From Candidatus Hadarchaeales archaeon (GTDB lineage Archaea > Hadarchaeota > Hadarchaeia > Hadarchaeales > Hadarchaeaceae): a DNA stretch of 64,000 bases. Position numbers and translations under genes: made by a program. This document shows positions 1-64,000 of the stretch, piece by piece. The notes under the pieces are model-generated. The model was not told the DNA's origin and did not search any database. It saw only the letters and a program-made list of their open reading frames with translations. Numbering within the stretch: position 1 is the first letter of the stretch; the number at the start of each line of letters is the position of its first letter. The stretch covers positions 69,351-133,350 of the forward strand of contig JAWBCC010000003.1 of the NCBI GenBank assembly GCA_038823825.1, written 5' to 3'.

Positions 1-221
1 TTGAGAATAGATGCAGTTTCGGCCATGAAGTCCACACCACAGAAAACAACTAGATTTTTATCGATCTTCGTGCACGCAAGTGCGAGTTCTAGCGAATCTC
101 CAACGAAGTCCGCCAAATCTTGGATTTCCGGGATCTGATAATTGTGTGCTAAAATGACAGCTTTTTTCTTTTCCTTGAGTTCTACGATTTTTTCAACGAT
201 TTCATCTACTTTCCTCATCAT
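1..221 (-). CDS. nadA: Quinolinate synthase NadA, N-terminal fragment. The gene continues beyond the window start.
   Basis: Reverse-strand translation from the ATG at 221 gives [68 protein letters not shown]. This matches the NadA N-terminus (AHYY/AHNYQ, PEIQ, DSLE, FMGETAKIL motifs). Confidence 0.75.
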
Positions 222-223
222 GT

Positions 224-940
224 TCACCAAGTCCCGAACATGAAATCTTGATACTCGACATATCTTTTGTAAAGGCGGGATCTCCTCCTTTTAACGTAAA
301 TTCCGGCGAGAACTCCGACGACTATTCCAATTAGATGGGCAAGGTTCGCGACCGAACTTTGCGGAAGAGTAAGAGCCATGAGGGCCGAGAGAATTCCAAA
401 GCCCGTGATGAACATCCAGAGGCGCATCGGAATGAAGAAAAAAAGGAGGACCGGGAGTCTAGGCATGATAACCGCTAGGGTTCCGAGTAGTCCAAGAATC
501 GCTCCGCTGGCCCCGAGGACGATGACGTCTGGAGGGCTAACTGAAAGCTGAGCGAGTGCGGCAATTACGCCTGAGAGGAAAAAGATAGCGAGAAAGTTTG
601 CCTTTCCTATTTTCATCTCTAGCATCGGGGAGAAGGAAATGAAGACGATAATGTTCACAAGCAGGTGGAGAATCCCCCCGTGTGCGAATATCGATGTGAT
701 GAGAGTCCACGGTCTCTCAGCCAGAGTTCTTCTTGATGGGCACAAATAGTAAAGAAAAGAATTCCTGTCTCCAGAAATAAAGTAGTTTTCGCCAAGACTG
801 ACTTCTGCAACGATCTGAAGGATGAAAACTCCAATTATTGCTGCGGTCAAGATATAAGTGGCAATGGGTCTTTCCAATCTGCGGAAGACGAAGCGCACAG
901 TTGATGGCTCGTATTCGACGTATCCAAATTCTATGCTCAT
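224..940 (-). CDS. Rhomboid family intramembrane serine protease
   Basis: Polytopic membrane protein. It has the GASGAILG catalytic serine motif (GxSG) and a downstream AHLIGIVVG histidine motif. It sits immediately upstream of nadA on the same strand. Confidence 0.8.
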
Positions 941-1021
941 CTATGAAAATGCAGATATCATTGGATTTAAATCACACTCCTCGAAAAACTTAAAGTCATG
1001 TGACGAAAAAAGAGAGAATAG

Positions 1022-1099
1022 GGGCCGGTAGCTCAGCCTGGTATGAGCACTCGCTTGGCATGCGAGGGGTCGCGGGTTCAAATCCCGCCCGGTCCACCA
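1022..1099 (+). tRNA. tRNA-Ala (anticodon GGC)
   Basis: Cloverleaf drawn by hand. Acceptor stem is GGGCCGG/CCGGTCC with the G3:U70 alanine identity pair. Anticodon loop TTGGCAT gives GGC. T arm is GCGGG-TTCAAAT-CCCGC. CCA is encoded. Confidence 0.85.
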
Positions 1100-1109
1100 A
1101 TTCTATTTT

Positions 1110-4100
1110 TTGTTGAATAAGAGGTGTTTAAATACCCCTAAAGGGATTGGTTTTGGTGCAAACGTGGATGAAAGTGGTAGTAATGTGCTGAGCACCTTTT
1201 TTGGTACATTGCTTTTAATATCGCTTCTCGCCTTCTCTGTTTCGTTTGTGTTTCTGTTTTCTGCGAGAACGGTTTCCGCATCGCCTGACTCTCACGCTCC
1301 GATATACATAGTTGGGAATGAAAACTTCACGCCTGCAAACGGTGTTCGCTCGGGTTCTGGAACCGAAACAGATCCTTACATAATCGAGAACTGGGAAATC
1401 GATGCTTCCACGGGACACGGGATCCACATTAAAAACACCACTGCATATTTCGTAATCAGAAATGTGTTGGTTGAGAACGGGAGCGGTGCTTACTATGGGA
1501 TTTATCTAGAAAACGTGGTTAACGGCAGGCTCAGTAATAACATCGTGGGGAACAACGAGTGCGGTATTTATCTATACTCCTCAGACAATAACACTCTCTC
1601 GGGGAACGTCGTTGAGAACAACGAGACCGGTATTTACCTTGACAATTCCAACAGCAACTTTCTCTTCGGCAACATCTTGGCGAACAACGGCACCGGCATC
1701 TTGCTCATTTATTCAGAAAATAATACTCTATCGGGAAACAATTTGGAGAACAACGAGTACTACGGTGTTGATCTATACTACTCCGACAACAACACAATCT
1801 CCGGGAACAACATAGAAAGGTCATGGGACACGGGAATATGCATTGATGAGTCATCCGAAAACAACTATTTGAGCAACAATCAGATTAGACAATCTGATTA
1901 TGGTTTTTATTTTTACTACTCCGGGAACAACTTTTTAGAAAATAATCTGGTTGAAAACTCTTCATACTCGGCGATATGGATAGATCACTCCGAAAATATA
2001 AAAATGCGGAAAAATGTGATGAAATTAGGACCCAGCCTCGTTATACAGGGCGGGTACCTCTTCCATTTCCTTCACGATATCGACAACTCAAATCTCGCGA
2101 ACGGAAAGCCAATCCTCTATTTGACAGGGAAGGAGAACAACCTCGTGATCAACCAGGACAACAAAGTGGGATGGCTCGGTCTGGTGAACTCCGAGAACAT
2201 GCGGGTTGAAAACATTGTCGTTGAGTCCATTCTGCTAGCTTTTACGTCAAAAAGCAAAATCGAGAACGTAATGGTTGAAAATGGATACTATGCAATCGAA
2301 CTTTTCAAATCTTCCAACAATAGAATTCTGAGATCTTACATTGCTAGGGGTTTATATGGCATCTATTTACAAAACTCTCCCAACAATTTGATCTCTAGCT
2401 GCGAACTGGAAAGATCTTACTATAGTGTATGTGTCACTTATTCCGATAACATCGAAATCTCAAACAACATCGTGAGAATTGCGAGCCTTGGCATATATCT
2501 CTATCAGTGCGACAATATGGTTATCGCGGGAAACACGATTCGAGACATCGAAAATTTTGCGGGAGTTGAGAGCTTTAAACTCACTAATAGCAGGATTTCA
2601 AATAACAGCTTTATCAACGTTTCTGCTCAGTATGTGATTGTCAGTTACGGCTATTCTGAAAATATTTCTATTACCGGAAATATTATCGGAGGAGGAGGCA
2701 ATTATTATGGGATATACACCGAACATTGGAATGAAGCGTTTATCTGTGGGAATACTATCGAGAACAACGTGGTCGCGGGCATATATCTCCATAGCCCTGA
2801 AAATTGCACAATTGAGAACAATATCTTAAGAAACAACCCAACTGGTATTTCTCTCTCCTACAATGCGAAAAGCAACAAAATTTCTGGGAACTGGCTGGAA
2901 AACAACAATAACTCCTCTCTCAGTATAACGAGTTATTCGGATAACAACAGGATAGTAAATAACACGATTAAGAAAAGTTCAGAGATGCGCATTAATTGGT
3001 CTAATTTCATCACGGTGGAAAATAATACAGTAGAAGACAGTTCCGGCTTCGCGTATTTATACTCATCCGACAACAATCTCATCTCAAACAATAAAATAAC
3101 GAATGTTATTAGCGGGATAACCATGAGCACTTCTTGCGAGTACAATAGAATAGAAAACAACTTTATTACTAAAGTAGCTACTAGCGGGGTCTTGCTAATG
3201 AGCACTAATTGTCAGTGGAACAAGATCTCTGGAAATAAGATTGAAAATTCCAATTGGGGCATAGAGGTAAGTTATAAAAATAACGAAATCTTTTCGAACG
3301 TGGTGAAGTTTTCAAGTAAAGGAATTTATGTCTATGGACAGTCGGATAATACCACAATCTTCGGAAACATTTTGGAGAATAATGAGGAGGGCATCCGCGT
3401 ATCTAACTCAAAGGCAGAAATCACGGGGAACGATTTAAAGGGAAACACTTATGGAATTTACCTAGCGACAAAAACAACCACTGTCTTGCATAATACGATA
3501 GTGGATGGCAATTATGGAATTTATTCATACTACTCCGAAAACATTCTGATCGAAAACAACGTAATAGAGAGAAATTTGCTCGCAGGCATCTATTTTGATA
3601 GTTCAAAGAGCAATTTGATCGAAAACACCAAGATAGAAGGAAACGTTCAGTACGGCATATATCTTTTCTACTCGGATAACAACAGAATTCTAAACAACGA
3701 TATCTTGAGCAGTTATCAAGGAATGTATCTATATCAGTCTAAGGACGCTGTGATCTCCGGTAACAGAGTGGAAAATAATGAGCAGGGAATATATCTTATG
3801 TACTCGAGTAAGGACAACATTCTAAACAATACTATACGTAGCAATAAATTTGGCGTTCTAATCGTCTGGGCTTCGTTAAATAATATAGTTGAGAACAACG
3901 AGGTCGATAGCAACCGGACCGGTGTGTATCTGTTTGGATCAAAATCTAACATCCTCCGCAGCAACAAAATCCTGTGGAGCACGGACACCGGGATAGGCGT
4001 TTACAATAATGCGGAGCTTAACAGGCTGGAAAACAATACCTGCGAGAACAACGCATTTGGGATTCGCTTGGACACGGCGAAAAAAACCATTTTGAGAGGC

Positions 4101-7028
4101 AACAAACTCGAGAATAACGTTTGGTATGGGTTGTTCGTCAGCGGCTACCAGATGGACTACTACGACCACGATATCGACAACTCGAACGAACTCAACGGAA
4201 AACCGATTCTCTATCTGGTGGGAGAAAACAACATAGTGATTAACCAAGACAACGATCCGGGCTTTCTAGGTCTCGTAGGTCTGGAGAATGTGAGGGCGGA
4301 AAATCTACAACCGGAATCTATTCTTCTCGTATTTACCGAAAACGTTTTGCTTAGAAATCATGCCGCACGCAGTCTCATTATGTGTTTTTCTGAAAACTGT
4401 AGACTAGAAAATAGCATCTCCGAGAACGGCATGTTTGGCATTTTAATTTGGTGGTCTAGAAATCTAACACTCCGAGCGAACCAAGCAAGAAACTGTCTCT
4501 ATAATTTTGGCGTCGAAGGATGGGAGCTTCCTCATTACCTACATGATATTGATAACTCGAACTCGGTAAACGGGAAACCGGTCATCTATCTGATAAACGA
4601 AAACAACATCACGATTGAGCAGGGCGATCAGCCGGGTTACTTGGGCCTCATTAATCTGAGCAGCGCGAAGGTTAAAGATGTCAAATTTGAGAAAAACTGT
4701 CAGGGAATTCTGCTTTTCAGCGTAGAGAACATAGAAATCGAGAATGTCGATCTCAAAGCCAACTGGTTAGGTCTGGAGGCCAGCTTTTTGAAAGGTGGCG
4801 AGGTTAGCAACAACAGGATCGAAAATAACCTTGAAGGTTGCGTAATCCGGGATTCGAATAGCAATCTTTTCCATTCGAACATAGTGAGGAATAACCAAGA
4901 AGATGGTTTTTTGGTGAAAACTTCGGAAAACATTGTTTTCAGCGGAAACTTCGTTGAGAACAGCAATTATGGTATTAATGCATCCGAAACGGACAACATT
5001 ATCATCACCGGGAACACAATAGAGCACACCTCAGAGTTTGGAATATACCTCGATATGATTTTAGGTGGCAGCGTGACTTTCAACAATTTGCGGAACAATC
5101 AAACCGGAATTAGAGTTGACAGCGGCAGTCGATTGGTTATTTCCTACAACGTTATTGAGAACAGCTCGGATCGAGATATCATATTTAATGGAGAAAATTC
5201 TGTTTTCGAGGCAAACGTCTACACAACAGCAGACGGCATTCCTCACATACATTCAGTTTCTGTTACGAACATCACGCAGACATCTGCAACGATAACTTGG
5301 GTTACTGATGAGGACTCAACAACCGTTGTAGAATACGGACCAACAACGGCATACGGATACACCGCCACCGATGGTGTGACGAAAAACCATCAGGTGAACC
5401 TCTCCAACCTTTCACCTGGAACAATCTACCACTTCCGCGTCCTTTCAACCGACAGTGAAAACAACCTTGAGATATCAAGGGACTTCACCTTCATGACGGC
5501 TTCACCTCCACCTCCACCGCCCCCACCGCCTCCTCCACCTGCCCAGATCTCAACATCCATAACGATCGAGCCATTTGCCTTCTCCATTGTCTCAGGAGGT
5601 TCTAGAGAGATAACAGCCATTCTGAGGGATAACGGAGGGAACCCGCTTTCCGGAAAGACGATATCGTGGAGCACAACCGCTGGAACAATAACCCAGACGA
5701 GCGTGACAGACAACCTTGGGAGGGCAATCGCAACCTTCACGGCTCCTGTTGTCACGCGAGTGGAAAATGTGACTATCACGGCAACATTTGCTGGTGATGC
5801 AAGCTATTTGGGGAGTCAGGCAAACGCCCTATGTACGGTTTCTCCAACTCCTCTCATCCCAACAACCTTGAGAATTTCACCGCCAAGTTTCACAGTCAGA
5901 GTTGGTGGAAGGACAACACTGACCGCAATCCTCTTGGATAACGCTGGAAATCCGCTCCAAGGGAAGCAGATAGTTTGGAGCACAAATTCCGGTTCGATTG
6001 AACCGATGAGCGGTCTCACGGACAACTACGGGAGAATGGAGGTGACGTTTTTCGCACCGTCGGTCAGCGGATCTGTTGAAATCGGAGCTATGTTCGCAGG
6101 AGATTCCACACATACTGGAAGCCAAGCTGCATGTGAGGGAACCGTTTCCCCTCTTCAGGCCAGGATAGACATAACTCCTGATGTCATCTACAGAGGTTCC
6201 CTGCCACGCTGGATCTTCTGCTACATAGAGATCCCGGAGGAGAATGTGGAAGAGATAGATGTTGGCAGCGTTAGGCTTCAGCAAATTCCTGTTGATCCTA
6301 GCGCTCCGACGTCAGTCGGAGATCATGACGGGAACGGAATCCCAGACATTCTTCTAGGATTCAGCTCCCAGGCTCTTGCGCTTCCAGATTCCCCGGGCAT
6401 TCTGCAACTTTCCGTCATCGGATTCGTTAAAGGACTGGAGTTCAAAGGCACAACCGCTGTCCTTTACACAACCATTTCAGAAAACTTGAAGCCGATGATT
6501 TTTATTTTAGAAAACCTCCAGCCCGGCTCCTGGCCGGTTTTCTTGGAAAACATCTCTCTAAACCGGATTGACATCATCCTCGAGAACTATAGGGAAAGAG
6601 CCCAGCTCTTTGTTCTAGAACTTTTCAGTCCTCCGGAGGGAATTCCTTCGGCCCCAGGAATAGTCTACAGATATCTCTTGATAACCGTGGAGAACCTGGA
6701 GGAGGTAGAAAACGTTTCCCTGACTTTTGCCGTAAGCCGCTCTTGGATTTCCTCCTCAAACATCTCTGAAAATCTGATTTTCCTAAAGAGATTCGACGCA
6801 TCTGAAAACATATGGGAAAACATACCGATCACGTTGGTCGGAGAAGATGAAAGCTACGTCTACTTCCGTGCAAACTTGCGAGGTTTCTCTCTTTTTGCTA
6901 TCTCCGGTCTCCCCGCAGCTGCGCCTAAACCAGAGGCCAAGCCAAGGACTGAGATCCTGATAGCTGTGATCGTCGTCATTATCATAATCCTTCTTTTTAT
7001 CCTAATCTCTCTTAGGAGAAGGCAGTGA
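1110..7028 (+). CDS. Giant secreted cell-surface protein (1972 aa). It has a signal peptide and many right-handed parallel beta-helix (PbH1/NosD-like) repeats. A ~130-aa module is present three times. These are followed by an FN3 domain, a poly-proline linker, two bacterial-Ig-like (Big) domains and a C-terminal TM anchor with a basic tail.
   Basis: Repeated N-rich motifs NNxxxGIYLxxSxNN throughout. The module HDIDNSNxxNGKPILYLxxENNxxINQDNxxGxLGL occurs at aa ~305, ~1015 and ~1150. VTNITQTSATITWVTDED...YHFRV is FN3-like. SPPPPPPPPPPPPPA follows. Two ITAILxDNxGNPLxGKxIxWST Ig-like repeats follow. The C-terminus is ...ILIAVIVVIIIILLFILISLRRRQ. The real start is probably the in-frame GTG at 1185 (signal peptide VLSTFFGTLLLISLLAFSVSFVFLFSARTVSA), because a TATA-like tttaaata lies at 1127-1134 inside the annotated 5' end. 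Confidence 0.8.
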   Translation: MLNKRCLNTPKGIGFGANVDESGSNVLSTFFGTLLLISLLAFSVSFVFLFSARTVSASPDSHAPIYIVGNENFTPANGVRSGSGTETDPYIIENWEIDASTGHGIHIKNTTAYFVIRNVLVENGSGAYYGIYLENVVNGRLSNNIVGNNECGIYLYSSDNNTLSGNVVENNETGIYLDNSNSNFLFGNILANNGTGILLIYSENNTLSGNNLENNEYYGVDLYYSDNNTISGNNIERSWDTGICIDESSENNYLSNNQIRQSDYGFYFYYSGNNFLENNLVENSSYSAIWIDHSENIKMRKNVMKLGPSLVIQGGYLFHFLHDIDNSNLANGKPILYLTGKENNLVINQDNKVGWLGLVNSENMRVENIVVESILLAFTSKSKIENVMVENGYYAIELFKSSNNRILRSYIARGLYGIYLQNSPNNLISSCELERSYYSVCVTYSDNIEISNNIVRIASLGIYLYQCDNMVIAGNTIRDIENFAGVESFKLTNSRISNNSFINVSAQYVIVSYGYSENISITGNIIGGGGNYYGIYTEHWNEAFICGNTIENNVVAGIYLHSPENCTIENNILRNNPTGISLSYNAKSNKISGNWLENNNNSSLSITSYSDNNRIVNNTIKKSSEMRINWSNFITVENNTVEDSSGFAYLYSSDNNLISNNKITNVISGITMSTSCEYNRIENNFITKVATSGVLLMSTNCQWNKISGNKIENSNWGIEVSYKNNEIFSNVVKFSSKGIYVYGQSDNTTIFGNILENNEEGIRVSNSKAEITGNDLKGNTYGIYLATKTTTVLHNTIVDGNYGIYSYYSENILIENNVIERNLLAGIYFDSSKSNLIENTKIEGNVQYGIYLFYSDNNRILNNDILSSYQGMYLYQSKDAVISGNRVENNEQGIYLMYSSKDNILNNTIRSNKFGVLIVWASLNNIVENNEVDSNRTGVYLFGSKSNILRSNKILWSTDTGIGVYNNAELNRLENNTCENNAFGIRLDTAKKTILRGNKLENNVWYGLFVSGYQMDYYDHDIDNSNELNGKPILYLVGENNIVINQDNDPGFLGLVGLENVRAENLQPESILLVFTENVLLRNHAARSLIMCFSENCRLENSISENGMFGILIWWSRNLTLRANQARNCLYNFGVEGWELPHYLHDIDNSNSVNGKPVIYLINENNITIEQGDQPGYLGLINLSSAKVKDVKFEKNCQGILLFSVENIEIENVDLKANWLGLEASFLKGGEVSNNRIENNLEGCVIRDSNSNLFHSNIVRNNQEDGFLVKTSENIVFSGNFVENSNYGINASETDNIIITGNTIEHTSEFGIYLDMILGGSVTFNNLRNNQTGIRVDSGSRLVISYNVIENSSDRDIIFNGENSVFEANVYTTADGIPHIHSVSVTNITQTSATITWVTDEDSTTVVEYGPTTAYGYTATDGVTKNHQVNLSNLSPGTIYHFRVLSTDSENNLEISRDFTFMTASPPPPPPPPPPPPAQISTSITIEPFAFSIVSGGSREITAILRDNGGNPLSGKTISWSTTAGTITQTSVTDNLGRAIATFTAPVVTRVENVTITATFAGDASYLGSQANALCTVSPTPLIPTTLRISPPSFTVRVGGRTTLTAILLDNAGNPLQGKQIVWSTNSGSIEPMSGLTDNYGRMEVTFFAPSVSGSVEIGAMFAGDSTHTGSQAACEGTVSPLQARIDITPDVIYRGSLPRWIFCYIEIPEENVEEIDVGSVRLQQIPVDPSAPTSVGDHDGNGIPDILLGFSSQALALPDSPGILQLSVIGFVKGLEFKGTTAVLYTTISENLKPMIFILENLQPGSWPVFLENISLNRIDIILENYRERAQLFVLELFSPPEGIPSAPGIVYRYLLITVENLEEVENVSLTFAVSRSWISSSNISENLIFLKRFDASENIWENIPITLVGEDESYVYFRANLRGFSLFAISGLPAAAPKPEAKPRTEILIAVIVVIIIILLFILISLRRRQ

Positions 7029-7112
7029 TGAGAATTCCATATTAACAGAGTTGATGGACGACTCGCAAAACAGTTTTTAACGTTGACTAAATGATGAACT
7101 TTGGAGAACTGT

Positions 7113-7508
7113 ATGAAACGAAGGGAAATTATAAAAATCACATCTGAGTCCGGTGTGGAGATTTTGTGCGAAATCCGTTTTGACAAAAATCCGAAGACGG
7201 CTGAGGCTCTTATGAGGGCGATACCTTTCGAGACTCGAGCGGAGCTGTGGGGAAAAGAGGTCTATTTTGAGGTACCGTTTCGGATAGCTCTTGAAAATGC
7301 AGATGAAACGGTGAATCTGGGTGATGTGGCTTATTGGCCAGATGGTCCCTCTCTCTGTCTGTTCTTCGGACCAACTCCTTTAAGTCCTTCCTCAAAGGTC
7401 ATCAAGCCCTATAGTCCTGTGAATGTGATAGGTAGAATTATTGGAGATCTGAGAATTCTTGAAAAAGTGAGAGAAGGCGAAAAGCTCGAAGTCGAAAGAG
7501 TTCCATAA
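7113..7508 (+). CDS. Cyclophilin-like fold protein (TM1367/PF04126-like)
   Basis: ~130 aa. The motif GDVAYWPDGPSLCLFFGPTP...VNVIGRI resembles the TM1367 cyclophilin-like family (GDVAYYAPWGNLAIFY...VPLGKV). The ATG at 7113 is preceded by a GGAGAA RBS. The TTG at 7101 in the ORF track is less likely. Confidence 0.5.
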   Translation: MKRREIIKITSESGVEILCEIRFDKNPKTAEALMRAIPFETRAELWGKEVYFEVPFRIALENADETVNLGDVAYWPDGPSLCLFFGPTPLSPSSKVIKPYSPVNVIGRIIGDLRILEKVREGEKLEVERVP

Positions 7509-7512
7509 ATCA

Positions 7513-7917
7513 TCATTTTTGCTCGGACACAGCCAGCCAGCTTTCCCAAAGATGGGGGACGGTGTCTAAGGACTTCATTTCCTCTGGGGTAATCCATCTT
7601 GCCTCCACATGCTCCCAGTCAATCTTCACCTCTCGATTTCTTACACGAAATCTAAAAGGATGAATTACCCAGATAATCCCGAGTTCCTCGTCCTTAAACT
7701 CGTATGGTTCTCCCTCCGCCATCAGTTCGAAATCCTGAATGCCGGTCTCTTCTCGTATTTCTTTTTCGGCAGCTTCTCTAGGGGTTTCTCCCTCTTCGAT
7801 GTAGCCAGCCACGGCGCCCCATTTACCTTGGTAAGTTCCAACTTTTTCGCTTCTTTTAAGCAAGAGAATCTTGCCCTCGCACTCTACGAAGCATGTTACG
7901 ACTCGTTTCCTGAGCAT
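7513..7917 (-). CDS. NUDIX hydrolase
   Basis: Nudix box GYIEEGETPREAAEKEIREETG (Gx5Ex7REUxEExGU). Confidence 0.85.
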   Translation of the reverse strand: MLRKRVVTCFVECEGKILLLKRSEKVGTYQGKWGAVAGYIEEGETPREAAEKEIREETGIQDFELMAEGEPYEFKDEELGIIWVIHPFRFRVRNREVKIDWEHVEARWITPEEMKSLDTVPHLWESWLAVSEQK

Positions 7918-7970
7918 ACAATAGAATTTGCAAAGAGATTTATTTATCTCATTACGATATTCTCTACGGA

Positions 7971-8046
7971 GGGCCCGTGGTCTAGTGGTTATGACATCAC
8001 CCTGACACGGTGAAGGTCGTGGGTTCGAATCCCACCGGGCCCACCA
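7971..8046 (+). tRNA. tRNA-Val (anticodon GAC)
   Basis: Acceptor GGGCCCG/CGGGCCC. Anticodon stem TCACC/GGTGA with loop CTGACAC gives GAC. T arm GTGGG-TTCGAAT-CCCAC. CCA encoded. Confidence 0.85.
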
Positions 8047-8114
8047 TCGTCAAAATTTTCAAAAATTTTACTAGAAAAATTTATTAACTCTCTTTGTGAA
8101 TAACTCAGGTTATT

Positions 8115-9146
8115 ATGAGAACCACACCATACTTTGTGGAAAAGGTGAAAGCGATAGAAGTCAAAGGAAAGAGAATCTCCGAACTTCTTAAGGAGATGGG
8201 AGACACAGGTTTTCAAGGAAGAAAGCTCGCAGAAGTCGTTGATGTTTGGGAGGAGATGATAAAGCAAAAAGATCTCACGATAATAATGGGATTGACGGGC
8301 TCAATGAGCACAACCGGCATGTGGAAGATTATCTGTTGGTTAATCGAAAATCGATATATCGATATCTTGGTTTCCACCGGTGCAAATATTTCCGAGGACA
8401 TACTTGATGCCATGGGTGCGGGCTATTGGAAGGGTTCTCACCTCGTTGATGACGAGGATCTGCTGCGTCACAAAATAGACAGATTCTACGATGTTTTTGC
8501 GGACGAGCTCGAATACCGGAAAATGGAGGAATTGATTGCAGAATTCATGAAGTCTATCGATGTGAACAAACTGTACACAACTAGGGAGTTCCTCTATAAA
8601 TTTGGTAAATGGCTGGATGAGCGCGGAATTTATTGTATACTCTCTGCAGCATACAGACATAAGGTCCCAGTCTACTGTCCAGCCCTTGTCGATAGCGGAT
8701 ATGGAATAGCTTCCCTTTGTGCGGAGAATAATCTGATGATAGACATGATGGAGGATTTTCGAGAACTCGTTCATGCTCTTAAAGACAGCAAGACGGGCGT
8801 GATTTACATAGGAGGAGGGGTCCCGAAAGATTTCGTTCAGCTTGTTGCAGTGGGTAGGGAATACCTACACGGTTGGAAAAATGTTCATCCTCATGAGTAC
8901 GCTATTCAGATTACTACGGATTCTCCACAGTGGGGAGGACTCAGCGGATGTACTCTAGAAGAAGCGGTTAGTTGGGGAAAGACCTCTCCAAAGGGAAAGA
9001 AGATCACATGTTATTGTGATGCCACAATTGCTCTTCCGTTTGTTTCACATGCTCTAGCGGAGAGAATAGGAAAGCCTAGAAAGGGCCCTGATTTTTCAGA
9101 GCTTTGCGAGAGAGAACTAAAAATTTATATCACCACAAAAAAATAA
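8115..9146 (+). CDS. dys: Deoxyhypusine synthase
   Basis: 343 aa. Motifs IIMGLTGSMSTTG, VSTGANISEDILDAMG, IYIGGGVPKDF and C-terminal CDATIALPFV resemble DHS NAD/spermidine-binding regions. Confidence 0.65.
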   Translation: MRTTPYFVEKVKAIEVKGKRISELLKEMGDTGFQGRKLAEVVDVWEEMIKQKDLTIIMGLTGSMSTTGMWKIICWLIENRYIDILVSTGANISEDILDAMGAGYWKGSHLVDDEDLLRHKIDRFYDVFADELEYRKMEELIAEFMKSIDVNKLYTTREFLYKFGKWLDERGIYCILSAAYRHKVPVYCPALVDSGYGIASLCAENNLMIDMMEDFRELVHALKDSKTGVIYIGGGVPKDFVQLVAVGREYLHGWKNVHPHEYAIQITTDSPQWGGLSGCTLEEAVSWGKTSPKGKKITCYCDATIALPFVSHALAERIGKPRKGPDFSELCERELKIYITTKK

Positions 9147-9263
9147 TTCTTTGAGAAATATGGCCTGCAAGTCCGCGAAGAAGAAAAAGAAGGAAGAAAA
9201 GAAAGGAGTCTGCTAAAAGGGATTGCTCCGTCATCAAAAGCCTCTTTATATCTAAGCTTTTGG

Positions 9264-10229
9264 TCACTTTTGGGTCTCGAAAATACATTCCTCAGGAGAT
9301 TTGTCTCTTCTTAGGCGCAAAAAAACAGGGGCTCTTAACTTGAGGTCATCAGTTACTTCTAGAAATCTCACCTCACAGACGAACTCTGGTCTAACCCATC
9401 GGACTTCGTAAGGTGGTTCCTCTTCAACTGGTTTTTCTGGAACTTCGATTTTTTTGAGTTCTGATGTGAGATATCTGATTGTTTCCTCATCAAATCCAGT
9501 TCCAACCTTCCCAAGGAAAATCAACTTTTCACGATCGTACGCTCCTATCGCAAGTGCTCCGAAGTAATCCTTCCGTTCTCCTTCCCCCGGCGTATAGCCC
9601 AAAATCACGCAGTCCATCGTCTTGAAAGTCTTGACCTTTATCCAATCCTCGCTTCTCTTCCCCTGCTGATAGGTGCTCTCGAGCTTCTTACCCATCACTC
9701 CCTCCAATCCCATCGCTTTTACGCTCTCCCACAGTCTTCTGCCATCCTCAGTATACATGCAGAGTCTCAGACGTTCGCTTTCTTTCACGATCTCTGAAAG
9801 TTTCTGCTTTCTTTCTCTGAGTGGTTTGTTTGTCATATCTTCTTCATTGGCAAGCAGAACGTCGAACGCGAAAATAACAGCCGGGTACATTTTGGAAAGT
9901 AGCTCTATTTTGAGTGGATGCTCCTGCTGTTCTCTAAGCTGCAAGAGTTGAAAATCTGGCTTGTTGTTTTTATCGAGCACAACGATCTCGCAGTCGAGAA
10001 TGCAGGGGTCGGCGAGGATGTTTCTGTGAATGCCTGAAAGTTCAGGATATCTGTGTTCAATCCACTTCTTTCTTCTGTTCAGAATTTTTATCCTCTCACC
10101 TTTTTTGTAAACGATCGCTCTTGTTCCGTCGAGCTTAGGTTCCCAGATGTAGTGGGGTTTGCTGAGATCATTTTCGCTTCCCAGCCTTGCAAGCATCGGG
10201 CTTATGATGGGTGGCCAGTCTGAGTTCAT
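9264..10229 (-). CDS. ligD: ATP-dependent DNA ligase, LigD ligase-domain type (NHEJ ligase)
   Basis: 321 aa with the KLDGTRAIVYKKG motif I (KxDG). Size matches a stand-alone LigD LigDom. It overlaps the upstream Ku gene by 4 nt (ATGA), which indicates an operon. Confidence 0.8.
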   Translation of the reverse strand: MNSDWPPIISPMLARLGSENDLSKPHYIWEPKLDGTRAIVYKKGERIKILNRRKKWIEHRYPELSGIHRNILADPCILDCEIVVLDKNNKPDFQLLQLREQQEHPLKIELLSKMYPAVIFAFDVLLANEEDMTNKPLRERKQKLSEIVKESERLRLCMYTEDGRRLWESVKAMGLEGVMGKKLESTYQQGKRSEDWIKVKTFKTMDCVILGYTPGEGERKDYFGALAIGAYDREKLIFLGKVGTGFDEETIRYLTSELKKIEVPEKPVEEEPPYEVRWVRPEFVCEVRFLEVTDDLKLRAPVFLRLRRDKSPEECIFETQK

Positions 10230-11044
10230 ACCTCGGTTACCTTCTTCTTTTCAGCGATTCGTAAACTCTCCTCTAGGGCTTTCATGAGATCCACGGTTGT
10301 CGGTGCTTCGGCCGGTTTCTCAAGTTTTATAGCAGCTCCTTCAGCCTTTCCTCTGATCAATTCGAGCAACGCTTCCCGGTATGCATCTTTAAGTTCCTCT
10401 GGTCTAAATTCTCCTTTCATCTGCTCTATCAGCTTTTTAGCAAGATCTCTTTCCCTATCCGAGGTTTCCGGAATTCTCTGGATTTCTGTCAGTTCATCTG
10501 TAGGAACGATTTCGTCGAAATAGTGAAGAAGGGTTAGATGAAGACAGTTCTGTCCGGGCCTTATCACAACCGGATATTCTTTATTCCGAAGGGTGAGCTT
10601 CCCGAGAGCAGCGGACCCTGTCTCTGCGAGAGCATGGAAAAGCAATCCATAAGCTCTCTCTCCACCCTCCTCGGGAGCGACGTAGTAATGCTCAGAGAAG
10701 TAAGTCACGTCTATGTCTCTAATTTCAATGAAATTCGAAATTTCAATGATTTTTGTGCTTTTAACTTTAATACCTTCCAATTCTTCTTCTGTTACTTCGA
10801 TAAACTTATCTTTAGCAAGCTCGAATGCCTTTACGAGTTCTTCGTCTGCAAGTTCTTTCTGGCATTTTGTGCACCACTTCTTGTATTTTACCGGTGTTTT
10901 GCACTCCTTGTGAATTAGATGAAATGAGATAGACTTGTCTCTCGTTGCTTTGTAAAGCTTGACGGGTATGTTGACGAGACCGAAAGATATTGCTCCTCTC
11001 CAAATTGCTCTAGGCATATCCTTCCCCCAAAAGAAACCTTCCAA
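10226..11044 (-). CDS. ku: Ku DNA end-binding protein
   Basis: N-terminus MPRAIWRGAISFGLVNIPVKLYKATRDKSISFHL is the canonical prokaryotic Ku start. 272 aa with an acidic/basic C-terminal tail. Confidence 0.85.
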   Translation of the reverse strand: MEGFFWGKDMPRAIWRGAISFGLVNIPVKLYKATRDKSISFHLIHKECKTPVKYKKWCTKCQKELADEELVKAFELAKDKFIEVTEEELEGIKVKSTKIIEISNFIEIRDIDVTYFSEHYYVAPEEGGERAYGLLFHALAETGSAALGKLTLRNKEYPVVIRPGQNCLHLTLLHYFDEIVPTDELTEIQRIPETSDRERDLAKKLIEQMKGEFRPEELKDAYREALLELIRGKAEGAAIKLEKPAEAPTTVDLMKALEESLRIAEKKKVTEV

Positions 11045-11061
11045 CCATTAAATAAAAAACA

Positions 11062-11361
11062 ATGCAAAAGCCAATATTTTTGATGCCGGAAACGACCGTG
11101 CTGCTTGACGAAATGTACATGGGGCTTAAGCCCTTCCTACAAGTCCTCGGCTGGAATGTTTTAACAGTTGACGATGTTGGTCTCAGAGGAGCTTCAGATG
11201 TTGAAGTTGTGGAGTTTGCATCAAAGCAAGGATATATATTGGTTTCTCAGGAGCCCAGAGTTGGGGAACTTGCGAGGCTTAAGAATGTTCCGTGTGTTGT
11301 CGTGGGTCTAGCGGACATCGCAAAGGTGATAGACGCTAGGTTGCGCGAGATAAAAAAATAG
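11062..11361 (+). CDS. DUF5615-like small PIN-like protein (putative toxin-type domain)
   Basis: LLDEMYMGLKPFLQVLGWNVLTVDDVGLRGASDVEVVEFASKQGYILVSQEP matches the DUF5615 pattern (vDEnLp...GhdV..v.d.gl.GasDeeil.~A..egrvLvT). No DUF433 partner was seen. Confidence 0.45.
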   Translation: MQKPIFLMPETTVLLDEMYMGLKPFLQVLGWNVLTVDDVGLRGASDVEVVEFASKQGYILVSQEPRVGELARLKNVPCVVVGLADIAKVIDARLREIKK

Positions 11362-11393
11362 GATTTTATTGACGGGTTCCAGATAGAGATTGG

Positions 11394-11469
11394 AGCCCCG
11401 TGGGGTAGCGGTCAATCCTGCCGGACTCTGGATCCGGCGACGCCGGTTCGAATCCGGCCGGGGCTACCA
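11394..11469 (+). tRNA. tRNA-Gln (anticodon CTG)
   Basis: Acceptor AGCCCCG/CGGGGCT with the archaeal Gln-type A1:U72 pair. Anticodon stem CCGGA/TCCGG with loop CTCTGGA gives CTG. T arm GCCGG-TTCGAAT-CCGGC. CCA encoded. Confidence 0.8.
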
Positions 11470-11537
11470 TCTGTCTGAGTAAGGGTTATATATTGCGGTT
11501 CATCATAAAAATGATAAAACGAAAAGGTGATCATCTG

Positions 11538-12554
11538 ATGCACAAGATACTCCCGAAAGAGAATTTGAGAAATTTTTTTGAAAAGCTGAAAGAGCTTGGA
11601 GAGGTGCACGCTCCCGTTAGACGCGGAACTATCTTCGCTTTTTCCAAGATAGAGTCCGTTGAACAAATCGAGTTTTCTTACGTAAGAACGATGATACCAC
11701 CAAAAAAATATTTCATTCAGACTTGTGAGGAGATCCTTAGGTTTACGCCGGATAAGGGTTATTCTCCGGTTACTACGGAAACTAAAAAAGTGGTTTTGTT
11801 TGGTGTTCATGCTTGCGATATTAATGCGATTAAAATTCTAGACAATGTGTTTTTGGAAGAGCCGGTCGATCTCTTTTATGAGGAGAGGAGAAAAAACACA
11901 TTTATAGTTGGGATTTCATGCGAACCAGACGATTTTTGCTTCTGTAAATCTGTGGGTGCTGACTCTGTTCAGGATAATTATGATCTTTTTTTGTACGACC
12001 TCGGGGATAGATACCTCATCGATACGGGAAGCAGAGCAGGTGAGGAGTTTCTTTTAAGTCTTAACCTGCAGAATCCGACTTCTACGGATTTTGAAGTCTT
12101 AAGAAAAATGCTTTCTGAGCGTGATCTGAAGTTCAAAAAAACTCTTAATGCTCAGGGTCTTGCGCAGATAGTAGACTCGAACCCATCTAGCGAGGTGTGG
12201 GGGAGATATGCTGAAAAATGTCTTGCCTGTGGAGGATGTACTCTCGTTTGTCCAACTTGTCGCTGTTATTCGATCGATGAGTTTAGAGATCTCTCGCTTG
12301 AAAAAAGCACAAGGACGAGAAGGTGGGATTCATGCTTTCTGAGAAGCCATGCTCTGGTTGCCGGTGGCTTAAACTTCCGTCCAACAAGGCTCGACAGATT
12401 TAGGCACAGATACAACTGTAAGAGTTCGATCGAGTGGAAATCTGGTGGACTCTTTTGTGTTGGATGTGGAAGATGCAGCGCCTTTTGTCCGGCGGGAATT
12501 GACCATGTGGAAGTTTTAAACAACCTTGTGCATCTTTCGGTGATGACGATATGA
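11538..12554 (+). CDS. hydB: Sulfhydrogenase / group 3b [NiFe]-hydrogenase beta subunit (Fe-S)
   Basis: From the ATG at 11538 (RBS AAAGGTGA), MHKILPKENLRNFFEKLKELGEVHAPV...IEFSYVRTMIPPKKYF closely parallels the Pyrococcus HydB N-terminus. Cys clusters CLACGGCTLVCPTCRC and CVGCGRCSAFCP are present. Confidence 0.8.
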   Translation: MHKILPKENLRNFFEKLKELGEVHAPVRRGTIFAFSKIESVEQIEFSYVRTMIPPKKYFIQTCEEILRFTPDKGYSPVTTETKKVVLFGVHACDINAIKILDNVFLEEPVDLFYEERRKNTFIVGISCEPDDFCFCKSVGADSVQDNYDLFLYDLGDRYLIDTGSRAGEEFLLSLNLQNPTSTDFEVLRKMLSERDLKFKKTLNAQGLAQIVDSNPSSEVWGRYAEKCLACGGCTLVCPTCRCYSIDEFRDLSLEKSTRTRRWDSCFLRSHALVAGGLNFRPTRLDRFRHRYNCKSSIEWKSGGLFCVGCGRCSAFCPAGIDHVEVLNNLVHLSVMTI

Positions 12555-13429
12555 CGTCTCTCCCACCCCTTCAAGTGCCGAAATTGGCAAAAATAGTTGA
12601 AATCGTTGAGATGACGGCGATAGAAAAAATGTTTAAGCTTGAGTTTCTTGATGGTAGCACTCTGAGCTTTAAGCCTGGGCAGTTTGTAGAAATCAGCGTA
12701 ATGGGAGTTGGAGAGGCACCGATTTCCATATGTAAATCGCCCACAAGATCTGGACCTCTCGAGATAATAGTGAGAAAGGTGGGAAGAGTGACAAAAGCTT
12801 TACATGCTATGAAGCCGGGCGATAAGGTCGGGGTTAGAGGACCATTCGGAAACGGGTTCCCGATGGAGAAGATGAAAGGAATGGATGTTCTGCTTGCTGC
12901 GGGAGGCCTTGGAATGGCACCGCTGAATTCGGTTCTCCAATATGTTCTGGATAAGAAAGAGGAATACGGGAAAGTAATTCTCATGTATGGGATCAGAAGT
13001 TATCAGGACGCACTTTTTAGAGAAGAGGTTTTTAAAATGCTTGAGAGCCAGACAGAACCGGTTGTGTTGCTCGCTTATGAGCGTGATGATCCTTTGCTCG
13101 CGAAGATTGCGGAGAAATATCCGCACAATGTTAGGAAAGGGGTGATAACCGTTCTCTGCAAAGAGTGTCTTCTTCCACACTTGAGAGCTGATAGAACGTG
13201 TGCGGTGGTTTGTGGCCCGCCGATCATGTATAAATTTGTGCTTAAGGAGTTGGTTGGTCTCGGAATACCCCCCGAGAGAATTTACATGACGCTTGAGAGG
13301 AGAATGGAGTGTGGAATGGGTAAATGTGGTCATTGTATCGTGGGCGGTGCATCGACAATCAGATATATTTGTAAAGATGGTCCGGTTTTTACGGGTGTCG
13401 ATGCTCTTACGATAAGGGGCTTGATATGA
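12551..13429 (+). CDS. hydG: Sulfhydrogenase gamma subunit (FAD/NAD(P)-binding, 2Fe-2S)
   Basis: FKPGQFVEISVMGVGEAPISICKSP, GPFGNGF and the C-terminal LERRMECGMGKCGHCIVG...YICKDGPVFT are almost motif-for-motif the P. furiosus HydG pattern. Confidence 0.85.
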   Translation: MTSLPPLQVPKLAKIVEIVEMTAIEKMFKLEFLDGSTLSFKPGQFVEISVMGVGEAPISICKSPTRSGPLEIIVRKVGRVTKALHAMKPGDKVGVRGPFGNGFPMEKMKGMDVLLAAGGLGMAPLNSVLQYVLDKKEEYGKVILMYGIRSYQDALFREEVFKMLESQTEPVVLLAYERDDPLLAKIAEKYPHNVRKGVITVLCKECLLPHLRADRTCAVVCGPPIMYKFVLKELVGLGIPPERIYMTLERRMECGMGKCGHCIVGGASTIRYICKDGPVFTGVDALTIRGLI

Positions 13430-14196
13430 AGCCGAAGGTTGGGTTTTACGAATTAACGGGTTGTGCTGGCGAAATGCTTCACATTTTGAATATGGAGGAT
13501 ATTTTAATTGATGTTTTTAGCAAAATCGATTTGGTCGAGTTCAGGATAGCGAGCAGTGTGAAGAGACCAGAAAGAGTTGACATCGCTTTTGTTGAAGGTT
13601 CTGTGACAACTGAGGAAAACTTGGAAGCCCTGAAGTCGATAAGAGAGAAGTCTGATGTTCTCGTTGCGATCGGAGATTGTGCCGTATGGGGAGGGATTCA
13701 GGCCTCCACAACCGGCGAGGATTGGAAGACATTGATGAAAGAAGTTTATGGTGTTGAGGAGAACTACTTCAGATTTCTGGGGGAGCATAAATCACTATCC
13801 GAGTGTGTGAAGGTGGACTATGAACTTCCGGGATGTCCGATTGAGCAAGACGAATTTGTCAGACTCTTCATCGAGCTTTTGGAGGGGATTGAGCCTAAAA
13901 TCAAGGATTATCCTGTTTGTGTTGAGTGTAAGATCAAAGAGATACCATGTCTTATCGTGGAGAAGAGAGAGCCATGTTTGGGTCCAATCAGTGTTGGGGG
14001 CTGCAAAGCCCGATGTCCATACTACGGAACACCGTGCATAGGTTGCAGAGGCCCCGTGAGGGAGGAGGCGAATGTCGCTGGAGAGGTTTCGACACTTGTG
14101 GAAAAAGGCTGGAGAAAAGAAGATATCGTGAAGAGGATGGAGCTTTTCGCCAAGAGATATAAGGATATTGAGAAACTTGTGGAGGTCAAAAAATGA
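13426..14196 (+). CDS. hydD: [NiFe]-hydrogenase small subunit (delta)
   Basis: Position and size (256 aa) fit. Cys-rich Fe-S ligand motifs (GCAGE, CPIEQDE, CVECK, GGCKARCPYYGTPCIGCRG) match a hydrogenase small subunit. Confidence 0.85.
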   Translation: MKPKVGFYELTGCAGEMLHILNMEDILIDVFSKIDLVEFRIASSVKRPERVDIAFVEGSVTTEENLEALKSIREKSDVLVAIGDCAVWGGIQASTTGEDWKTLMKEVYGVEENYFRFLGEHKSLSECVKVDYELPGCPIEQDEFVRLFIELLEGIEPKIKDYPVCVECKIKEIPCLIVEKREPCLGPISVGGCKARCPYYGTPCIGCRGPVREEANVAGEVSTLVEKGWRKEDIVKRMELFAKRYKDIEKLVEVKK

Positions 14197-15482
14197 GGGA
14201 AATCCTGGTTGAACATCTGGCGAGAGTTGAGGGTCACGGCAATATAAGAGTTGTTGTTGATAAGGAGAACGTTCGGGAGGTGAAGATGGAGATTTTGGAA
14301 GGACCAAGGTTTATTGAGAAAATTCTTGTTGGAAGGAGCATAGACGAGGCGCCGGACATAGTTGCAAGAATATGCTCGATTTGCCCGGATCCACACTCGG
14401 TTGCATGTGTGAACGCGATAGAGAAGGCCATAGGCTTTAGGCCGAGTGAACAAACGAGAGTTTTGAGAGAGCTTCAGCTTATATCGGATGTTATATCGAG
14501 CCATGCTCTTCATCTTTTCCTCCTAGCTCTTCCAGACTTTCTTGGTTATCCAGATGCAATTTCTATGGTTTCCAAGTATGGGAAGGAGGTGGCCTTGGGT
14601 TTGAAGGTCAAAAAGGCGGGGAACGTGATCAAGGAGGTTCTGACGGGCAGATCGGTTCACGGATGTACGGTAAAGCCGGGTGGATATACGAGAGTTCCGA
14701 CCCAGGAGGAATTAGAAAAGCTTGAAAAGAGTCTGGCGGAAGCGATGGATGGTGCAAGGCTTGCGGTGGATTTGTTTGCTTCTTTCGATCTTCCAGAGGT
14801 CTTCAGAGAGGAAAATATGTTTATGGCGGTTGATCCCGGGGAGGTTTACGGTTTTTCGGGTGAGCACATTTTAATATCGAATGGAGAGAGGAGACCTGTT
14901 GAGAATTATAGACTTCTAACGAATGAGAGGGTTGTTCCTCACTCAACCGCCAAGCACTCATATTATCAGGGCGAGTCCTTCATGGTTGGAGCTCTCGCTC
15001 GAATCCTTCTCAACAGGGGAAAGCTAAAGGGTGAAGCGGTGGAGCTGGCGGATAGAATTTGGGAGAAGCTGGATCCGAAGAATCCTCTGGCGAATAACCT
15101 CGCGCAGGCGTTGGAACTCGTGTATTCGGTTGAGAGAGCTATTGAGCTCATCGAATGGCTCCTTGATCATGGCATAGGGGAACCTAGAGGGGAGATGAAG
15201 ATAAAGGCTGGGGTGGGTGTGGCGGCAGTCGAAGCCCCTCGTGGAATTTTGTATCACTTTTATGAGGTTGACGGGGAGGGAAAGATAGCTCGTGCGGACA
15301 TAGTCACTCCCACTGCTCAAAATGCCGCGAACATTGAGAAATATCTGAGGATATCTGCGCAGAGACTTTTGGAGAGAGGAGTGGATAATCTCGAGCCTCA
15401 CCTTGAGATGCTTGTTAGGGCTTATGATCCGTGCATTTCCTGCTCGGCGCATCTTGTTAGGGTTGTGAGGTTGAACGAGTGA
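14193..15482 (+). CDS. hydA: [NiFe]-hydrogenase large subunit (alpha)
   Basis: N-terminal RVEGHG plus RICSICPDPH (L1 motif). C-terminal DPCISCSAH (DPCxxCxxH Ni-binding motif). 429 aa. Confidence 0.9.
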   Translation: MREILVEHLARVEGHGNIRVVVDKENVREVKMEILEGPRFIEKILVGRSIDEAPDIVARICSICPDPHSVACVNAIEKAIGFRPSEQTRVLRELQLISDVISSHALHLFLLALPDFLGYPDAISMVSKYGKEVALGLKVKKAGNVIKEVLTGRSVHGCTVKPGGYTRVPTQEELEKLEKSLAEAMDGARLAVDLFASFDLPEVFREENMFMAVDPGEVYGFSGEHILISNGERRPVENYRLLTNERVVPHSTAKHSYYQGESFMVGALARILLNRGKLKGEAVELADRIWEKLDPKNPLANNLAQALELVYSVERAIELIEWLLDHGIGEPRGEMKIKAGVGVAAVEAPRGILYHFYEVDGEGKIARADIVTPTAQNAANIEKYLRISAQRLLERGVDNLEPHLEMLVRAYDPCISCSAHLVRVVRLNE

Positions 15483-15910
15483 AATTTGTACTCTGTTTGG
15501 GCAGTTTCTTCGCCTCTGACGATGTTTTTGGTCTTCTCGTCGCAAAGGAGTTAACGAAAAAGGGCTTGAAAAATGTTCAGATCTGTGGTTCGGATCTTTC
15601 TCCGCTTATCTCGAGGATAGAAGAGGTGGAGACTCTGATAATAGTGGATGCCGTCGATTGGGGGGCAAAACCCGGGGAGATTTTTGTGAAAAATTTGGAA
15701 GAAATTGAGGATTTTTCAGGTTTGGTTACTCACGGCCTTTCTCCAATTTTTATTGTCAGGATTCTTAGAGAATTGACAGGGAAGCCGAAGGAGGTCTATA
15801 TCGTTGGAGTTCAACCAGCCAAAGTTGAGCTTGGTGTGGAAAGCTCTGAAGATATTGAAAAATCGGTTGAAGATGTTGTTGAAATAGTTTTGGATCTTCT
15901 CAAGTCCTGA
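15479..15910 (+). CDS. Hydrogenase maturation endopeptidase (HycI/HoxW family)
   Basis: 143 aa, N-terminus MKFVLCLGSFFASDDVFG, overlaps hydA by 4 nt. Typical placement and size for the large-subunit C-terminal protease. Confidence 0.75.
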   Translation: MKFVLCLGSFFASDDVFGLLVAKELTKKGLKNVQICGSDLSPLISRIEEVETLIIVDAVDWGAKPGEIFVKNLEEIEDFSGLVTHGLSPIFIVRILRELTGKPKEVYIVGVQPAKVELGVESSEDIEKSVEDVVEIVLDLLKS

Positions 15911-16454
15911 CCTTTCCCTTCTTGATGATCCCTTTTGTATCCATTATCGTGATGAAGGCTTCGGGGTCGGTTTTTCTAACAAGTTTGAGGAAGTCGGAAA
16001 GATGTCTTCGGGCTATGACTGACTGATAGATTAGTCTGTTTCCGCGCAATCCGCGTCCTTTGATTATTGTCATTGGGTAACCTGCATTTCTAAGGGCCAG
16101 TCCGATTTCTCTGCTTTTGGTCACTGAAATGACCTGAACTGTGACATGACCTACAGCCATTTTTTCCTCAATGTTTACGCCGAGGTAAGTTCCGAGTGCG
16201 TATCCTAGGGAAAAAGATATGAAATAGCTGATGCCGGCGAGACTGAAAGGAGCATCGAGGAAGTTCTTCAAAACGACCCCAAAGGTGATGAACCAGATTG
16301 TGGTCTCTAAAAAGCTCAGAAAAGAAGCACGAAATCTCTGGCCTCTGAGAACCCATATGTCTCTGACCGTTCCGATTGTGTTTTGCAGAAGTCGGGCAAA
16401 GAACACGGAAATGCAGACAGTGGATATCTTCAGTATTTCACTCATCAAAATCAA
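15900..16454 (-). CDS. DUF2179 / UPF0316-like membrane protein
   Basis: Two to three N-terminal TM helices followed by a conserved C-terminal soluble domain (VQVISVTKSREIGLALRNAGYPMTIIKGRGLRG) typical of the YitT/DUF2179 family. Confidence 0.45.
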   Translation of the reverse strand: MILMSEILKISTVCISVFFARLLQNTIGTVRDIWVLRGQRFRASFLSFLETTIWFITFGVVLKNFLDAPFSLAGISYFISFSLGYALGTYLGVNIEEKMAVGHVTVQVISVTKSREIGLALRNAGYPMTIIKGRGLRGNRLIYQSVIARRHLSDFLKLVRKTDPEAFITIMDTKGIIKKGKVRT

Positions 16455-16524
16455 GAAACATGAAAAATATTTAAAAAGAGATGCTTTTTATTATCGAGAA
16501 AAGAAGAATTGCAGAGGTGAAAAT

Positions 16525-16743
16525 ATGACAACAGATCTGGATCCAAGGACGCTGAAAGTTTATGAGACGATGAAGAAGCTCGGGGCTACCTCGCCAAACT
16601 CTCTGAAGACCGCGGACGACATAATGCGCGCCTGTGGTCTTCCGAAGAGCGTGGTGAACAACGCTCTAATGACTCTTGTGAACAAGGGTTATGCGAAGAG
16701 GGTGGCGAGGGAGAAGGCTGCCGGTTACTATCTTTTGAAGTGA
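16525..16743 (+). CDS. Small winged-helix DNA-binding protein (72 aa)
   Basis: The ATG at 16525 is preceded by a GAGGTGA RBS. The 5' part of the listed long ORF overlaps the opposite-strand membrane protein and is rejected. PNSLKTADDIMRACGLPKSVVNNALMTLVNKGYAKRV is a wHTH pattern. Confidence 0.45.
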   Translation: MTTDLDPRTLKVYETMKKLGATSPNSLKTADDIMRACGLPKSVVNNALMTLVNKGYAKRVAREKAAGYYLLK

Positions 16744-16806
16744 CTATTTTCCGGCACCTGGCCCTCCACAGTTTCTTTTTTCTTTTCTTTTTCCAAGGTT
16801 TAGCTG

Positions 16807-17916
16807 ATGAAAAGAGTGGGTGTTGCGGAGCTTCCTCTTCATGGCGGGAAATGTCCTCCTTGGCTTTTCGGCAGGATGAAGAGACTTGGGGGCGCTATTG
16901 CGGAGCTCATCGTCAGAGAGTACGGGAGGAAGGAGTTTCTCCGCAGGCTGGGAGATCCGTTTTTCCTCCAGTCTCTTGGTTGTGTTTTGGGTTATGATTG
17001 GCATAGCTCTGGTTTGACGACTGTGACGATGGGTGCTCTTAAAGAGGCACTTGCTGAGAGGGATCTTGGGATAGTCGTCTGCGGCGGAAAGGGTCTGGTT
17101 TCAAGGAGGACGCCGGACGAGATAGAGAAGGTTGCGGAGAAGTTCTCTTTCTCGACCGCGGAGAAGGAGAGGCTGAAGTATGCGAGTAGGATGGTTGCGA
17201 AGGTGGACAATGCTTGTGTTCAGGATGGATATCAGCTTTACCATCATACTTTCGTTTTGAGTGAGGATGGGGACTGGGCGGTTGTTCAGCAGGGGATGAG
17301 GGAGAAGTTTGCTAGGCGGTATCATTGGATATCGGAGGGTTTGAAGAGCTTCGTGGAGGAGCCGCATTCGGGGATAGCTGGAGAGAGAAAGGAGGATGTT
17401 GTTTTGGATATGACGGCTGAGGAGAGCGAAGAGGCGAGGAAGACGAGCGTGGATTTGGTGAGGGAGAACCCGAGGAGACTTCTCTCTTATGTTAGGGGTG
17501 CGGAGCAGAAGCTTTTGGATGAGTATCTGGAGAAGAAGCCGGAGGTTAAGGTTCTTCTCATGCCTGCGGGGCACAGGATATCGGAGTTGACGGAAAAGAC
17601 GATTGCGGCGCTTAAGAGGGCTTACGAGATTCAGCCTGAGAATTATGAAGAGCTAGTGGCAATAAAGGGAATTGGTCCGAAGGCGATAAGGGCTCTTGCT
17701 CTTGTCTCAGCGGTTATCTATGGGAAGCCGCCATCTTGGAAGGATCCTGTGAGGTATAGCTTCGCGCATGGAGGGAAGGACGGGATTCCGTATCCTGTTG
17801 ATAGGAAAACATATCAGACGACGATCGAGATTCTCGAAGAGGCGATAGAGGGAATGGAAGCTGGGAAGGAGGAGAAAATCCGAGCTCTTCGGAGACTTCA
17901 CGAGTTTGTTGGGTAG
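16807..17916 (+). CDS. DUF763 family protein
   Basis: N-terminal MKRVGVAELPLHGGKCPPWLFGRMKRLGG is the signature start of DUF763 (PF05559) proteins. 369 aa. Confidence 0.55.
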   Translation: MKRVGVAELPLHGGKCPPWLFGRMKRLGGAIAELIVREYGRKEFLRRLGDPFFLQSLGCVLGYDWHSSGLTTVTMGALKEALAERDLGIVVCGGKGLVSRRTPDEIEKVAEKFSFSTAEKERLKYASRMVAKVDNACVQDGYQLYHHTFVLSEDGDWAVVQQGMREKFARRYHWISEGLKSFVEEPHSGIAGERKEDVVLDMTAEESEEARKTSVDLVRENPRRLLSYVRGAEQKLLDEYLEKKPEVKVLLMPAGHRISELTEKTIAALKRAYEIQPENYEELVAIKGIGPKAIRALALVSAVIYGKPPSWKDPVRYSFAHGGKDGIPYPVDRKTYQTTIEILEEAIEGMEAGKEEKIRALRRLHEFVG

Positions 17917-18337
17917 TGCACAGCTGTGCATAATTTCGCTTCATTCACAAATTTGACTAGGGTTGAGTTCACAGCTGTGCATTCCCTTATAAACCGCTTT
18001 CAACTGATGGATCGGTGGGAGTGCACAGCTGTGCACGGTCGAGTAATTCTTTTCACGTGGGAGCTTAAGGAGAGCTCAAAATCTCGGCGTTGGTTTTACG
18101 CAAATCTCAGGCGACTGCTGGATGAGCTTCCGCGAAACAGCTGGTGTAAACTTGGGGGTTCGGTCTATCTCGTGGAAAAACGATATTCTGTGAGATTTCT
18201 AATGCTTCTCAAAAAGTTTGAAGGACCGGAACTAACGTGGTATTCGTTCGAGATAGTGCGTCAGGTTTGAGTTCACAGCTGTGCACAACGCCCCCGCTGA
18301 TCACGGGAAATCCCACCACAGCAGTGCACAGCTGTGC
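17917..18337. repeat. Array of five ~21-bp direct repeats, each ending in a perfect 14-bp palindrome T(G/T)CACAGCTGTGCA. They fall in two phased groups.
   Basis: Copies at 17917-17930, 17968-17981, 18022-18035, 18272-18285 and 18324-18337. Each is preceded by GGTTGAG/GGTGGGAG/GGTTTGAG-like flanks. Spacings are 51, 54 and 52 bp within groups. A 250-bp gap between the groups holds the body of a small ORF. Confidence 0.75.
18007..18270 (+). CDS. Hypothetical small protein (87 aa from the internal ATG) embedded in the palindrome array
   Basis: ORF track 17926..18270. The first 27 codons of the GTG-start version run through repeats 1-2 and are likely non-coding. The core RVILFTWELKESSKSRRWFYANLRRLLDEL...GGSVYLVEKRYSVRF has a beta-alpha pattern that loosely recalls Cas2/VapD-like ferredoxin folds. 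This is a weak pattern match only. Confidence 0.3.
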   Translation: MDRWECTAVHGRVILFTWELKESSKSRRWFYANLRRLLDELPRNSWCKLGGSVYLVEKRYSVRFLMLLKKFEGPELTWYSFEIVRQV

Positions 18338-18388
18338 ATAGTTTCGTGTGCGTAAATTCTAAAAATCGGTGAATAGATGTAGAAATGG

Positions 18389-18479
18389 GCCCGCGGTAGC
18401 TCAGCTTGGTAGAGCGGCCGGCTGTAGACCCGTCGGCCGAAACCGGCATGTCGGGAGTTCAAATCTCCCCCGCGGGACC
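18389..18479 (+). tRNA. tRNA-Tyr (anticodon GTA) with a ~14-nt intron at the canonical 37/38 position
   Basis: Acceptor CCCGCGG/CCGCGGG. D arm GCTC...GAGC. Anticodon stem GCCGG with loop CTGTAGA gives GTA. The 3' half of the anticodon stem (CCGGC) appears only after an inserted CCCGTCGGCCGAAA. T arm GGGAG-TTCAAAT-CTCCC. CCA encoded. Confidence 0.8.
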
Positions 18480-18502
18480 ATGAGTCCATTTCAATCGCCT
18501 GC

Positions 18503-19306
18503 TTAAGGATGACTGGAGAACACTGGAATCGGGGCCGCTTTCGTACACTTTTCCCGATATCCGCACGCACCACATTTTTCAGCTTTTCTGGTCGGTTTGG
18601 CGTTTCTTCTTTCCTCCCAAAACGGTATCGCCCATTCAAGCTTTTCGATTGCGCTTTCCAGCGAGAAGGGGTACATCCAGACCACTAGTCCAGGAATGTC
18701 GAGATCAACCGGTTCTTTTTTATACAGTTCAGGTATGCTCAGCATGCATATTGTCTGGTTGAGACTCTCGATCTTTTCTCTGTTCAGATCGTGTGGTGCT
18801 ACAGAGATGGCGTATCTCAGCTCAGAAGTTTCGAAGCCAAGGTCATGGAGAAGATATCCGTAAACCAGAGCCTGAACGTGATAACTCGGAAAAATCTTCG
18901 GCTTTCTGGAAAACTTGTATTCGATGAGCAGCGTGGGTTTTCTGCGCCTGAAGAGTATATAGTCCGGTCTACCTGCGATTACGCATTCCCGGTACTTTCC
19001 GAGTAGAAGCATAGAAGCCCCAACCGTTGGCTTTTGAAATATGTCTCTCCAGAGATCCTCTCTTTTTACAGGAATCATGCCGGAAAGAGTCAGTTCATGC
19101 TTTTCATCACCCTTTTCCATTTCTTGGGTCTGAATCTTCCCGTAGGTGTATTTGAGTTCCACTTTTTTCTCGCAATAAAACTGTTCTGCTATCTCCGAGG
19201 CATTCACAAAATGTAGTCCAAAGCGGAGCCTTTTTTTACTCTCTTTTGCTTCCTCCAGCAATGACATAAATCTTCTAAACGGTTTCCACCTTTTCATGGA
19301 ACCCAC
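18503..19306 (-). CDS. Cas4-family (DUF83) PD-(D/E)xK nuclease with a 4-Cys Fe-S cluster. It stands alone; no CRISPR array or other cas genes are in the window.
   Basis: N-terminal Cys in SEIAEQFYCEKK. Nuclease motifs GRPDYILF (D), LLIEYKFS (ExK) and YHVQALVYGYLL (QxxxY). C-terminal CGACGYREKC supplies three more Cys. Confidence 0.7.
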   Translation of the reverse strand: MGSMKRWKPFRRFMSLLEEAKESKKRLRFGLHFVNASEIAEQFYCEKKVELKYTYGKIQTQEMEKGDEKHELTLSGMIPVKREDLWRDIFQKPTVGASMLLLGKYRECVIAGRPDYILFRRRKPTLLIEYKFSRKPKIFPSYHVQALVYGYLLHDLGFETSELRYAISVAPHDLNREKIESLNQTICMLSIPELYKKEPVDLDIPGLVVWMYPFSLESAIEKLEWAIPFWEERRNAKPTRKAEKCGACGYREKCTKAAPIPVFSSHP

Positions 19307-19388
19307 AAAACTAAATTAGGGTTTTGTCATAAAATACGCTTGGGCAGTTAACAAGATCCCACAAACGAGAGTAGTTTTTTAAATTTCG

Positions 19389-19826
19389 TTGTTTATAAAG
19401 GAGCTTCATTCAATCAGCTTGTGGGTTGTTTTGTCAGGTGTTCGGATATCATCGCCGCATGACATATTTGCTCTCGTAAAAGGAGATTTCTCGAATGATA
19501 GCGAAAAGGTGGAGCTTGTAATGCTAGATTCGATGTGCAACGTTCTCGCAAAGGAAATTGTTTCCGAGGGAAGCGAGAACTCGGCTCCCCTCCATCCCCG
19601 TCAAGTGCTTGCCGTGGCTCTTCGATATCCGACGGTTTTCATTGTTCTTGTTCATAACCATCCGAAAGGTTGTGTGGAACCCAGCGAGGAGGATATAGAG
19701 GTAACGAGGAAAATTGCAAAGGCTGGAAAAATGGTTGGCGTTTACCTACTCGATCACCTGATAATTGGGAATGGGAAATTCTTTAGTTTCCTTCAGCAAG
19801 GTCTAATTTCTCCTTCAATTAGATAA
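19389..19826 (+). CDS. RadC-like JAB/MPN domain protein
   Basis: JAMM-type motif VLVHNHPKGCVEPSEEDIEVTRKIAKAGKMVGVYLLDHLII (HxHPxG...S..D) typical of RadC/DUF2466. Divergently transcribed from the Cas4-like gene. TATA-like boxes lie in the 80-bp spacer. Confidence 0.75.
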   Translation: MFIKELHSISLWVVLSGVRISSPHDIFALVKGDFSNDSEKVELVMLDSMCNVLAKEIVSEGSENSAPLHPRQVLAVALRYPTVFIVLVHNHPKGCVEPSEEDIEVTRKIAKAGKMVGVYLLDHLIIGNGKFFSFLQQGLISPSIR

Positions 19827-19864
19827 GCAGAAATTAAAGCTGCTTATCAGATAAGTTTATATGC

Positions 19865-21646
19865 ATGAAAGAAGAAAATTATAAGATTAATTTGGCAAAA
19901 AGAATCGACAGATGGCTAGAAAATAGGCGAATTTTGCTCATGAAAACTTTTGGGACTAGAGAATTTACCCGTAGAGAAGCTACAGATGTCCTAAAAGAAA
20001 AATTTGGTGATGATGAGAAAGCAGTTGCTGCAGTTCTCTCGGAGTTAAAGCATGCTGGTTATCTCGAGATGAGACCGGATCCTACTGACGCCAGGAAAAC
20101 GATATACTGCCTAAAAGAAGTCAAGATTCTCAAGCCTGAAACAGAGGAGCTGACAAGGGATGAGCTAGAATCGCTCCTAAAAAGAGCCGCGGATCTCATA
20201 CGAACTCGTGTTGATTACAAGTTCATTCTCATTCTGCTCTTTCTCAAGAGAATAAGTGATAAGTGGGAGATGGAGTTTAAACAGGTTTACGAGCAGCTTC
20301 TCCGGAATGGACTTTCGGAGGAAGAAGCCGAGGAGGAAGCTAAGAGCAGCATCTACCACGAGTTTGATTTGCCTGAGAAGTTCCTTTGGGAAAACCTTCG
20401 CAAAGATGTGGCTAGACTCCCGGAGAGACTCGCTGAATGTCTCAAAACCCTCGCCGAACGCAACCCGGAGTTGAAGGATGTGGTGGATAGGGGAGATTTT
20501 CTCCAGTTTGCGAGAAGTTCGGAAAATGCGGAGATTTTGAGGCAGCTTGTTGAACTCTTCAGTTCTCGCAAGCTCCACCACGTTTCTCCCGATGTGCTCG
20601 GAGACGCGTATGAATGGGTTTTGAGGTACTTTGCTCCGGAAAAGGCGAAAGAGGGAGAAATCTACACACCAAGGGAGGTCATAAAACTGCTCGTTGAGAT
20701 TTTGAATCCGAAATCTGGAGAATCTGTTTATGATCCAGCGTGCGGATCGGGTGGAATGCTCATTTTGTCGTTCAAGAATGTGGAGGAAAAGGAGGGGAGG
20801 GAGGCAACCCGAAAGCTCTCCTTGTACGGACAGGAGGCAAACCGGGAGATTTTCGCTCTCTGCAAAATGAATATGTACATCCACGATATTAGGGATGTCA
20901 ACATTGAGTGGGGTGATACGCTTCTCTATCCAAAGTTCATTGAGGGGAACAGGCCAAAGACTTTCGACGTTGTGATGGCGAATCCACCTTGGAATCAGGA
21001 TGGTTATCACGAGGAGGTTCTGAAGAAGGGAGAGTTCTGGGGAGAGAGGTTTGTCTACGGTTTCCCGCCCAAACAGTCTGCGGACTGGGCATGGATTCAG
21101 CATATGCTGGCTTCCGCCGACGGGAAAAACGGAAGGGTTGGGGTTGTTATAGACAACGGTTGTCTGTTCAGGGGAGGGAAGGAGCGGGCAATAAGGGAGA
21201 GGGTGCTGAGAGATGACCTGCTGGAGTGCGTGATCCTTCTGCCGGAGAAGCTCTTTTATAACACCGGAGCCCCGGGAGCCATTCTGATTTTCCGTAAACA
21301 TAAGCCAGCCGAGAGGAAGGGGAAGATCCTGTTCATTAACGCGAGCCAGGAGTATGAGAAGCATCCAGAGGTGAGGAAGCTGAACAGGCTTGGGGAGGCA
21401 AACATAAGGAAGATCGCTGAGGCCTACAGGAACTTCAAGGATGTTGAGGGTTTCGCCAGAGTGGTTTCGCTGGGGGAGGTGAGGGAGAACGATTACAATC
21501 TAAACGTCACGCTGTACGTCTTTCCGGAGGAGAAGGTCGAGGAGATAGACGTGGCGAAGGAGTGGGAGGAACTCCGCAAGATTGAGAAGGAAATTACAGA
21601 GGTTGAGGAGAAGATTCAGGGATATTTGAGGGAGGTTGGAGGTTAA
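19865..21646 (+). CDS. hsdM: Type I restriction-modification system methyltransferase subunit HsdM
   Basis: N6-adenine MTase motifs DPACGSGGML (motif I) and ANPPWNQDGY (motif IV, NPPW). Typical N-terminal HsdM domain. 593 aa. Confidence 0.9.
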   Translation: MKEENYKINLAKRIDRWLENRRILLMKTFGTREFTRREATDVLKEKFGDDEKAVAAVLSELKHAGYLEMRPDPTDARKTIYCLKEVKILKPETEELTRDELESLLKRAADLIRTRVDYKFILILLFLKRISDKWEMEFKQVYEQLLRNGLSEEEAEEEAKSSIYHEFDLPEKFLWENLRKDVARLPERLAECLKTLAERNPELKDVVDRGDFLQFARSSENAEILRQLVELFSSRKLHHVSPDVLGDAYEWVLRYFAPEKAKEGEIYTPREVIKLLVEILNPKSGESVYDPACGSGGMLILSFKNVEEKEGREATRKLSLYGQEANREIFALCKMNMYIHDIRDVNIEWGDTLLYPKFIEGNRPKTFDVVMANPPWNQDGYHEEVLKKGEFWGERFVYGFPPKQSADWAWIQHMLASADGKNGRVGVVIDNGCLFRGGKERAIRERVLRDDLLECVILLPEKLFYNTGAPGAILIFRKHKPAERKGKILFINASQEYEKHPEVRKLNRLGEANIRKIAEAYRNFKDVEGFARVVSLGEVRENDYNLNVTLYVFPEEKVEEIDVAKEWEELRKIEKEITEVEEKIQGYLREVGG

Positions 21647-22301
21647 ACAAATGAAAAGATCAAATGATGAGATTCGCGAGTTAATTCTAAGAGAATTATA
21701 TGAAGTTCACAAAAAAGCTAGGAGTCTAAAAGCCACGGGAAAAAGCATAAGCGAGTTGAAACGCCAACTTAAGAAGCAATATGGACTAAGTGAAAAAGAA
21801 ATTGTGCCCAATCTTGATTTTTTAATCCAATGCGGTTGGGTAAAGGTAGAGAAAGAAACATCCGAGTTTAAAACTCCAAGAGGGTTTATAAAGAAACAGG
21901 AGAAAGGTATCTTCAAAATTTCAGATATGGGTATCAACTATTTTGAAGGACAATCCAAATTCCAAAGGATAGAGAGATCGCTTGCTGGTATAAACATAAC
22001 TAATATAGGTGGGGTCACAGTCTTAGGGGACGGAAATGTAGTTGTAAATGTAAACTATGTTGATTTATACAAAGAACTGTCTATGCTTTCAGAGATCATA
22101 AGAAAAAGTGATCAACTCAAAGATGTTGACAAATTAAACTACATCGCGGAAATTGAAACAATAAAATCCCAGTTGATGAAACCGGAACCTGACAAGAACA
22201 TAATAAAGCAAGCTTGGGAAAAACTAAAGCCACTTGCAACTATTGCTGGCATAGCTTCGTTTTTCGAGCGAGTTGTTAAATTAATGGGGGCATTGTTTTG
22301 A
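21636..22301 (+). CDS. Uncharacterized 221-aa protein embedded between hsdM and hsdS (N-terminal wHTH-like region, C-terminal coiled-coil/Gly-rich region)
   Basis: Overlaps hsdM by 11 nt and hsdS by 4 nt, so it is translationally coupled inside the R-M operon. Very AT-rich coding sequence. No recognizable catalytic motif. Confidence 0.5.
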   Translation: MEVKQMKRSNDEIRELILRELYEVHKKARSLKATGKSISELKRQLKKQYGLSEKEIVPNLDFLIQCGWVKVEKETSEFKTPRGFIKKQEKGIFKISDMGINYFEGQSKFQRIERSLAGINITNIGGVTVLGDGNVVVNVNYVDLYKELSMLSEIIRKSDQLKDVDKLNYIAEIETIKSQLMKPEPDKNIIKQAWEKLKPLATIAGIASFFERVVKLMGALF

Positions 22302-23563
22302 AAACCGGTTACAAACAAACGCCAATCGGTAGTATCCCGAAGGAGTGGGAGGTTGTCAGGCTTGGGGATATTTCTAAGGTATCTTCGGGGAATACAGCAC
22401 CGCAAGATAAAAAATATTTTGAAAATGGGAAATATCCTTTCATAAGAGTTCAGCACCTTAGTACATTGCTAGAAAATAAATATCCTATTATTTGCGATTT
22501 TGTAAATGACTTGGCTGTTGAGGAACTCAAATTGAAAAAATTCAAGAAAGGTTCTATAATATTTCCGAAAAGCGGGGAGTCTATAAGGCTTGAAAAAAGG
22601 GCGATACTAAGAGAGGATTCCTATGTGGTAAACCACTTAGTTGTTGTCGAAGTTTTTTCAAATAACGTAGATACAAACTTTTTATATTATTATTTGTCAA
22701 GCCTCAGAACAAGTAGTTACCTTTCTAAAACTACAATGCCATCACTCAATCTTTCAGTCATTAAATCATTTTTAATCCCCCTCCCACCCCTCCCCGAGCA
22801 ACGTAAGATCGCCGAGATCCTCTCAACAGTCGACCAAGCCATCCAGAAGGTGGACGAAGCCATAGCCCGGACTGAGAGGTTGAAGCGTGGGCTGATGCAG
22901 AGGCTGCTCACCCGGGGTATAGGGCACAGGGAGTTCAAGGACACGGAGATAGGGAGGATTCCGAGGAAGTGGGAGGTTGTCAGGCTTGGAGACAAAAAAA
23001 TTACAGAAGAACTTTTCTACGGTATAACCGCTAAAGCTGTCGATAAGGATACTGGAGTAAAAATGTTGAGAACTACGGATATCAAAGAGTATTCTGTGGA
23101 CTGGGAAAAACTTCCTTTTTGTGAAATCACTGAAAGGAGGGGTAACTTAACTAGATATCTTCTGAAGAAAGGAGACCTGATTGTAGCAAGGGCTGGAACT
23201 GTGGGCGTTTCTATTCTTGTGGATAGAGATTTTGACAACGTGATTTTCGGATCATATCTGATAAAAGTGAAGCTAAAACCAAGCATACATCCAAAATTTG
23301 TTCACTATTTCTTCCAATCCTCACTTTATTGGAAACACCTGCAAAAGGCTCAAGGAAGTACTTTAAAAAACGTAAACCTGCCTTTGTTAAAATCTCTCAA
23401 GATCCCCCTCCCACCCCTCCCCGAGCAGCGCAAGATCGCCGAGATCTTCTCAATCGTCGACAAAAAGCTCGAACTCGAAAGAAAAAGGAAGGAAAAACTC
23501 GAGCGGATCAAGAGGGGTCTGATGAACGATTTGCTCACCGGGAAAAAGAGGGTGAAGATATGA
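22298..23563 (+). CDS. hsdS: Type I R-M specificity subunit HsdS (two target-recognition domains)
   Basis: Duplicated conserved segments: IGSIPKEWEVVRLGD and IGRIPRKWEVVRLGD open the two TRDs. LIPLPPLPEQRKIAEILSTVD and KIPLPPLPEQRKIAEIFSIVD form the central and C-terminal conserved coiled-coil regions. Confidence 0.85.
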   Translation: MKTGYKQTPIGSIPKEWEVVRLGDISKVSSGNTAPQDKKYFENGKYPFIRVQHLSTLLENKYPIICDFVNDLAVEELKLKKFKKGSIIFPKSGESIRLEKRAILREDSYVVNHLVVVEVFSNNVDTNFLYYYLSSLRTSSYLSKTTMPSLNLSVIKSFLIPLPPLPEQRKIAEILSTVDQAIQKVDEAIARTERLKRGLMQRLLTRGIGHREFKDTEIGRIPRKWEVVRLGDKKITEELFYGITAKAVDKDTGVKMLRTTDIKEYSVDWEKLPFCEITERRGNLTRYLLKKGDLIVARAGTVGVSILVDRDFDNVIFGSYLIKVKLKPSIHPKFVHYFFQSSLYWKHLQKAQGSTLKNVNLPLLKSLKIPLPPLPEQRKIAEIFSIVDKKLELERKRKEKLERIKRGLMNDLLTGKKRVKI

Positions 23564-24534
23564 TTGACCAACATTTGGAAAAAGAAAGAGTGATCGTGGA
23601 CGAAAAATTAAAACAAAATGAAGAGACCAAAGTATACGAAATTTTTCGTGAAGTTATGAAGAGTTATCTCGGAGTAGAAATAGAAAAAGAAAAGGCAGGA
23701 CGAATTTTAGAATTTTTCATGACAGTAATGTATAACTTGACTTTGAATCCAAGCGCCATCGTTAGAGGGTACTACCTTTGCGCAGAGCAAGATTATGAAG
23801 CCGCTAAGTTATTGAGTAAAAAATTTCCCTCCCTCGCCGTTTTTCATTTACAACAGACCGTAGAAAAAATAACTAAAGCTTACGCGCTCCACATGGGATT
23901 GATAAAAGAAGAAGAATCGTATAAAAAACGAGGAAATAAAGTCGGGACCGAAGTTGTTGGTCATATCTCACCTAAGGCTTTTATTTTGTTGTTGAAGAAA
24001 AGAGGCGCTGCAGAATTCGTCGATACGGTTTTTCTTGCATGTCCAGAAATTCCCAAAATAACTGTTAAAGAAGTTCTTCAAAAATTCGAAAAATTACTAC
24101 AAAAAACGGATGAATTGGCAAAACTCTCAAAAAATGAAATAAACCATTTTATAAAAAGATGCGAAGACATCCAAGACGCCATTAGAAAAATTGACATCAG
24201 GAAAACAAGGGAAAATTTCAAACGCCTCAAAGTAGGGTTTATTGCAAGACTAAGATCTGCGGTTTCACCAGAGATAGTTGAAGATATCAAGAAAAAATTT
24301 AACGCGATAGAAAGGAAGATCGGTTCAATAATCAATGAACTTCTAACGTTTTCGCAACTATATGCTCTGGCGATAATCACCTTTCCGCACTTCTCCTACA
24401 GTCGATACCCTGGAGGCAAAATAACATTTGCTGACTATCACGAAGGGCTGGGTATAGTAGATTCTCTCGATGATATTTTGATCTCTATCGGTTCTATTAT
24501 GAAAAGTCTAGAAAAAATTTGTGCGAGAGGGTGA
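23560..24534 (+). CDS. HEPN-like domain protein (324 aa) inserted between hsdS and hsdR, in the PrrC position
   Basis: Start ATG at 23560 overlaps the hsdS stop (ATGA). AEQDYEAAKLLSKKFPSLAVFHLQQTVEKITKAYALHMG matches the PF05168-type HEPN N-terminal helix pattern (A..D...A..LL..g.y..a.f.a.Qa.EKalKA). A C-terminal SRYPGG recalls the HEPN RYPd motif but sits after an unusually long ~200-aa insert. Confidence 0.4.
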   Translation: MIDQHLEKERVIVDEKLKQNEETKVYEIFREVMKSYLGVEIEKEKAGRILEFFMTVMYNLTLNPSAIVRGYYLCAEQDYEAAKLLSKKFPSLAVFHLQQTVEKITKAYALHMGLIKEEESYKKRGNKVGTEVVGHISPKAFILLLKKRGAAEFVDTVFLACPEIPKITVKEVLQKFEKLLQKTDELAKLSKNEINHFIKRCEDIQDAIRKIDIRKTRENFKRLKVGFIARLRSAVSPEIVEDIKKKFNAIERKIGSIINELLTFSQLYALAIITFPHFSYSRYPGGKITFADYHEGLGIVDSLDDILISIGSIMKSLEKICARG

Positions 24535-24536
24535 AA

Positions 24537-27500
24537 ATGCCAATCTTTACCGAAAAATCCACTGTTGAAAGCTACATCATAGAAAAGCTGAAGGAAAAAG
24601 GCTGGAAGCATGTTCCCGGAGAAGAATTAGAGCGAGAAGACTACTCCGAACCGCTTTTGGTGAGGCATCTTCTTGAAGCAATCCACAGAATAAACCCCCA
24701 CCTAACCCTGACAAAAAAGGATCTGGACAGAATTCTGCTAGAACTCAGGAGCCTTCCATCCACATTTGATGGTTCCAAGCGACTGCTCAAGTTCCTAAAA
24801 GAAGGAATCCCAATAGAACTGGAAAAAACAGGAGAACTCAGATATGTCTCTCTGCTCGATTACGAAAACCCAAAGGAGAAAAACGAGTTCATCGTAAGCG
24901 ACCAAGTACCTTTCCACGGGCCTAAAGAAAGATGTAGACTTGACATAGTCCTCTACGTAAACGGAATCCCGCTTGTAGCAATAGAGTGCAAAAACCCGAC
25001 CGACCCGACCAGAGACTGGGAAACTGCCTATAAACAGATAAAATCTTACGAAAAGGCTGTCCCAGAACTCTTCAAGTATGTCCAGTTCAGCATAGCCGCC
25101 GCCGCGACCACCAGATATTTCCCGAACGTCTTAGGAGCCGAGGATGTCAAAATCTACTTCCCTAAAGGGAAAGATACTCCCGAGTCCCTGGATCGAACAC
25201 TTGACCTCCTCCTAAATCCAGACGCTCTCCTCGATCTTGTTGCAAACTTCATTTTCGCGAGGGAAGAGCATGGAAAGTTCACAAAAGTTTTGCCCTACTA
25301 CTACCAGTACGAAGGCGCCAACCAAATCTACCAAAGAGTCCTTAACAACCTGTCTGAGAAGGAAAAAAAAGAGAAGGGGTTGATCTGGCATTGGCAGGGT
25401 TCCGGAAAAACCCTCACGATGATTTACGCCGCCCGTAAACTTTACCTTTGCCCCCTGCTTGAAAACCCCACCATCTTCTTCGTCGTCGACAGAGAGGAGC
25501 TTGAGGAGCAACTGTTTAAAGAATTTTCTTTCTTAGACCTCGGCATACCCTCACCTGAGGTCATTTCTTCGATCGAGCACCTCCGTCAGATTCTGACCTA
25601 TGACGAGGGAAGAGGAAAGAGGGGGATGTTCATCACTCTCATTCACAAGTTCGGCGAAAAGCTTGCCGATCTCGTTTTTGAGGACAAGGACATGAAAAAC
25701 ATTTCAAACAGGAGAAACGTCATCGTTTTAATAGACGAGGGACATCGGACGCAGTACGGAGAGTATGCCGGCCGTATGCGAGGCATACTCAAGAAAGCTT
25801 TCTTCTTCGCTTTCACGGGAACTCCTTTCTCCACGAAAAAGAGAGATACCTTCGCCGCTTTTGCTTATCCCGAGGAGGGCGAACTCTATCTTCACAAATA
25901 TTTTGTCCGAGAATCAATTGAAGACGGTTTTACCCTCCCCATTGTTTTCCAGACTAGGATGGAAAAAGAGGTCGGCCTAGAAAAAGAACTACTGGAAGAG
26001 TTTTTGGAGCAAGAGCTGGAGGAAATCACCGAAGAATCCCTCCGCCTCGCCCTAGAAGGAAAAATCAGCAGACGATTGACCCAGATCGTTGTATTCTTTG
26101 AGAATCCAGAAAGAATAGAAAAGATTGCCAGCGATATCGCCACTCATTTCAAGGAAAACGTGGACGGAAAGTTCAAAGGCATGGTTGTGGCGGCTTCAAG
26201 AAAAGCGTGCATCTATTATAAGGAGGCTCTCGATCGGCTGCTGGGACCGGAATACTCCGAGATTGTTATGACGTTCAATCCTCGCACGGACCCCGAACCG
26301 ATCAAATCCTATTACGAAAAGTTGAGGCAGAAATATCATGGCAAGGAGATTGAGGAAATCTGGGATGAGATAATCGAGAAGTTCAAAGAAAGGGAATATC
26401 CGAAAATTTTAATCGTCACGGACAAACTTCTGACAGGTTTTGATGCTCCAATTCTCCAAGTGATGTATCTAGACAAGCCGCTGAAGGAACATAGGCTTCT
26501 TCAAGCAATAGCAAGAACCAATCGTCCATTCAAAGAACTAAAACCAGCGGGTCTCATCATAGACTATGTCGGAATTCTCAAAGAATTCGAAAAAGCCGTG
26601 GCCATTTACGAAAAGCAGGATATTCAGTACGTAGGCTTCAAGCCGGAAGAAAAGATAGATGAGCTTCGAAAGCTTATCAGCGATGCGGAGGAGACCCTTG
26701 AGGGTGTGGATAAAACAAAAACCGATTTTGAAACTCTTAAAGCCGCAGCAAAACTGCTCTTTCATTATCCAGAAAAGCAGAGAAAATTCTCCCAAACGTA
26801 CAAACAGGCTAGAAATCTTTACGAGTTTCTTCTCCCCTTCGGGCTGGACAAGAAGACTGTGGAGAGATTCAAATGGCTGGCCGCAGTCTACAACTTTCAT
26901 CGCCAATGGGTGGAGCAGGAGAAGTCAGAGGAAATGGAAGAAAACTTTAGAAAATTCTATCCAAGAGTTGTTGAGCGCGTTCACAAGGCCATCCAAATAG
27001 AAATGAAAGAAGAGTTTCCAAGTTTAACGCTTGATAAAGAATATCTTGAACGGTTGGGCAGATTGGGTTTAGAAGACCAAGTTTATAACATGGTTTTCGG
27101 TCTAAACAAATATATCCGCGTAGACCGTCCGTTCAGTCCTATTTATGAACCAATCGCCAAACGCGTGGAAAAACTAGTTGAAAGGTGGCGAAACAAAAAG
27201 ATTTCGGTCGAGGAGGCTTATAACGAAGCAGTTTCCATTTTGCAGGAAACGAGAAAAACCGAGGAGAGAATAAAAACGCTCGGATTCTCAGAGCCAGAAT
27301 ACTTCATTCTCAAAGTTCTTGAAAAGGAACTGGGAGAATCTGAGGATCTAGTCCAAGAAGTCCGGAGTCTCTGGAGAAAATGGGAGAAGACTGGAAAAAT
27401 ATTCCCAGGATGGACTCGAAAAATGAGTATCCTAAAGGAACTCGTGCGAGATATAAGAATGTTCATGGTAAAGAAAGGTATCCCACTTAAAAGGAGGGAA

Positions 27501-27545
27501 GAGCTCTGTGAGGAGATCATCAACGGACTCAAGGCCACTTCATAA
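24537..27545 (+). CDS. hsdR: Type I R-M restriction subunit HsdR (SF2 helicase/endonuclease)
   Basis: Walker A WQGSGKT, DEAH-box VLIDEGHRTQ, helicase C-terminal motifs (QAIARTNR), ~1000 aa. Start taken at the ATG at 24537 (MPIFTEK...). Confidence 0.9.
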   Translation: MPIFTEKSTVESYIIEKLKEKGWKHVPGEELEREDYSEPLLVRHLLEAIHRINPHLTLTKKDLDRILLELRSLPSTFDGSKRLLKFLKEGIPIELEKTGELRYVSLLDYENPKEKNEFIVSDQVPFHGPKERCRLDIVLYVNGIPLVAIECKNPTDPTRDWETAYKQIKSYEKAVPELFKYVQFSIAAAATTRYFPNVLGAEDVKIYFPKGKDTPESLDRTLDLLLNPDALLDLVANFIFAREEHGKFTKVLPYYYQYEGANQIYQRVLNNLSEKEKKEKGLIWHWQGSGKTLTMIYAARKLYLCPLLENPTIFFVVDREELEEQLFKEFSFLDLGIPSPEVISSIEHLRQILTYDEGRGKRGMFITLIHKFGEKLADLVFEDKDMKNISNRRNVIVLIDEGHRTQYGEYAGRMRGILKKAFFFAFTGTPFSTKKRDTFAAFAYPEEGELYLHKYFVRESIEDGFTLPIVFQTRMEKEVGLEKELLEEFLEQELEEITEESLRLALEGKISRRLTQIVVFFENPERIEKIASDIATHFKENVDGKFKGMVVAASRKACIYYKEALDRLLGPEYSEIVMTFNPRTDPEPIKSYYEKLRQKYHGKEIEEIWDEIIEKFKEREYPKILIVTDKLLTGFDAPILQVMYLDKPLKEHRLLQAIARTNRPFKELKPAGLIIDYVGILKEFEKAVAIYEKQDIQYVGFKPEEKIDELRKLISDAEETLEGVDKTKTDFETLKAAAKLLFHYPEKQRKFSQTYKQARNLYEFLLPFGLDKKTVERFKWLAAVYNFHRQWVEQEKSEEMEENFRKFYPRVVERVHKAIQIEMKEEFPSLTLDKEYLERLGRLGLEDQVYNMVFGLNKYIRVDRPFSPIYEPIAKRVEKLVERWRNKKISVEEAYNEAVSILQETRKTEERIKTLGFSEPEYFILKVLEKELGESEDLVQEVRSLWRKWEKTGKIFPGWTRKMSILKELVRDIRMFMVKKGIPLKRREELCEEIINGLKATS

Positions 27546-28269
27546 AGTGCTGAGGATAGAAGGAGAAAGCATACCTTATACTGTCGAATGGAGGAAAGTG
27601 AAATATCCGCGTTTGGAACTGAAAACCGGGAAGCTAAAGATAATTCTTCCAAAAGGAGTAAAGGACGAAACACCCATTCTGGAAAGAAATCTCCAGTGGA
27701 TACTTAAAAGGCATGAAGAAATCAAGAGGGCAAAGGAGAACATAGCAAACTCCTTGAGCGGAAATGGGATTCTCATCTTCGGCTCTTTCTATAAAGTCGA
27801 GCCGGGCATACCCCTCGTCATTTTCCTGAACGGGATACAGAAAAAGTTCGACCTGATGAAAGAAAGAGACCAGGTTAAACTAAGAAACTTTCTAAAAAAG
27901 ATTCTGAGAGAGGAGCTGAGGAAGTTAGTGAACCACTATTCATCAAAATTTGGTCTGAGATTCGGAAGAATATACATAAGAAACCAGAAAACAAAATGGG
28001 CAAGTTGTTCCTCCTCGGGTAACCTGAGCTTTAACTTCCGGCTTGTTCACGTACCATATGATATTTTAAAGTATGTTGTCTGTCATGAGGTTCTTCACCT
28101 AGCTGAAAAAGGTCATTCGAAAAAATTCTGGGAAAAAATCAGAGAGGAGTTTCCAAACTACAAAGAGATGGAGAAAAAACTTTTCGAATACTGGTTTTTC
28201 ACGATGGATTCCCAATTTCCAGATATTCGTTTTATTGGAAAGCGAAAAACCTCAAGAAATTTGGAATGA
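27508..28269 (+). CDS. DUF45/YgjP-like (WLM/SprT-like) zinc metallopeptidase, commonly linked to type I R-M hsdR
   Basis: HExxH motif in VVCHEVLHLAEKGHSKKFWEKI. Size and placement immediately after hsdR (overlapping its 3' end) are typical of this family. Confidence 0.7.
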   Translation: MRRSSTDSRPLHKVLRIEGESIPYTVEWRKVKYPRLELKTGKLKIILPKGVKDETPILERNLQWILKRHEEIKRAKENIANSLSGNGILIFGSFYKVEPGIPLVIFLNGIQKKFDLMKERDQVKLRNFLKKILREELRKLVNHYSSKFGLRFGRIYIRNQKTKWASCSSSGNLSFNFRLVHVPYDILKYVVCHEVLHLAEKGHSKKFWEKIREEFPNYKEMEKKLFEYWFFTMDSQFPDIRFIGKRKTSRNLE

Positions 28270-28293
28270 AAAAGACAGAGAAACCTTCAAACA

Positions 28294-28330
28294 TTAGGCA
28301 AACCTAACTTTTTATGTTAGGCTCACCTAA
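28294..28330. promoter_or_regulatory. Two DtxR/IdeR-type iron-box half-palindromes (TTAGG-N4-CCTAA) bracketing a TATA-like box upstream of dtxR-feoB
   Basis: TTAGGCAAACCTAA at 28294-28307 and TTAGGCTCACCTAA at 28317-28330, with CTTTTTATG between them. Compare the classical DtxR box TTAGGTTAGCCTAACCTAA. Confidence 0.5.
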
Positions 28331-28338
28331 TTTTCTCG

Positions 28339-29040
28339 ATGAGAAAACGTCTCTCACAGTCCGAGGAAGAATATCTAGAGGCGATTTACAGAGAAACTCG
28401 CACAGGCAAGGATGCAAAAATCTCCAAGCTGGCTTCATCGCTCAAGGTAAAATCCCCAAGCGTAGTCCAGATGATAAACAGACTTTCCAGACGCGGCCTG
28501 ACCAGCAAAACGAAAGAAGGAGTCCGACTTACAAAAAAGGGAGAAGCCTCCGCGGCGAAGATAGTTAGGAGACATAGACTGGCAGAACGACTTTTGAGCG
28601 ACATTCTCGGCTGCGATCTTCCAAGCGTCCACGAGAAAGCCTGCGAGCTCGAGCACGTGATCGACGACGAACTCGCAGAAAAACTGGAGAAGGTCCTTGG
28701 AGCCCCCTCATGCCCTCACGGCGCCCCCATCCCCGACAGAGAAGGGAAGACGCCCGACATAGGCACCATCCCCCTCAGCGAGGTGGGTGAGGGGAAAAAA
28801 GCCATCATCTTCAGGATTCCAGAAGACAGATTGGCCGTTCAAAGGCTTCTATCCCTTTGCATTTTGCCCGGAGCCGAGGTAGAGGTGCAGAGGAAATCCC
28901 CAGGAGGTTCCGTGATCATAAAAGTTGGTAAAACAAACGTCGCCCTGAGCGGAGATCTCTCGAGAAATATAGAAGTCGCAAGTCCAGCCGTCTGGAGGAG
29001 GTTCAGACACAGATGGCGCTGGGGGATAAGAAAACCCTGA
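28339..29040 (+). CDS. Iron-dependent transcriptional repressor, DtxR/MntR family, with a C-terminal SH3-like/FeoA domain
   Basis: N-terminal SQSEEEYLEAIYRE (DtxR wHTH). Metal-site and dimerization region. C-terminal IPLSEVGEGKKAIIFRI...GAEVEV is FeoA/SH3-like. Confidence 0.8.
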   Translation: MRKRLSQSEEEYLEAIYRETRTGKDAKISKLASSLKVKSPSVVQMINRLSRRGLTSKTKEGVRLTKKGEASAAKIVRRHRLAERLLSDILGCDLPSVHEKACELEHVIDDELAEKLEKVLGAPSCPHGAPIPDREGKTPDIGTIPLSEVGEGKKAIIFRIPEDRLAVQRLLSLCILPGAEVEVQRKSPGGSVIIKVGKTNVALSGDLSRNIEVASPAVWRRFRHRWRWGIRKP

Positions 29041-30977
29041 AGATAGCCCTGGTTGGAACACCAAACGTAGGTAAGAGCGTTTTCTTCCACCAAATCGCCG
29101 GCGCGGACGTGATCGTCTCAAACTACCCTGGGACAACGGTGGAAATTCACGAAGCAAAGGTGAAAAGAAACGACTTTGAAATATCGCTCTTTGACCTGCC
29201 AGGAATATACTCACTTGGTGCACTCTCAGAGGACGAGATCGTTGCCAGAAAGGCCATACTTGAACAGCGCCCCGACGTCGTAATCGATATCCTCGACGCT
29301 TCCAATCTAGAAAGAAGTCTCTATCTCACGCTCCAACTGCTTGAGCTAAACATCCCCCTCGTAATCGCTTTGAACATGGTCGACCTAGCCGAATCGCAGG
29401 GTCTTCATCCCAACCCAGATAAACTTTCCAAAATTCTCGGCAGCCCAGTGATTCCAACGGTTGCGACTCGCGGAAAAAACATTTCTAAAGTCTTCGATGT
29501 CGCCATCACAATCGCTCAAAAAAGCACCAAACCAGAATGGAAGCCCAAGCTTTCAGGAGACCTCGAGGGCGCAGTCGGCAAACTTTCCCGCGTGATAAAA
29601 CGTAAATTCCGAGAAATCCCATACAATCTTCCGCCAGAAACCATTGCTCTCCGAATTCTTGAAGGAGATGCCCACATCATAGAGACGATCGCCGAAATCG
29701 AAGGAAGCGAGGATGTCCTAGAAGAAGCGGAAAGACTCGTGAAAAAAATAGAAAACATCCGCAAGGAGCCGCTTGCCATCACCATCGCCCGCGAAAGACA
29801 CAGCCTCGCCGCCATGATCGCAAAAAACATCACCGAAATAAAAAAGCCGAGGAAATCCAAGCTAGAAAGATTAGATTCAATTCTGACATCTCCAAAGACC
29901 GGGTTACCAATAGCTGCAATGGTTTTCGTTCTCGTGCTTCTAACTCTCATATACTTCGGCGGTTTGATCGAGGACATTCTCACAAATGGATGGGAAAATC
30001 ACATTTCCCCATCTCTCACTTCAGCCTTCTCTCATATGGGCAAGCTAGGCGAGGCTCTGAACATAGGACTCAACTGGGGAATCCAAGGAATCCTCGCAGT
30101 CATCATACCATACATTCTTCCATTCTTCATCATTATGGGAATTCTCGAGGACGTCGGCTATCTTCCAAGAATCGCCTTTCTTCTCGATTCCCTTATGCAC
30201 AAGATAGGACTTCACGGAAGAGCTGTGATTCCCCTCTTCGGCGGTTTCGGCTGCAACGTTCCGGCCATCATGGCGACGAGAACCCTCCTTTCCAAGCGTG
30301 AAAGAGTTATCGCAAGTATTCTTATCACAATGATCCCCTGCTCAGCCAGAACAGCGGTCATCCTCGGTTTGGTCGGAAACTATCTTGGCGTTCTCTACGC
30401 TCTAACAATATACGCCATAATCCTTTTCCTCATCTTTCTGGTGGGATTTCTCCTCAATCGCTGGATTCCCGGAAAAACCCCAGGAATGATCATGGAGGTT
30501 CCGCCACTCCGTGCCCCAGCTTGGAAACCCATCCTTGCAAACACGTGGATAAGAATGAAACACTTCCTATTTCTCGCCATGCCTCTTCTCCTCGTTTCAA
30601 GCTTCATCATCGGGCTCATGCAAGTCGGAGGAATTCTCGATGCCATAGTGCCGGTTTTCTCTCCTCTCACCACAGGTCTTCTCGGACTCCCAGCCATTAC
30701 AATCATTCCCCTCCTCTACGGTTTCCTAAGAAAGGAAGGCGGTCTTGTTCTCTTGGTGACCGTTGCCGGGACAAGCAACCTTCTGGAATTCATGACACCG
30801 TTACAGCTCTACGTCTACGTCCTCGTTCTGAGCATATACATTCCATGCGTGGCAACAGTCGCCGTCATAAGGAGAGAACTGGGCTGGAAGATTGCACTCT
30901 CAACAGCTTTTGGCACATTCATGCTCGCCGTAGCCGTGGGAGGTCTCGTCTTCCACTTTAATCCTCTTCGTCTATGA
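29013..30977 (+). CDS. feoB: Ferrous iron transport protein B
   Basis: N-terminal G-domain IALVGTPNVGKSVFFHQIAG (G1) and DLPGIYSL (G3), followed by a polytopic membrane domain with Gate motifs. 654 aa. Confidence 0.9.
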   Translation: MALGDKKTLKIALVGTPNVGKSVFFHQIAGADVIVSNYPGTTVEIHEAKVKRNDFEISLFDLPGIYSLGALSEDEIVARKAILEQRPDVVIDILDASNLERSLYLTLQLLELNIPLVIALNMVDLAESQGLHPNPDKLSKILGSPVIPTVATRGKNISKVFDVAITIAQKSTKPEWKPKLSGDLEGAVGKLSRVIKRKFREIPYNLPPETIALRILEGDAHIIETIAEIEGSEDVLEEAERLVKKIENIRKEPLAITIARERHSLAAMIAKNITEIKKPRKSKLERLDSILTSPKTGLPIAAMVFVLVLLTLIYFGGLIEDILTNGWENHISPSLTSAFSHMGKLGEALNIGLNWGIQGILAVIIPYILPFFIIMGILEDVGYLPRIAFLLDSLMHKIGLHGRAVIPLFGGFGCNVPAIMATRTLLSKRERVIASILITMIPCSARTAVILGLVGNYLGVLYALTIYAIILFLIFLVGFLLNRWIPGKTPGMIMEVPPLRAPAWKPILANTWIRMKHFLFLAMPLLLVSSFIIGLMQVGGILDAIVPVFSPLTTGLLGLPAITIIPLLYGFLRKEGGLVLLVTVAGTSNLLEFMTPLQLYVYVLVLSIYIPCVATVAVIRRELGWKIALSTAFGTFMLAVAVGGLVFHFNPLRL

Positions 30978-31799
30978 TTTCCGGAAAAGTTTTCTCACCT
31001 CTGAAATTCCCTTCCTCCCTATTTTTTCAGGTTCATCCGGATTAAAAAGCTCCACTATCAACGCTCCCGAATAATCGATTTTCCAGAAAGCAGCCACAAT
31101 AGGTTTAAAATCGATTTCTCCCTCACCCGGTACGAGATGATCGTCCTTAAACCCTCTATTATCGTGGACATGCACGTGAACGATTTTTTCGCAAAGTTTT
31201 TCGATTTTCTCAGCAATCTTTTTCTCCGGAGATTTCGACCTTTTTCTCTCGACCAAATATGCATGCCCAATATCCAAACATATCCCCACATCGAATTTTT
31301 TCAAAAGCTCAGGCAATTCCTCAAGCACAGCGTAAGGCCCAAAGGCCGAGCTTCCATTCTCAACCGCAATCTTCACATTTAGCCGTTTTGCAAATGCACA
31401 AACTTCTCTCATGGTCTTTTCGTATATCTCTCCAGCTTTCCTCCACATCCACTCCACTTCAGGGATTGGACATTTTCCAGCGTGAAGCACAACGGGACCC
31501 CCGTCCAGCTTTGCGCAGACTTCAATCCCAGACTTAATTCTTTTAACCGCTGTTTTCCTGACCTCAGGAATAATGCTTGCCGGATTGATATCCCAAAAGC
31601 TGGCGTGAACAGAAATTTCCAAGCCGGCGTCCCTAATTATTCGACCGATTCTCTGTAGGTCGGGTTTCTCACATCCAGGCGCAAAGTGCGGAAAATCCCA
31701 GATGATTTCCACCCACTCTGCTCCGAGTTCAGCACAGACCTCCACAGCTTTCTCCAGAGAATACCTCGGGAACAAGAGTGTGGATAATCCGATTTTCAT
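30972..31799 (-). CDS. Sugar phosphate isomerase/epimerase (xylose-isomerase-like TIM barrel)
   Basis: MKIGLSTLLFPRYSLEKAVEVCAELGAEWVEI... Metal-ligand pattern (HAPYAV..., HDN..., E) typical of the AP-endonuclease-2/xylose-isomerase-like fold. Start taken at MKIG (31799). Confidence 0.6.
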   Translation of the reverse strand: MKIGLSTLLFPRYSLEKAVEVCAELGAEWVEIIWDFPHFAPGCEKPDLQRIGRIIRDAGLEISVHASFWDINPASIIPEVRKTAVKRIKSGIEVCAKLDGGPVVLHAGKCPIPEVEWMWRKAGEIYEKTMREVCAFAKRLNVKIAVENGSSAFGPYAVLEELPELLKKFDVGICLDIGHAYLVERKRSKSPEKKIAEKIEKLCEKIVHVHVHDNRGFKDDHLVPGEGEIDFKPIVAAFWKIDYSGALIVELFNPDEPEKIGRKGISEVRKLFRKS

Positions 31800-31871
31800 T
31801 CTTTCCCTCCCCAGCTTTTCTGGTAGTGTTTGGTTTTCCACGTTATTATAAAATACCGGAAAAGGCACCGG

Positions 31872-32540
31872 CTATTTCTCATCTTCTTTCATGGCTTTGG
31901 TCGCTCTCTCGTGGGCAAGCATGATAGGCTCAGGTAATCGTCTCCCCCTACATGTTTCGAGTGTTATTTTGATGGCGCTCTCAAGTGAAATTTTATGTCC
32001 AATGCTCACGTAGACCGGTTTCTCCCCTTTCAGCGTCCTAACAATAGCGCCGACGACTTCATCCCCATCGATCAAAGGTTCCCAAGCCCCGGCTTTATCT
32101 GCGGGAATCTTCCCCTCTCCAACAAGCTTACTTTTCGCCACCCCGAGAGTAGGCCTATCGATCACAACGCCAAGATGGCAGGCCAGCCCAGCTCTTCTCG
32201 GATGCGCGAGCCCCTGTGCTCCAACCATATAAACATCCGCTTCCCTGCCAGTCAAAACTTTCAGAAGTCCCTCGAGTTCTCTGAATGCAAGGAATGTCGG
32301 AATGTAGGGAAATGTTAGCTTGACAGGTGCGATTTTCTCCTCCAAATCTTCAAGCGTCCTGTAATCCAGCACTACGCAGGCCGCATAAGCCTTATCACCT
32401 CTGCTGAACGAGATGTCGCAACCTGCAATTCTCTCGATTTTAGAAAAATCGTTTTCTCTTTTCACGAGCTGGGCAACCTTTAGCTGTATCTGCTTTAGCT
32501 CCTCCAGATTTAGACTCTTCGGTTTGAGCAACGGTAACAT
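31872..32540 (-). CDS. nfi: Endonuclease V (deoxyinosine 3' endonuclease)
   Basis: GCDISF (GxDVSY-like), YIPTFLAFRE (YIPGLLSFRE) and GAQGLAHPRRAGLACHLGV motifs. Confidence 0.8.
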   Translation of the reverse strand: MLPLLKPKSLNLEELKQIQLKVAQLVKRENDFSKIERIAGCDISFSRGDKAYAACVVLDYRTLEDLEEKIAPVKLTFPYIPTFLAFRELEGLLKVLTGREADVYMVGAQGLAHPRRAGLACHLGVVIDRPTLGVAKSKLVGEGKIPADKAGAWEPLIDGDEVVGAIVRTLKGEKPVYVSIGHKISLESAIKITLETCRGRRLPEPIMLAHERATKAMKEDEK

Positions 32541-32615
32541 CTCAAAAACATCCTCATTCGGGCGTATTTAGCTATCGCGAAGATATTAATTCTTCCAAAT
32601 TCCAAGTTTATCCCG

Positions 32616-32804
32616 ATGAGGCTGAAAGGACCGAAGTGCATGATCTGTGGGGAGAAGATACAGATAATGAGTATGGACTCGGCCTACGTGAAGTTTGTTA
32701 GACCTGGCGAAGCCAAAGGAATCTTCATCTGCTGGAAGTGTGCTGAAAAGGAGTTCGGCGAAGTCCTGCAGGATATCCTGACAAAGGTCGCTGGTAAGGG
32801 GTGA
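32616..32804 (+). CDS. Small zinc-ribbon protein (62 aa, CxxC...CxxC), translationally coupled to the downstream AEP gene
   Basis: CMICGEK...CWKCAEKE. Stop overlaps the start of the next gene by 4 nt. Confidence 0.45.
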   Translation: MRLKGPKCMICGEKIQIMSMDSAYVKFVRPGEAKGIFICWKCAEKEFGEVLQDILTKVAGKG

Positions 32805-33886
32805 TCTCCTTGACGGTCACTCCCCAAGATCACATCCTGATGACCCTAGCCATCAAAAGGATAGGAAAATTCGTAGATCTCGAACACATAAGGGAAAAGC
32901 TCTGCAGGGACGGAGGAAGGGATTTCTCTCTGGAAGAGACGAAGATGCTTTTAGATTCATTGATCGGAAAGGGTCTCGTGCAGGAGAAAGGAGGGGAGTA
33001 CGCTCTCACGGAAAAGGGCCGCGACTTTTTCGAGAAAAGATGGAGAGAAGTTAAAGATCATCTGAATCAAGACTATCTAAAGGTCTACCGGGCAAAGCGA
33101 TATTACCCCCATGTTTCTAAAACCATCCTAGAGTTCTGCAAGGACAGATACGTTTCAGTTTTCAGGCTCTTTACAGACCGTGCCTGGCTTCAAAGGAAAC
33201 TCGGTCCCCGCTGGATAACGATAAAGAGCGAGGACGACATACAATACTGGCTGGACATTCACGGCATCGATTTCATCCCCTACATTCACAGAATTGGAAG
33301 CGATAGGCCCGACTGGCTCGTCATAGATTTTGACGCCGGAAAGAAAGTAGAGTTCGAGCAGACGAAGAAGGTTGTCATGACAGCCGCCGAAGTTTTACAT
33401 AATTACGGAATCGAGGTTGCGTTGAAGTTCAGCGGTTCCCGTGGCTTCCAGCTTTGGGCGGTTTTCGAGCCTCACGATCTGCCGACAGATTACCAACCAA
33501 AAAAGCTGAAAACGGAACGCAGGGAACGAAACTTTTTCACCTTTTACTCGGATATCATAAGATTTGTCGAAAGCAGAGTAGCGAAAAAACTCCCGAATCT
33601 CACAACCTCGGAAACGGCGAAAAAAGAAGAGAGGGAAGACAAAGTCCTCCTCGACGCCTCCATAATAAAGCCGATGGGAGACGTCAGGGCTCCCTATTCC
33701 ATGCATCACCGAACTGGTCTCATTTCCATGCCAGTGGGTTTAGATGAGCTAGAGGAATTCGAACCCAAGCAGGCAGATCCAGATCTTGTCGTTCAGCGCT
33801 ATAGGAAAAGGGGAAACGAATTTAAGCTCAAGCCTTGTGATGGTTCAAAGTTGTTCGAAGATTTGGTCAAATGGTGCAAAGAGTAA
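32801..33886 (+). CDS. Archaeo-eukaryotic primase (AEP) superfamily primase-polymerase of the LigD PolDom / NHEJ-polymerase type, with an N-terminal winged-helix domain
   Basis: Motif I LVIDFDAG (hhhDhD). Motif II FSGSRGFQLWAVF (SGxxGxH-like, with Gln where His is usual). Motif III LLDASIIKPMGDVRAPYSMHHRTGLISMPV matches the PolDom pattern D.S....G...APYS...R.G..S.P. The N-terminal ~100 aa is wHTH-like. Confidence 0.65.
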   Translation: MISLTVTPQDHILMTLAIKRIGKFVDLEHIREKLCRDGGRDFSLEETKMLLDSLIGKGLVQEKGGEYALTEKGRDFFEKRWREVKDHLNQDYLKVYRAKRYYPHVSKTILEFCKDRYVSVFRLFTDRAWLQRKLGPRWITIKSEDDIQYWLDIHGIDFIPYIHRIGSDRPDWLVIDFDAGKKVEFEQTKKVVMTAAEVLHNYGIEVALKFSGSRGFQLWAVFEPHDLPTDYQPKKLKTERRERNFFTFYSDIIRFVESRVAKKLPNLTTSETAKKEEREDKVLLDASIIKPMGDVRAPYSMHHRTGLISMPVGLDELEEFEPKQADPDLVVQRYRKRGNEFKLKPCDGSKLFEDLVKWCKE

Positions 33887-33937
33887 GACTTTCTAGATTA
33901 TCCCTTTTCTTTCTGCATCGATTTCTAAAATCCAAAT

Positions 33938-34223
33938 AGGAGGGCCCCCGCTGTTCCCCGACACACTAACCCCCGGCTTCATCGTTTGCCTTTTCGGCGC
34001 TCTCCGCCAGGTAACCCTCATGGCGGGGATTCCACGGGGACCTGATCGCCTGTTCCGCACAGGGGTTGTCTTCGGGTCATGGGCAGACGGTTCGCCACTT
34101 CCTCCCCGAAGGACCCGTCCGCGCGGTTTCTCGGCGGTCATAGCTCCAGTGTCTCCGCGGCCTTGCCCAGCGTTCATAAAAAATCCCGCTGCCCTCGTAG
34201 CCGCGGAACTCCCCTCTCATCGC
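33938..34223. ncRNA. GC-rich, highly structured ~290-nt intergenic region. Candidate structural ncRNA in the SRP (7S) RNA or RNase P RNA size class; strand unresolved.
   Basis: GC content is far above the flanking coding DNA. It is dense in local complementarity (e.g. CCGCCAGG...TGGCGG, GACGG...CCGTC enclosing a UUCG tetraloop). The only ORFs are Arg/Gly/Pro-rich shadows. It sits between convergent and divergent protein genes, with 400 bp of otherwise unused space. Confidence 0.4.
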
Positions 34224-34295
34224 AAATAACCATATCTCACGCAAAGGGTATTAACTTAACGTTTCCAAGTTTATTATCTCACGAGGGGTGCGGTA

Positions 34296-36368
34296 ATGAA
34301 GAAGGTGTTCGTGATATGCGAAAAGCCGTCAGCTGTTCCTAAGATAGCTGAAGCGATAGCCGGGAGAAAGGTTACCCAGAAAGAGCTGATGGGTATCCCA
34401 TATTGCGAGTTTGAAAGAGACGGAAAGCTCTTCGTCGTCGCACCGGCGATGGGACATTTGTTTACTCTAAAAAGTATAAAGTCTCTCAAAGATTATCCGG
34501 TTTTTGACCTCAAATGGGTGCCCATCCATGAGGTCGAGAAAAACGCAAAAAATGCGGCTAGATTCATAAAAGCCCTGAGAGAGCTCTCAAAGAACGCAGA
34601 GGAGTTTATAAGTGCCTGTGATTTTGACGTCGAAGGAAGCGTTATTGCCTTCAACGTTCTCCGCTTCATCTGCGGGAGTGATGTCATATCCAAAGCGAGG
34701 AGGATGAAGTTCTCCACGCTCACCCGCGAAGAGTTAAAGAAATCTTTCGAGAATATGCTGCCCACATTAGACTTTGAAGTTATAAATGCCGGTCTCGCAA
34801 GACATTATCTCGACTGGTATTGGGGGATGAACGTCTCAAGATTTCTAAGCTCTGCAGCCGAGAAGGCTGGAAATAGATTTGTAAAGTTATCGGCCGGTCG
34901 TGTTCAAACCCCCACTCTTAAAATCCTTCTCGATCGCGAGAGAGAAATAAAGAACTTTGTTTCGGTTCCCTTCTGGGTTTTGAAAGCCGTGATCGAAATC
35001 GGCGGGGAAGAGTTCATCGCTGAACATGAAACAGAAAAATTTTGGGAGAAAGAAAAAGCTGAGGAAGTCTACTCGGCATGCCTTGGGCAACCGGCGAGGG
35101 TAGTCGAAGTCAAACGCAGAAAAATAAACAGAAATCCTCCACCTCCGTTTGATCTAGGAACGCTCCAGTCGGAGGCATACAGATGTTTTGGTTTCACACC
35201 TATGAGGACGCAGATGATCGCCCAAGATCTCTATCAAGCCGCGCTTATCAGTTATCCAAGAACGAGCAGCCAAAAGCTCCCCAGCTCGATAGGCTACCGC
35301 GATATTCTACAGAGAATTGCGAAAATCTCACCAGACTACGCTGAAATCGCTCTAGATCTTCTGAGACAGCAAAAATTAGTCCCGGTCGAAGGTAAGAAAA
35401 CGGACCCGGCGCATCCGGCCATATTTCCGACGGGCGAGCCACCTGAAGAGCTCCCAAGCACCCATCAAAAGCTGTATGACATGATCGTCCGCAGATTCCT
35501 CGCTGTTTTCAGCAAGCCCGCTATGCTCGAAAGCACGCATGCAGATTTGGACATAGGCGGTCAAAGGTTCTTCCTCCGCGGTCAAAGAATACTCGATCCA
35601 GGATGGCTTGAATCCTACGGAAAGTATGTTTCCTACGAGGAACAAATGATTCCGGAGATAGAGAAAGGCGAAGAGCTGAAAGTCAAGAACATTCTGTTGG
35701 AGGAAAGAAGGACACAACCGCCGCCCAGATTTAACCCAGCATCGCTCGTGAAAGAGATGGAGGCGCGCGGTCTCGGGACGGAGGCGACCAGAGGCCCCAT
35801 TGTGCAAACCCTTTACCAGCGCGGGTATATTCAGGGTAGACAGATAACGGTTACACGGCTGGGGGAAACCGTGGTTGAAAGTCTTAGGATATGTCCGGCA
35901 ATTCTGAGCGAGGAACTCACCGCCAGATTCGAGCGGGAGATGATGGAAATTCAGGAAGGAAAGGCAAATTGGGAAGACGTTGTCAAAAAAGCTGAGCGAG
36001 AACTCTCCACTTTGCTGGAAGAAATGAAAGCGAGGGAGAAAGAGGTCGGAGAGAGATTGATTGAGGCTTACAAGCTTGCCTTGAGAAAATCCTTTGGAAA
36101 ATGCCCAAAGTGTGGAAAAAATCTGAGAATGGTGATTGCACAAAAGAGCGGGAAGAGGTTTGTCGGCTGTGAGGGTTATCCATCCTGCGACTTTTCTCTG
36201 CCACTACCTCAGCAGGGAAGCATAGAAATTCTAGATACTCCTTGCAAGATCTGTGGTTGGCCGGTCATTCTCGTGAGAAGAAGTGGCAAGCGACCTTACA
36301 GAACATGTTTGAACCCATCTTGTTCGTCGAAAAATCGCTTGAAGGATGTGTATAACCAGCAGGAATAA
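34296..36368 (+). CDS. topA: DNA topoisomerase I (type IA) with C-terminal zinc ribbons
   Basis: Toprim start VFVICEKPSAVPKIAEAI. Active-site Tyr region (ISYPRTSSQ). C-terminal Cys4 zinc ribbons (CPKCGKNL..., CKICGWP...). At 690 aa it is too short for reverse gyrase. Confidence 0.85.
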   Translation: MKKVFVICEKPSAVPKIAEAIAGRKVTQKELMGIPYCEFERDGKLFVVAPAMGHLFTLKSIKSLKDYPVFDLKWVPIHEVEKNAKNAARFIKALRELSKNAEEFISACDFDVEGSVIAFNVLRFICGSDVISKARRMKFSTLTREELKKSFENMLPTLDFEVINAGLARHYLDWYWGMNVSRFLSSAAEKAGNRFVKLSAGRVQTPTLKILLDREREIKNFVSVPFWVLKAVIEIGGEEFIAEHETEKFWEKEKAEEVYSACLGQPARVVEVKRRKINRNPPPPFDLGTLQSEAYRCFGFTPMRTQMIAQDLYQAALISYPRTSSQKLPSSIGYRDILQRIAKISPDYAEIALDLLRQQKLVPVEGKKTDPAHPAIFPTGEPPEELPSTHQKLYDMIVRRFLAVFSKPAMLESTHADLDIGGQRFFLRGQRILDPGWLESYGKYVSYEEQMIPEIEKGEELKVKNILLEERRTQPPPRFNPASLVKEMEARGLGTEATRGPIVQTLYQRGYIQGRQITVTRLGETVVESLRICPAILSEELTARFEREMMEIQEGKANWEDVVKKAERELSTLLEEMKAREKEVGERLIEAYKLALRKSFGKCPKCGKNLRMVIAQKSGKRFVGCEGYPSCDFSLPLPQQGSIEILDTPCKICGWPVILVRRSGKRPYRTCLNPSCSSKNRLKDVYNQQE

Positions 36369-36407
36369 ATCATCTTTATAAAATAACTCATCCCAAGTAA
36401 AAGGGAG

Positions 36408-37919
36408 GTGATAGAAATAAAGAGGACCATCGCGGAGATAAACGAGAAAATCAAGCGAGGGGATGCCGTAATTCTCACGGCGGAAGAGATGGTAGAATTG
36501 GTCAGGGAAAAAGGTGCCGAGGCAGCCGCAAAGGAAGTTGACGTTGTGACCACAGGAACATTCGGCCTCATGTGTAGTTCTGGAGCATTTCTAAACTTCG
36601 GTCACTCGGATCCTCCGATAAAATTCGGAGGAGGAGAAGTCTACCTGAATGACGTTCCGGCCTACGCTGGCCTAGCTGCAGTCGATGTGTACATAGGTGC
36701 AACGGCTCTCTCCAGGAGCAAGGGCATTGAGTACGGCGGCGGCCACGTCATCGAGGATTTAGTCAGCGGGAGAGAGATAGAGTTGGAGGCCAAAGCATAT
36801 GGGACCGACTGTTATCCGCGACGAGAAATAAAGCTTACGTTCACGATTCACGATCTGAACCAGGCGATCCTCTGTAACCCAAGAAATGCTTACCAGCGAT
36901 ACGTCGCAGCGACAAATTCAACAGACGAAACGCTTTACACATATATGGGCACGCTTCTTCCGAAATTCGGAAACGTGACATTTGCGGGAACGGGTGAGCT
37001 TGGTCCGCTCGCGAAAGATCCGAACTACGAAACTATTGGAATCGGAACTAGGATTTTCTTAGCCGGTGCCCAGGGATATATAGTAGGCGAAGGAACGCAG
37101 CACGATCCAAAAAAGCAACGTGGAACGATAATGGTTGCTGGAGATCTAAAGCAGATGGATGCAAAATATCTACGTGGTGCGACAGTACATAAGTACGGGA
37201 CGTCGCTTTTTGTGGGAATCGGAATACCCATTCCGATTATCAGTGAGCGAGTTGCCGCATCTGCCGGAATCAGCGATGAGCAAATAATGATAGATCTTCT
37301 AGACTATGGGGTTCCGAGACGGGAAAGGCCGATTATCAGGAAAGTCAGCTATGCTGAGTTAAAGTCCGGTAAAGTGGAGATTTACGGAAAGGATGTTCCC
37401 GTTAGCCCGCTTAGCAGCATAAAAATCTCGAGGGAGATTGCAGAGAAGCTTAAGGAGCTCATAGAAAAGGGAGAATTCTTGCTTTCCGAGCCCGTCGCAA
37501 GACTTTCGACGGAGAGGGAATTCAAACCAATGCGTCAGCCGGAAAGGGTTATTGTGGCCAAAGATTTGATGACGAGGGAGGTTATAACCTGCAAGCCGGA
37601 AACCCCGATAGCGGAGGCTGCAAGAATTCTAGCTAGGGGAGGCTTCGATCACTTACCAGTGGTAGACGACTCAGGGACCCTAGTTGGTATTGTCACTTCT
37701 TGGGATCTAGCCATCTCTATAGGTTCTGGCAAAAACAAGGTTGCCGAGATAATGACGAGAAAGGTGATAACGGCCGTAGAGAATGAACCTATCGAATCGG
37801 TCGCCAGAAAACTAGATGAGCATGGCATCTCGGGGGTCCCAGTTATTGACGCCTTCCGCAGGGTTGTTGGAATAATCACTACCGACGACATCTCCAAGCT
37901 GATCGGGAAGAGGAGGTGA
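36408..37919 (+). CDS. COG1900/DUF39 protein with tandem C-terminal CBS domains (homocysteine biosynthesis protein, MA1821-like)
   Basis: GTG start with a GGGAGG RBS. N-terminus IEIKRTIAEINEKIKRGDAVILTAEEMVELV is typical of DUF39. Two CBS domains at the C-terminus (HLPVVDDSGTLVGIVTSWDL; GVPVIDAFRRVVGIITTDDI). Confidence 0.8.
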   Translation: MIEIKRTIAEINEKIKRGDAVILTAEEMVELVREKGAEAAAKEVDVVTTGTFGLMCSSGAFLNFGHSDPPIKFGGGEVYLNDVPAYAGLAAVDVYIGATALSRSKGIEYGGGHVIEDLVSGREIELEAKAYGTDCYPRREIKLTFTIHDLNQAILCNPRNAYQRYVAATNSTDETLYTYMGTLLPKFGNVTFAGTGELGPLAKDPNYETIGIGTRIFLAGAQGYIVGEGTQHDPKKQRGTIMVAGDLKQMDAKYLRGATVHKYGTSLFVGIGIPIPIISERVAASAGISDEQIMIDLLDYGVPRRERPIIRKVSYAELKSGKVEIYGKDVPVSPLSSIKISREIAEKLKELIEKGEFLLSEPVARLSTEREFKPMRQPERVIVAKDLMTREVITCKPETPIAEAARILARGGFDHLPVVDDSGTLVGIVTSWDLAISIGSGKNKVAEIMTRKVITAVENEPIESVARKLDEHGISGVPVIDAFRRVVGIITTDDISKLIGKRR

Positions 37920-37923
37920 TTTC

Positions 37924-38325
37924 ATGAAAAAGAAAATTCTTCTGAAATATTCAGCAACGAAAGCAACGGAACCGGTGCTGGCTTCAGCTATAAAAGAGAC
38001 TGGACTCCTTGTCAACATCCTCTACGCGGACATCGACAGTTCCGGTGGAGAAATAATGATTTCTGTGGACGCACCTCAGCATGAGCTAGAAAGACTCCTT
38101 CAGAAACTCAGAGATTTGGGTGTTGAGGTGGAAGAGATCAGAAGAGTCATAAAGCTCGATGAGTCGCGCTGCGTTCATTGTGGCGCTTGCGTTTCGATAT
38201 GTCCGACGCAAGCTTTACGTCTCACAAATGATTTCTCCTTGAAGCTTGATGAAGAAAAGTGCGTTTATTGTGAGGCATGCATTCCGACATGCCCCATGAG
38301 AGCTCTCAAGATCGGGAGGTGGTAA
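37924..38325 (+). CDS. NIL-domain / 2x[4Fe-4S] ferredoxin protein (MA1822-like partner of DUF39)
   Basis: N-terminal NIL-like domain. C-terminal CVHCGACVSICP and CVYCEACIPTCP motifs. Confidence 0.8.
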   Translation: MKKKILLKYSATKATEPVLASAIKETGLLVNILYADIDSSGGEIMISVDAPQHELERLLQKLRDLGVEVEEIRRVIKLDESRCVHCGACVSICPTQALRLTNDFSLKLDEEKCVYCEACIPTCPMRALKIGRW

Positions 38326-39056
38326 CCTTTCTAACGGCGAGATGGAGACGAGGAGAAACAACTCTGCTCATTAAGGCTAAATCCAAAGAAGCGATTCTTG
38401 CAGCCATTGAGGCGGCTAAGCAAGCTAGATTCGAAATAGAAGGATACGTTCTGCGTTATCCCGAGTTCAGATATTCTCTCCATCCGCTGAAAATTAGGGA
38501 CCCTGAGAAGCCAAAGGTGGTTTCTCTTATGTTGAGAGCAGCTGAAATCGCAGGTGTCGGACCTTTTGCAGCGGTAGCAGGAGCTATCGCTCAGGTTGCT
38601 TCCGTAGCAGCTTCCGAGGTGGGTGGGGCTATTGTTGAGAACGGTGGAGACATCTCGGCGTCCGGAAAATTCGATTTTTCGGTCGGAATCTTCGCCGGGG
38701 ATTCTCCACTTTCGGGTACCATCGGCTTCAGGATAACAAGTGGAGATCTCCCAATCGGCATATGCACGAGTTCCGGAACCGTTGGTCATTCTATAAGTTT
38801 TGGTGTGGCAGACGCAGTTGTAGTAGTAGCAGACGAAGCCTCGGTTGCAGATGCGGCAGCAACTGCAATAGCAAATGAGGTGACAGGAGAAGACATCGAA
38901 CAATCTATAAAAAATGGCTTGGAAAAAGCCGACGAGATAGACGAAGTAAGAGGGTGTCTAATAATTCGCGGAAAAATGGCTGGAATGAAAGGAAAGCTTC
39001 CCAAGCTTATTCCGACCGAAAGAAAAAGTGTTTTAAAAGAAATAGATTGGGTCTAA
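38313..39056 (+). CDS. Ala/Gly-rich ApbE-like protein, possibly COG2122/UPF0280 (a candidate third component of the sulfide-to-homocysteine module)
   Basis: TTLLIKAKSKEAILAAIEAAK... then GVGPFAAVAGAIAQ...GGAIVENGGDISASG...ISFGVADAVVVVADEA. The start is uncertain: an in-frame GTG at 38313, or an ATG at 38277 inside the upstream gene. Confidence 0.4.
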   Translation, partial: REVVTFLTARWRRGETTLLIKAKSKEAILAAIEAAKQARFEIEGYVLRYPEFRYSLHPLKIRDPEKPKVVSLMLRAAEIAGVGPFAAVAGAIAQVASVAASEVGGAIVENGGDISASGKFDFSVGIFAGDSPLSGTIGFRITSGDLPIGICTSSGTVGHSISFGVADAVVVVADEASVADAAATAIANEVTGEDIEQSIKNGLEKADEIDEVRGCLIIRGKMAGMKGKLPKLIPTERKSVLKEIDWV

Positions 39057-39059
39057 TCG

Positions 39060-39542
39060 GTGAATCAATTGGAAAACCGAAAATATCTTTTGATTTTTGT
39101 AGCCCTCGTCTTGGCAGGCTTATTGTGCTATTTCATTTTCAGGATTGGGCGCTCTAAAACTTCCGAAAATTTCCCAAGCTTTGTGGAAAGAATAGTAATA
39201 GTCAAAAGGGTGATCGACGGGGACACAATTGAATTAAACAACGGTGAGAGGGTAAGGCTTGTCGGAATAAACGCTCCAGAGCTTTACCACGATCCTCCTG
39301 AGCCCGGGGCGTTAGAGGCTAAAGAATTCTTAGAAAACCTGTGTCCTCCTGGGTCAACAGTAGGTCTGAACGTTGACGACATGAAACCACATGATTTCTA
39401 CGGCAGAACTCTGGCGGTCGTCTATGTGCTAGTGGATGGAAAATGGATAAACGCGAATGCGGAGCTGCTTAAGCACGGTTTTGCTGAAATTTTATTCATT
39501 CCACCATCGGAGTTCAACCCATGGGAGTGGCTAGAGGATTAA
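39060..39542 (+). CDS. Membrane-anchored thermonuclease (staphylococcal nuclease homologue)
   Basis: N-terminal TM helix. VIDGDTIELNNGERVRLVGINAPE is the classic SNase active-site region. Confidence 0.8.
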   Translation: MNQLENRKYLLIFVALVLAGLLCYFIFRIGRSKTSENFPSFVERIVIVKRVIDGDTIELNNGERVRLVGINAPELYHDPPEPGALEAKEFLENLCPPGSTVGLNVDDMKPHDFYGRTLAVVYVLVDGKWINANAELLKHGFAEILFIPPSEFNPWEWLED

Positions 39543-40420
39543 AAAATTGTGCCTGCCATGAAAGAGAGCAGACCGAAAAACATCCCGAGTTTACAATAGT
39601 TTGAGGCCATCGCTGCAGATTTCTTTGTTTGGGCTTTCACAATTTCACCTATGGCCGTGATGAAAGCGAACAACGACATCGGTAAAAAGAGAACGTAACC
39701 TGTTCTCAATATGCCGCAAACAAGCGGTAAGGGAGACAAGCAGATGGCAACAAGAACAAATATACTGGCAACGGCCGCACCAGTTCTTTTACCATATCTT
39801 ATTGGAAATGTTTCTAATCCCAGTCTTTTATCTCCCTCGAAATCCTGGATGGATTTTATGATTTCCCTTCCAACAGTCGAGAAGAAAGATAGAAGAACAA
39901 GCAAAAGCAAGGACGCCGGTAGAAACTCTTGTCTGAAAGGATAGAGTGCAATCCCGCCGAAAAGAAATGTGGATCCAACGAGATATCCGATCGTAATGTT
40001 GCCTGGCAATCCGGTTCGCTTGAGTCGGGCCGAGTATGCTACAAGCATGAGAGCGTTGAATCCGGCTAAAAGCAAGCATGGCATGTTTCTCATGAGCGTG
40101 GCGGTCGCAAATCCAGTGAGAAATAGAATCTTGGAGATTTTAACAGCTTCAGCCGGCTTTATTTTTCCAGAAGGTATTGGTCTATCCGGCCTGTTGATCT
40201 TGTCGATCTTCCTGTCGAAGAAATCGTTGATGGCGTTTCCGCCTCCCGAAATCATAAACGCGGTCAAAAAGGCGAGCAGGTAGAAATACCAGTCTGCTTT
40301 ACCTCCGGCTACAAAAGCTCCGATGATGACAGCTATGCCCGCCAGCAGACAGTTCAGCGGTCGTATGAGCTTCAAGCCAGCAGATAGTTTCTCGATTTTT
40401 GACGGAATATGTTCACCCAC
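39539..40420 (-). CDS. UbiA-family prenyltransferase (possibly digeranylgeranylglyceryl phosphate synthase)
   Basis: NAINDFFDRKIDKINRPDRPIPSG (NDxxDxxxD). Second Asp-rich motif. ~8 TM helices. 293 aa. Confidence 0.75.
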   Translation of the reverse strand: MGEHIPSKIEKLSAGLKLIRPLNCLLAGIAVIIGAFVAGGKADWYFYLLAFLTAFMISGGGNAINDFFDRKIDKINRPDRPIPSGKIKPAEAVKISKILFLTGFATATLMRNMPCLLLAGFNALMLVAYSARLKRTGLPGNITIGYLVGSTFLFGGIALYPFRQEFLPASLLLLVLLSFFSTVGREIIKSIQDFEGDKRLGLETFPIRYGKRTGAAVASIFVLVAICLSPLPLVCGILRTGYVLFLPMSLFAFITAIGEIVKAQTKKSAAMASNYCKLGMFFGLLSFMAGTIF

Positions 40421-40472
40421 CCCTCTCTCCCCGCAAATAACTTAAGAGTTATCCCGGAGCTTCTACCAGACG

Positions 40473-41522
40473 ATGAACGAAATTACTCTGGAAGACTCTA
40501 TTATGAAGCTCGTCGAGGAAATAAGATTCTACGAGATCAGAAGGATGAAGCTTATCAAGAAAATTCTGGAGAAAAATGTTTTCTCCAAGCTGAAAATGAG
40601 GATACAAAAGTTGACCATGGACGAAATTTCTGTTTGTGGAGTGGACGGAGGAATGTTGCAGTTGCAGTTGAACGGTTTAGATGTTGTCGCGATCAGAGCT
40701 GTGGCCGTCGTTTTTCATTATCTAGCAGGTAGACTGGCTTCGGTTGAATATTTTCCTTCAGGTCCAGCCCCAATTCATTTCTTTTTGGTCAAGGAGCCGT
40801 TAGACAAAGTTAAGACGGACTCATTGGCAGGCATGAGAAGACAAATACTAGAAGTTTCTAGGGCTAGAGAAGTGATAGGGAAAGGGGCAGCGCAACTCGT
40901 TTTGTTAGATGGATCGATTCTTCCGCAATATGTAGAGAGATTTCAGGATTGCAGGGAGTACGCCGAGCAATATGACGAGCTTATAACCTCATATAGAAGG
41001 CTTTTCGAGGAAGCAGAAAGCAAGGGCGTTTTGTTGGCCGGCCTTGTGAAGGATAGCAGGGGAAAGAGATTTTGTCAAATGCTTGCAGAGTTAGCAGAGT
41101 TGGACGGAGAAGATAAAGACTTTCTTCTCAGCTACCGCGATATCGCTATTCTCGATGAAATCTTATCCGAGAAAGAGCGTACGATCGCTTTCCCTTACAC
41201 CGAGGAATTTCCTCCGCAAACCTTGGGAGGTCTTGAGGATTTCGGTAGAAAAGTTAACGTATTCTATGCGAGGATGTCGCAGTTTGATGTGCCGTTTCGT
41301 GTTGAGTTTTTAGCAACCAGGAATTCTGAAGAAGTTGCGGATGAACTCTCCTCGATCTTGGAATTCCTCTTTTCTTTCGGTTTTGGGTTTTCGATTCCAC
41401 CCGTCCTGGTGGAGGCAGATTTCAGAGCGAGATTAAGAGAGGAGGCGGAATGGATCCAAGAAAGGGTTTTCGATGTTATTGGTCCAAGATTCTTGACGAG
41501 GCGGGATCGGAGACCTCTGTGA
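40473..41522 (+). CDS. nurA: NurA 5'-3' nuclease
   Basis: ISVCGVDGG (GIDGS-like), VLLDGSILPQ and GLVKDS motifs of the NurA domain. Confidence 0.75.
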   Translation: MNEITLEDSIMKLVEEIRFYEIRRMKLIKKILEKNVFSKLKMRIQKLTMDEISVCGVDGGMLQLQLNGLDVVAIRAVAVVFHYLAGRLASVEYFPSGPAPIHFFLVKEPLDKVKTDSLAGMRRQILEVSRAREVIGKGAAQLVLLDGSILPQYVERFQDCREYAEQYDELITSYRRLFEEAESKGVLLAGLVKDSRGKRFCQMLAELAELDGEDKDFLLSYRDIAILDEILSEKERTIAFPYTEEFPPQTLGGLEDFGRKVNVFYARMSQFDVPFRVEFLATRNSEEVADELSSILEFLFSFGFGFSIPPVLVEADFRARLREEAEWIQERVFDVIGPRFLTRRDRRPL

Positions 41523-41531
41523 GGTGGTCTG

Positions 41532-43088
41532 GTGGAGCTAGGTACTGTCATCGCTACGCCCGATGGGCCCACTCCCAGAAAATTCTGCTTTGTGGTAAAA
41601 GAAGGAGTTGTGGTTGGACTAAACAAGTTTGTGAAAGTAGAAGTCGACGGAAACTGGGCTTACGGTTATGTCAAGAACGTTGTGAGAATGAACAGGTATT
41701 TCCAAAAGACCGATGCTGTGTGGGAATATGAAAGAGGGGGAGGATTGAGCGCGGCTTTTCCGACGAGCATGTGGGAATATTCCATCGCAGAGGTTTGGGT
41801 TTTTGGATATTTGAAAGAGGGTTTTCTCAGAAGACCCTCCTTGCCACCATCGCCAGGCAAAGTTGTTTTCGATTTAACGGATGAAGAACTTAGATTTGTG
41901 CTCGGTTTAGACGAAGATGGATTAGAAATTGGGGAACTCGAGGAGCAAAATCTCCTAGTTAGACTTAACCCAACTCGTCTTTTACAGAAACATCTCGCCG
42001 TGCTCGCGATGTCCGGTGCAGGAAAAAGTAACTGCGCAAAGGTGATTGTGGAGGAGCTTTTGAAGAGAAACCCGGAGAGAGGGAGGCCAGCAGTTCTGAT
42101 ATTTGACGTTCACGGGGAATATTCTGATCTGGTTCGAAGTTTTCCCGGACAGGTTGTTGAGGTTAAGGCAGAGAACATTAAAATAAATACTTCTGAGCTG
42201 ACGGTTTGGCATTTCCGAGAATTCATTCCAGAAATGACTGGCAGCCAAGCCAGAGAGCTCGCTCAAATACTCGATGATCTCAAATCGAAGAAAGGATTTT
42301 TCGAGATCTGGGACATCATAAATCGTCTACGGGAGTTGGAAGGATTAAACAAGAATCTGAGAGGGGCGTTGGAAGGATGGCTTTTTGACTTACAATCTCT
42401 TGGTATTTTCGGCAGAGAAGACTGTCCTAGATGGGACTCGCTGATTTTTCCAGGACGCGCAGTTGTGGTGAACATGGAAAGGATGACGAGTCTGACGAAG
42501 AAGCAGATTCTGCTGACATACATTGTTAACAGGATTTTCCATCTGCGGAGGAGAGGACTAGTCCCACCGATAGTTCTGGTGATCGAAGAAGCACACACTT
42601 TTGCCCCAACGGAAGCAGCGATTTCTAAACATGTTCTGGAGACGGTCGCAAGGGAAGGAAGAAAATTCCACATTTCGCTCGTTGTCATTTCCCAGCGACC
42701 TGTTAGGCTTTCGACCACGTTGCTCTCGCAAACGAACACGAATATAATCTTAAGGATAACGAATCCATATGATCTTGAACACATAAAGAAATCTTCCGAA
42801 ATGGTGACCGGGGAGGTGGCAGAATCTATATCTAGTTTAGCTGTTGGTGAAGCACTTGTCGTTGGAGAAGCCGTGAACGTTCCAATCTTCGTTAGAATCA
42901 GGCGAGTATCATCACCCATCTCCTTTGAATTTAGCTTGGAAGAAGCAGCAAGACTTTACGAGCTTTCGCTTTCCGTCGGAATTGAGAGAACTGCGAAAGA
43001 AGAGCACTCATCGAGCCTTAGTATGACATCTGACGGAAGCACCTGTTCCTCCGCATACTCGTCCAGAACCGGTGAGAGATCGACATGA
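41532..43088 (+). CDS. herA: HerA bipolar DNA helicase (FtsK/HerA ATPase)
   Basis: N-terminal HAS barrel. Walker A LAMSGAGKSN. Walker B VLVIEEAHTF. 518 aa, immediately after nurA. Confidence 0.85.
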   Translation: MELGTVIATPDGPTPRKFCFVVKEGVVVGLNKFVKVEVDGNWAYGYVKNVVRMNRYFQKTDAVWEYERGGGLSAAFPTSMWEYSIAEVWVFGYLKEGFLRRPSLPPSPGKVVFDLTDEELRFVLGLDEDGLEIGELEEQNLLVRLNPTRLLQKHLAVLAMSGAGKSNCAKVIVEELLKRNPERGRPAVLIFDVHGEYSDLVRSFPGQVVEVKAENIKINTSELTVWHFREFIPEMTGSQARELAQILDDLKSKKGFFEIWDIINRLRELEGLNKNLRGALEGWLFDLQSLGIFGREDCPRWDSLIFPGRAVVVNMERMTSLTKKQILLTYIVNRIFHLRRRGLVPPIVLVIEEAHTFAPTEAAISKHVLETVAREGRKFHISLVVISQRPVRLSTTLLSQTNTNIILRITNPYDLEHIKKSSEMVTGEVAESISSLAVGEALVVGEAVNVPIFVRIRRVSSPISFEFSLEEAARLYELSLSVGIERTAKEEHSSSLSMTSDGSTCSSAYSSRTGERST

Positions 43089-43609
43089 AAGAAATTGAGA
43101 GTGATGCAGCTCTCGATCGGTTCTTGAGTGCAAGGAAGGGAGCCGGTTGTCCGAAAACGCCTATACTGCTGAACGGCTCTGCGGAGTAATTGATGTTCGC
43201 CTTTTAAGAATTCCTTCCCTACGAGTTTTGCATTTAGACCCTCCAAAATTTCGGAGCAGAGCTCTTCCTCAATGGAAACGACCGGAAATCCTAAATGAGA
43301 AGCTAATAAAATCGTTCTGAGATCCGTAAGAGATATTTCTCGTTCCTCGAGGAAAAGCAATCTTCTGGCCAGCTCGTCCAAGATCTCTGGCAGATAAAGG
43401 GCGAAGATTTCGCCGTTTCGCAAAAGCTGGTTTACAAATGTATATTTTATGACGTGCTTTCTTACTTGAATCAGTTTATCTCTGGCCAGCCAAGAATACG
43501 TAACTGAAGGTATGAAAAGGTCTCCATCTAGGAGAAGACGTACCCTTCTGAAATTCTGGAAAGAAGAGAGAATCCCAACATCGCAGACAGCTCCGTATCT
43601 AAACATCAA
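42956..43609 (-). CDS. Hypothetical protein (217 aa). Its 3' end overlaps the herA 3' end on the opposite strand by ~130 nt.
   Basis: Long ORF with no recognizable motif. The overlap suggests either a shorter true product or a spurious call. Confidence 0.3.
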   Translation of the reverse strand: MMFRYGAVCDVGILSSFQNFRRVRLLLDGDLFIPSVTYSWLARDKLIQVRKHVIKYTFVNQLLRNGEIFALYLPEILDELARRLLFLEEREISLTDLRTILLASHLGFPVVSIEEELCSEILEGLNAKLVGKEFLKGEHQLLRRAVQQYRRFRTTGSLPCTQEPIESCITLNFFHVDLSPVLDEYAEEQVLPSDVILRLDECSSFAVLSIPTESESS

Positions 43610-43647
43610 CTGGCTTTTAAAACGAGGAGGTTAAATAATCCGAACAT

Positions 43648-44574
43648 TTAAAAATCAAGTCTTATTTTCTGGTTTTTTATGAACTTCAGAACCTCCTCGA
43701 GTGTTGGCATGGAGGGCATTGCTCCGATTTTTGTCACAACCAAGCTTCCCACCGCGTTGGCGAAGATGGCAGTTTTTCTCACATCCCATCCTTTCAGAGT
43801 TCCATAAATAGCGCCTCCCATAAATCCATCTCCTGCTCCAGTTCTATCTACCACTTCAACGTCGGGCACACCCAGATATCCTCTTTGATCCCCCTCCGCG
43901 TAGTAACATCCTTTTGGACCCAGTGTGAGGAAAACCCTCCTCGCGTATCTTAAAACCTTGTTGACCCCTCTCTCTATGTCTTCCCCAAAAAGAAAGCGTA
44001 ACTCTTCGTCATTCATTTTGACAATATCAGCCATCATAAGACCTTGCACGATCATCCTCTTTGCCTTAGTTTCGCTATCCCACAAGTTCAGCCTGAGATT
44101 AGGGTCAAAGGAAATTATCGCCCTGTTTTTCCTTGCGACTTCTATGGCTTTCAAAGTTGCACTCCTTGAGGGTTCACAAATCATAGAAATGCTGCCAAAA
44201 TGGAAAATCCTGCAGCCCGCGAGCTTTTCTCTGTCGATTTCCGATGGTTTGAGATTCGCATCAGCGCCTCTTCTAAACTCAAACCTCCGCTCCCCCGTTT
44301 CATCAACGAAGACGAATGCTAGAGTAGTCCCGATTTTATCTTTCAAGATTCCATCGACATCGACTCCAGCTTCGCTCATAGTTTTTATCAAAAATCTTCC
44401 AAATTGGTCATCTCCAACCTTCCCGATGAATGCGGTTTTTAGTCCGAGTCTTGCACACGCAACGGCAACGTTTGCTGGGGCACCTCCTGCACAACAGGTG
44501 AAAGTCTTACCTCCATCCTTCGAAATCATATCCACCAAAAGTTCTCCCAAGCATATGACGTCAAGACGCTTCAT
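43648..44574 (-). CDS. PfkB-family carbohydrate/nucleoside kinase
   Basis: N-terminal GxGGxxxN-like CCAGGAPANVA and a C-terminal GAGDGFMGGAIYG anion hole. Confidence 0.8.
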   Translation of the reverse strand: MKRLDVICLGELLVDMISKDGGKTFTCCAGGAPANVAVACARLGLKTAFIGKVGDDQFGRFLIKTMSEAGVDVDGILKDKIGTTLAFVFVDETGERRFEFRRGADANLKPSEIDREKLAGCRIFHFGSISMICEPSRSATLKAIEVARKNRAIISFDPNLRLNLWDSETKAKRMIVQGLMMADIVKMNDEELRFLFGEDIERGVNKVLRYARRVFLTLGPKGCYYAEGDQRGYLGVPDVEVVDRTGAGDGFMGGAIYGTLKGWDVRKTAIFANAVGSLVVTKIGAMPSMPTLEEVLKFIKNQKIRLDF

Positions 44575-44730
44575 CTTTTCTCCTTCAAAGGCTGCCTTTT
44601 TATTTCTTCCCTATAAACCCATCAAAACAAAGAGTGAAAGCGGAGCATTAAGAGTATTACCTTTTAAGAGTAATCCCCATACCGCCGGCTTCAATGATTC
44701 GCCGTAGGGGTAAAAATAAATTGCATATAT

Positions 44731-45186
44731 ATGGGAGTTTCACCCAATTTCTTCAGGGTGAATGGAATGCAAATCAGAGTAAATCTCACATACATCTCGG
44801 CGGAAAGATTGATGGAGCCCGGGGAGACCGGTCCGCCTCAGGTACAGATCTCCACGAATGTGAATATCATCGGTGCTGAATTTAAACGAGAAAACTTGGT
44901 AATCCCCTTTATAGTGACCATAAACTATTCCCCTTCTATTGCTCAGATAAGCATGAAAGGTCAAGCATTTATCTCGGGTGAACCGGACGAACTGAAAAAG
45001 ATAGAGACTGGATATAAGGGAAAATCCCCACCATCTCCGCAAATACTACAAGCCATAACGAGTGCATCCTTGATCGAAGCGACAATCATTTCAAGATCCC
45101 TAAACATACCCCCACCACTTCCTCTGCCTTCCATCTCTCAGCAGATGAAATCCGAGGATAAGGAGAAACCGTCCTATGTTGGTTGA
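44731..45186 (+). CDS. Hypothetical protein
   Basis: ORF only. A possible internal start at MQIRVNL. Pro-rich C-terminus. Confidence 0.3.
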   Translation: MGVSPNFFRVNGMQIRVNLTYISAERLMEPGETGPPQVQISTNVNIIGAEFKRENLVIPFIVTINYSPSIAQISMKGQAFISGEPDELKKIETGYKGKSPPSPQILQAITSASLIEATIISRSLNIPPPLPLPSISQQMKSEDKEKPSYVG

Positions 45187-45217
45187 GGGTTCCTGTAGGT
45201 TGGACCCGGCAAACTGG

Positions 45218-45288
45218 CTCCCGGCCGCCATGCCCTGCAGGAGCTCTGGAGTCTCTCCAGCCATGGCTGCAGGTCCACCAGCCGGGAC
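45218..45288. other. Compact GC-rich nested-symmetry element. An inverted repeat CTCCCGGC/GCCGGGAC flanks a direct repeat of CCATG(C/G)CCTGCAGG, which in turn flanks a central CTGGAG-TCT-CTCCAG hairpin.
   Basis: Seen directly in the sequence. Only Arg/Pro/Gly-rich shadow ORFs overlap it. It lies in a 138-bp intergenic gap. Confidence 0.35.
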
Positions 45289-45324
45289 CAGGTCGATAGG
45301 TCCGTTCCAAGATAGGTAGATTAA

Positions 45325-45594
45325 ATGGAAGTAGTGGTGAGACTTCATCCAAGCCTCAAATCCGAAATAGGAACATGCGAGGTCAGAGTGCAGATATCAG
45401 ATTATGAGACAATTGATACGCTTATGATGAAAATAAGTCGCAGATATCCGAAGCTCCTAGAAATGGTTATCGATCCAACTACGGGTGACATAAGAACAGA
45501 CTTCGAGATTTTATTAAACGGCCGGAGGATAAAAGATATCCATACAAAGCTAAAGCACAAGGACGAGATTTCTGTAAATCCGGTTCAAACTTAA
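45325..45594 (+). CDS. Small beta-grasp (MoaD/ThiS-like) protein lacking the C-terminal Gly-Gly
   Basis: EVRVQI..., DFEILLNGRRI and KDEISVNP resemble the ThiS/MoaD core, but the protein ends in PVQT. Confidence 0.3.
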   Translation: MEVVVRLHPSLKSEIGTCEVRVQISDYETIDTLMMKISRRYPKLLEMVIDPTTGDIRTDFEILLNGRRIKDIHTKLKHKDEISVNPVQT

Positions 45595-46790
45595 AGTTTC
45601 TTTTTCATGGTGAGTTCAATCATTTTTTCAATTTCCATTTTAAGCGGTTCTGGGAGATCTGTGAGAATATTCGGATTCATAAAACCCTTCACTATGAGAG
45701 ATCTTGCCTCGTCTTCTGAGAAGCCACGAGACATGAGGTAAAAAATTTGTTCCTCCGCGATCTTTCCCACCGCCGCCTCATGTGAGAGTTCCGTCCCCTC
45801 GACCTCGGCTATAAGTTCCGGAAACGCTCTGATCACAGCACCTTCTGAAAGTATCAATCCCATGCACTCCAGGTGCCCCCGACTCTCCTTATCTTTCCCG
45901 ATTAGCAGTCCCCTGGCAGTCATATCAGCCCGGTCGGCCGCAACAGATCTCGAAATTATTTCACCCCTACTTTTCTTTCCTTCCAAGAGTATCTTTGTCC
46001 CAGCGTCTATCTTAGATTCTCCAGAGCCGTAGATTATGGAATTGAAAACAGCTCTTGACCCATCCCCGCGACAGTAGGCGGTTGGAAACATCTGTAGACT
46101 TCTGACAGGCTTCAACGAAACATAGTTGCTCACAAACGTAGCACCATCTTCGAGCAATACTCCGGTTCTCGGTCTGACAATCAGTTCTTCTCCCCACGCG
46201 TGGATCATCGTGAATGTCAGTTTTGCGTTTTCTTTGACGAAAAATTCGGAAATTCCAACGTGTAGCCCACTGCGAACATTTGGATGCACGGTACAACCGG
46301 TTATTATATGTGCTTCCGACCCTGGCTCGGCGAGTATCACATTGTGTACATTTTGGTCCAAATTGTTTGTGGAGATGAAAAGACATGCTTGTAGTGGCAG
46401 CGTTATTTTTTGATTTTCAAAAATCCTGATGAAATAACCGTTGTCCCATTCATTTGCTGCCAATCGGGTGTATTCATCCGCTTCTTTGTCGATGATCGAC
46501 CAGACAAATTTTTCAAGCCATTTATATTTTTTCATGGCATCCCTCACGCTCATGATTTCAGCCTTTCCTTCGAAAGCTTTCTGGATCCTTGAGAACACAA
46601 CAGAATGATCTATCTGAAAATACGCCCCGGATCTATCATTCATATCTGGCCTAACTCCGACCTCTTGCGCTCTTTCAGCTATATCCCTTGGGAGCTCAGA
46701 AAGCTGGCAGGGACCCCAAGCCTTAGCTGTTCTCTTAAATTTCCACCCCTCGCCAATCAACACCTCTTCTCCAGACATTTTTCGCACCAT
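45591..46790 (-). CDS. sufB: Fe-S cluster assembly protein SufB/SufD family
   Basis: 399 aa with the SufBD beta-helix core. Directly downstream of sufC, with overlap. Confidence 0.75.
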   Translation of the reverse strand: MVRKMSGEEVLIGEGWKFKRTAKAWGPCQLSELPRDIAERAQEVGVRPDMNDRSGAYFQIDHSVVFSRIQKAFEGKAEIMSVRDAMKKYKWLEKFVWSIIDKEADEYTRLAANEWDNGYFIRIFENQKITLPLQACLFISTNNLDQNVHNVILAEPGSEAHIITGCTVHPNVRSGLHVGISEFFVKENAKLTFTMIHAWGEELIVRPRTGVLLEDGATFVSNYVSLKPVRSLQMFPTAYCRGDGSRAVFNSIIYGSGESKIDAGTKILLEGKKSRGEIISRSVAADRADMTARGLLIGKDKESRGHLECMGLILSEGAVIRAFPELIAEVEGTELSHEAAVGKIAEEQIFYLMSRGFSEDEARSLIVKGFMNPNILTDLPEPLKMEIEKMIELTMKKKL

Positions 46791-47551
46791 TTGTATCCGT
46801 TTCTCATTATTTGGTTAAAGATCTTCTCAGGATCGCCACTGCAAGCGACGGTACCATTTATAATAACGTGTGCCCTGTGAACTCTTACATGTTTCAAAAT
46901 GTGCCCCGTGTGTGTGACAAGTAAACCGCTTCTTTCTTCGAGGAATTCTCCTATGATCCTACCTATCGCGTGTAAGTTCTCTACGTCGACCCCCGAATCT
47001 GGTTCATCAAATATAGCAAACTTCGGATTTTGTGCCATTACCTGCAGGATCTCCGAACGCTTGATTTCACCGCCCGAAAATCCTACATTGAGATCGCGTT
47101 CTAGAATCTCCTGCGATAGGTTAAGACTTCGCGTCAATCCAAGTATTCTCTCCTCATTACTCAGTCTGGTTACAATGGTTTTCAGTTTGACACCTTTCAC
47201 GGCGGGTGGCGACTGATAGGCTACGCCAAGCCCAAGTTTAACGCGTTCATTAAGCGGCAGGTTCGTTATATCTCGACCGTCAAAGATTATTCTCCCGCTT
47301 ACAACTTTGTAAGCTGGGTGACCGAGAATACTCATAATCAGCGAAGACTTCCCTGAACCATTAGGTCCGAAGATCACATGTACTTCTCCGCTAGGAATTT
47401 CTAACTCTACATCGTGAAGTATTTTCCTTCCAGCGATTTCAACTGAAAGTTTTTCGATCTTCAACATGTCCATAAAAACTCTGTCAATTTCGTTTATATG
47501 AATGAAGTTTCTTTCTCGAAGCAGAGATATTAACATACGTTGTGTGAACAT
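46757..47551 (-). CDS. sufC: Fe-S cluster assembly ATPase SufC
   Basis: Walker A GPNGSGKSSL. ABC signature FSGGEIKRSEIL. Walker B FAIFDEPDSG. H-loop. Confidence 0.85.
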   Translation of the reverse strand: MFTQRMLISLLRERNFIHINEIDRVFMDMLKIEKLSVEIAGRKILHDVELEIPSGEVHVIFGPNGSGKSSLIMSILGHPAYKVVSGRIIFDGRDITNLPLNERVKLGLGVAYQSPPAVKGVKLKTIVTRLSNEERILGLTRSLNLSQEILERDLNVGFSGGEIKRSEILQVMAQNPKFAIFDEPDSGVDVENLHAIGRIIGEFLEERSGLLVTHTGHILKHVRVHRAHVIINGTVACSGDPEKIFNQIMRNGYKWCEKCLEKRC

Positions 47552-47556
47552 TCATT

Positions 47557-48165
47557 GTGCAGCCAGAGGTTGTTTTCGTCGGCAGGTCGAATGTTGGCAA
47601 GTCCAGCCTGATAAGAGCACTTACGGGACTGCAGGTCAGAGTGGGAAGAAGACCCGGACTCACTAGGAGAATTTTGAGGTATCCTCTTGATGGTCTCTCG
47701 ATTGTTGATATGCCAGGTTTTGGCTTCATGGCTGGTTTACCCAGAAAAGTTCAAGAAAAAGTAAAAACGCAAATTGTCAGATATCTGGAGGGGAATAAGG
47801 AAAAGATACTCTTTGCCATAGAGGTTCTCGATGTCAGAGCGTTTTTAGAAATATGCAAGCGATGGGAGAAAAGAAACCAGATTCCAGTGGATGTTGAGAT
47901 GTTTTATTTCCTCGATGAGTTGGGTCTTGATCCGATTTTGGCGATCAACAAAATTGACATCATCCATCCGCTAGATAGAGATTTCATTTTGGATGCTATT
48001 TGCGAAAAACTTGGTATGTTGCCTCCTTGGCGGCAATGGCTAGACATAGTAGTTCCAGTTTCAGCGAGAACTGGCGAGGGCCTAAAGGAGCTTCGAGCTC
48101 TTATACTCGATAGGCTCAAAAGAAAGAAAGCGGAACATTTGATAAAGTGTTTTAAGAAGTTCTGA
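47557..48165 (+). CDS. engB: GTP-binding protein EngB/YihA family
   Basis: G1 VVFVGRSNVGKSSLIRALTG. G3 DMPGFG. G4 NKID. Confidence 0.75.
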   Translation: MQPEVVFVGRSNVGKSSLIRALTGLQVRVGRRPGLTRRILRYPLDGLSIVDMPGFGFMAGLPRKVQEKVKTQIVRYLEGNKEKILFAIEVLDVRAFLEICKRWEKRNQIPVDVEMFYFLDELGLDPILAINKIDIIHPLDRDFILDAICEKLGMLPPWRQWLDIVVPVSARTGEGLKELRALILDRLKRKKAEHLIKCFKKF

Positions 48166-49048
48166 TTTCGGAAAACGCAGGCACTTTAACCATTTTTTCC
48201 AGAATCGTGGAAAGATCGAAGGGGAGCTTTTCACCTTTTCTCAAATTCTCAACTGCGAGAAGGGTTTCCAATCCTATTTTTATCATGTCTTCCTCCAGCT
48301 TTGATTTCTTGATATCTTCCTTAAGCTCTATGGGTCCACTCTCTCCGGGCGATGCGAGAATCGCGAGAATCTCGCCCACGCGAATTTTCCCGGCTCTTTT
48401 CATCTGATAGAAATCTCTGAGAATACAGTAGACAGAAAACTCCATTGAGCTTGCAAGTACTCCCATTTGCTTGTATGAGTCAAGCTTGGGTTTCAAGATC
48501 TCGTAGAGAGGAGAGAAATATGGTGTTTCTCTGAAGTATAAGTCATCTTTAACGTGTGTGATACCAATCCATAGATTTCGCAAAAATTCATAGCCGTACA
48601 TTTCCGCGGTTCCCACAATTATCGGAACCAGTTCTGGATCGGCAATCGCTGGAAATTCTGCTCCGACCACGGCTTGGGTGGTTCTCTCATCCCTCACACA
48701 ACCAGTTGTTATAACAAGATGACCTGGCTTGACAAAGTTTTGAAGTGCGCCAGCTGTACCGAGTCTTAAAATCGTTAATGGACCTTCTGTCAATTCGATA
48801 GCTTCTGGGAGAGTTATCGCAGCACTCGCCGGACCCATACCCGTTGCGAAAGCAGAAACCATGATTCCCTTGTATTCGCCGTGAACTACGGTCAGACCTC
48901 TGTCTCCATCGATTATCTCCGAATTTTTAAGATACTTGCTGATTTTTCTCACTCTTCCTGGAGATCCGGCTGTAAGAATATTTGGGTAAAATTTTTCAGA
49001 CTCGAGGTGATATGCCTTGCCAGTAGGTGTTTTGAAAGTTATCCTCAT
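48152..49048 (-). CDS. Nucleoside phosphorylase (PNP/UDP-1 family; purine nucleoside or uridine phosphorylase)
   Basis: Start taken at MRITFKTPTGKAYHL (the ATG at 49048 has a GGAGG RBS). Motifs SPGRV, MGPASAAI and MEFSV. Confidence 0.65.
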   Translation of the reverse strand: MRITFKTPTGKAYHLESEKFYPNILTAGSPGRVRKISKYLKNSEIIDGDRGLTVVHGEYKGIMVSAFATGMGPASAAITLPEAIELTEGPLTILRLGTAGALQNFVKPGHLVITTGCVRDERTTQAVVGAEFPAIADPELVPIIVGTAEMYGYEFLRNLWIGITHVKDDLYFRETPYFSPLYEILKPKLDSYKQMGVLASSMEFSVYCILRDFYQMKRAGKIRVGEILAILASPGESGPIELKEDIKKSKLEEDMIKIGLETLLAVENLRKGEKLPFDLSTILEKMVKVPAFSEIRTS

Positions 49049-49098
49049 TTCCTCCTTATAAATTTTGTCTGCAATGTTAATAAACCACAAGAAGTAAG

Positions 49099-49632
49099 AT
49101 GTTTGAAGGAATGGGGAAATTAGAAATAACGCTTCTGGTTGGAGATCTAACAAAGCAGGAGGCCGACGCGATTACGAATCCTGCCAACAGTTTGATGTTC
49201 ATGGGCGGGGGTGCAGCCGGAGCTCTGAAAAAAGCAGGAGGAGAAGAGATAGAAAAAGAAGCTCGGATGAAGGCGCCCATACCAGTGGGAAAGGCAGTGG
49301 CAACGACTGCGGGTAGACTGAAAGCGAAATTTGTCATTCATGCCCCCACGATGGAACGTCCTGCCATGCCAACAACTAGAGAAAAGGTCTATCTTGCCAC
49401 AAAGGCTGCAATAGAATGTGCTGACGAGGTTGGCGCAAAGAGTTTAGTGATCCCCGGAATGGGCACAGGAGTGGGTGGTTTATCTTTTGAGGAGGCCGCG
49501 GAGGCAATGATTTCCGCTATCAAAGAGATTTCTAAGAAATTAAAAAATCTTCAAAAAATAATTCTTTGTGACATAAACGAGCAAATGGTCAAAGCTTGGA
49601 GAAAGGAACTAGAGCGGCAAGGTTTACTTTGA
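49099..49632 (+). CDS. Macro-domain (ADP-ribose-binding/processing) protein
   Basis: DAITNPANSLMFMGGGAAGALKKAGG with IPGMGTGVGGLSFEE are the canonical Macro-domain motifs. Confidence 0.8.
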   Translation: MFEGMGKLEITLLVGDLTKQEADAITNPANSLMFMGGGAAGALKKAGGEEIEKEARMKAPIPVGKAVATTAGRLKAKFVIHAPTMERPAMPTTREKVYLATKAAIECADEVGAKSLVIPGMGTGVGGLSFEEAAEAMISAIKEISKKLKNLQKIILCDINEQMVKAWRKELERQGLL

Positions 49633-50313
49633 GAATTCTACAACCTCGAGCAGATCTGCAATGCTTTTAATCACCGCATCGGGCCCATATTTCTCTAGCA
49701 ACTCGCGTCGCATCAGCCCAGTCAAGACCGCGACAGTTTTTGCTCCAACCTTTTTCCCATCTCTGATGTCGTTCCAGTAGTCTCCGACTATTACGCATTC
49801 CTGCGGTTTGACGCCTAGCTTTTCAATCGCAATCCTAAAGATTTCTTCCTTGGAGAAGTGATGTTTTTCATTCAGGTCTTTTATAGCATCCCTGCCCGTC
49901 ACGATCGTGTCCACAAATTCTCCAAGACCGAGCGAATCTAACTCTAGCTTTAATCTTTGGGCAGGGAGAATGCAGCTTGTGATGACGGCAATGGGAATTC
50001 CCTTTTCCTTAAGTTTTTTGAGAGTTTCTAAACTTCCATTGATCGGTTTGTTTCCCGCATCCTCCTCTCTGTATCTCTCCAAAAATTTCAGCCAGAACTT
50101 GTGCAAGTCTGTTTCAGGTCCGAGTCTTTCTAGAATCACATCATCAAGTGTGTCGTCGATGTACCTCTTCAGAAACTCGTCCCAGCTGATAGTTTTCCCA
50201 CCCTCTTGTGCGATGAGTTCGTTGAAGACCACGAAAAACCTAGGAAGAGTATCAACGAGAGTCCCATCGGTGTCGAAAATTACAGCCTTAGCTTGGATTT
50301 TTTGACTAGACAT
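49624..50313 (-). CDS. HAD-superfamily hydrolase (phosphatase)
   Basis: Motif I VIFDTDGTLVDT. Motif III/IV region GDYWNDIRDG. Confidence 0.75.
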   Translation of the reverse strand: MSSQKIQAKAVIFDTDGTLVDTLPRFFVVFNELIAQEGGKTISWDEFLKRYIDDTLDDVILERLGPETDLHKFWLKFLERYREEDAGNKPINGSLETLKKLKEKGIPIAVITSCILPAQRLKLELDSLGLGEFVDTIVTGRDAIKDLNEKHHFSKEEIFRIAIEKLGVKPQECVIVGDYWNDIRDGKKVGAKTVAVLTGLMRRELLEKYGPDAVIKSIADLLEVVEFSK

Positions 50314-50416
50314 GACGGGTCCCTTTAATCCTAGTTCTCAACACTTCATGAAGTTTTAAACTTTTTCATGTCTTGAAAAAGAATAAAAAACAAAGACGCA
50401 TTAGTCAAAGGGTGAG

Positions 50417-51172
50417 TTGATGGAAAGAAGAAACGCCATAAATCTGATCTCAGGTGGGGTAGACTCCGTTACTACTGCCTATTACGTCAACAAAGTTTTG
50501 AAGCCAGCCAAGCAGCTTCTCATATTCTGCAACTACGGACAAAGGACATATGTTGAGGAGGAGTTTTGCATAAAAAAGATTTCGGAGCTTTTGGGTGTTC
50601 CGCTCAAAATAATCGATCTCCGCTGGCTCGGGGAGATAAGCACATCTCTGCTCACGAAGCCAGACGTGCCTATCCCGGAAACGAAAACAGAAGATCTTTG
50701 GGATCCGGACAAAGCAAAACAAAGAATACTACGATGGTGGGACCCATGCAGGAATGCGATTCTTCTTCTCGTGGGTCTTGCACATGCGGAATCCTTCTAT
50801 ATTTCAAAGGGAGAAAGATATGATGTTTACATTGGAATAAGACGGGAGACTCCTGTGAGGATGAAGGATAATACCCCCGAATTCATGGATGAGATGAACA
50901 GACTCGCAGAACATGCGACCCATCACGGTGGATATAGACTACTTGCTCCACTGATCGAGCATGACAAGGACATGGTCGTGAAGCTAGGCGAGTCTCTTGG
51001 AGTTCCTTGGGAATACACGTACAGCTGTTATCAGGGCGGTGGACTTAAAGATGTGGGTGGGAGGATTCTGCCCGTCCACTGTGGAATCTGCTCAAATTGC
51101 AGAAGAAGGGCCATAGCTTTTAAAGATGCAGGCGTCAAGGATCCAAGCATCTACGCAAAACCGCCCATCTAG
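50417..51172 (+). CDS. queC: 7-cyano-7-deazaguanine synthase QueC
   Basis: PP-loop LISGGVDSVTTA. C-terminal zinc site CGICSNCRRR. Confidence 0.8.
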   Translation: MMERRNAINLISGGVDSVTTAYYVNKVLKPAKQLLIFCNYGQRTYVEEEFCIKKISELLGVPLKIIDLRWLGEISTSLLTKPDVPIPETKTEDLWDPDKAKQRILRWWDPCRNAILLLVGLAHAESFYISKGERYDVYIGIRRETPVRMKDNTPEFMDEMNRLAEHATHHGGYRLLAPLIEHDKDMVVKLGESLGVPWEYTYSCYQGGGLKDVGGRILPVHCGICSNCRRRAIAFKDAGVKDPSIYAKPPI

Positions 51173-51193
51173 AATCGATTAAACTTAAACATC

Positions 51194-52372
51194 GTGAATG
51201 TTTTTCGGGGGATAGATCTGGAAGTCATTGAGATTCGGAAATGGACGGATGGTTCAGAAGAGAAAATAAAGAGGTCGCTGGCAGAGAAAAAAATCGTCGC
51301 AATACTATGTGATGTTCCACTCGTGGAGGAAATGGAAATAAAGAAAGCTGATGATGGGCTTCTTCTCGGTCCTTGTTGTTCATTCTCGCTTATCAACGGC
51401 AAGGGCGTGGGAATATGGAACGAGATCAAAAAAGGACCAATTGGGCTTATCGGAAGTTCCTCAAGCGGTCTCAGGATGTTGGCTTGCATGCTCTCGGAAG
51501 TGGGAATATCACATGCCATACATGTGGGATGGCGGGATTTCTCCCAGGCGATCGGAGGTCTCTCAACGATAAAAGCTCTAAAGTTTCTTAAGGAAGATCC
51601 CGATACAGAATGTATAGCAGTCATCGGAGTTCTGCCAAACCAGCAAGTTGTGAAGAGAATAATGAAGGAGACGGAGGGCGATAAACCAGTGCTTTTTCTT
51701 TTTCTGGGTTATAAAGCTGAGGAATTGCAGACTCTTGAGAAATTTGCTCAGAGGGTGGCTCAAATAGTTGGTTGCGAGTTAAAACCTGAGCCATCAGACG
51801 AGAAACTTGAAAAGTTTGCGGAAGAAGAAGCCTCCAAGCTTGCATACGGGCAAAAATACGTAAGGGGCATTTTTTCTGGAAGGTTCGCTTGTGTCGAAGC
51901 TCAGCTGATCCTGTCGTGGTTTGGTAAAACGGTTTATTCAAACGTTCCACTTAAACCGCGACTCAGGCTTCCGGATCCGACTTCTAGTCAGGGGCATACG
52001 TTTGTTGATATTTCCATGCCGGAGCCCAGTCCAGGGGTCAACCCGATTGTTGATCCAAGCCCCTACGTGGAGAGAATTGTTAGGGAAGCGAAAGATGAGC
52101 AGATCGGCGCCTTGGTTTTTGACATTGTTTTGGGTCATGGTGCTCACGAGGATCCTGCATCAGTCCTCTCTGAGGCGGTCATCAAAGCTCGCAGAGTTTG
52201 CGAGTCTACTATGGGATATCTTCCGGTTTTTGCCACCATAGTCGGAACGGATAAGGACCCCCAAAATCTAAGCAAGCAGAGGAAGAAATTGGAAGAAACA
52301 GAGGTGATTTTGACATCTTCGACATCTAGAGCTATCACATTGGCCGCCATGACTGCGGGGTTTCAAAAATGA
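51194..52372 (+). CDS. FdrA-like protein (succinyl-CoA-synthetase-alpha-like CoA-binding superfamily)
   Basis: GLIGSSSSG and VGISHAIHVGWRDFS resemble the SucD/FdrA phosphohistidine-loop region (ISQAIGVGGRD). Confidence 0.45.
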   Translation: MNVFRGIDLEVIEIRKWTDGSEEKIKRSLAEKKIVAILCDVPLVEEMEIKKADDGLLLGPCCSFSLINGKGVGIWNEIKKGPIGLIGSSSSGLRMLACMLSEVGISHAIHVGWRDFSQAIGGLSTIKALKFLKEDPDTECIAVIGVLPNQQVVKRIMKETEGDKPVLFLFLGYKAEELQTLEKFAQRVAQIVGCELKPEPSDEKLEKFAEEEASKLAYGQKYVRGIFSGRFACVEAQLILSWFGKTVYSNVPLKPRLRLPDPTSSQGHTFVDISMPEPSPGVNPIVDPSPYVERIVREAKDEQIGALVFDIVLGHGAHEDPASVLSEAVIKARRVCESTMGYLPVFATIVGTDKDPQNLSKQRKKLEETEVILTSSTSRAITLAAMTAGFQK

Positions 52373-53229
52373 TAGTAAAATTTAAACCGGTGATTTTGCC
52401 GGTTATCACAAAATGGGTTGCGGAAAAAATTCTCAAATCCGGCGATGGAGAGTTAGAGGTCTCTCTCGATCTCGGTTTATCAAAAGCAAAAGTGACTATC
52501 TCCGGTGGTTTGGTCAGTCTTCCAACTGGCGATGTTATCAGTTTGAAAGTTTTAGAAAAATTGGAAGAGGGGGACGTTTACATTGTTCGCGAAAACGAGA
52601 TTTTCAAGGCAGAGTTTTTTGCCGAAGGTAAGTATTATCGATTGTTTGCTCCTTATCCAGAAGATGCTCCAACACTAGAAATCTCCGGAATAAGAATGCA
52701 TAGGACGGAAGAAGTGACTCCATGGGAGGATGCAAAGATGAAAGTGGTATCCATAAAGGTTTTCCCCAATGCATCCGTGCTGGATATAGGAACCGGGCTG
52801 GGTTACACGGCCATATGGTCGATCAACTTCGGTGCTTCCTCCATAATGACAATTGAAAAAGACCAGAATGTTTTAAAAATGGCGGAGATTAACCCTTGGT
52901 CGAGGAAGCTCGCCGATACAAGAATAACCATCCTACTCGGAGACGCGTCGGAGTTGATCGAAAAATTCGACGATTGTTTGTTCGACAGAGTGATAAACGA
53001 TCCTCCCCGCTTTGCCTTGGCAGGAGAACTCTACAGCCGGGAGTTTTATTATGAGATTTTCAGGGTTTTAAAACCAAAAGGGTGGCTTTATCACTACGTC
53101 GGAGAACCAGGGAAACGGAGAAGAAAGGACATACCGGCAGGAGTTATAAAAAGGTTAAAGGAGTGCGGTTTTGAAAAAATCCGTAGGCAGGATGTAGGAA
53201 TCGTAGCCAGAAAACCGGCAGGTGTCTGA
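52369..53229 (+). CDS. Class I SAM-dependent methyltransferase with an N-terminal accessory domain
   Basis: Motif I VLDIGTGLGYTA. A VINDPP(R) motif reminiscent of (D/N)PP(F/Y) amino-methyltransferases. Confidence 0.55.
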   Translation: MIVKFKPVILPVITKWVAEKILKSGDGELEVSLDLGLSKAKVTISGGLVSLPTGDVISLKVLEKLEEGDVYIVRENEIFKAEFFAEGKYYRLFAPYPEDAPTLEISGIRMHRTEEVTPWEDAKMKVVSIKVFPNASVLDIGTGLGYTAIWSINFGASSIMTIEKDQNVLKMAEINPWSRKLADTRITILLGDASELIEKFDDCLFDRVINDPPRFALAGELYSREFYYEIFRVLKPKGWLYHYVGEPGKRRRKDIPAGVIKRLKECGFEKIRRQDVGIVARKPAGV

Positions 53230-53908
53230 TTTGGTCAGAAAGAAAAGAAATGGACGCATCATAGATTTCATACCGGGAATATTCGGGTCCATGGTTTTTG
53301 TTTTGCTCTGCATTCTGTTTTTCGTCAGTGGATTCAAAGGGGAATCATCTTACTTGAGTCTTTCATTGGATAAGCCATGGGGAATTTTTACGTCGACCTA
53401 CGTGCATGCGGATTTTAATCATCTCTGGAACAATATTTCGGCCATCCTAATTTTCTCATCAATGATTTTCGTCGTAAACATGTGGGTACCTAAAAAAATC
53501 AGAAAAACCATAAGTTCGACTATGCTTGTTCTTCTTTTCTTCACCGGACCTCTGGTGGGTTCCTTAGAGTATCTGATTTGGCTAGCTACTAGTAGTTTTG
53601 ACGTTTCTTCGGTTGGAGCTTCCGATGTCGTCTATGCGGTCTCTGCTCTCGCTCTGGTTTCATTTGGTCTAAACATTCCGATTTTCTGGAAGGTGTCATC
53701 TGGGCGCAGAAAAAGTCGTGCTGCGACCTTTCTTTTTATCGTCGGGATTTTCATAGTTTTTATTTTCTTCTTTTCACTCATACAATCCCCGGAGGTTTTT
53801 TTCAGTGTGGCTCCTGGCGTTGACGTTTTAGCGCATGTCTTTGGCTTTATCATAGGGCTACTCGTTTCCTTCCGTTTTCTCCTTCCGGTTTACCGGCGGC
53901 TGATGTAG
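53222..53908 (+). CDS. Rhomboid-like membrane protein (second paralogue)
   Basis: Six TM segments. HADFNHLWNN. VGASDVVYAV (Ser in GxS context). LAHVFGFIIG (His motif). Confidence 0.55.
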   Translation: MSDLVRKKRNGRIIDFIPGIFGSMVFVLLCILFFVSGFKGESSYLSLSLDKPWGIFTSTYVHADFNHLWNNISAILIFSSMIFVVNMWVPKKIRKTISSTMLVLLFFTGPLVGSLEYLIWLATSSFDVSSVGASDVVYAVSALALVSFGLNIPIFWKVSSGRRKSRAATFLFIVGIFIVFIFFFSLIQSPEVFFSVAPGVDVLAHVFGFIIGLLVSFRFLLPVYRRLM

Positions 53909-53946
53909 TTTCCGTTTTTTAGGAAGACCGCAAAAGGATAATTGTT

Positions 53947-55203
53947 ATGACGACAAAGGACGCGAAATTCCGCTACCAGTTCAAGAAGATGGTGGAGGAA
54001 CTGGAGGCTTTCAGGGGCAGGGGAACCGAGTTGATATCAGTATATATCCCACCCGATTTCGACATGGCGAAAGTTCTTCAGCAGCTCAGAGAAGAGTATG
54101 GTACGGCAGCGAACATAAAGTCGAAGTCTACACGAAAAAACGTCCAAGCCGCAATTGAGAGAATAATCCAGTTCCTCCAAAGTTATATGAGAACGAATAA
54201 AAAGCCACCCGAGACCGGGCTAGCAATCTTTGCAGGAAACGTTGCAGAAAGGGAAGACTATACGGATATCCAGCTCTACTGGATAGAACCACCGGAGCCC
54301 ATAACAACGAGACTCTACAGATGTGATCAACAGTTTGTCGTAGAACCCTTGAAAGAAATGCTGGAAGTTAAAGAGACACTCGGGGTGCTCGTTATGGACG
54401 GAAACGAGGCAACAATTGCTACTGTGCGGGGAAAGCACGTAGAAATCGTCAGGAGATTGACTTCCGGAATTCCCGGAAAGCACAGTAAAGGGGGGCAGTC
54501 AGCCAGGAGATTTGAAAGATTACGGGAAATAGCCACACATGAGTATCACAAGAGGGTGGCGGAAGCGGCGGCCGAAGTTTTCTTGCAGATTCCGGATCTG
54601 AAACGCATTTTGATCGGTGGTCCTGGTCCGCATAAGGAGGATTTTCTGAAGGAGGAGCTTCTCCATCCGGAACTCAAAAAGAAAATCGCCGCTGTAATCG
54701 ATACAGGATACACAGATGAGCAAGGTGTGAAGGAGGTCGTCAATAAGGCCGAGGAGGTTTTGGGCGAACTTGAGATAGTGCAGGAAAAAAAGATTTTTCA
54801 AAAATTCATGGAGGAAGTTGCCAAAGAATCTGGCTTGGCTGTTTATGGTAAGGAAAAAGTGAGGGAAGCCCTTGAGCACGGTTTGGTCGATACTCTTCTG
54901 ATATCTGAGGCGTTTGGTGAGGTTACAGCAACCATAAGATGTCTAAATTGTAATAATCAGTTTCAGAAAACCGTGAAAAACATTGAAACCCTGAAAAGAC
55001 AGCTTCTCTCACAGGAGTGCTCCGTCTGTGGAGAAAAACAATTGCAGATCGTGGAGACAAAAGACGCAGTCCGAGAGTTCCTTGATTTAGCCGAAAGATT
55101 CAACGCGAACGTACACTTCATCTCCACTGAAACGGAGGAGGGGGAGCAATTTTATAGAGGGTTCGGTGGAATCGCCGCGATTTTGAGATATAAAACAGCA
55201 TAA
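53947..55203 (+). CDS. prf1: Peptide chain release factor aRF1
   Basis: NIKS motif (ANIKSKSTRKNV). GGQ motif (GGQSARRFERLRE). 418 aa. Confidence 0.9.
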   Translation: MTTKDAKFRYQFKKMVEELEAFRGRGTELISVYIPPDFDMAKVLQQLREEYGTAANIKSKSTRKNVQAAIERIIQFLQSYMRTNKKPPETGLAIFAGNVAEREDYTDIQLYWIEPPEPITTRLYRCDQQFVVEPLKEMLEVKETLGVLVMDGNEATIATVRGKHVEIVRRLTSGIPGKHSKGGQSARRFERLREIATHEYHKRVAEAAAEVFLQIPDLKRILIGGPGPHKEDFLKEELLHPELKKKIAAVIDTGYTDEQGVKEVVNKAEEVLGELEIVQEKKIFQKFMEEVAKESGLAVYGKEKVREALEHGLVDTLLISEAFGEVTATIRCLNCNNQFQKTVKNIETLKRQLLSQECSVCGEKQLQIVETKDAVREFLDLAERFNANVHFISTETEEGEQFYRGFGGIAAILRYKTA

Positions 55204-55232
55204 ACTTCATCCACACAGGACATTCCGAGAAG

Positions 55233-56468
55233 TCATGTTCCGAATTTCCAAGATTTCAAGTAGTTCTTTTGTTCAGCGGTGAGCTTTTCCATTTTGATTT
55301 TGAGAGAACGGAGTTTTAATTTTGCAACTTTCTTGTCTATCTCTTCAGGCACTTGATAAACCTTGGGTTCCAGCTCTGTACCGTGTTTGGCCAGATATAC
55401 TGTGCACAAAGCCTGAAGCGAGAAGCTCATATCCATTATTTCTATCGGATGCCCAAGTGAGCGCTTACCCGCCAGATTGACTAGACGCCCCTCCGTGAGA
55501 AGATATAAACGTTTTCCGTTCCTAAGCTTGAATTCCTTTACGTCCTCGATGATTTCTCGTTCGGAAGTGGCCAGCTTTTCCAGTCCCTTCAGATCTATTT
55601 CCACATTGAAGTGGCCAGCATTCGCGAGGATGGCACCGTCTCTCATTTTTTGCATATGCTCTGGGCGTATCACATTGACGTTGCCAGTTGCCGTGATGAA
55701 AATGTCCCCATCACGCACGGCTTCCTTCATGCTACCAACACGAAATCCATCCATTGCGGCTTCGAGTGCTCGGATAGGATCGGTCTCCACCACAATGACG
55801 TTCGCTCCAAGCCCTCTTGCACGTGAAGCTATCCCTCTCCCTACATATCCGTAACCTACAACCACCACACACTTGCCCGCAATCAGAGTGTTCGTGATGC
55901 TCATTATCGCCTGCAAAGTCGATTCTGCTGTCCCAAATCTGTTATCGAAAAGGCGCTTTGCTGGCGTATCGTTTACAGCAATAACCGGAATTTTAAGTGC
56001 TCCATCTTTTTCCATAGCTCGTAGTCTCATGACACCAGTTGTTGTTTCCTCACACCCACCGATCAGCCTCTCAAATTCTGGATGTTTTTCATGTGCAAGA
56101 ACGGTGAGGTCTCCTCCATCGTCGATTATTAAATCAGGAGCATGAGAGAGGACCTTTTCGAGGTTTCGATAATATTCTTGTTCGCTTTCCCCTCTTTTCG
56201 CGTATACAAAATTACCTTCCTCCGCAAGGGCTTCAGCAACTTCATCCTTGGTCGAAAGCGGATTACATCCTGCAATAGCGATTTCTGCCCCCGCATCGCG
56301 TAGTGCCCTGACAAGTACACCAGTTTTGGCTTCTACATGTAGCGCCATTCCCACCTTGAGTCCTTTCAATGGTTTCTTTTTCGAGAGCTCCCGTCTCACT
56401 TCGGCCAGAACTGGCATGCGTGATTCGGCCCAGTTTAGCATTCTTTCCCCGATATCTTTGGGTTTCAT
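55233..56468 (-). CDS. ahcY: Adenosylhomocysteinase (or S-inosylhomocysteine hydrolase)
   Basis: NAD-binding VVVVGYGYVGRGIASRARGLGANVIV. Conserved substrate-binding blocks. 411 aa, the archaeal short form. Confidence 0.9.
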   Translation of the reverse strand: MKPKDIGERMLNWAESRMPVLAEVRRELSKKKPLKGLKVGMALHVEAKTGVLVRALRDAGAEIAIAGCNPLSTKDEVAEALAEEGNFVYAKRGESEQEYYRNLEKVLSHAPDLIIDDGGDLTVLAHEKHPEFERLIGGCEETTTGVMRLRAMEKDGALKIPVIAVNDTPAKRLFDNRFGTAESTLQAIMSITNTLIAGKCVVVVGYGYVGRGIASRARGLGANVIVVETDPIRALEAAMDGFRVGSMKEAVRDGDIFITATGNVNVIRPEHMQKMRDGAILANAGHFNVEIDLKGLEKLATSEREIIEDVKEFKLRNGKRLYLLTEGRLVNLAGKRSLGHPIEIMDMSFSLQALCTVYLAKHGTELEPKVYQVPEEIDKKVAKLKLRSLKIKMEKLTAEQKNYLKSWKFGT

Positions 56469-57754
56469 CTGCTCACCAGATCTTCAGCAACCTGCTGTGC
56501 CTTTTCGATTACTTGTTCTTCATCGACCGTCAATATGTGTCTATCTTCCATAATGATTCTGCCGTTGACGATGACTGTGCACACATCGCAGCCACTTGCT
56601 GAGTAAACCAAATTAGAAACAACGTTATGTAGCGGTGTGAGGTGAGGTTTTCTAAGATCAACGAGAATAATATCAGCTTTTTTCCCAATTTCTATGGATC
56701 CGATTTCTCTTTCAAGCCCGACCGCTTTTGCGCCGTTTATGGTTCCAATTCTTAAAGCTGTCATCGCATCCACAACCGTTGGGTTTCCAGCTTTAACCTT
56801 GGCCAGCAAGCTACAGGTTCTGATCTCCTCAAACATGTCAAGGTTGTTGTTGCTTGCAGCACCGTCAGTTCCTATCGCCACCGTGATCCCTCTTTTGATA
56901 AAGTCCCAGATAGGAGCAATTCCAGAAGCCAGTTTGAGGTTACTTTGGGGATTGTGTGCCACCTTTACGTCATTTTTCTTTAGAGTCTCCGCCTCTTCTT
57001 TGCTTACTTGAACACAGTGTGCAGCCAGTATCTCGGGACCGAGAAAACCGATGTTTTGTAGAAATTCTATCGGCTTCTCCCCTTGAAACGAAATGGTATT
57101 TTGAACGTCTTTCTCGCTCTCTGCGAGGTGAATCATTATTCCGACTTTGAACTTTCTAGCTAAATCCTTGATCTCCAAGAGGCACTCTCTCGAACATGAG
57201 TAAGGAGCATGTGGTCCAAACATCGTTAGAATTCTTCCATCGGCTTTGCCGTGAAAATCTTTTACAATTCTGACGGCTTCTCTGATATCTTTTTCCCTTT
57301 TTTCTTCATCTCCCAAGTCAATGATTCCATGAGAGATGAAGCCCCTCATTCCCGTTTCCTCGATTGCTTTCGCAACAGCATCCATGAAGAAATACTGATC
57401 CACGAAGCAAGTAGTACCACTCTTTATCATTTCGACACAGCCAAGAAGAGCTCCCCAATAAACATCGTCTCTTTTGAGCTTCATTTCGAGTGGCCAGATT
57501 TTTTCCGTTAACCAGCTCATCAGCTCCATGTCATCGGCTATTCCGCGGAAGAGCGTCATTGCAAGATGAGTGTGTGCATTTATGAAGCCCGGGAGTGCGA
57601 CTTTTCTTTTTCCGTTAATCACATAGTCAGTCTTCTCCCTAACATCTCCTAGTTTTGCTATCCGATTTTCTTCGATCAATATGTCTCCTCGGAAGACCTC
57701 GTTTCTTGGATTGCATGTGACAATTTGGACGTTTTTGATTAGAATGCTTTCCAA
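56465..57754 (-). CDS. Amidohydrolase of the MTA/SAH deaminase (MtaD/DadD) family
   Basis: Metal-binding LPGFINAHTHLAMTLFRG plus downstream His/Asp ligands. Overlaps the ahcY start by 4 nt. Confidence 0.8.
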   Translation of the reverse strand: MESILIKNVQIVTCNPRNEVFRGDILIEENRIAKLGDVREKTDYVINGKRKVALPGFINAHTHLAMTLFRGIADDMELMSWLTEKIWPLEMKLKRDDVYWGALLGCVEMIKSGTTCFVDQYFFMDAVAKAIEETGMRGFISHGIIDLGDEEKREKDIREAVRIVKDFHGKADGRILTMFGPHAPYSCSRECLLEIKDLARKFKVGIMIHLAESEKDVQNTISFQGEKPIEFLQNIGFLGPEILAAHCVQVSKEEAETLKKNDVKVAHNPQSNLKLASGIAPIWDFIKRGITVAIGTDGAASNNNLDMFEEIRTCSLLAKVKAGNPTVVDAMTALRIGTINGAKAVGLEREIGSIEIGKKADIILVDLRKPHLTPLHNVVSNLVYSASGCDVCTVIVNGRIIMEDRHILTVDEEQVIEKAQQVAEDLVSR

Positions 57755-57758
57755 GCGT

Positions 57759-58277
57759 TCACCTCAACAGTTCTGCGATTTTCTTACCGAATTCTCTTGC
57801 TGCGTGTGGACCATTAGCAGTAACGATTTTTCCGTCTACTTCGACATTTTTTCCCGTATACTTTGCTCCACCGGCTTCAAGCATTTTGACGAAATCTCCA
57901 TCCCAGACGGTCGCCCGCCTACCCTTGAGAATTCCAGCGTTAGCCAGTATCACCGGTGCTATACATATTGCTCCAACAACTTTACCGGCGGAAAAAGCTT
58001 CCTTTGCTATGCTCAGTGCATGTTTGTTGGAGAAGTAAATGGAAGAGCCACTTCCCCCGACAAATATCACAGCATCGTAATCTTCGACCTTCACTTCCTC
58101 AATGGTCAGCTCGGCCGTTGCTTTTCCGCCGAGCATCCCTTTTGCTTCCCCCTTCTTCGTACTGGCGATTTTAGTCACTATTCCGGATTTTTCAAGAACC
58201 TCTTTGGTATGGAAAAGCTCTTCGTCGCGAAAATCCTTTGGAGCGATTATCAACAGGGCTTTCATCCAATTTTTCAT
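57759..58277 (-). CDS. DJ-1/PfpI family protein
   Basis: AVIFVGGSGS and the nucleophile-elbow region AICIAPVILANAGIL. Confidence 0.8.
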   Translation of the reverse strand: MKNWMKALLIIAPKDFRDEELFHTKEVLEKSGIVTKIASTKKGEAKGMLGGKATAELTIEEVKVEDYDAVIFVGGSGSSIYFSNKHALSIAKEAFSAGKVVGAICIAPVILANAGILKGRRATVWDGDFVKMLEAGGAKYTGKNVEVDGKIVTANGPHAAREFGKKIAELLR

Positions 58278-58345
58278 TTTCTCTCTTTAGAATAAAAATG
58301 GCAGAGGCGGAGGCGGTCAATAACTTGGGGAGAATCTCTTAAAGT

Positions 58346-60193
58346 ATGGCGTGGATGGAGATAGGTGGGTGTATGGGAAAGTTCTACATAACAACTCCCA
58401 TATATTACATAAATGCCGTTCCACACATCGGTCACGCCTACACGACCGTAATAGCAGATATCATAGCCAGATGGCGCAGGCTGGCAGGCGACGATGTTTT
58501 TTTCTTGACAGGACTCGATGAGAATTCGTCCAAAACCGTGGAAGCGGCGGAAAATATGGGATTCGAAAATCCGCAGGAGTATGCCGACTGGATGGCTGAG
58601 AAGTGGAAGAATGTTTGGCGAATTTTATGCATAAGCAATAACGATTTCATTCGCACGACAGAGGAGAGACACAAAAAGAGAGTTCAAGAGATTTTCCAGC
58701 GTCTTCTGGAAAAGGGCGAGATATATCCTGGAATTTACGAAGGGCTCTATTGTGACGGTTGTGAGGCCTACGTTTCCGAGGAAGACCTCGTTGATGGAAA
58801 GTGTCCTTTGCACGGAACGGAGCCGAAGAAAGTTAAAGAGGAGAACTATTTCTTCAGACTTTCCGCTTATCGCGATGCCTTGCTGGAGCACTTGCGGAAC
58901 AATCCGGATTTCATAATACCGGAGGCAAGGAGGAACGAAGTAGTGAGTTTTCTCCAGAGGGGTCTGAAAGACGTCAGCGTTACCAGGCGAGGTTTGAAGT
59001 GGGGAATCGAGGTCCCAGGAGATCCTGAACAGAGGATATGGGTCTGGTTTGATGCCTTGATAAACTACTTGGTTGCACAAGATTACTGGCCAGCCGATGT
59101 TCATCTAATTGCAAAGGACATTCTCAGATTTCATTGTATTTTATGGCCAGCTATGCTGATGGCCGCCAACTATCCTTTACCTAAAAAAATCCTGTCGCAT
59201 GGCTTCCTGACAGTTAACGGGAGAAAGATAAGCAAATCCCTTGGCAATGTTATAGACCCAGTATATCTGGCGGAGAAATATTCCCCCGATGTTCTCCGCT
59301 ATTTCTTAGCTAGGGAGATCTCGCTCGGACAGGATGGTGACTTCTCAGAAGAGAATCTTAGAAGAAGACTAAACGACGAGTTGGCAGATGTTCTCGGAAA
59401 TCTCATTCACAGGGTTTTAACCTTCATCCATGCGAGATACAACGGTAGGGCCCCAGAGGGAGAACTAGACAGAGAATTTTTGGAGGAGGTGAACAAGCGG
59501 GTGAGAGAAATCATTCGTCTAATGGACCGGTTCGAAGTCACGAGAGCGGCCGAGGAGATAGTAAATTTGGCTAGACTGGGAAACGAATACTTTCAGCGAT
59601 GCAAGCCGTGGGAATCGATTTCAACAAAGCCTGCGGAGGCCGCGAAGTGCCTTCTCAGTTGTTTAAACTTGGTTGGAACGATCTGTGTTCTGCTTTCTCC
59701 GTTTATGCCAATCACCGCAGAACGTTTGAGCAAGCAGATGAATTTTAAGGTAGAAAGGCTTGACCAGGCCCTGAGGCCGGGAATCCTTCCGGGCCACGAA
59801 ATTGGAAAGCCTGAGCCGCTTTTCAGGAAGGCTCAAGATGAGAAAACGGCTGAGGCCGCAGTAAGTCGAGAAGTAACAGTTTCCGACTTTGAAAAAATGG
59901 ATATTAGAATAGCAAAAGTTCTTTCCTGCGAAAAAATAAAAGGCTCCGAAAAATTGCTCAAGCTCTCGGTTGATGTGGGCGGAGAGGTACGGACAATCGT
60001 GGCTGGGATAGGAAAGTCCTATTCACCGGAGGATTTAGTCGGTAGACTTGTTGTTGTGGTTGTTAACATAAAGCCAGCAAAAATAATGGGAGTAGTTTCA
60101 CATGGGATGCTGTTGGCTGCCGGTGACGATGAGAATAAACTCTCTCTACTGGTTCCCGATAGGACGCAGGAGCCGGGCACCAAGGTGAGATGA
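58346..60193 (+). CDS. metG: Methionyl-tRNA synthetase with a C-terminal tRNA-binding (EMAP/Trbp111-like) domain
   Basis: HIGH (PHIGHAYT). KMSKS (KISKSLGN). Zn knuckle CDGCEAY...CPLHG. C-terminal IRIAKVLSCEKIKGSEKLLKLSVDVG OB-fold domain. The likely start is the internal MGKFYITTP (58373). Confidence 0.9.
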   Translation: MAWMEIGGCMGKFYITTPIYYINAVPHIGHAYTTVIADIIARWRRLAGDDVFFLTGLDENSSKTVEAAENMGFENPQEYADWMAEKWKNVWRILCISNNDFIRTTEERHKKRVQEIFQRLLEKGEIYPGIYEGLYCDGCEAYVSEEDLVDGKCPLHGTEPKKVKEENYFFRLSAYRDALLEHLRNNPDFIIPEARRNEVVSFLQRGLKDVSVTRRGLKWGIEVPGDPEQRIWVWFDALINYLVAQDYWPADVHLIAKDILRFHCILWPAMLMAANYPLPKKILSHGFLTVNGRKISKSLGNVIDPVYLAEKYSPDVLRYFLAREISLGQDGDFSEENLRRRLNDELADVLGNLIHRVLTFIHARYNGRAPEGELDREFLEEVNKRVREIIRLMDRFEVTRAAEEIVNLARLGNEYFQRCKPWESISTKPAEAAKCLLSCLNLVGTICVLLSPFMPITAERLSKQMNFKVERLDQALRPGILPGHEIGKPEPLFRKAQDEKTAEAAVSREVTVSDFEKMDIRIAKVLSCEKIKGSEKLLKLSVDVGGEVRTIVAGIGKSYSPEDLVGRLVVVVVNIKPAKIMGVVSHGMLLAAGDDENKLSLLVPDRTQEPGTKVR

Positions 60194-60197
60194 TCTG

Positions 60198-60833
60198 ATG
60201 AAGTTAGATCTACACGTTCACTCGCGTTATTCTGTCAAGGATTGTTCTTCGAATTTGAAAGATCTCGTGAAAATCGCAAAAATGAAAGGGTTGGATGGTT
60301 TTGCTCTCACGGATCACGACACCGTTGCAGGTCTCAGGGAGGCTAAAAGATTTTCTTCAAAGGGATTCCTGATAATCCCCGGCGTTGAAGTTTCCACAAC
60401 CGGAGGTCATGTTCTCGGGCTCGGCGTGAGCGATGAAATCCCCAAAGGACTAAAACCAGAGGAGACTGTCGAAAAAATACACGAGCAGGGCGGAGTCGCT
60501 GTGGCGGCCCATCCTTTTTCACTCGGCAGAAGAGCGTCTCTTGTCTACAGGACGAAGTTTGACGCTATCGAGATTCTCAATGCCCGGGCAGGGTGGCTCT
60601 CCAACAAGCTGGCAGAAAATTTTGCGAAAAATCATGGCATTGTTGGAGTTGGTGGCTCAGACGCCCATTTGTTAACGGATGTTGGCACCGCTTACACTGT
60701 TTTGAACTGTGGGTCTAAAATAGAGGAAGTGCTAGAAAGTATAAGAGGGGGAGAGACATCAGTAGGCGGGCGATCTCTCCCCCTCCCCTTGACCCTGTGG
60801 AGGATCCTCCAGCGCACCCTCCACAAAGGGTGA
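60198..60833 (+). CDS. PHP-domain phosphoesterase
   Basis: MKLDLHVHSRYS...ALTDHDTV with later His/Asp/Glu ligands (AAHP, GGSDAH). Confidence 0.75.
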   Translation: MKLDLHVHSRYSVKDCSSNLKDLVKIAKMKGLDGFALTDHDTVAGLREAKRFSSKGFLIIPGVEVSTTGGHVLGLGVSDEIPKGLKPEETVEKIHEQGGVAVAAHPFSLGRRASLVYRTKFDAIEILNARAGWLSNKLAENFAKNHGIVGVGGSDAHLLTDVGTAYTVLNCGSKIEEVLESIRGGETSVGGRSLPLPLTLWRILQRTLHKG

Positions 60834-60842
60834 GCGCAAAGG

Positions 60843-60869
60843 CGGGGAGGCTTTATCTCCCCGCCTATG
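60843..60869. terminator. Perfect 10-bp-stem hairpin (AGGCGGGGAG-GCTTTAT-CTCCCCGCCT) between convergent genes
   Basis: Inverted repeat read directly. It sits in the 60-bp gap between the PHP gene (+) and the RHH gene (-). Confidence 0.45.
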
Positions 60870-60894
60870 CTGGCTAGACCCGAGAGGCGATGGT

Positions 60895-61143
60895 TCAGCG
60901 TGATTTTTTCGCATATTCAACGAATCCTTTAACTTTCTCCAAGTTTGCCATCATCCAATCATGAATCATTTTTCTGACAACCTCGCTTCTATTCGCTCCA
61001 TAGCCGGCTCCAACGAGGTCGTCAATGATCTTGAGATAAAGACCTTCAACAAACACCCGGACTTCGACCTTGTGTTGTCCGGATGTTTTTTCTTGTTCAA
61101 CCATTCTTTTCATCCCTCCAGTTAACTGTAACTTCACTGACAC
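60895..61143 (-). CDS. Ribbon-helix-helix (CopG-like) small DNA-binding protein
   Basis: Beta-strand VEVRVFV followed by two helices (LYLKIIDDLV...GANRSEVVRKMIHDW). Confidence 0.4.
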   Translation of the reverse strand: MSVKLQLTGGMKRMVEQEKTSGQHKVEVRVFVEGLYLKIIDDLVGAGYGANRSEVVRKMIHDWMMANLEKVKGFVEYAKKSR

Positions 61144-61248
61144 ATAGCTGGATGGTAATATAAAAAACTTTTGGGAGTTTATAAAGCGAAAGTTTCGGCA
61201 ATTTTGCGAAAGCTTTATTTAGTCAACAACAGAAAGCGGGACGAAACC

Positions 61249-64000
61249 ATGAGAGTAGAGAAAGGAGCAGCGTTTGTGTTTTTATTATCTTTCGTGATCG
61301 CGCTTTTGATAATACCAAACCAGATGATTTTGGCTTCCCCATCCTCCATCGACGCTTATCTGGAAAACATCCATATTTCCGATCCATATCTTCTAAAGAT
61401 GTTCAGAAATACCTTCGTGAACACGATTCAGACAACAGTAGGACTAAAAGACGACAATACAACGTATGTGATTACTGGCGACATCAACGCAATGTGGGTA
61501 AGAGACTCCTGCGCTCAGGTGTACCCCTATGCTCTCATTTGCATAAATGATGCATATCTTCAGCGCGTAGTCCGTGGAGTGATGCTCCGCCACTTCAAGC
61601 ATTTTAATTCTTCCTACCCCATGTCCACGATCATAAACTCGTGGAAAGAGGATTATACTCCTTGGGAATATAAGTACGAACACGATGGCATAGCGTATTT
61701 AATTAGACTTTGCTGGGTCTACTGGAAAGTTTCAGGGGATGATTCTTGGGCTCATCTTTCTGGTGATTTCAACGCTCAGAAGGCGTTTGGGAAGGCGCTA
61801 AGGCAGATCTTGGACAACATGGATGTGACAACCGGTCTTGTGAGAGTTTCTCATAGGCCCAGCGATGATTCAACTGTTTATCCTTTTTTGATTCCGACAA
61901 ACATGTTCATCGCAGCCACGATGCCGATGTTGAAAGAGATGTATCTTAACCTATGGGAAAATGAGGTAGGCGCCGACCTCTGCGATAAAATAAGGGAAAA
62001 CATTATGCGCGGAATAGAGACGTACGCGGTATACAACGATCCAGTCTTCGGAAGGATATGGGCATACGAAGTTGATGGACGGGGAAGATACCTCCTTATG
62101 GATGACGCAAATGTACCGAGTTTGCTTTCTGCACCTTACATAGGATTCACATCAACAGACAACGATGTCTATCAGAACACGCGCAGATTTTTGCTTAGTT
62201 CTTCAAATCCCTATTTCTTTTCCGGAAGCTATATTTCTGGAATTGGAAGTCCTCACACGCCAGGATCGAGAGTGTGGCCAATGTCACTGATTGTCCAAAT
62301 TCTCACTTCGGATAATCATAAAGAAATAGAAAGTTGTTTGGAGCAGCTGAAGATTTCGGACGCCGGAACGAAATTGATGCATGAGAGCATAAATCCGAAC
62401 AACCCGGCGGACTACACGCGCTCTTGGTTTGCTTGGGCGAATTCTCTTTTTGCCGAAATGGTGATCACAAAAGTTGTTGGGTTACACATCGATAACGGCG
62501 AAATTTGGGTCAGGCCTCACCTGAACAAACATTTGAGCGAAATAGAAGCAAAAGACATTCCTTTCTGGAATTTTTCCTCACTGACGATAAAGGCGAAGGG
62601 GATAGATTCAACGATAAGACAAGTTCGAAGGAATGGGCAACCCGTGAATTTTGACCAGCGTATGGGTGTAAAAATCACAAATGATGAGCAGCAGATTGAA
62701 GTTTGCACGACTCAGCTTAGATTGACTCAAACACCGGTCGATCTTTCTTCATATTTTAACAGAGATGGAATCAGCTGGGACAATAACAGGGGAAATCTTG
62801 ATGGTTCTGAGGGTTATGACGCAGACGGGTTCTCCGACAACATCACCTGCCGAGATTGCGGTATTCTTTTCCTTATAGGCAGCAGGATGGACGGACAGAA
62901 AAACATGGTTTCGACCTCTTCTCAGACGATCGATTTGCCAAATGGACATTATTCCGCTTTACATATCTTGGGAGCATCAATTGGAAGCGGAAGTGTCCAG
63001 AGTGGAACGCTTCGCGTGAATTACCAAGATGGGTCATATTCTAACGTTACCCTGAGGTTGAGCGATTGGTGTCAGAGTCCGGAAACGGGAGAACATGTCG
63101 CCATTTTAATTGGCCATAGGCATTCTGGGGGGCAGGATCAAGTTGTTAAATGTAGAGTTTTTCACCGAGAAATTTCTCTCGATAGCAACAAAATTGTCGA
63201 AAATATAGTTTTGCCAAATAACCAGTACATGCGAATTCTAGCGATCACAGTTAGTAGACGGGATTATCCAATTCTAGTTAAGCCGGAGAACTCTTCCCAG
63301 ATAAATGACAACACGCCTATCTTCAGCTGGATACCCGCCGAGTTGCAGGATAACCAGAGATTCTTGCTCGATGATGATCTTTCCTTTTCTTCCCCAATTG
63401 AAAACATCATTTTGCCTCCTTCTGTCGAAAATTTTGAGGTGATTTCTGGTCTACCAGACGGCCGGTATTATTGGAAAGTAGTTCCGATTTTCGAAGGAGA
63501 GGAGTTCGATTCAGACGTTTGGGAGTTCAGCGTCGACACCCAACCACCGCAAGTCCCAACTCCATTGTCTCCAGAAAACGGTTTCAAGATTGTTGGACTA
63601 TCCGTAATATTCTCTTGGTCCGGATCTGAGAATGTTCTCTATAACCTACAAGTTACCACAGGAGTCACGGATTTAGACTACTTCACTTATGAGAATCAAA
63701 CTGAAATTCAGCTTCCGGACCACGGAATATACTACTGGAGAATTAGGGCGATGGATCAGGCCGGCAACTGGAGTGATTGGTCAGAATTTAGAAGACTCGA
63801 TGTCCTTTACAGTTGGTGGAACCAAGAATGGACCTGCCGGAGGAAAATTGAAATAAGTGGAAATCACCCTGAAAACTTCCAGATAAAAGTAGTTCTTCCG
63901 TCGGACATCGAAAATACAATTTATCCAAGCATAAGATTTTTGGAGGATGAAAACAGGGGTTTTCTTCCATATTGGATAGAGAAAGCGGAGAATGCTTACA
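61249..64000 (+). CDS. Secreted glycoside hydrolase family 125 (DUF1237, exo-alpha-1,6-mannosidase-like) with C-terminal beta-sandwich, two FN3-like domains and the start of a DUF2341-like domain. 3' partial; it runs off the window.
   Basis: Signal peptide MRVEKGAAFVFLLSFVIALLIIP. GH125 signatures YVITGDINAMWVRDSCAQ and LLMDDANVPSLLSAPYIGF. FN3-like repeats (...YYWKVVPIFEGEE; ...YYWRIRAMDQAGNWSDWSEF). Then WTCRRKIEISGNHPENFQIKVVL resembles the DUF2341 start. Translated by hand with no in-frame stop to position 64000. Confidence 0.7.
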   Translation, partial: MRVEKGAAFVFLLSFVIALLIIPNQMILASPSSIDAYLENIHISDPYLLKMFRNTFVNTIQTTVGLKDDNTTYVITGDINAMWVRDSCAQVYPYALICINDAYLQRVVRGVMLRHFKHFNSSYPMSTIINSWKEDYTPWEYKYEHDGIAYLIRLCWVYWKVSGDDSWAHLSGDFNAQKAFGKALRQILDNMDVTTGLVRVSHRPSDDSTVYPFLIPTNMFIAATMPMLKEMYLNLWENEVGADLCDKIRENIMRGIETYAVYNDPVFGRIWAYEVDGRGRYLLMDDANVPSLLSAPYIGFTSTDNDVYQNTRRFLLSSSNPYFFSGSYISGIGSPHTPGSRVWPMSLIVQILTSDNHKEIESCLEQLKISDAGTKLMHESINPNNPADYTRSWFAWANSLFAEMVITKVVGLHIDNGEIWVRPHLNKHLSEIEAKDIPFWNFSSLTIKAKGIDSTIRQVRRNGQPVNFDQRMGVKITNDEQQIEVCTTQLRLTQTPVDLSSYFNRDGISWDNNRGNLDGSEGYDADGFSDNITCRDCGILFLIGSRMDGQKNMVSTSSQTIDLPNGHYSALHILGASIGSGSVQSGTLRVNYQDGSYSNVTLRLSDWCQSPETGEHVAILIGHRHSGGQDQVVKCRVFHREISLDSNKIVENIVLPNNQYMRILAITVSRRDYPILVKPENSSQINDNTPIFSWIPAELQDNQRFLLDDDLSFSSPIENIILPPSVENFEVISGLPDGRYYWKVVPIFEGEEFDSDVWEFSVDTQPPQVPTPLSPENGFKIVGLSVIFSWSGSENVLYNLQVTTGVTDLDYFTYENQTEIQLPDHGIYYWRIRAMDQAGNWSDWSEFRRLDVLYSWWNQEWTCRRKIEISGNHPENFQIKVVLPSDIENTIYPSIRFLEDENRGFLPYWIEKAENAY

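Follow-up and report, generated by a model that had tools for sequence, protein, structure and literature searches.

Here we report that an uncultured Hadarchaeales archaeon encodes, on the plus strand of the window (the whole 64-kb stretch of DNA that was analysed), a protein of ~1950 residues that is very probably a Sec-exported, type-I membrane-anchored cell-surface protein composed of a beta-helix rod, an Ig-type stalk and a TM anchor. A sequence-only reading had taken this giant for a secreted surface protein or adhesin that combines a beta-helix with a stalk of Ig type and is anchored in the membrane at its C-terminus, and our analysis supports that description (Table 1). In the arrangement we propose, the distal end would be a rod of ~50 right-handed beta-helix rungs, and the stalk (FN3, (Pro)12, two Big_1 and one Ig-like domain) would space this rod from the membrane. 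PGF-pre-PGF, the final domain on the outside, would be followed by a 14-residue Pro/Ala/Lys linker, a single TM helix and an RRRQ stop-transfer tail, with the TM helix alone anchoring the protein and no sortase-type signal involved. The membrane-proximal domain, GAIN/ZU5-like in its predicted fold, is the most interesting part of the giant.

Table 1. Features of the giant gene, its product and its upstream neighbours (positions in the window; residue numbers counted from the nominal start)
Feature	Position	Residues	Strand	Basis and remarks
Rhomboid-family intramembrane protease	224..940		-	Pfam, E 8.6e-32; divergent to giant
tRNA-Ala(GGC)	1022..1099		+	ARAGORN, Rfam; immediately 5' of giant gene
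T-run	1106-1111		+	Read from sequence; overlaps nominal TTG start at 1110
Giant ORF	1110..7028		+	1972 codons, including doubtful first 18-33
TTTAAATA, archaeal TATA-box-like element	1127..1134		+	Read from sequence; within first 25 codons of ORF
Putative signal peptide	1185..1280	26-57	+	Sequence; hydrophobic core aa 30-50, V-S-A|S site
Right-handed parallel beta-helix, NosD/CASH type, ~50 rungs	1299..5234	64-1375	+	Pfam, NCBIfam, rung HMM, AF2, Foldseek
Module copy 1	2037..2426	310-439	+	HDIDNSN at aa 322
Module copy 2	4131..4505	1008-1132	+	HDIDNSN at aa 1020; short helix, DIDNSN..NGKP loop, beta-hairpin, then ordinary rungs
Module copy 3	4512..4880	1135-1257	+	HDIDNSN at aa 1145
FN3-like domain (Pur_ac_phosph_N/fn3)	5250..5498	1381-1463	+	Pfam
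(Pro)12 spacer	5505..5540	1466-1477	+	Sequence
Two Big_1/Invasin_D3 Ig-like domains	5559..6149	1484-1580, 1583-1680	+	Pfam; mutual identity 50%
Ig-like (IPT/TIG-like) beta-sandwich, DHDGNGIPD loop	6150..6473	1681-1788	+	
PGF-pre-PGF domain (TIGR04213)	6495..6911	~1796-1934	+	ZU5/GAIN_B-like beta-sandwich (predicted)
F1926-S1927, candidate autoproteolytic site	6885..6890	1926-1927	+	Turn between last two beta-strands; putative cleavage
Juxtamembrane linker PAAAPKPEAKPRTE	6912..6953	1935-1948	+	
Single TM helix ILIAVIVVIIIILLFILISL	6954..7013	1949-1968	+	
Cytoplasmic RRRQ tail and stop codon	7014..7028		+	

The open reading frame is real, running as a single uninterrupted frame, and other gene calls give 1926 aa for the same contig and 1971 aa in a strain with 97.8% identity. 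Genes next to it match proteins of Candidatus Hadarchaeales MAGs exactly. Because the tRNA-Ala gene, the T-run and the TATA box overlap the beginning of the frame, translation probably starts at one of codons 19-34, which would leave the first 18-33 codons untranslated. If TTTAAATA serves as the promoter, transcription would start near 1157; the candidate translation starts downstream of this element are GTG 1164, GTG 1185 and TTG 1209. Similarity to a paralogous remnant (mini-paralog) starts at nt 1187 of the giant gene, and the predicted mature N-terminus, SPDSHAPIYIVGNENF, aligns with the post-signal N-termini of homologs P0005 and P0001.

The FN3 domain and the two Big-type Ig domains named in the earlier description were recovered by Pfam. 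The poly-Pro spacer is also present, at 12 residues and not 13, and homologs carry shorter Pro-rich linkers at its position. What had been listed as one further domain is in fact two, the Ig-like sandwich and the PGF-pre-PGF domain, and an AF2 model of aa 1681-1972 (pLDDT 92.9) contains two sandwiches, a linker and a TM helix. The IPT/TIG-like sandwich with its DHDGNGIPD loop is common to P0007, P0062 and P0159. We regard the Big_1, Ig, PGF-pre-PGF and TM cassette as a portable anchor, since P0159 has it too, there joined to an unrelated-looking N-terminal head that is rich in repeats.

Beta-helix rod and candidate roles

The rod consists of ~22-residue PbH1-type rungs that score above the family HMM cut-offs for the NosD/CASH type. 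Pfam NosD (PF05048) matches at E 1.9e-135 (449.5 bits vs a cut-off of 23.6) and Beta_helix (PF13229) at E 2.2e-122 (404.7 bits vs 25.9), with 9-10 stretches for NosD/Beta_helix, and TIGR03804 of NCBIfam reaches 250.5 bits over 13 stretches. An HMM trained on the rungs of the protein itself gave 38 matches, ~36 of them plausible rungs, and we put the total at ~50 because of the length of the region, so that the "at least 40" turns originally estimated stand. An AF2 model of aa 985-1385 (pLDDT 95.3, pTM 0.91) is a stacked beta-helix with regular three-strand periodicity. Foldseek matched it with probability 1.00 to AlgG, AlgE, NosD and PL6 lyases, and also to tailspikes, at low TM-scores (0.25-0.47) and 9-15% identity. 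The giant falls short of NosD proper (TIGR04247), with 244.6 bits over 8 stretches vs a cut-off of 300, and no nos genes flank it among the neighbouring genes examined.

Characterised proteins use this fold to bind or modify polysaccharides, and the beta-helix head, by analogy, most likely has glycans or surfaces as its targets, which it would bind or act on. One variant of this role, which we consider unlikely but of some weight, is that the beta-helix would be an enzyme tethered at the surface, a polysaccharide lyase, epimerase or hydrolase that degrades or remodels extracellular glycans, and not a purely adhesive or structural rod. The top structural matches are indeed enzymes (AlgG and AlgE epimerases, PL6 lyases, phage depolymerases), NCBIfam returns a weak AlgG match (E 3.9e-5), and MAIN domains often occur in glycoside hydrolases or lyases whose heads are beta-helices, Methanolobus proteins among them (Brogan & Rudner, Table S3, bioRxiv 10.64898/2026.05.12.724683). 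Against these points stand the low TM-scores and identities of the matches and the ~50 near-regular rungs, far more than any known beta-helix enzyme needs. A putative tethered enzyme would be compatible with the membrane-anchoring model.

We think it quite improbable that the giant is a lattice-forming S-layer protein, or the membrane-anchoring subunit of one, in place of an accessory adhesin. It is large and appears to be secreted, its C-terminal TM anchor on a beta-sandwich stalk is the layout of some archaeal S-layer anchors, and the same locus holds the gene in all related strains recovered. However, a Pfam and NCBIfam scan of the giant matched no S-layer family domain, and its N-glycosylation sequons are not enriched (35 vs 38.6 +/- 4.7 expected). 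The family, moreover, is strongly modular and has many paralogs, heads and stalks having been shuffled from one protein to another, and there is no close ortholog beyond the species, the best homolog outside it being only 36% identical.

Our preferred reading, a membrane-anchored surface protein with a beta-helix head, places the giant among many others. At E<=1e-10 we found 953 homologs, the closest of which have the beta-helix, FN3, Pro-linker and Big_1 in the same order and end in a TM helix with an R/K tail and no PGF. The giant is an ordinary member of a very large, poorly understood archaeal surface-protein family.

The C-terminal tail and membrane anchoring

As had been noted, the protein ends in a TM helix with an RRRQ tail and has no PGF tripeptide. 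The C-terminal sequence, ...ISGLPAAAPKPEAKPRTE-ILIAVIVV...RRRQ, is without P-G-F at the helix start, and PGF-CTERM (TIGR04126) matches neither the whole protein (E<=0.01) nor the tail (E<=10), so by sequence the giant is no ArtA-type substrate. Nor was there an NCBIfam match at E<=10 to the sorting-signal HMMs VPXXXP-CTERM, PEF-CTERM and GlyGly-CTERM, in a search where HMMER filters may hide very weak matches.

The absence of PGF had been taken to mean either a different sorting or anchor signal or simple membrane anchoring, and the data favour the latter. A variable linker, a TM helix and a basic tail end 120 of the best 149 PGF-pre-PGF relatives (the best ~150 representatives are biased to the giant's relatives, and the plain-TM fraction may be lower family-wide), and a true PGF-CTERM is found in only ~3-4 of the 149. 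Across 78 comparable tails no linker position is conserved and PGF occurs once; the medians are 16 aa for the linker, 23 aa for the TM helix and 3 for the K/R count, and the giant's own linker, measured from where the FSLFAI strand ends, is 17 aa. The orthologs recovered from related strains share 95-98% identity and have the same tail, and are therefore uninformative on tail conservation. A similar imbalance has been described in methanogen and ANME genomes, where PGF-pre-PGF domains far outnumber PGF-CTERM signals (PMC5244752). A TM helix and basic tail after PGF-pre-PGF can now be understood as the family default and as no evidence of a new sortase system, which removes a false lead.

It would be surprising, then, if GLPAAAP-TM-RRRQ were a novel sorting signal, cut by a dedicated archaeosortase- or rhomboid/rhombosortase-like enzyme to leave the protein lipid-anchored or released, and we give this very little credence. 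A motif-like stretch, a TM helix and a basic cluster do make up the tripartite shape that every known sortase-type signal has, and LPAAAP is, on the surface, compatible with [VL]PxxxP. Directly upstream, on the opposite strand, there is a rhomboid protease gene, and a degenerate paralog in the same genome retains the tail. The paralog, however, is 93.5% identical in DNA and shares its tail by common descent, and the rhomboid adjacency is absent at distant homologs P0004 and P0007. In addition to the lack of conserved linker positions and of HMM matches, eight residues, four of them charged, lie between LPAAAP and the helix, and there is no GG in the tail. A search for other proteins with this tail found none among the other ORFs of the window, the general layout being that of the 120 relatives above. 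The multi-TM ORFs of the window comprise two rhomboids, a UbiA and one ORF with a GTPase-like N-terminus, which we take to be FeoB, and no archaeosortase or exosortase was identified among them in a domain scan that covered the rhomboids and the UbiA. Our literature search returned no paper linking Hadarchaeota with archaeosortases.

A functional link between the rhomboid and the giant was set aside on account of the same two homologs and of a second rhomboid gene elsewhere in the window (53222-53908).

HDIDNSN modules

The rod carries a module that had been described as triplicated at both the DNA and the protein level, and the protein half of this description stands. In segment queries each of the three ~120-130-aa modules finds its best partners within the protein in the other two (44-49% and 35-36% identity, E 1e-22 to 2e-27), a whole-protein self-BLAST giving the identity match alone. 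At the DNA level the likeness is confined to a short core: blastn aligned 116 nt at 73% between copies 1 and 2 and 68 nt at 75% between copies 2 and 3, with no alignment between copies 1 and 3, and a DNA repeat search did not report the modules. Codon-aligned nucleotide identity among the copies is 46-52%.

Structure prediction likewise upholds the module in part. In the AF2 model of aa 985-1385 its distinctive portion is a ~45-residue helix/loop/hairpin insert, the remainder being ordinary rungs, and the beta-helix stays continuous. Each of the three inserts would thus consist of a short helix, a D-x-D-x-S-N..N-G-K-P loop and a beta-hairpin that interrupt the rung pattern and leave the helix unbroken. 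For copy 3, alignment A1 has N1151 and Y1160 invariant and D1148, G1155, K1156 and P1157 at least 90% conserved.

Of the 120 best homologs, 60 contain the motif, with 1-4 copies each, and P0005 has the same tandem pair, likewise spaced by 125 aa. The giant's copies are 37-47% identical among themselves vs 45-57% to copies in the proteins of other organisms. Judged by these alignments, the three copies are old paralogs and an inherited, family-wide element. A recent internal triplication might be read from the copies being best mutual matches inside the protein and from the tandem placement of copies 2 and 3, but the low codon-aligned identity, the short cores, the equal or greater similarity of each copy to those of other organisms and the equally spaced pair of P0005 leave it next to no plausibility.

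PGF-pre-PGF domain and related systems

The membrane-proximal domain matches TIGR04213 over aa 1847-1933 (72 bits vs a curated cut-off of 28, E 5.1e-20; NCBIfam), and a 91%-identical fragment, P0143, is named 'PGF-pre-PGF domain-containing protein' by NCBI. A word-indexed search with the C-terminal 180 aa found P0143 only and an exhaustive representative search was used instead; 4381 PGF-pre-PGF relatives were found. The model suggests that the domain folds as a GAIN_B/ZU5-like twisted beta-sandwich, and of the Foldseek matches to this region only that to the BAI3 GAIN is supported (E 0.012). A PDB-sequence profile search with the PGF-pre-PGF alignment gave chance ribosomal-protein matches only (E>0.5). 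In a scan of 82 members, Pfam ZU5, GPS and Peptidase_S68 are absent among the 25 listed families (each in at least 2 members) of 204; Peptidase_S68 matches 1 of 35 members (SSFSWFGISA) at E 0.0011, under the cut-off, and the first ten checked were negative.

The candidate cleavage site carries a Ser that is 97% conserved or invariant across the family. The motif is R-G-F-S in the giant, and in the family GFS (49%), GLS (26%), SFS (10%) and H[FL]S (3%), so that the -2 residue of HX(S/T) is Gly in the giant and His in only 5 of 180 relatives.

We tentatively suggest, as a minority possibility, that PGF-pre-PGF (TIGR04213) is an archaeal branch of the GAIN/MAIN/ZU5 autoproteolytic fold, most members of which, the giant included, would self-cleave without the canonical His and have a force-releasable ectodomain. 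Self-cleavage would take place in the strained P/R-G-[FL]|S turn, at F1926|S1927, and the ~1870-residue ectodomain would stay non-covalently held by a 46-residue stub (SLFAISG, linker, TM helix, RRRQ). Mechanical load on the beta-helix rod would pull the ectodomain off this stub, and the leftover stub might be removed by an intramembrane protease, e.g., the adjacent rhomboid. The giant's ectodomain may be released by such GAIN/MAIN-like self-cleavage, and cleavage would yield the semi-specific peptide SLFAISGLPAAAPK.

The fold match gives a widespread TIGRFAM domain with no assigned function a link to the self-cleaving GAIN/ZU5/MAIN domains recently described in microbes. If the proposal holds, thousands of 'PGF-pre-PGF' surface proteins would be force-releasable, archaea would shed many of their envelope proteins under mechanical load, and the near-invariant Ser would be explained. 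His-less cleavage would also bear on adhesion, on nutrient scavenging by subsurface archaea and on how the mechanics of adhesion GPCRs arose in evolution.

Archaeal NosD or right-handed parallel beta-helix surface proteins (PF05048, PF13229; Thermoplasmata, methanogens, Asgard and other MAGs) have the same rung type as the giant, and they share with it the N-terminal cap PIYI.G...FT.ANGV..GSGT..DPYIIENW, the HDIDNSN..NGKP module and the C-terminal TM helix with an R/K tail. Homologs P0001-P0010 have another membrane-proximal domain, where the giant instead has the Ig-like and PGF-pre-PGF cassette. As in the PGF-CTERM/archaeosortase A system (TIGR04126), PGF-pre-PGF is the last domain before the C-terminal helix.

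The giant is also alike in overall architecture to MAIN (microbial GAIN; Brogan & Rudner), to GAIN_B of adhesion GPCRs and to the ZU5/FIIND of PIDD, NLRP1 and CARD8, having the predicted signal peptide, ectodomain, sandwich and surface anchor of the MAIN type. Archaeal beta-helix proteins that end in a ZU5/GPS-labelled domain, in one case then a TM helix, are already on record (bioRxiv 10.64898/2026.05.12.724683, tables). As in MAIN, GAIN_B and ZU5, a hydrophobic residue and a near-invariant Ser occupy the turn before the last embedded strand, S-x-F-A-[IV]. Unlike all of these, the giant is without the catalytic His of HX(S/T), and, unlike MAIN proteins, it appears to be held at the surface by a TM helix in place of a sortase or SLH anchor.

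Reading frame, rod and stalk

The giant, the beta-helix surface protein encoded at 1110-7028, belongs to an already known class of proteins. The sequence-only reading was correct overall in sighting a large surface protein and wrong in several details, while the two features it singled out, a triplication within the gene and a possible new type of anchor signal, both reduce to family-wide traits. The open reading frame on the + strand is one unbroken run of 1972 codons from TTG, and antisense ORFs within the gene are short (84-135 aa). The nominal TTG start at 1110 is doubtful because of the tRNA-Ala gene, T-run and TATA box around it (see table), a paralogous remnant whose DNA homology with the giant starts only at nt 1187, and conflicting public gene calls (1926 aa on the same contig vs 1971 aa in a 97.8%-identical strain). 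We take the real protein to be probably about 1940-1954 aa long. With residues numbered from that TTG, a predicted signal peptide would have its hydrophobic core at aa 30-50 and a V-S-A|S site at aa 57/58; in homologs, the sequence after the signal peptide aligns with the giant's mature N-terminal end, SPDSHAPIYIVGNENF.

Features upstream of and within the giant, and restriction-modification genes of the window
Feature	Position	Strand	Detail
tRNA-Ala(GGC)	ends at 1099		CCA encoded; upstream of giant
T-run	1106-1111		overlaps giant's TTG
TTTAAATA, good archaeal TATA box	1127-1134		within giant ORF's first 25 codons
Candidate in-frame starts of giant	GTG 1164, GTG 1185, TTG 1209		codons 19, 26, 34
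Pur_ac_phosph_N/fn3	giant aa 1381-1463		Pfam
(Pro)12 run	giant aa 1466-1477		sequence
Big_1/Invasin_D3, two copies	giant aa 1484-1580, 1583-1680		Pfam
HsdM	19865-21646	+	N6_Mtase, E 1e-113
HsdR	24519-27545	+	HSDR_N, SWI2_SNF2

Pfam matches to NosD (E 1.9e-135) and Beta_helix (E 2.2e-122) extend across 9-10 stretches of the giant, and a rung HMM self-trained on it has 38 hits, of which about 36 look like plausible rungs; the length of the beta-helix region (aa 64-1375) implies a total of ~50. For aa 985-1385 AF2 predicts a beta-helix with high confidence (pLDDT 95.3, pTM 0.91), whose resemblance to AlgG, AlgE, NosD, PL6 lyases and phage tailspikes is no more than generic (TM-scores 0.25-0.47). 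Pfam bears out the proposed FN3 domain and two Big-type domains, the latter 50% identical to one another; the poly-proline spacer between FN3 and the first Big-type domain is present, with 12 residues rather than the claimed 13. The "further domain" placed after them exists but is in fact two, since the AF2 model of aa 1681-1972 (pLDDT 92.9) contains two beta-sandwiches (aa 1681-1788 and ~1796-1935), after which 11 residues of coil lead into a helix of 25 residues. NCBIfam identifies the PGF-pre-PGF domain TIGR04213 at aa 1847-1933 (72 bits vs a cut-off of 28, E 5.1e-20).

We infer that the giant would be exported by Sec and held in the membrane by its C-terminal helix, with RRRQ on the inner side, the rod of ~50 rungs being held off the membrane by a stalk of six beta-sandwich domains and the polyproline spacer. 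Binding or modification of glycans or surfaces is the most likely role of the rod.

Neighbourhood and relatives of the giant gene

The giant's neighbours (among them rhomboid, deoxyhypusine synthase, NHEJ ligase and topoisomerase I) are exact matches to Candidatus Hadarchaeales MAG proteins, the matching contig being JAWBEW010000002.1 of GCA_038838825.1, and the order rhomboid / giant / cyclophilin-like / NUDIX / DHS / ligase / Ku is kept in related strains. Five of six related contigs (L004-L008) end within the giant gene, leaving only its last 442-563 codons. Contig breaks are typical of repetitive genes; assemblies break at the beta-helix repeats, so that truncation of such genes in MAGs is systematic.

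On the same contig, ~3-4 kb past the window's left edge, lies a deletion derivative of the gene (13603-14253, minus strand, of L001, the stretch of this contig that reaches beyond that edge). Its three collinear pieces correspond to window 1187-1480 (signal peptide and N-cap, 88%), 5250-5512 (FN3, 90.5%) and 6918-6979 (linker and TM, 93.5%); the entire beta-helix and stalk are missing, and a frameshift leaves ORFs of 112 and 125 aa, ending in ...PEAKPRTEILIAVIVVIKMIILILLKYRKR. This derivative represents a pseudogene or else a mini surface protein. A distant relative, P0007 on contig L010, combines three beta-helix units with the giant's Ig-like domain, and its gene adjoins AcnX-UbiD-GHMP kinase genes, as does the giant's region in L001. 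It extends beyond the TM helix into a cytoplasmic segment, winged helix-like by eye, which hints at possible signalling variants of this architecture.

Two genes for rhomboid-family intramembrane proteases occur in the 64 kb, at 224-940 (-) and 53222-53908 (+). The former sits immediately upstream of the giant and faces away from it across the tRNA-Ala gene. Ku adjoins an ATP-dependent NHEJ ligase (9264-11044, -); bacterial-type NHEJ is uncommon in archaea. An apparent type I restriction-modification operon occupies 19865-27545 (+), with ORFs intervening between HsdM and HsdR. The + strand GC skew is unusually high at 12001-18000 and 20001-22000 (+0.25 to +0.27 vs ~0.03 elsewhere), coinciding with a + strand NiFe-hydrogenase-like operon (11493-15910) and the start of the restriction-modification operon. 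With 91 nt, the tRNA-Tyr gene (18390-18480, +) is long enough to suggest that it has an intron or an extended variable region.

The HDIDNSN module

The motif HDIDNSN appears at aa 322, 1020 and 1145, within three modules (M1-M3) of 120-130 residues that are mutual best internal matches (44-49% and 35-36% identity, E 1e-22 to 2e-27); ordinary rung stretches show nearly equal mutual similarity. The module had been described as triplicated at both DNA and protein level. The protein repeat stands, and the DNA repeat is weak: codon-aligned identity is 46-52%, DNA alignments are limited to cores (M1-M2, 116 nt at 73%; M2-M3, 68 nt at 75%; no match for M1-M3), and a repeat search of the DNA did not report the copies. 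The copies are 45-57% identical to those of other organisms vs 37-47% to their own paralogs in the giant, and, being at least as close to foreign proteins, they mark a family-wide trait rather than a special in-gene triplication. The tandem pair recurs in the homolog P0005, again spaced by 125 aa, and 60 of the 120 best homologs carry the motif, in 1-4 copies per protein.

Structure prediction upholds the module in part: the AF2 model shows a distinctive stretch of ~45 residues, comprising a one-turn helix, a D-I-D-N-S-N..N-G-K-P loop and a beta-hairpin (KP.LYL. / NN..I), but ordinary rungs thereafter, so the module would exceed plain rungs only in its first third. Alignment A1 shows no variation at N1151 and Y1160, and conservation of at least 90% at D1148, G1155, K1156 and P1157. 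DNA divergence, equally close foreign copies, frequency among homologs and the modelled insert together argue for a real, old and family-wide module; a metal-binding loop or inter-segment cap are guesses at its role.

Anchor and membrane-proximal domain

The giant ends in ...RGFSLFAISG-LPAAAPKPEAKPRTE-ILIAVIVVIIIILLFILISL-RRRQ. The reported TM helix and RRRQ tail lacking PGF are confirmed, with no match to PGF-CTERM or other sorting-signal models even at E<=10. An exhaustive search with aa 1767-1972 returned 4381 relatives; among the best 149, 120 have a plain TM helix and basic tail, and only ~3-4 a true PGF-CTERM. In 78 proteins whose last domain strand directly precedes the helix, the linker is T/P/E/A-rich, has a median of 16 aa (17 in the giant, both counted from the FSLFAI strand end) and lacks any conserved position; the helix has a median of 23 aa vs 20 in the giant, three K/R follow it (three R in the giant), and one of the 78 has PGF. 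A TM helix and RRRR-type tail likewise form the end of the closest full-length homologs. Given the missing HMM match, the unconserved linker and the prevalence of plain tails, a new sorting signal is unsupported, and the tail is probably an ordinary type-I anchor. The proposed check for the same tail elsewhere found none among the window's other ORFs. No archaeosortase was identified among its multi-TM ORFs, which are two rhomboids, UbiA and one candidate FeoB, assigned only by its GTPase-like N-terminus.

The cassette of Big_1, Ig, PGF-pre-PGF, linker and TM recurs in the homolog P0159, joined there to another N-terminal head that is rich in repeats, and many further heads occur in short family members; the cassette serves as a portable stalk-and-anchor. 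Published methanogen/ANME domain counts have PGF-pre-PGF far exceeding PGF-CTERM, e.g. 24 vs 2 and 21 vs 1 (PMC5244752). A subset of homologs (P0009, P0144-P0149, P0159, P0163, P0212, P0272, P0274) ends in a conserved anchor, LPT.P...(TM)...[IV]W[RK]Y[LIV]S.G.K, which differs from the giant's tail and the variable tails of the remaining family; this could be a lineage-specific retention/sorting motif or reflect mere close relatedness.

Foldseek matches to the membrane-proximal domain are weak overall, BAI3 GAIN being the sole probability-1.00 match in the top 50 (E 0.012). Self-cleavage of such domains generally falls at H-[LF]|[ST], within the turn that leads into an embedded last strand. In the AF2 model the giant's last two strands, ..YVYFRAN and SLFAISGL, are connected by the turn L-R-G-F. 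The Ser that follows this L-R-G-F (S1927) is 97% conserved in 179-180 family instances, and its column is among the three that do not vary across 82 whole proteins; position -1 is F in 62% and L in 35%, and the tripeptides among 180 instances are GFS (88), GLS (46), SFS (18), SLS (5), HLS (4) and HFS (1). One member (..SSFSWFGISA) matches Pfam Peptidase_S68 (the autoprocessing site of PIDD) in register and below cut-off (E 0.0011); no other sequence-level link to GAIN/ZU5 came from a profile search of PDB sequences or, among the 25 families listed of 204 matched, from a Pfam scan of the 82 members. We regard self-cleavage of the giant's domain as possible and rather unlikely; force-dependent ectodomain release through cleavage at F1926|S1927 is speculative.

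Brogan & Rudner (10.64898/2026.05.12.724683, a May 2026 preprint) describe the same cleavage site for GAIN/MAIN/ZU5 domains, ahead of the final embedded strand, and name microbial GAIN domains "MAIN"; these cleave at HF|S with the fragments staying associated, and lie between large adhesive or enzymatic ectodomains and the surface anchor. Their Table S3, which labels MAIN domains ZU5/GPS, includes beta-helix proteins of Methanolobus that have ZU5 at their end, and one protein of Methanoculleus in which a TM helix comes after ZU5. Unlike MAIN/GAIN_B/ZU5, the giant has no defining His, and we therefore stop short of filing its domain as a proven member. His-less GAIN-like juxtamembrane domains in archaea offer a testable lead. 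The giant shares the architecture of MAIN proteins (ectodomain, membrane-proximal domain, surface anchor), and on this basis we file its domain as fold-related to MAIN/GAIN_B/ZU5.

Follow-up and report, generated by a model that had tools for sequence, protein, structure and literature searches.

Clusters of defence genes that begin immediately 3' of a tRNA gene raise the question of whether they entered the chromosome as integrated islands or belong to the resident genome. The locus analysed here poses that question in an uncultured hot-spring archaeon of the Candidatus Hadarchaeales, within a 64-kb stretch of contig (hereafter, the window; 64,000 nt). An earlier note, made from the sequence of the window alone, had read the roughly 10 kb between tRNA-Tyr and the dtxR promoter as an AT-rich island inserted horizontally at the tRNA 3' end. 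Our results suggest that this block is probably a long-resident, strain-variable defence locus built around a type I restriction–modification (R-M) operon, and not a recognizable tRNA-integrated element.

Gene content and boundaries of the locus

The tRNA-Tyr gene contains a 14-nt intron (~18428-18441) at the canonical 37/38 position, as read from the sequence (GCCGG-CTGTAGA / cccgtcggccgaaa / CCGGC), which marks the host as an archaeon. It is followed, in order, by genes for a Cas4-like nuclease, a RadC/JAB protein, HsdM, Orf216, HsdS, a HEPN protein, HsdR and a YgjP/DUF45 peptidase, with DtxR-FeoA and FeoB encoded 3' of ygjP (Table 1). Pfam and PADLOC assignments bore out both this gene content, including the two extra genes inside the R-M operon, and the clustering of defence genes described in the earlier note, and the position directly 3' of tRNA-Tyr likewise holds. 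Catalytic motifs are intact in all genes checked. The left edge of the strain-variable segment lies 25 nt past the end of tRNA-Tyr and the right edge within ygjP, 37 nt short of its 3' end, and several metagenome contigs end precisely at 18506 and at 28233. The common flank begins at 28233, and the dtxR promoter region is kept in every allele.

Table 1. Features of the locus, in window coordinates.
Feature	Position	Strand	Basis and remarks
tRNA-Tyr (GTA)	18390..18480	+	ARAGORN; intact in every allele, including the empty allele L001
Cas4-like PD-(D/E)XK nuclease, 264 aa	18503..19297	-	Pfam PDDEXK_1 E=9e-5; PADLOC Cas4 E=6e-10
Strain-variable segment (9,727 bp)	18506..28232	.	blastn of conspecific loci against the window, alignment, relic analysis
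RadC-like JAB/JAMM protein, short, 135 aa	19419..19826	+	Pfam PF04002 E=5e-36
hsdM, type I methyltransferase	19892..21646	+	Pfam N6_Mtase (PF02384) E=1e-113, HsdM_N (PF12161); PADLOC MTase_I
orf216, slot 1 cargo (between hsdM and hsdS), family without annotation	21651..22301	+	overlaps or abuts hsdM at its start and hsdS at its stop
hsdS, specificity subunit, 421 aa, two TRDs	22298..23563	+	Pfam Methylase_S (PF01420), two stretches, E=1e-51
Segment exchanged between alleles A and B	22373..24535	+	blastn breakpoints in L002, L025/28, L026, L029-32; L002 ORFs
orf324, slot 2 cargo (between hsdS and hsdR), HEPN-like, 324 aa	23560..24534	+	PF05168-class (HEPN-T, AF0298-like)
hsdR, restriction/translocase subunit, 1002 aa	24537..27545	+	Pfam HSDR_N, SWI2_SNF2, T1R_D3-like, T1RH-like_C; PADLOC REase_I E=5e-124
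ygjP, YgjP-like (DUF45) zinc metallopeptidase	27508..28269	+	Pfam PF01863 E=2e-41; overlaps hsdR stop
dtxR promoter region, two TTAGGC(A/T)NACCTAA boxes	28285..28335	+	sequence reading; outside the variable segment

Judged by the domains and motifs of HsdM, HsdS and HsdR, the core of the locus is an intact type I R-M operon, predicted to methylate and to restrict. HsdM, with an N6-adenine methyltransferase domain, carries AdoMet motif I as DPACGSG (residue 281) and the catalytic NPPW (residue 364), and HsdR (PF04313, PF18766, PF22679 and PF11867) combines the D136...E150-C-K152 motif of a PD-(D/E)XK nuclease with the GSGKT and DEGH motifs of an SF2 translocase motor. In hsdS, the GC content is 32% and 39% in the two TRDs and 51-61% in the conserved regions, which share a 63-nt internal direct repeat (22775-22837 and 23402-23464). 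In type I enzymes, the M2S complex methylates the target sites of the host, the R2M2S complex translocates and cuts incoming unmodified DNA, and different TRDs confer different specificities on co-existing strains. The operon backbone can be written as hsdM-(slot 1)-hsdS-(slot 2)-hsdR-ygjP.

The slot 1 protein, Orf216, has an N-terminal PadR/MarR-like winged helix (wHTH) and a C-terminal helical bundle, and its family, which lacks a Pfam model, comprises about 590 cluster representatives. Its residues 125-217 match PADLOC PDC-M14B models (best E=3e-8), a likeness confined to the C-terminal half and found at a locus without a PDC-M14A partner. PDC models ('guilt-by-embedding') were built on genes that lie inside BREX, DISARM or type I R-M systems (10.1101/2024.01.29.577857). 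The slot 2 protein, Orf324, has a four-helix HEPN fold with family sequence motifs, matching PF05168 below Pfam's gathering threshold. Compared with HEPN-T proteins of the AF0298/ST0689 type (~125 aa), it is ~2.5 times longer owing to a ~160-aa helical insertion, and it differs further by an extra N-terminal helical region and the lack of an MNT partner. Motif inspection found no canonical Rx4-6H RNase motif in Orf324, and a HEPN protein of this kind may be non-catalytic. Its invariant residues are Q98, Q99, E102, K103, H135, H277, R282 and Y283, of which H277-x4-R282-Y283 agrees with the alternative site proposed for AF0298-type proteins (PMC3710099).

Base composition marks the cargo and not the edges

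Contrary to the earlier description of the whole block as AT-rich, its GC content is 43.1% against 45.9% in the rest of the window, with a standard deviation of 3.6% among 500-bp windows. At the level of genes, only three of the eight are outliers, namely orf216 (35.6%, z=-4.4), orf324 (36.3%, about z=-4) and ygjP (39.8%, z=-2.6), whereas hsdM (48.9%), hsdR (44.8%) and the Cas4-like (45.5%) and RadC (44.1%) genes are native-like by GC content, by GC3 and by their choice of synonymous codons. The GC contents of these four genes deviate from the background by no more than 1-1.5 SD, although hsdM GC3 is at +2.0 SD. GC3 is 0.34 in both orf216 and orf324 and 0.58 in hsdM. Because the two embedded genes are the lowest in GC of the entire window and the lowest 500-bp window of the 64 kb lies at ~23.8 kb, the local dip is real and not a matter of chance. 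Its reported size (32% versus 50%) comes down to about 36% in the embedded genes versus 42-49% in the hydrogenase genes, the value of 32% applying only to the first TRD of hsdS. The AT-rich signal marks exchanged cargo inside the operon, plus ygjP; it outlines neither the edges of an insertion nor an island of 10 kb.

Four alleles segregate within the species

Conspecific contigs, all from metagenome assemblies and 99.2-99.9% identical, were reached through look-ups with DtxR, the Cas4-like protein, Orf216 and Orf324. They resolve into four alleles with common breakpoints (18505/18506, 22372/22373, 24535/24536 and 28232/28233); a near-complete span of the locus is available only in the window, L021+L022 and L026, as contig breaks at the junctions limit full-length alleles. 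Allele A, that of the window, combines the two-TRD hsdS with the 324-aa HEPN gene; allele B carries a 208-aa, half-size hsdS with a different TRD and another HEPN gene (280 aa); allele C (L024) has a gene for an AAA_15/AAA_21 ATPase (GC3 0.39) in slot 1 instead of orf216; and the fourth is a deletion. The replacement cargo is non-homologous or just 25% identical and is bounded by sharp breakpoints, with flanks about 99.5% identical, and hsdM and hsdR are 99.2-99.9% identical across conspecific strains.

In the deletion allele (L001 and L020), a 127-bp scar replaces the 9,727-bp segment. This scar retains three collinear relics: the first ~13 codons of the Cas4-like gene plus its stop (~90-92% identity), a 30-nt internal fragment of ygjP and the last 12 codons of ygjP. 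The presence of Cas4-like and ygjP relics in the empty allele indicates that the absence of the block is derived, not ancestral. Filled and empty alleles occur together in one sample in two cases, ERZ27245617 (L001 and L029) and JGI 3300008000 (L020 and L025). The locus is therefore an accessory, strain-variable defence locus, in which clustered defence-type genes (PADLOC and Pfam) and four alleles at one chromosomal position form a defence hotspot.

The operon recurs in other archaeal lineages

The same backbone is present in Bathyarchaeota (L033) and a high-GC lineage (L034/35), and also close to a Cas4-like homologue (L040); slot 2 is there either empty or occupied by a gene for a HEPN or a FokI-domain protein, and ygjP lies immediately 3' of hsdR in five of five operon contexts (window, L033, L034/35, L042/43 and L040). 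Slot cargo in the homologous operons has the orientation of the operon, with tight or overlapping junctions. HsdM is 77% identical to its homologue in a host whose flanking genes have 65-69% GC and 62% identical to that of a 35%-GC bathyarchaeon, and the core protein DtxR is 51% identical to its nearest match in a one-genome-per-species collection; these sequence comparisons show clearly that the R-M module moved between archaeal phyla. The native-like GC of hsdM and hsdR could also reflect a donor of similar GC instead of long residence.

Cassette exchange is repeated in a second lineage: between L034 and its sister species L042, the operon occupies the orthologous locus, with flanks 87-93% and backbone 83-87% identical and both slots swapped. 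Slot cargo is AT-rich irrespective of host GC: hosts with a GC3 of about 0.8-0.9 in their own genes carry cargo with a GC3 of 0.32-0.43. In comparisons between hosts, both cargo and backbone have reached saturation at synonymous sites.

Models for the origin of the locus

Under the model that we consider probable, the backbone would be long-resident. The alleles show that the internal slots and hsdS TRDs are replaced as cassettes, with slot 1 alternating between orf216 and the AAA ATPase gene, slot 2 between two divergent HEPN genes, and hsdS between full and half size, and that one allele has lost the whole block and kept relics.

A classical integrative island, having entered by site-specific recombination at the tRNA-Tyr 3' end before losing its integrase and att sites, is an unlikely alternative in spite of what the locus shares with tRNA-linked islands and archaeal integrated elements, that is, tRNA 3' adjacency, accessory defence content and presence/absence polymorphism. 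The variable block does begin 25 nt after the tRNA. In a complete genome of Bathyarchaeota, a Phage_integrase gene lies ~5.5 kb downstream of the ygjP that belongs to the homologous R-M module, and a provirus-like contig (L045) carries an orf216 homologue with an integrase as its neighbour. The R-M proteins also resemble their counterparts in other phyla more closely than DtxR resembles its nearest match from the one-genome-per-species collection. However, as the earlier note had already remarked, neither an integrase nor an att duplication is visible. Every stretch of the island is filled by an intact gene assigned by Pfam or PADLOC to another family, and precomputed Pfam annotations of the flanking 20 kb contain no integrase or integrase fragment. 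The suggested partial repeat of the tRNA-Tyr 3' end near the distal edge did not turn up: the 64-kb window holds no exact match of at least 13 nt and no 20-40-nt match at 20% mismatch or less, and no direct repeat was found flanking the island. Moreover, the boundary lies outside the tRNA; the conspecific contigs offer no clean unoccupied site, the sole empty allele being a relic-bearing scar and not an attB; the backbone composition is native; none of the homologous operons examined is beside a tRNA; and adjacency by chance has a probability of about 7% by rough estimate (4 tRNAs among roughly 55 intergenic gaps). The insertion first proposed, at the 3' end of tRNA-Tyr, is thus unsupported, and of the description 'old, degraded insertion' the first adjective fits the native-like backbone but the second is wrong, as all catalytic motifs are intact.

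It is rather improbable that the embedded genes are selfish or regulatory passengers, such as a controller protein or a toxin-like addiction gene, using a permissive co-transcribed site. The transcription-factor-like wHTH of Orf216 and the divergent arrangement of a standalone orf216 homologue beside a PLD-nuclease gene are consistent with this idea, as are the precedents of RptR, a small protein that represses a type I R-M island (PMC12255303), and of HEPN-T toxins in MNT-HEPN modules (PMC3710099). Against it, the locus encodes no antitoxin or MNT partner, the cargo is always co-oriented with the operon through tight or overlapping junctions, and the published embedded genes that were tested are mostly defence systems (10.1101/2024.01.29.577857). 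As regards orf216, the passenger model overlaps with that of a resident, cassette-exchanging locus.

Finally, it is very unlikely that the block is ancestral core-like DNA whose only event was a recent deletion in some strains and whose low GC reflects amino-acid or expression constraint: the relics in the deletion allele, the native backbone composition and the saturated synonymous sites of cargo and backbone, by which cargo AT-richness would be maintained and not freshly imported, accord with such a history, but cargo is swapped at sharp breakpoints for non-homologous or 25%-identical genes between near-identical flanks, allele C has an ATPase gene for orf216, swapping recurs between L034 and L042, and cargo GC3 is low too, so amino-acid composition alone is insufficient.

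With the resident, strain-variable locus as the preferred model, the case has a corrective value, in that a neighbouring tRNA and a GC dip alone are insufficient for calling an integrated island. Population data instead point to a resident R-M operon with an interior that serves as a site of cassette exchange, some strains having lost the operon by secondary deletion. The locus is also a natural example of how R-M specificity and embedded cargo can vary within one population, here in an uncultured archaeal phylum.

Known counterparts and putative functions

Earlier work has documented both genes nested within type I R-M operons and the clustering of HEPN-T genes with R-M systems (PMC11411939, PMC12255303, 10.1101/2024.01.29.577857, PMC3710099), and the locus is an ordinary example of this known type. 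Its counterparts include Escherichia coli prr (hsdM-hsdS-prrC-hsdR), the Vibrio cholerae VPI-2 type I R-M system with TgvAB, the EPEC type I R-M system with DarTG2 and RptR, and the Campylobacter Rlo genes (PMC11411939, PMC12255303, 10.1101/2024.01.29.577857). It shares with them same-strand genes nested among hsd genes, a nuclease-type effector in the slot between hsdS and hsdR, strain-variable cargo and a defence-island setting, and differs by its archaeal host, two slots instead of one, a slot 1 wHTH family without annotation and a ygjP gene fixed 3' of hsdR. Orf324 was rejected as a PrrC/RloC anticodon nuclease: those proteins are defined by an ABC ATPase domain fused to the N-terminal side of the HEPN nuclease, whereas the slot 2 protein, a PF05168 HEPN-T protein, lacks both that domain and Rx4-6H and has only the position between hsdS and hsdR in common with them.

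Folds, motifs and gene order suggest possible roles for the accessory proteins. The HEPN-T protein may be coupled to the R-M complex as a second-line RNase or as an effector that binds RNA, PrrC-like although without the ATPase domain; Orf216 may be a DNA-binding protein that regulates the operon or serves as its sensor; the peptidase YgjP, which has the HExxH motif as HEVLH at residue 193, may control or process an R-M component; and the Cas4-like nuclease and RadC/JAB genes would be separate defence-island passengers. A more far-reaching proposal, which we regard as doubtful, is that hsdM-wHTH(orf216)-hsdS-HEPN-T-hsdR-YgjP constitutes a distinct, archaea-wide 'extended' type I R-M system with the three accessory proteins as functional partners and not passengers, in which the HEPN-T protein would be a latent RNase held by the R-M complex and firing when a virus disables restriction, Orf216 would sense DNA or set operon expression, YgjP would control HsdR proteolytically, and AT-rich coding of the cargo would be selected to throttle toxic effectors. 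If true, the insertion-bearing HEPN-T protein would resemble PrrC as a guard, yet lack an ATPase. Two unstudied families, the Orf216 wHTH proteins and the long HEPN-T variant, emerge as archaeal defence candidates, both recurring in the same operon slots across phyla. Homologues of orf216 also occur outside R-M operons, alone in a defence island (L036-38) as well as on the provirus-like contig, and Orf216 therefore need not depend on the R-M system.

Among the flanking accessory genes, the RadC-like protein lacks the N-terminal half of full-length RadC, with the C-terminal halves of NCBIfam RadC models matching below their cut-off, and keeps an intact HxH-x7-S-xx-D metal site (HNHPKGCVEPSEED). 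The Cas4-like nuclease, whose nearest known counterparts are Cas4, the nuclease of CRISPR adaptation, and RecB-like Exo5 nucleases, has the D...ExK motif (D112...E126-x-K128) and the four-Cys pattern of Cas4 (C...C-x2-C-x5-C), with Cys42 and C242-x2-C245-x5-C251 forming an Fe-S cluster motif. Identification as a true Cas4 was rejected, given a score of 37.4 bits against TIGR00372 (cut-off 65), a match to PF01930 that is also below threshold and the absence of CRISPR arrays and cas genes from the 64-kb window, in which the nuclease is standalone. Its homologues sit in defence neighbourhoods, beside TIR, PemK and R-M genes and not in cas operons.

Defence genes between tRNA-Tyr and dtxR

ORF calls and family assignments show that the gene list of an earlier note was correct and largely confirm its observation of a defence-gene cluster following tRNA-Tyr (Table). 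By its predicted gene content, the locus qualifies both as a type I R-M system and as a variable defence island, with the features that define each. The note's 'degraded' insertion finds no counterpart in the genes themselves, as all catalytic signatures checked are intact: D...ExK and C-x2-C-x5-C in the Cas4-like nuclease, HxH-x7-S-xx-D in RadC, DPACGSG and NPPW in HsdM, D...ECK, GSGKT and DEGH in HsdR, and HEVLH in YgjP. No CRISPR array was found in the window. That the host is an archaeon follows from a 14-nt intron (18428-18441) at the canonical 37/38 position of tRNA-Tyr, read directly from the sequence (ARAGORN gave 91 nt, with the intron unflagged); proteins identical to those of orf324 and orf216 carry the NCBI name 'Candidatus Hadarchaeales archaeon'.

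Table. Genes of the locus, its filled alleles, and homologous operons or cargo genes elsewhere
Feature	Position	Details
tRNA-Tyr(GTA)	window 18390-18480	ARAGORN
Cas4-like PD-(D/E)XK nuclease	window 18503-19297	minus strand
RadC-like JAB protein	window 19419-19826	short
hsdM	window 19892-21646	
orf216	window 21651-22301	216 aa, no family assignment
hsdS	window 22298-23563	
orf324	window 23560-24534	324 aa, weak HEPN match
hsdR	window 24537-27545	
YgjP/DUF45 zincin (ygjP)	window 27508-28269	
DtxR-FeoA, then FeoB		3' of ygjP
Allele A	window, L021/22, L023	two-TRD HsdS and 324-aa HEPN gene
Allele B	L002, L025/28, L026, L029-32	same as A to 22372, different afterwards, back at 24536
Allele C	L024	AAA_15/AAA_21 ATPase instead of orf216, directly 3' of hsdM
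Complete Bathyarchaeota genome	L033	hsdM-orf223-hsdS-hsdR-ygjP; integrase ~5.5 kb downstream of ygjP
High-GC species	L034/35, 6831-16570	hsdM-Fic-orf126-orf215-hsdS-HEPN315-hsdR-ygjP
Sister species of L034	L042/43, 4354-14725	orthologous locus; four-gene PIN-like set in slot 1, 324-type HEPN in slot 2
Operon with Cas4-like homologue	L040, 8001-16813	Cas4-like homologue beside hsdM-hsdS-FokI-domain-hsdR-ygjP
orf217 alone	L036-38	amid PLD-nuclease, Mrr-NACHT-WD40 and SLFN genes
Provirus-like contig	L045, 642-5094	IMG/VR UViG_3300044580_000541; tyrosine integrase 642-2141, HK97-type capsid, orf216 homologue 4441-5094

A deletion allele and exchangeable cassettes

Conspecific metagenome and MAG contigs, retrieved by exact-protein look-ups and 99.2-99.9% identical in their common DNA, reveal a polymorphic locus. 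In two independent contigs, L001 (ENA ERZ27245617) and L020 (JGI 3300008000), the tRNA side is joined to the dtxR side, with 127 bp in place of window 18506-28232 (9,727 bp). These 127 bp and the shared flank just 3' of them hold relics collinear with the filled locus and in the same orientation. They begin with 50 nt of the Cas4-like gene (92% identical), in which its stop codon is followed by its initial ~13 codons; next come a 30-nt match to the ygjP interior (window 27816-27844, 90-93%) and, within the shared flank, the final 12 ygjP codons. The presence of relics of both genes indicates that the empty allele was derived by deletion from an occupied locus. Because the Cas4-like relic diverges by about 8-10% and the flanks by 0.3-0.5%, the relic either is old or stems from an allele that had diverged. 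The same samples contain filled as well as empty alleles, and many assemblies stop precisely at 18506 or 28233, as a polymorphic junction would lead one to expect. Genes for ATP-dependent DNA ligase, Ku and LigD-type Prim-Pol (Pfam; window 9264-11044 and 32801-33886), with ligase and Ku separated from Prim-Pol by the locus, resemble an archaeal NHEJ gene set; Ku/LigD end-joining as the source of the patchwork scar is speculative.

Three filled alleles (A, B and C) with common breakpoints occur beside the deletion. The exchanged part of allele B encodes a half-size HsdS (208 aa) with a different TRD, together with a 280-aa HEPN protein that matches PF05168 solidly (E=2e-13) but is only 25% identical to that of orf324. 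Given these common breakpoints, the operon interior is a two-slot cassette-exchange site, slot 1 lying between hsdM and hsdS and slot 2 between hsdS and hsdR. Within hsdS, the central and C-terminal conserved regions are encoded by a 63-nt direct repeat (22775-22837 and 23402-23464, 90% identical), at which deletion or exchange of a TRD could plausibly take place and yield a half-size gene as in allele B. An apparent frameshift or phase variation in hsdS of L021 (300 + 120 aa) is a 10-N scaffold gap.

Embedded genes in type I R-M operons are documented (PrrC, TgvAB, DarTG2/RptR, 'guilt-by-embedding'), as are HEPN proteins inside R-M operons, and the locus shares both features. Its interest is modest, and lies in a natural four-allele polymorphism that includes a relic-bearing deletion, a conserved archaeal operon with two slots, and two cargo families so far unstudied.

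The operon and its cargo elsewhere

The orf216 family has no Pfam model, yet is real: a word-indexed search returned 142 homologues (47-78% identity; named hosts Bathyarchaeia, Caldarchaeum and Hadarchaeales) and a profile search 587 cluster representatives (E<=1e-10 for 350). Its homologue on the provirus-like contig is full-length (37% identity) and lies ~2.3 kb downstream of the integrase gene, so the family also travels on viruses. At the other end of the operon, ygjP stands immediately 3' of hsdR in all five operon contexts and is thus counted as a member. An association of DUF45/COG1451 proteins with type I R-M has been reported in comparative-genomic surveys. A literature search for this link gave nothing usable, its matches concerning DUF450, and the association here rests on the five gene contexts.

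Slot exchange recurs in two high-GC sister species (L034/35 and L042/43), in which the operon lies between AAA_14/DUF4143 and HflX genes. Identity is 87-93% in the flanks and 83-87% in the orthologous backbone (hsdM, hsdR and ygjP), and each slot carries swapped cargo: slot 1 holds Fic, orf126 and orf215 in L034 versus o75, o98, a 507-aa PIN-like protein and o152 in L042, and slot 2 HEPN315 versus a 324-type HEPN. The two species also diverge in GC3 over the 3' part of hsdM (0.81 against 0.61), which suggests that an exchange tract can reach into hsdM.

In L033, L034 and L042 the operon has neither the Cas4-like gene nor RadC/JAB as a companion. Members of the Cas4-like family are found repeatedly among defence genes, and L040 provides its second co-occurrence with this operon type: the homologue (37% identity), preceded by a PemK toxin gene, is convergent to an operon carrying a FokI-cleavage-domain protein between hsdS and hsdR.

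Base composition of cargo and backbone

The sharp GC drop of the earlier note holds as a local dip with three outlier genes, and not as an AT-rich block: the block has 43.1% GC versus 45.9% in the remaining window (SD of 500-bp windows 3.6%). The minimum of the whole 64 kb, in 500-bp windows, is at ~23.8 kb. When island genes were set against 45 other window ORFs, the only GC outliers were orf216 (35.6%, z=-4.4, GC3 0.34), orf324 (36.3%, GC3 0.34) and ygjP (39.8%, z=-2.6). For hsdM, hsdR, the Cas4-like gene and RadC, GC and synonymous codon choice fall within ~1 SD of the other ORFs, with the sole exception of hsdM GC3 (+2.0 SD). In hsdS, the TRDs have 32% and 39% GC and the conserved regions 51-61%; the contrast of 32% versus 50% drawn for the embedded genes was overstated, 32% being the value of one TRD. 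The dip is local and real but does not define a 10-kb AT-rich island; it arises because swapped cargo carries low GC, and it does not mark the block borders.

The same pattern is found in other alleles and species. In L034, flanking host genes have 65-69% GC and hsdM, hsdR and ygjP a GC3 of 0.81-0.86, with low values in orf215 (0.36), hsdS (0.48) and HEPN315 (0.36); in L042, cargo GC3 is 0.32-0.43 versus ~0.87 in host genes, and the allele C ATPase has 0.39 versus 0.58 in the adjoining hsdM. Synonymous-site identity between the window and L034 does not single out a recent transfer of cargo, as cargo and backbone are equally saturated (0.41-0.55 at conserved residues). Because of this saturation, the AT-richness of the cargo is not due to shared recent ancestry. 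It reflects either repeated replacement from an AT-rich pool or a selected composition, for example one limiting expression.

Islands are not the only places in this genome where GC drops beside a tRNA: it also falls locally to 0.38-0.40 at 2-4 kb, inside a 1,972-aa ORF (1110-7028) immediately 3' of tRNA-Ala (1022-1099). With many NosD/right-handed beta-helix repeats and Big_1, invasin and fn3 domains, this ORF probably encodes a surface or S-layer-like protein.

Relationship to the tRNA gene

The reading of the locus as an insertion at the tRNA-Tyr 3' end is only partly supported: the adjacency and the variable defence island stand, whereas four of the five defining features of a tRNA-integrated island are lacking. 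The earlier note saw no integrase or att duplication, which still holds after family assignment and repeat searches. No integrase occurs in the island or among annotated genes in ~20 kb of flanks; exact k-mers of 10 nt or longer and 20-40-mers with mismatches allowed, taken from tRNA-Tyr and its flanks, recovered, in the 64-kb window, only chance matches and the tRNA-Ala stem; and no repeat flanking the block stands out in the window. Two weak inverted repeats at the flanks (I3 and I4, 77-82% over 22 nt) were judged chance. No tRNA lies beside the operon at the tested loci (L033-L035).

A DtxR search of genome contigs gave one Hadarchaeales contig (51% identical), which starts 607 bp upstream of dtxR and has there a different gene and no tRNA; the remaining matches were distant Thermoplasmata. 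Scanning metagenomes for the tRNA and left junction yielded a single contig, which is another instance of the empty allele. Adjacency to a tRNA by chance is roughly estimated at ~7% (4 tRNAs in ~55 intergenic gaps). An ancient tRNA-targeted integration is possible, and is required by no observation.

Accessory proteins and proposed mechanism

The AlphaFold2 model of the orf324 protein has pLDDT 78.6 and pTM 0.78. Q98, Q99, E102, K103, H135, H277, R282 and Y283 are invariant in the family alignment, an 'sRYP' element aligns with the archaeal HEPN ST0689, and a motif check found no canonical Rx4-6H. PF05168 'HEPN-T' proteins of the AF0298 type have a conserved H N-terminal to R as a possible alternative active site, and the family clusters with R-M operons (Anantharaman et al. 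2013, PMC3710099). Judged by its motifs, the predicted orf324 protein fits this situation exactly, with H before R and without Rx4-6H. The orf216 model has pLDDT 85.5, and its C-terminal half weakly matches the PADLOC candidate PDC-M14B.

A type I M2S complex methylates host sites, and DNA that lacks this modification is translocated and cut by the R2M2S complex. Exchanging a TRD alters specificity, so that co-existing strains restrict different DNA; a half-size HsdS should dimerise and read a symmetric bipartite site. The HEPN-T protein may be a second-line RNase or RNA-binding effector in a PrrC-like position, without the PrrC ATPase. YgjP could act as a peptidase on an R-M component, and the Cas4-like nuclease and RadC/JAB would be neighbouring passengers. 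The orf216 product may be a DNA-binding regulator or sensor, a role with a precedent in RptR, a small protein that represses a type I R-M island (PMC12255303).

Repeated motifs in the flanks

Between the DUF763 gene and tRNA-Tyr (17915-18346), the palindrome (A)GTGCACAGCTGTGCA(C) occurs in five copies spaced 51, 54, 250 and 53 nt; it is absent from the rest of the 64 kb, with a chance expectation of zero. Conspecific L024 lacks 18016-18083, so copy number is variable. The copies overlap a doubtful 114-aa ORF (17926-18270) and may serve as operators or represent a small repeat element. On the other side, two TTAGGC(A/T)NACCTAA boxes with the look of DtxR/IdeR-type operators lie just 5' of the dtxR-feoA fusion gene (28285-28335); these putative operators suggest autoregulation of dtxR-feoB. 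The other Hadarchaeales locus has a similar box, TTAGGTTAACCTAA, ahead of its dtxR (L011, about 545-560).

Follow-up and report, generated by a model that had tools for sequence, protein, structure and literature searches.

A CRISPR-independent Cas4/EXO5-like nuclease and a JAB-only RadC protein at one end of a strain-variable type I restriction-modification island in Hadarchaeales

Two adjacent genes in a Candidatus Hadarchaeales genome, transcribed away from each other, encode a Cas4-like nuclease and a RadC/JAB protein, and raise the question of what has brought them together: a common promoter and function, a CRISPR-Cas system encoded elsewhere, a mobile element, or an island that happens to carry both. 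The original prediction for this locus described a standalone Cas4-family nuclease paired divergently with RadC, suggested co-regulation from the spacer between them, and pointed to mobile elements and defence islands as the likely setting. We examined the two genes, their relatives and the surrounding stretch of DNA (64 kb, hereafter the window); the coordinates originally given for both open reading frames (ORFs) were confirmed.

A Cas4-superfamily nuclease without CRISPR-Cas

The nuclease gene (18503–19297, reverse strand; longest ORF 18503–19306, 267 aa, with the ATG at 19297 as the likely start) encodes a Cas4/Exo5-like Fe-S PD-(D/E)XK protein of 264 aa, the length at which NCBI annotates it as a 'PD-(D/E)XK nuclease family protein'. 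The full Cas4-like motif set that had been recognised, comprising an N-terminal Cys, D/ExK/QxxxY and the C-terminal Cys residues, is intact (C45, D115, E129-x-K131, Q145xxxY149 and C245-xx-C248-x5-C254 in the numbering of the 267-aa ORF), and these residues are invariant across an alignment of 29 sequences, with homologues 36–68% identical; the gene shows no motif loss that would mark it as a pseudogene. No CRISPR array was found in the 64-kb window by TRF and a short-range repeat search, and no Cas family was detected among the window ORFs in Pfam, NCBIfam and PADLOC scans (in one scan, among the 25 of 52 families listed), in agreement with the predicted absence of cas1, cas2 and arrays within 64 kb. 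The protein is a standalone, CRISPR-independent Fe-S-type enzyme of the Cas4 superfamily. Having the superfamily fold and motifs and no cas genes around it, it is also a solo-Cas4 if that term is taken broadly, for superfamily genes outside both CRISPR-cas loci and recognised mobile elements.

Its placement relative to Cas4 was assessed from profile cut-offs and structure comparison. Canonical Cas4 membership did not survive this assessment, with scores of 37.3 bits against TIGR00372 (cut-off 65; the N-terminal half alone was matched) and 17.8 bits against PF01930 (below the 22.7 cut-off). PDDEXK_1 (PF12705) was barely over its gathering cut-off (22.9 bits, cut-off 22) and Exo5 (PF09810; gathering score 25 bits) gave no match at E ≤ 0.01, the threshold at which members of the wider family matched PDDEXK_1 in 25/29 cases, Exo5 in 22/29 (best 8e-9) and Cas_Cas4 in 7/29. 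A profile search of PDB sequences returned human EXO5 as the sole match (E ~1e-3), with no solved Cas4 chain matched at E up to 1. The AF2 model of the nuclease has a pLDDT of 89, and Foldseek placed EXO5 7LWA first (E = 1.3e-8), followed by Cas4 7MI4. Overall, the nuclease is roughly as close to human EXO5 as it is to Cas4.

EXO5 is a eukaryotic nuclease with mitochondrial and replication-restart functions. The window nuclease resembles it (PF09810; PDB 7LW7–7LWA) in a profile match across the C-terminal W..R..CxxCx5C region, in the top Foldseek rank, in its single-domain Fe-S PD-(D/E)XK fold and similar size and, by analogy, possibly in 5' ssDNA exonuclease activity, but identity is ~14–16%, the score lies under the Pfam Exo5 cut-off and no BLM-like partner is implied. 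From CRISPR Cas4 (TIGR00372; PDB 4IC1, 7MI4, 8D3L) it differs in having no cas1, cas2 or array alongside, in its sub-cut-off scores, and in two additions to the fold, one helix at the N-terminus and a helical insertion (residues ~176–215). Solo-Cas4 proteins (Hudaiberdiev et al. 2017, PMC5704561; PMC12501428) are members of COG1468/PF01930 and include that of Methanosarcina mazei, a metal-dependent DNase with a [4Fe-4S] cluster (PMC12501428); their genes are reportedly inherited vertically for the most part (PMC5704561, PMC12501428). Like them, the window protein is an archaeal Cas4-superfamily nuclease with a four-Cys Fe-S motif encoded outside CRISPR-cas loci, but it falls under the COG1468/PF01930 cut-offs and is placed with PF12705 and PF09810, and, in contrast to mostly vertical inheritance, some near-identical strains have its gene while others lack it.

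By extrapolation from EXO5 and Cas4 enzymes, C45, C245, C248 and C254 are predicted to hold a [4Fe-4S] cluster, and D115, E129 and K131 to form a metal site at which ssDNA would be cut from a free 5' end, with the enzyme acting as a 5'-to-3' exonuclease or as an endonuclease. In a setting free of CRISPR-Cas, such an enzyme may process DNA ends in general, either during repair or to degrade foreign DNA.

RadC and the divergent spacer

The RadC gene (19419–19826, forward strand; longest ORF 19389–19826, likely start TTG at 19419) encodes a JAB-only protein of 135 aa, named 'JAB domain-containing protein' by NCBI. It matches PF04002 well above the cut-off (E = 5e-36; 123.6 vs 22.1 bits), and its translation retains an intact JAMM-type motif (H89-N-H91...S99-E-E-D102; pattern HxH-x7-S-xx-D). 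The full-length RadC models NF000642 and TIGR00608 match in the C-terminal JAB part alone and their cut-offs are not reached (117 vs 180 and 110 vs 134 bits, respectively); the protein lacks the N-terminal HhH domain, a difference from housekeeping bacterial RadC, and also lacks PF20582, which is present in 8/13 bacterial relatives found. The nearest relatives are bacterial, ~42% identical and located in unrelated elements, while in metagenome contigs relatives were found at two loci, one of them from the same organism. Relatives that are likewise JAB-only are carried by mobile elements, where they neighbour other defence genes, in one case directly following hsdM-hsdS-hsdR. The window protein thereby resembles the RadC-like JAB proteins known from mobile elements (PF04002), stand-alone JAB domains with HxH..SxxD among conflict and defence genes for which a part in nucleic-acid processing has been suggested (Iyer et al. 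2017, PMC5512222), with the difference that it is archaeal and its closest relatives, at ~42% identity, are bacterial.

The RadC stop codon is followed after 38 nt, on the same strand, by the start of hsdM, and because of this short gap and shared orientation it is more plausible that RadC opens the transcription unit to which hsdM belongs. It would be a JAB-only Zn-hydrolase, most likely co-transcribed with hsdM as an accessory of a type I restriction-modification (R-M) operon.

Between the likely starts of the nuclease and RadC lies a divergent spacer of 121 bp (19298–19418), or of 82 bp when measured between the longest ORFs, which agrees with the ~80 bp and two TATA-like boxes first described. 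The octamers are TTTATAAA (19392–19399, forward strand; 20–27 nt upstream of the RadC TTG at 19419) and TTTAAAAA (19376–19383, reverse strand), accompanied by a weaker TATA-like ATTTTATG near 19329–19336 (reverse strand). Octamers of this kind show no enrichment across the window (18 observed vs 15 expected) and therefore prove nothing by themselves. As for the divergent pair, the back-to-back arrangement is real, but the notion of a conserved unit did not hold: RadC adjoins the nuclease in 0/63 related loci, and the relatives of RadC sit in unrelated elements, with a Cas4-like neighbour in 0/3 contexts examined. The nuclease and RadC are not a conserved two-gene system.

Relatives of the nuclease and their neighbours

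The nuclease family is small, with a profile search reaching 609 cluster representatives among 1.84 billion proteins, mainly from Bathyarchaeia and Dehalococcoidia. Its 64 genomic loci come mostly from Bathyarchaeia, then from Dehalococcoidia and haloarchaea, and a tblastn search of these loci with RadC and the other proteins encoded around the window nuclease found RadC in none and hsdR/YgjP in two. De novo neighbour clustering gave no conserved neighbour for the archaeal members, and 89 neighbours scanned with Pfam and PADLOC belong to varied, mostly unrelated families, with neither cas1 nor cas2 among the neighbour families listed. Two candidate associations were rejected: tRNA adjacency is not a family trait, as tRNAs are seldom close in the 60 loci scanned, and the genes of ~700 aa found upstream of it in L001, L003 and L013, which resembled a shared partner, are mutually non-homologous. 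Only RNase H-fold or DnaQ-like exonucleases recur as partners, either fused to the nuclease (P0101, P0143) or encoded side by side with it in 10 Dehalococcoidia loci, a pattern that suggests the processing of DNA ends more than a part in CRISPR adaptation. A scan of IMG/VR (2.9 million viral contigs) with the family profile yielded no relative, and the suggestion of a viral or mobile-element clade is not borne out.

Two loci of a single Bathyarchaeia lineage (L003 and L013; 71–81% DNA identity to each other) carry a family member ~1 kb from a YgjP-hsdR-hsdS-hsdM operon. By our rough estimate ~0.1 cases of a nuclease near type I R-M would be expected in 63 loci, and set against this figure the linkage leaves room for a functional coupling to type I restriction.

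A strain-variable type I restriction-modification island

The nuclease and RadC genes form one end of a 9.7-kb type I R-M island (18506–28232) that is present or absent among sister strains, and the predicted defence-island setting is thereby substantiated. The gene order from the adjoining tRNA-Tyr gene is Cas4-like, RadC, hsdM, cargo gene, hsdS, HEPN gene, hsdR and YgjP; the original prediction was silent on both the tRNA-Tyr and the operon after RadC. With hsdM, hsdS and hsdR in one locus, this is a type I R-M system. All operon genes are on the forward strand: hsdM encodes the methyltransferase (19865–21646; N6_Mtase E = 1e-113, HsdM_N), hsdS a specificity subunit with two target-recognition halves and an internal 63-nt repeat (22298–23563; Methylase_S E = 1e-51) and hsdR the restriction subunit (24519–27545; HSDR_N and SWI2_SNF2 E = 2e-58). 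A variable slot between hsdM and hsdS holds a 221-aa cargo gene (21636–22301; GC 0.356) with weak similarity to the PADLOC candidate PDC-M14B, a 324-aa HEPN-domain protein is encoded between hsdS and hsdR (23560–24534; GC 0.363; PF05168 19.5 bits), and the last operon gene encodes a YgjP-like metallopeptidase (27508–28269), its last 37 nt lying within the conserved right flank.

Related operons keep hsdS-HEPN-hsdR-YgjP together with the variable slot, which holds different genes in other strains and relatives; the HEPN gene retains its position, and 12/15 of its homologues match PF05168. Neither a Cas4-like gene nor RadC lies upstream of hsdM in L092 and L093, the two contigs of related operons that reach there. 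Accessory genes have been described within other type I R-M operons, namely EcoprrI/PrrC and PARIS-type AAA_15 inside hsd loci (PMC12707154). The window operon is like these in its HEPN gene between hsdS and hsdR and its swappable hsdM/hsdS slot, but the HEPN protein, in which no ATPase domain was detected, is not PrrC, and neither the terminal YgjP nor the flanking RadC and Cas4-like genes belong to the systems described.

The island has a GC content of 0.431 vs 0.459 for the rest of the window; the nuclease and RadC genes are near-genomic in this respect (0.453 and 0.449), and the cargo genes differ. It is present in the window and in L070, L082, L065–L069 and L085. In L071–L075 and L077, which match the window at 99.7% identity in the flanks, a scar of ~127 nt takes its place and the tRNA-Tyr runs straight into Fe-repressor/FeoB genes. 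The scar contains diverged remnants of the first 14 codons of the nuclease (~90% identity) and of YgjP (~82%); instead of a clean attachment site, the empty allele has a patchwork left by deletion. L082 retains the Cas4-like, RadC and hsdM genes at 99.2% identity and then carries different cargo, the 221-aa gene being replaced by an AAA_15 ATPase. The empty and the island haplotype occur together in one metagenome (JGI 3300008000), the source of both L073 (empty) and L085 (island). The island is kept, re-cargoed or deleted among nearly identical strains. Since the scar retains nuclease and YgjP remnants and two haplotypes share the Cas4-like/RadC/hsdM arm, the nuclease and the R-M genes have long shared a common locus.

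The conserved left anchor of the island is tRNA-Tyr(GTA) (18390–18480, forward strand; ARAGORN; Rfam RF00005, 56 bits), which is 91 nt long vs 76–78 nt for the other three tRNAs of the window, is convergent with the nuclease gene and ends 22 nt from its stop codon. Between a DUF763 gene and this tRNA, at the left border of the island and outside the Cas4-like/RadC pair, the palindrome (A)GTGCACAGCTGTGCA(C) occurs five times (17915–18346; 5 matches vs 0.06 expected by chance), and two sister-strain indels (18016–18083 and 18036–18322) have end points at or near palindrome copies. A 114-aa ORF at 17926–18270 is probably no gene, as it spans the palindrome array and is broken by the sister-strain indels. 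No direct repeats were found across 18.3–34.5 kb, no repeat of the tRNA 3' end in the whole window with up to 3 mismatches, and no integrase, recombinase, transposase or replication gene in 18.5–28.3 kb; the island thus lacks the integrase or recombinase and the tRNA 3'-end repeat by which a tRNA-integrated mobile element is recognised.

Alternative explanations

We favour, with modest confidence, the explanation that the two genes adjoin through the organisation of a defence island and do not constitute a dedicated two-component system. An alternative that we consider unlikely is that the type I R-M system uses the nuclease as an accessory enzyme, which would load on HsdR-cut ends of invading DNA and degrade them as a substitute for RecBCD/AddAB, with RadC as a further accessory or regulator. 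The nuclease and the operon co-occupy the island in two haplotypes, the nuclease and YgjP remnants in the scar imply that the combination is old, and the YgjP-hsdR-hsdS-hsdM linkage in the Bathyarchaeia loci L003 and L013 is a second, independent one. Precedents for a Cas4-superfamily nuclease located with non-CRISPR, DNA-targeting defence are UvrD-Cas4 fusions beside type III R-M (PMC5704561) and ACE1, which is reported to work with long-A Argonautes (PMC12094033). However, type I R-M is missing within ~8 kb in 61/63 related loci, the related hsdS-HEPN-hsdR-YgjP operons have no nuclease in the two contigs reaching upstream of hsdM, and the nuclease gene lies outside the operon on the opposite strand, at its hsdM end here vs the YgjP end in L003/L013. 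That the Cas4-like protein and RadC form a co-regulated defence or anti-defence module with a common divergent promoter appears decidedly unlikely: the divergent arrangement across a 121-bp spacer with TATA-like boxes, the retention of both genes in both island haplotypes and their near-genomic GC, from which the cargo genes differ, would fit such a module, but the want of RadC adjacency across the family, the three RadC relatives with other neighbours and the ordinary frequency of the octamers all speak against it, and the position of RadC 38 nt from hsdM is a better fit to the hsdM operon.

It is very improbable that the pair is the remnant of a decayed mobile element at the tRNA-Tyr, combining a recombination Cas4 with a conjugative-type RadC and carrying the R-M operon as cargo. 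The island begins directly downstream of the tRNA 3' end and varies in presence among strains, and JAB-only RadC relatives occur in elements that also encode integrases, D5 primases or serine recombinases, but mobility and replication genes, a tRNA 3'-end repeat and flanking direct repeats are all missing from the island, the empty allele is a patchwork scar, and the 2.9 million viral contigs hold no relative of the nuclease. We give almost no credence to a role as a trans-acting adaptation Cas4 for a CRISPR-Cas locus elsewhere in the genome, given the scores under curated Cas4 cut-offs, a profile whose reach is confined to the 609 representatives and to EXO5 in the PDB, the lack of cas1 and cas2 among the neighbour families listed for family members, and the absence of the gene from sister strains.

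Implications

The locus is a well-delimited case of kinds already described, namely a CRISPR-independent Cas4-superfamily nuclease, a RadC/JAB protein and a type I island with swappable cargo, in which the nuclease belongs to a family intermediate between Cas4 and EXO5. The series of presence, re-cargoing and deletion within one hot-spring Hadarchaeales population should be useful for the study of defence-island turnover in uncultured archaea. A more speculative proposal, and one we hold to be improbable, is that type I restriction in archaea has a dedicated partner for end processing in this nuclease, perhaps together with RadC. The enzyme would load on HsdR breaks, and the restricted DNA would then be destroyed or made into signalling or guide fragments. 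To our knowledge, archaea have neither RecBCD nor AddAB. If the proposal were true, the nuclease would fill the role of these complexes, which would explain both its persistence in diverged alleles and its recurrence in Bathyarchaeia, and its cooperation with type I restriction would give archaea a means of disposing of restricted DNA without RecBCD.

Identity of the divergent gene pair

The two divergent open reading frames of the original prediction are both present, with the nuclease on the minus strand (18503–19306; residue numbers follow this 267-aa ORF) and RadC on the plus strand (19389–19826). The likeliest starts, an ATG at 19297 and a TTG at 19419, give products of 264 and 135 aa, named by NCBI 'PD-(D/E)XK nuclease family protein' and 'JAB domain-containing protein', respectively. 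RadC matches PF04002 (E=5e-36), with metal-site residues read as H89-N-H91-x7-S99-x2-D102, while its biochemical function is uncharacterised (PMC5512222; PMC11981726). The spacer, predicted at about 80 bp with TATA-like boxes, measures 82 bp between the longest ORFs or 121 bp between the likely starts, and the octamers TTTAAAAA (19376–19383, minus strand) and TTTATAAA (19392–19399) were both found. As such octamers occur near chance frequency across the window (18 found vs 15 expected), these two are putative promoter elements only. The position of TTTATAAA, 20–27 nt upstream of the TTG, would fit leaderless transcription of RadC and counts against a RadC start at 19389.

The full set of nuclease and cysteine motifs is intact, as predicted (C45, D115, E129-x-K131, Q145xxxY149 and C245-xx-C248-x5-C254), and does not vary among 29 aligned homologues sharing 36–68% identity with the window nuclease. 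A canonical Cas4 is ruled out by curated profiles, with scores below cut-off for TIGR00372 (37 vs 65 bits) and PF01930 (17.8 vs 22.7 bits); PF12705 (PDDEXK_1) is matched at 22.9 bits (cut-off 22). Among 29 family members, PDDEXK_1 was matched by 25, Exo5 by 22 and Cas_Cas4 by 7, and a search of all PDB sequences with the family profile retrieved only human EXO5, via the C-terminal W..R..CxxCx5C region. Together, these comparisons place the protein firmly within the Fe-S PD-(D/E)XK clade (Cas4, Exo5, Dna2, AddB), in a family of its own, so that the proposed Cas4 identity holds at the level of the clade. The family is small: a search of 1.84 billion proteins gave 609 cluster representatives at E≤1e-3, falling to 146 at E≤1e-30, and the family profile found no viral relatives in 2.9 million viral contigs.

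The type I restriction-modification island and its haplotypes

The nuclease and RadC lie within a 9.7-kb strain-variable segment (18506–28232) of this Candidatus Hadarchaeales archaeon from hot-spring metagenomes, with a GC content of 0.431 vs 0.459 in the remaining window. A tRNA-Tyr(GTA) gene of 91 nt has its 3' end 22 nt away from the nuclease stop codon; RadC precedes hsdM by 38 nt on the same strand, followed by a 221-aa gene, hsdS, a HEPN-domain gene, hsdR and a YgjP-like metallopeptidase gene. GC content is near the genome average in the nuclease and RadC and about 0.36 in two embedded cargo genes, one encoding the weakly PDC-M14B-like 221-aa protein (21636–22301; GC 0.356) and the other the 324-aa HEPN protein (23560–24534; GC 0.363), whose start overlaps the stop codon of hsdS (ATGA). 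The HEPN arrangement, between hsdS and hsdR, resembles PrrC-type guards of type I restriction-modification (R-M), yet no ATPase domain was detected in the HEPN protein. Related archaeal operons (L092–L095) share a conserved hsdS-HEPN-hsdR-YgjP core preceded by a slot of variable content, which lies between hsdM and hsdS where the contig includes hsdM (window, L092, L093). This slot holds the 221-aa gene in the window, PIN-like proteins in L092 and L093, a TIR and an AAA_15/OLD-TOPRIM protein in L094 and EVE/ASCH-like proteins in L095.

Besides the island of the window and its absence in sister strains, a third haplotype (L082) keeps the nuclease, RadC and hsdM at 99.2% identity, but has an AAA_15/SMC_N ATPase (L082:5323–5905) directly after hsdM. 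In six sister-strain contigs (L071–L075, L077), whose flanks are 99.7% identical to the window, tRNA-Tyr leads straight to the genes for the Fe-dependent repressor and FeoB (at 28.3 kb in the window), with about 127 nt between the conserved flanks. This sequence comprises 6 unmatched nt, a copy (~90% identity) of 19256–19327, spanning the first 14 nuclease codons and ~30 nt upstream, and 55 nt resembling the YgjP interior (27796–27851; ~82% identity; alignment score 64 vs ≤34 for shuffled sequence). These remnants indicate that the empty state was produced by deletions in a diverged island allele, which already had the nuclease at one end and YgjP at the other. An attachment site is ruled out for the empty allele, which is a scar with gene remnants; no integrase was found in the island and no tRNA-end repeat in the window. 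Island (L085) and empty (L073) alleles occur in the same metagenome (JGI 3300008000), and contig breaks at the tRNA or within RadC are common among the assemblies, as expected of a polymorphic site.

Five copies (0–1 mismatch) of the palindrome TGCACAGCTGTGCA lie between the DUF763 gene and tRNA-Tyr (17915–18346; 0.06 expected by chance), in two groups with ~51–54 nt spacing, and it is absent elsewhere in the 64 kb. Sister-strain indels (18016–18083 and 18036–18322) end at or near these copies, which may serve as an array of operators or be a repeat prone to recombination; a 114-aa ORF across them is probably spurious. The window also encodes a bacterial-type NHEJ set (9264–11044, 32801–33886), with Ku and an ATP-dependent DNA ligase (LigD-type) paired on one side of the island and a LigD PrimPol domain protein on the other. 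The 1972-aa protein encoded after a tRNA-Ala gene (1110–7028) is a probable giant surface protein, carrying nine NosD/beta-helix repeats as well as Big_1, invasin and fn3 domains.

Genomic context and proposed role of the nuclease family

Restricting the survey to one genome per species gave 64 family loci, most from Bathyarchaeia, followed by Dehalococcoidia, a few haloarchaea and others. No neighbour common to archaeal members was found, tRNA genes are rarely close, and 89 flanking genes scanned with Pfam and PADLOC combine metabolic and membrane functions with an occasional defence gene. Only exonucleases of the RNase H-fold or DnaQ-like type recur as partners: an RNase_H_2 (PF13482) domain is fused to the nuclease in either order (P0101, P0143), and in 10 Dehalococcoidia loci (within L036–L059) a DnaQ-like gene adjoins it. 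These partners point to a family role in DNA-end processing. One Bathyarchaeia lineage (L003 and L013; mutual DNA identity 71–81%) carries a homologue in a dense cluster of defence-type genes (L003:35–3963; L013:4238–9410), ~1 kb away from a YgjP-hsdR-hsdS-hsdM operon; its neighbours include a 717-aa PLD-like nuclease, MazF, a UvrD helicase with Top1-type zinc ribbons and a NucS_C/DUF5655 protein; the L013 operon embeds a protein with a FokI cleavage domain.

This Bathyarchaeia linkage, with the long co-residence of nuclease and R-M genes in Hadarchaeales, favours a nuclease that processes HsdR-made DNA ends, but 61 of 63 family loci lack R-M genes, and neither the nuclease nor RadC lies upstream of hsdM in L092 and L093, the only two related contigs reaching there. 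Such processing appears unlikely, and a dedicated end-processing partner of archaeal type I restriction is still harder to credit. RadC adjoins the nuclease in none of the 63 family loci, which speaks against the proposed two-gene module, now improbable. JAB-only RadC relatives are only ~42% identical; one immediately follows hsdM-hsdS-hsdR in an element that also encodes a D5 primase and serine recombinases, and another lies beside McrB and SRA-HNH genes in an integrase-bearing element. RadC is thus loosely associated with restriction loci and with mobile elements. Despite the adjacent tRNA, a decayed tRNA-integrated element is very doubtful. No CRISPR array was found in the window and no Cas family among the listed profile matches of its ORFs, in line with the original prediction, and a Cas4 serving CRISPR adaptation in trans is highly implausible.

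We therefore favour, with moderate confidence, an autonomous, CRISPR-independent nuclease, predicted to be an Fe-S enzyme acting on 5' ends of ssDNA, as a single gene of a defence island. RadC would be an accessory gene heading a putative hsdM transcription unit, and the divergent arrangement a by-product of island organisation. The data directly show the gene content, motifs, fold, island borders, haplotypes and absence of conserved linkage, whereas enzymatic activity, Fe-S binding, operon structure and role are inferred. The family context agrees with published 'solo' Cas4-family genes, whose enzymes are described as independent of CRISPR and as having uncharacterised functions in repair or defence (PMC5704561), such as Solo-Cas4 of M. 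mazei (PMC12501428). While precedents exist for solo Cas4-family nucleases, for RadC/JAB genes at conflict loci and for accessory genes embedded in type I R-M islands, this island offers a neat population-level series of presence, re-cargo and deletion.
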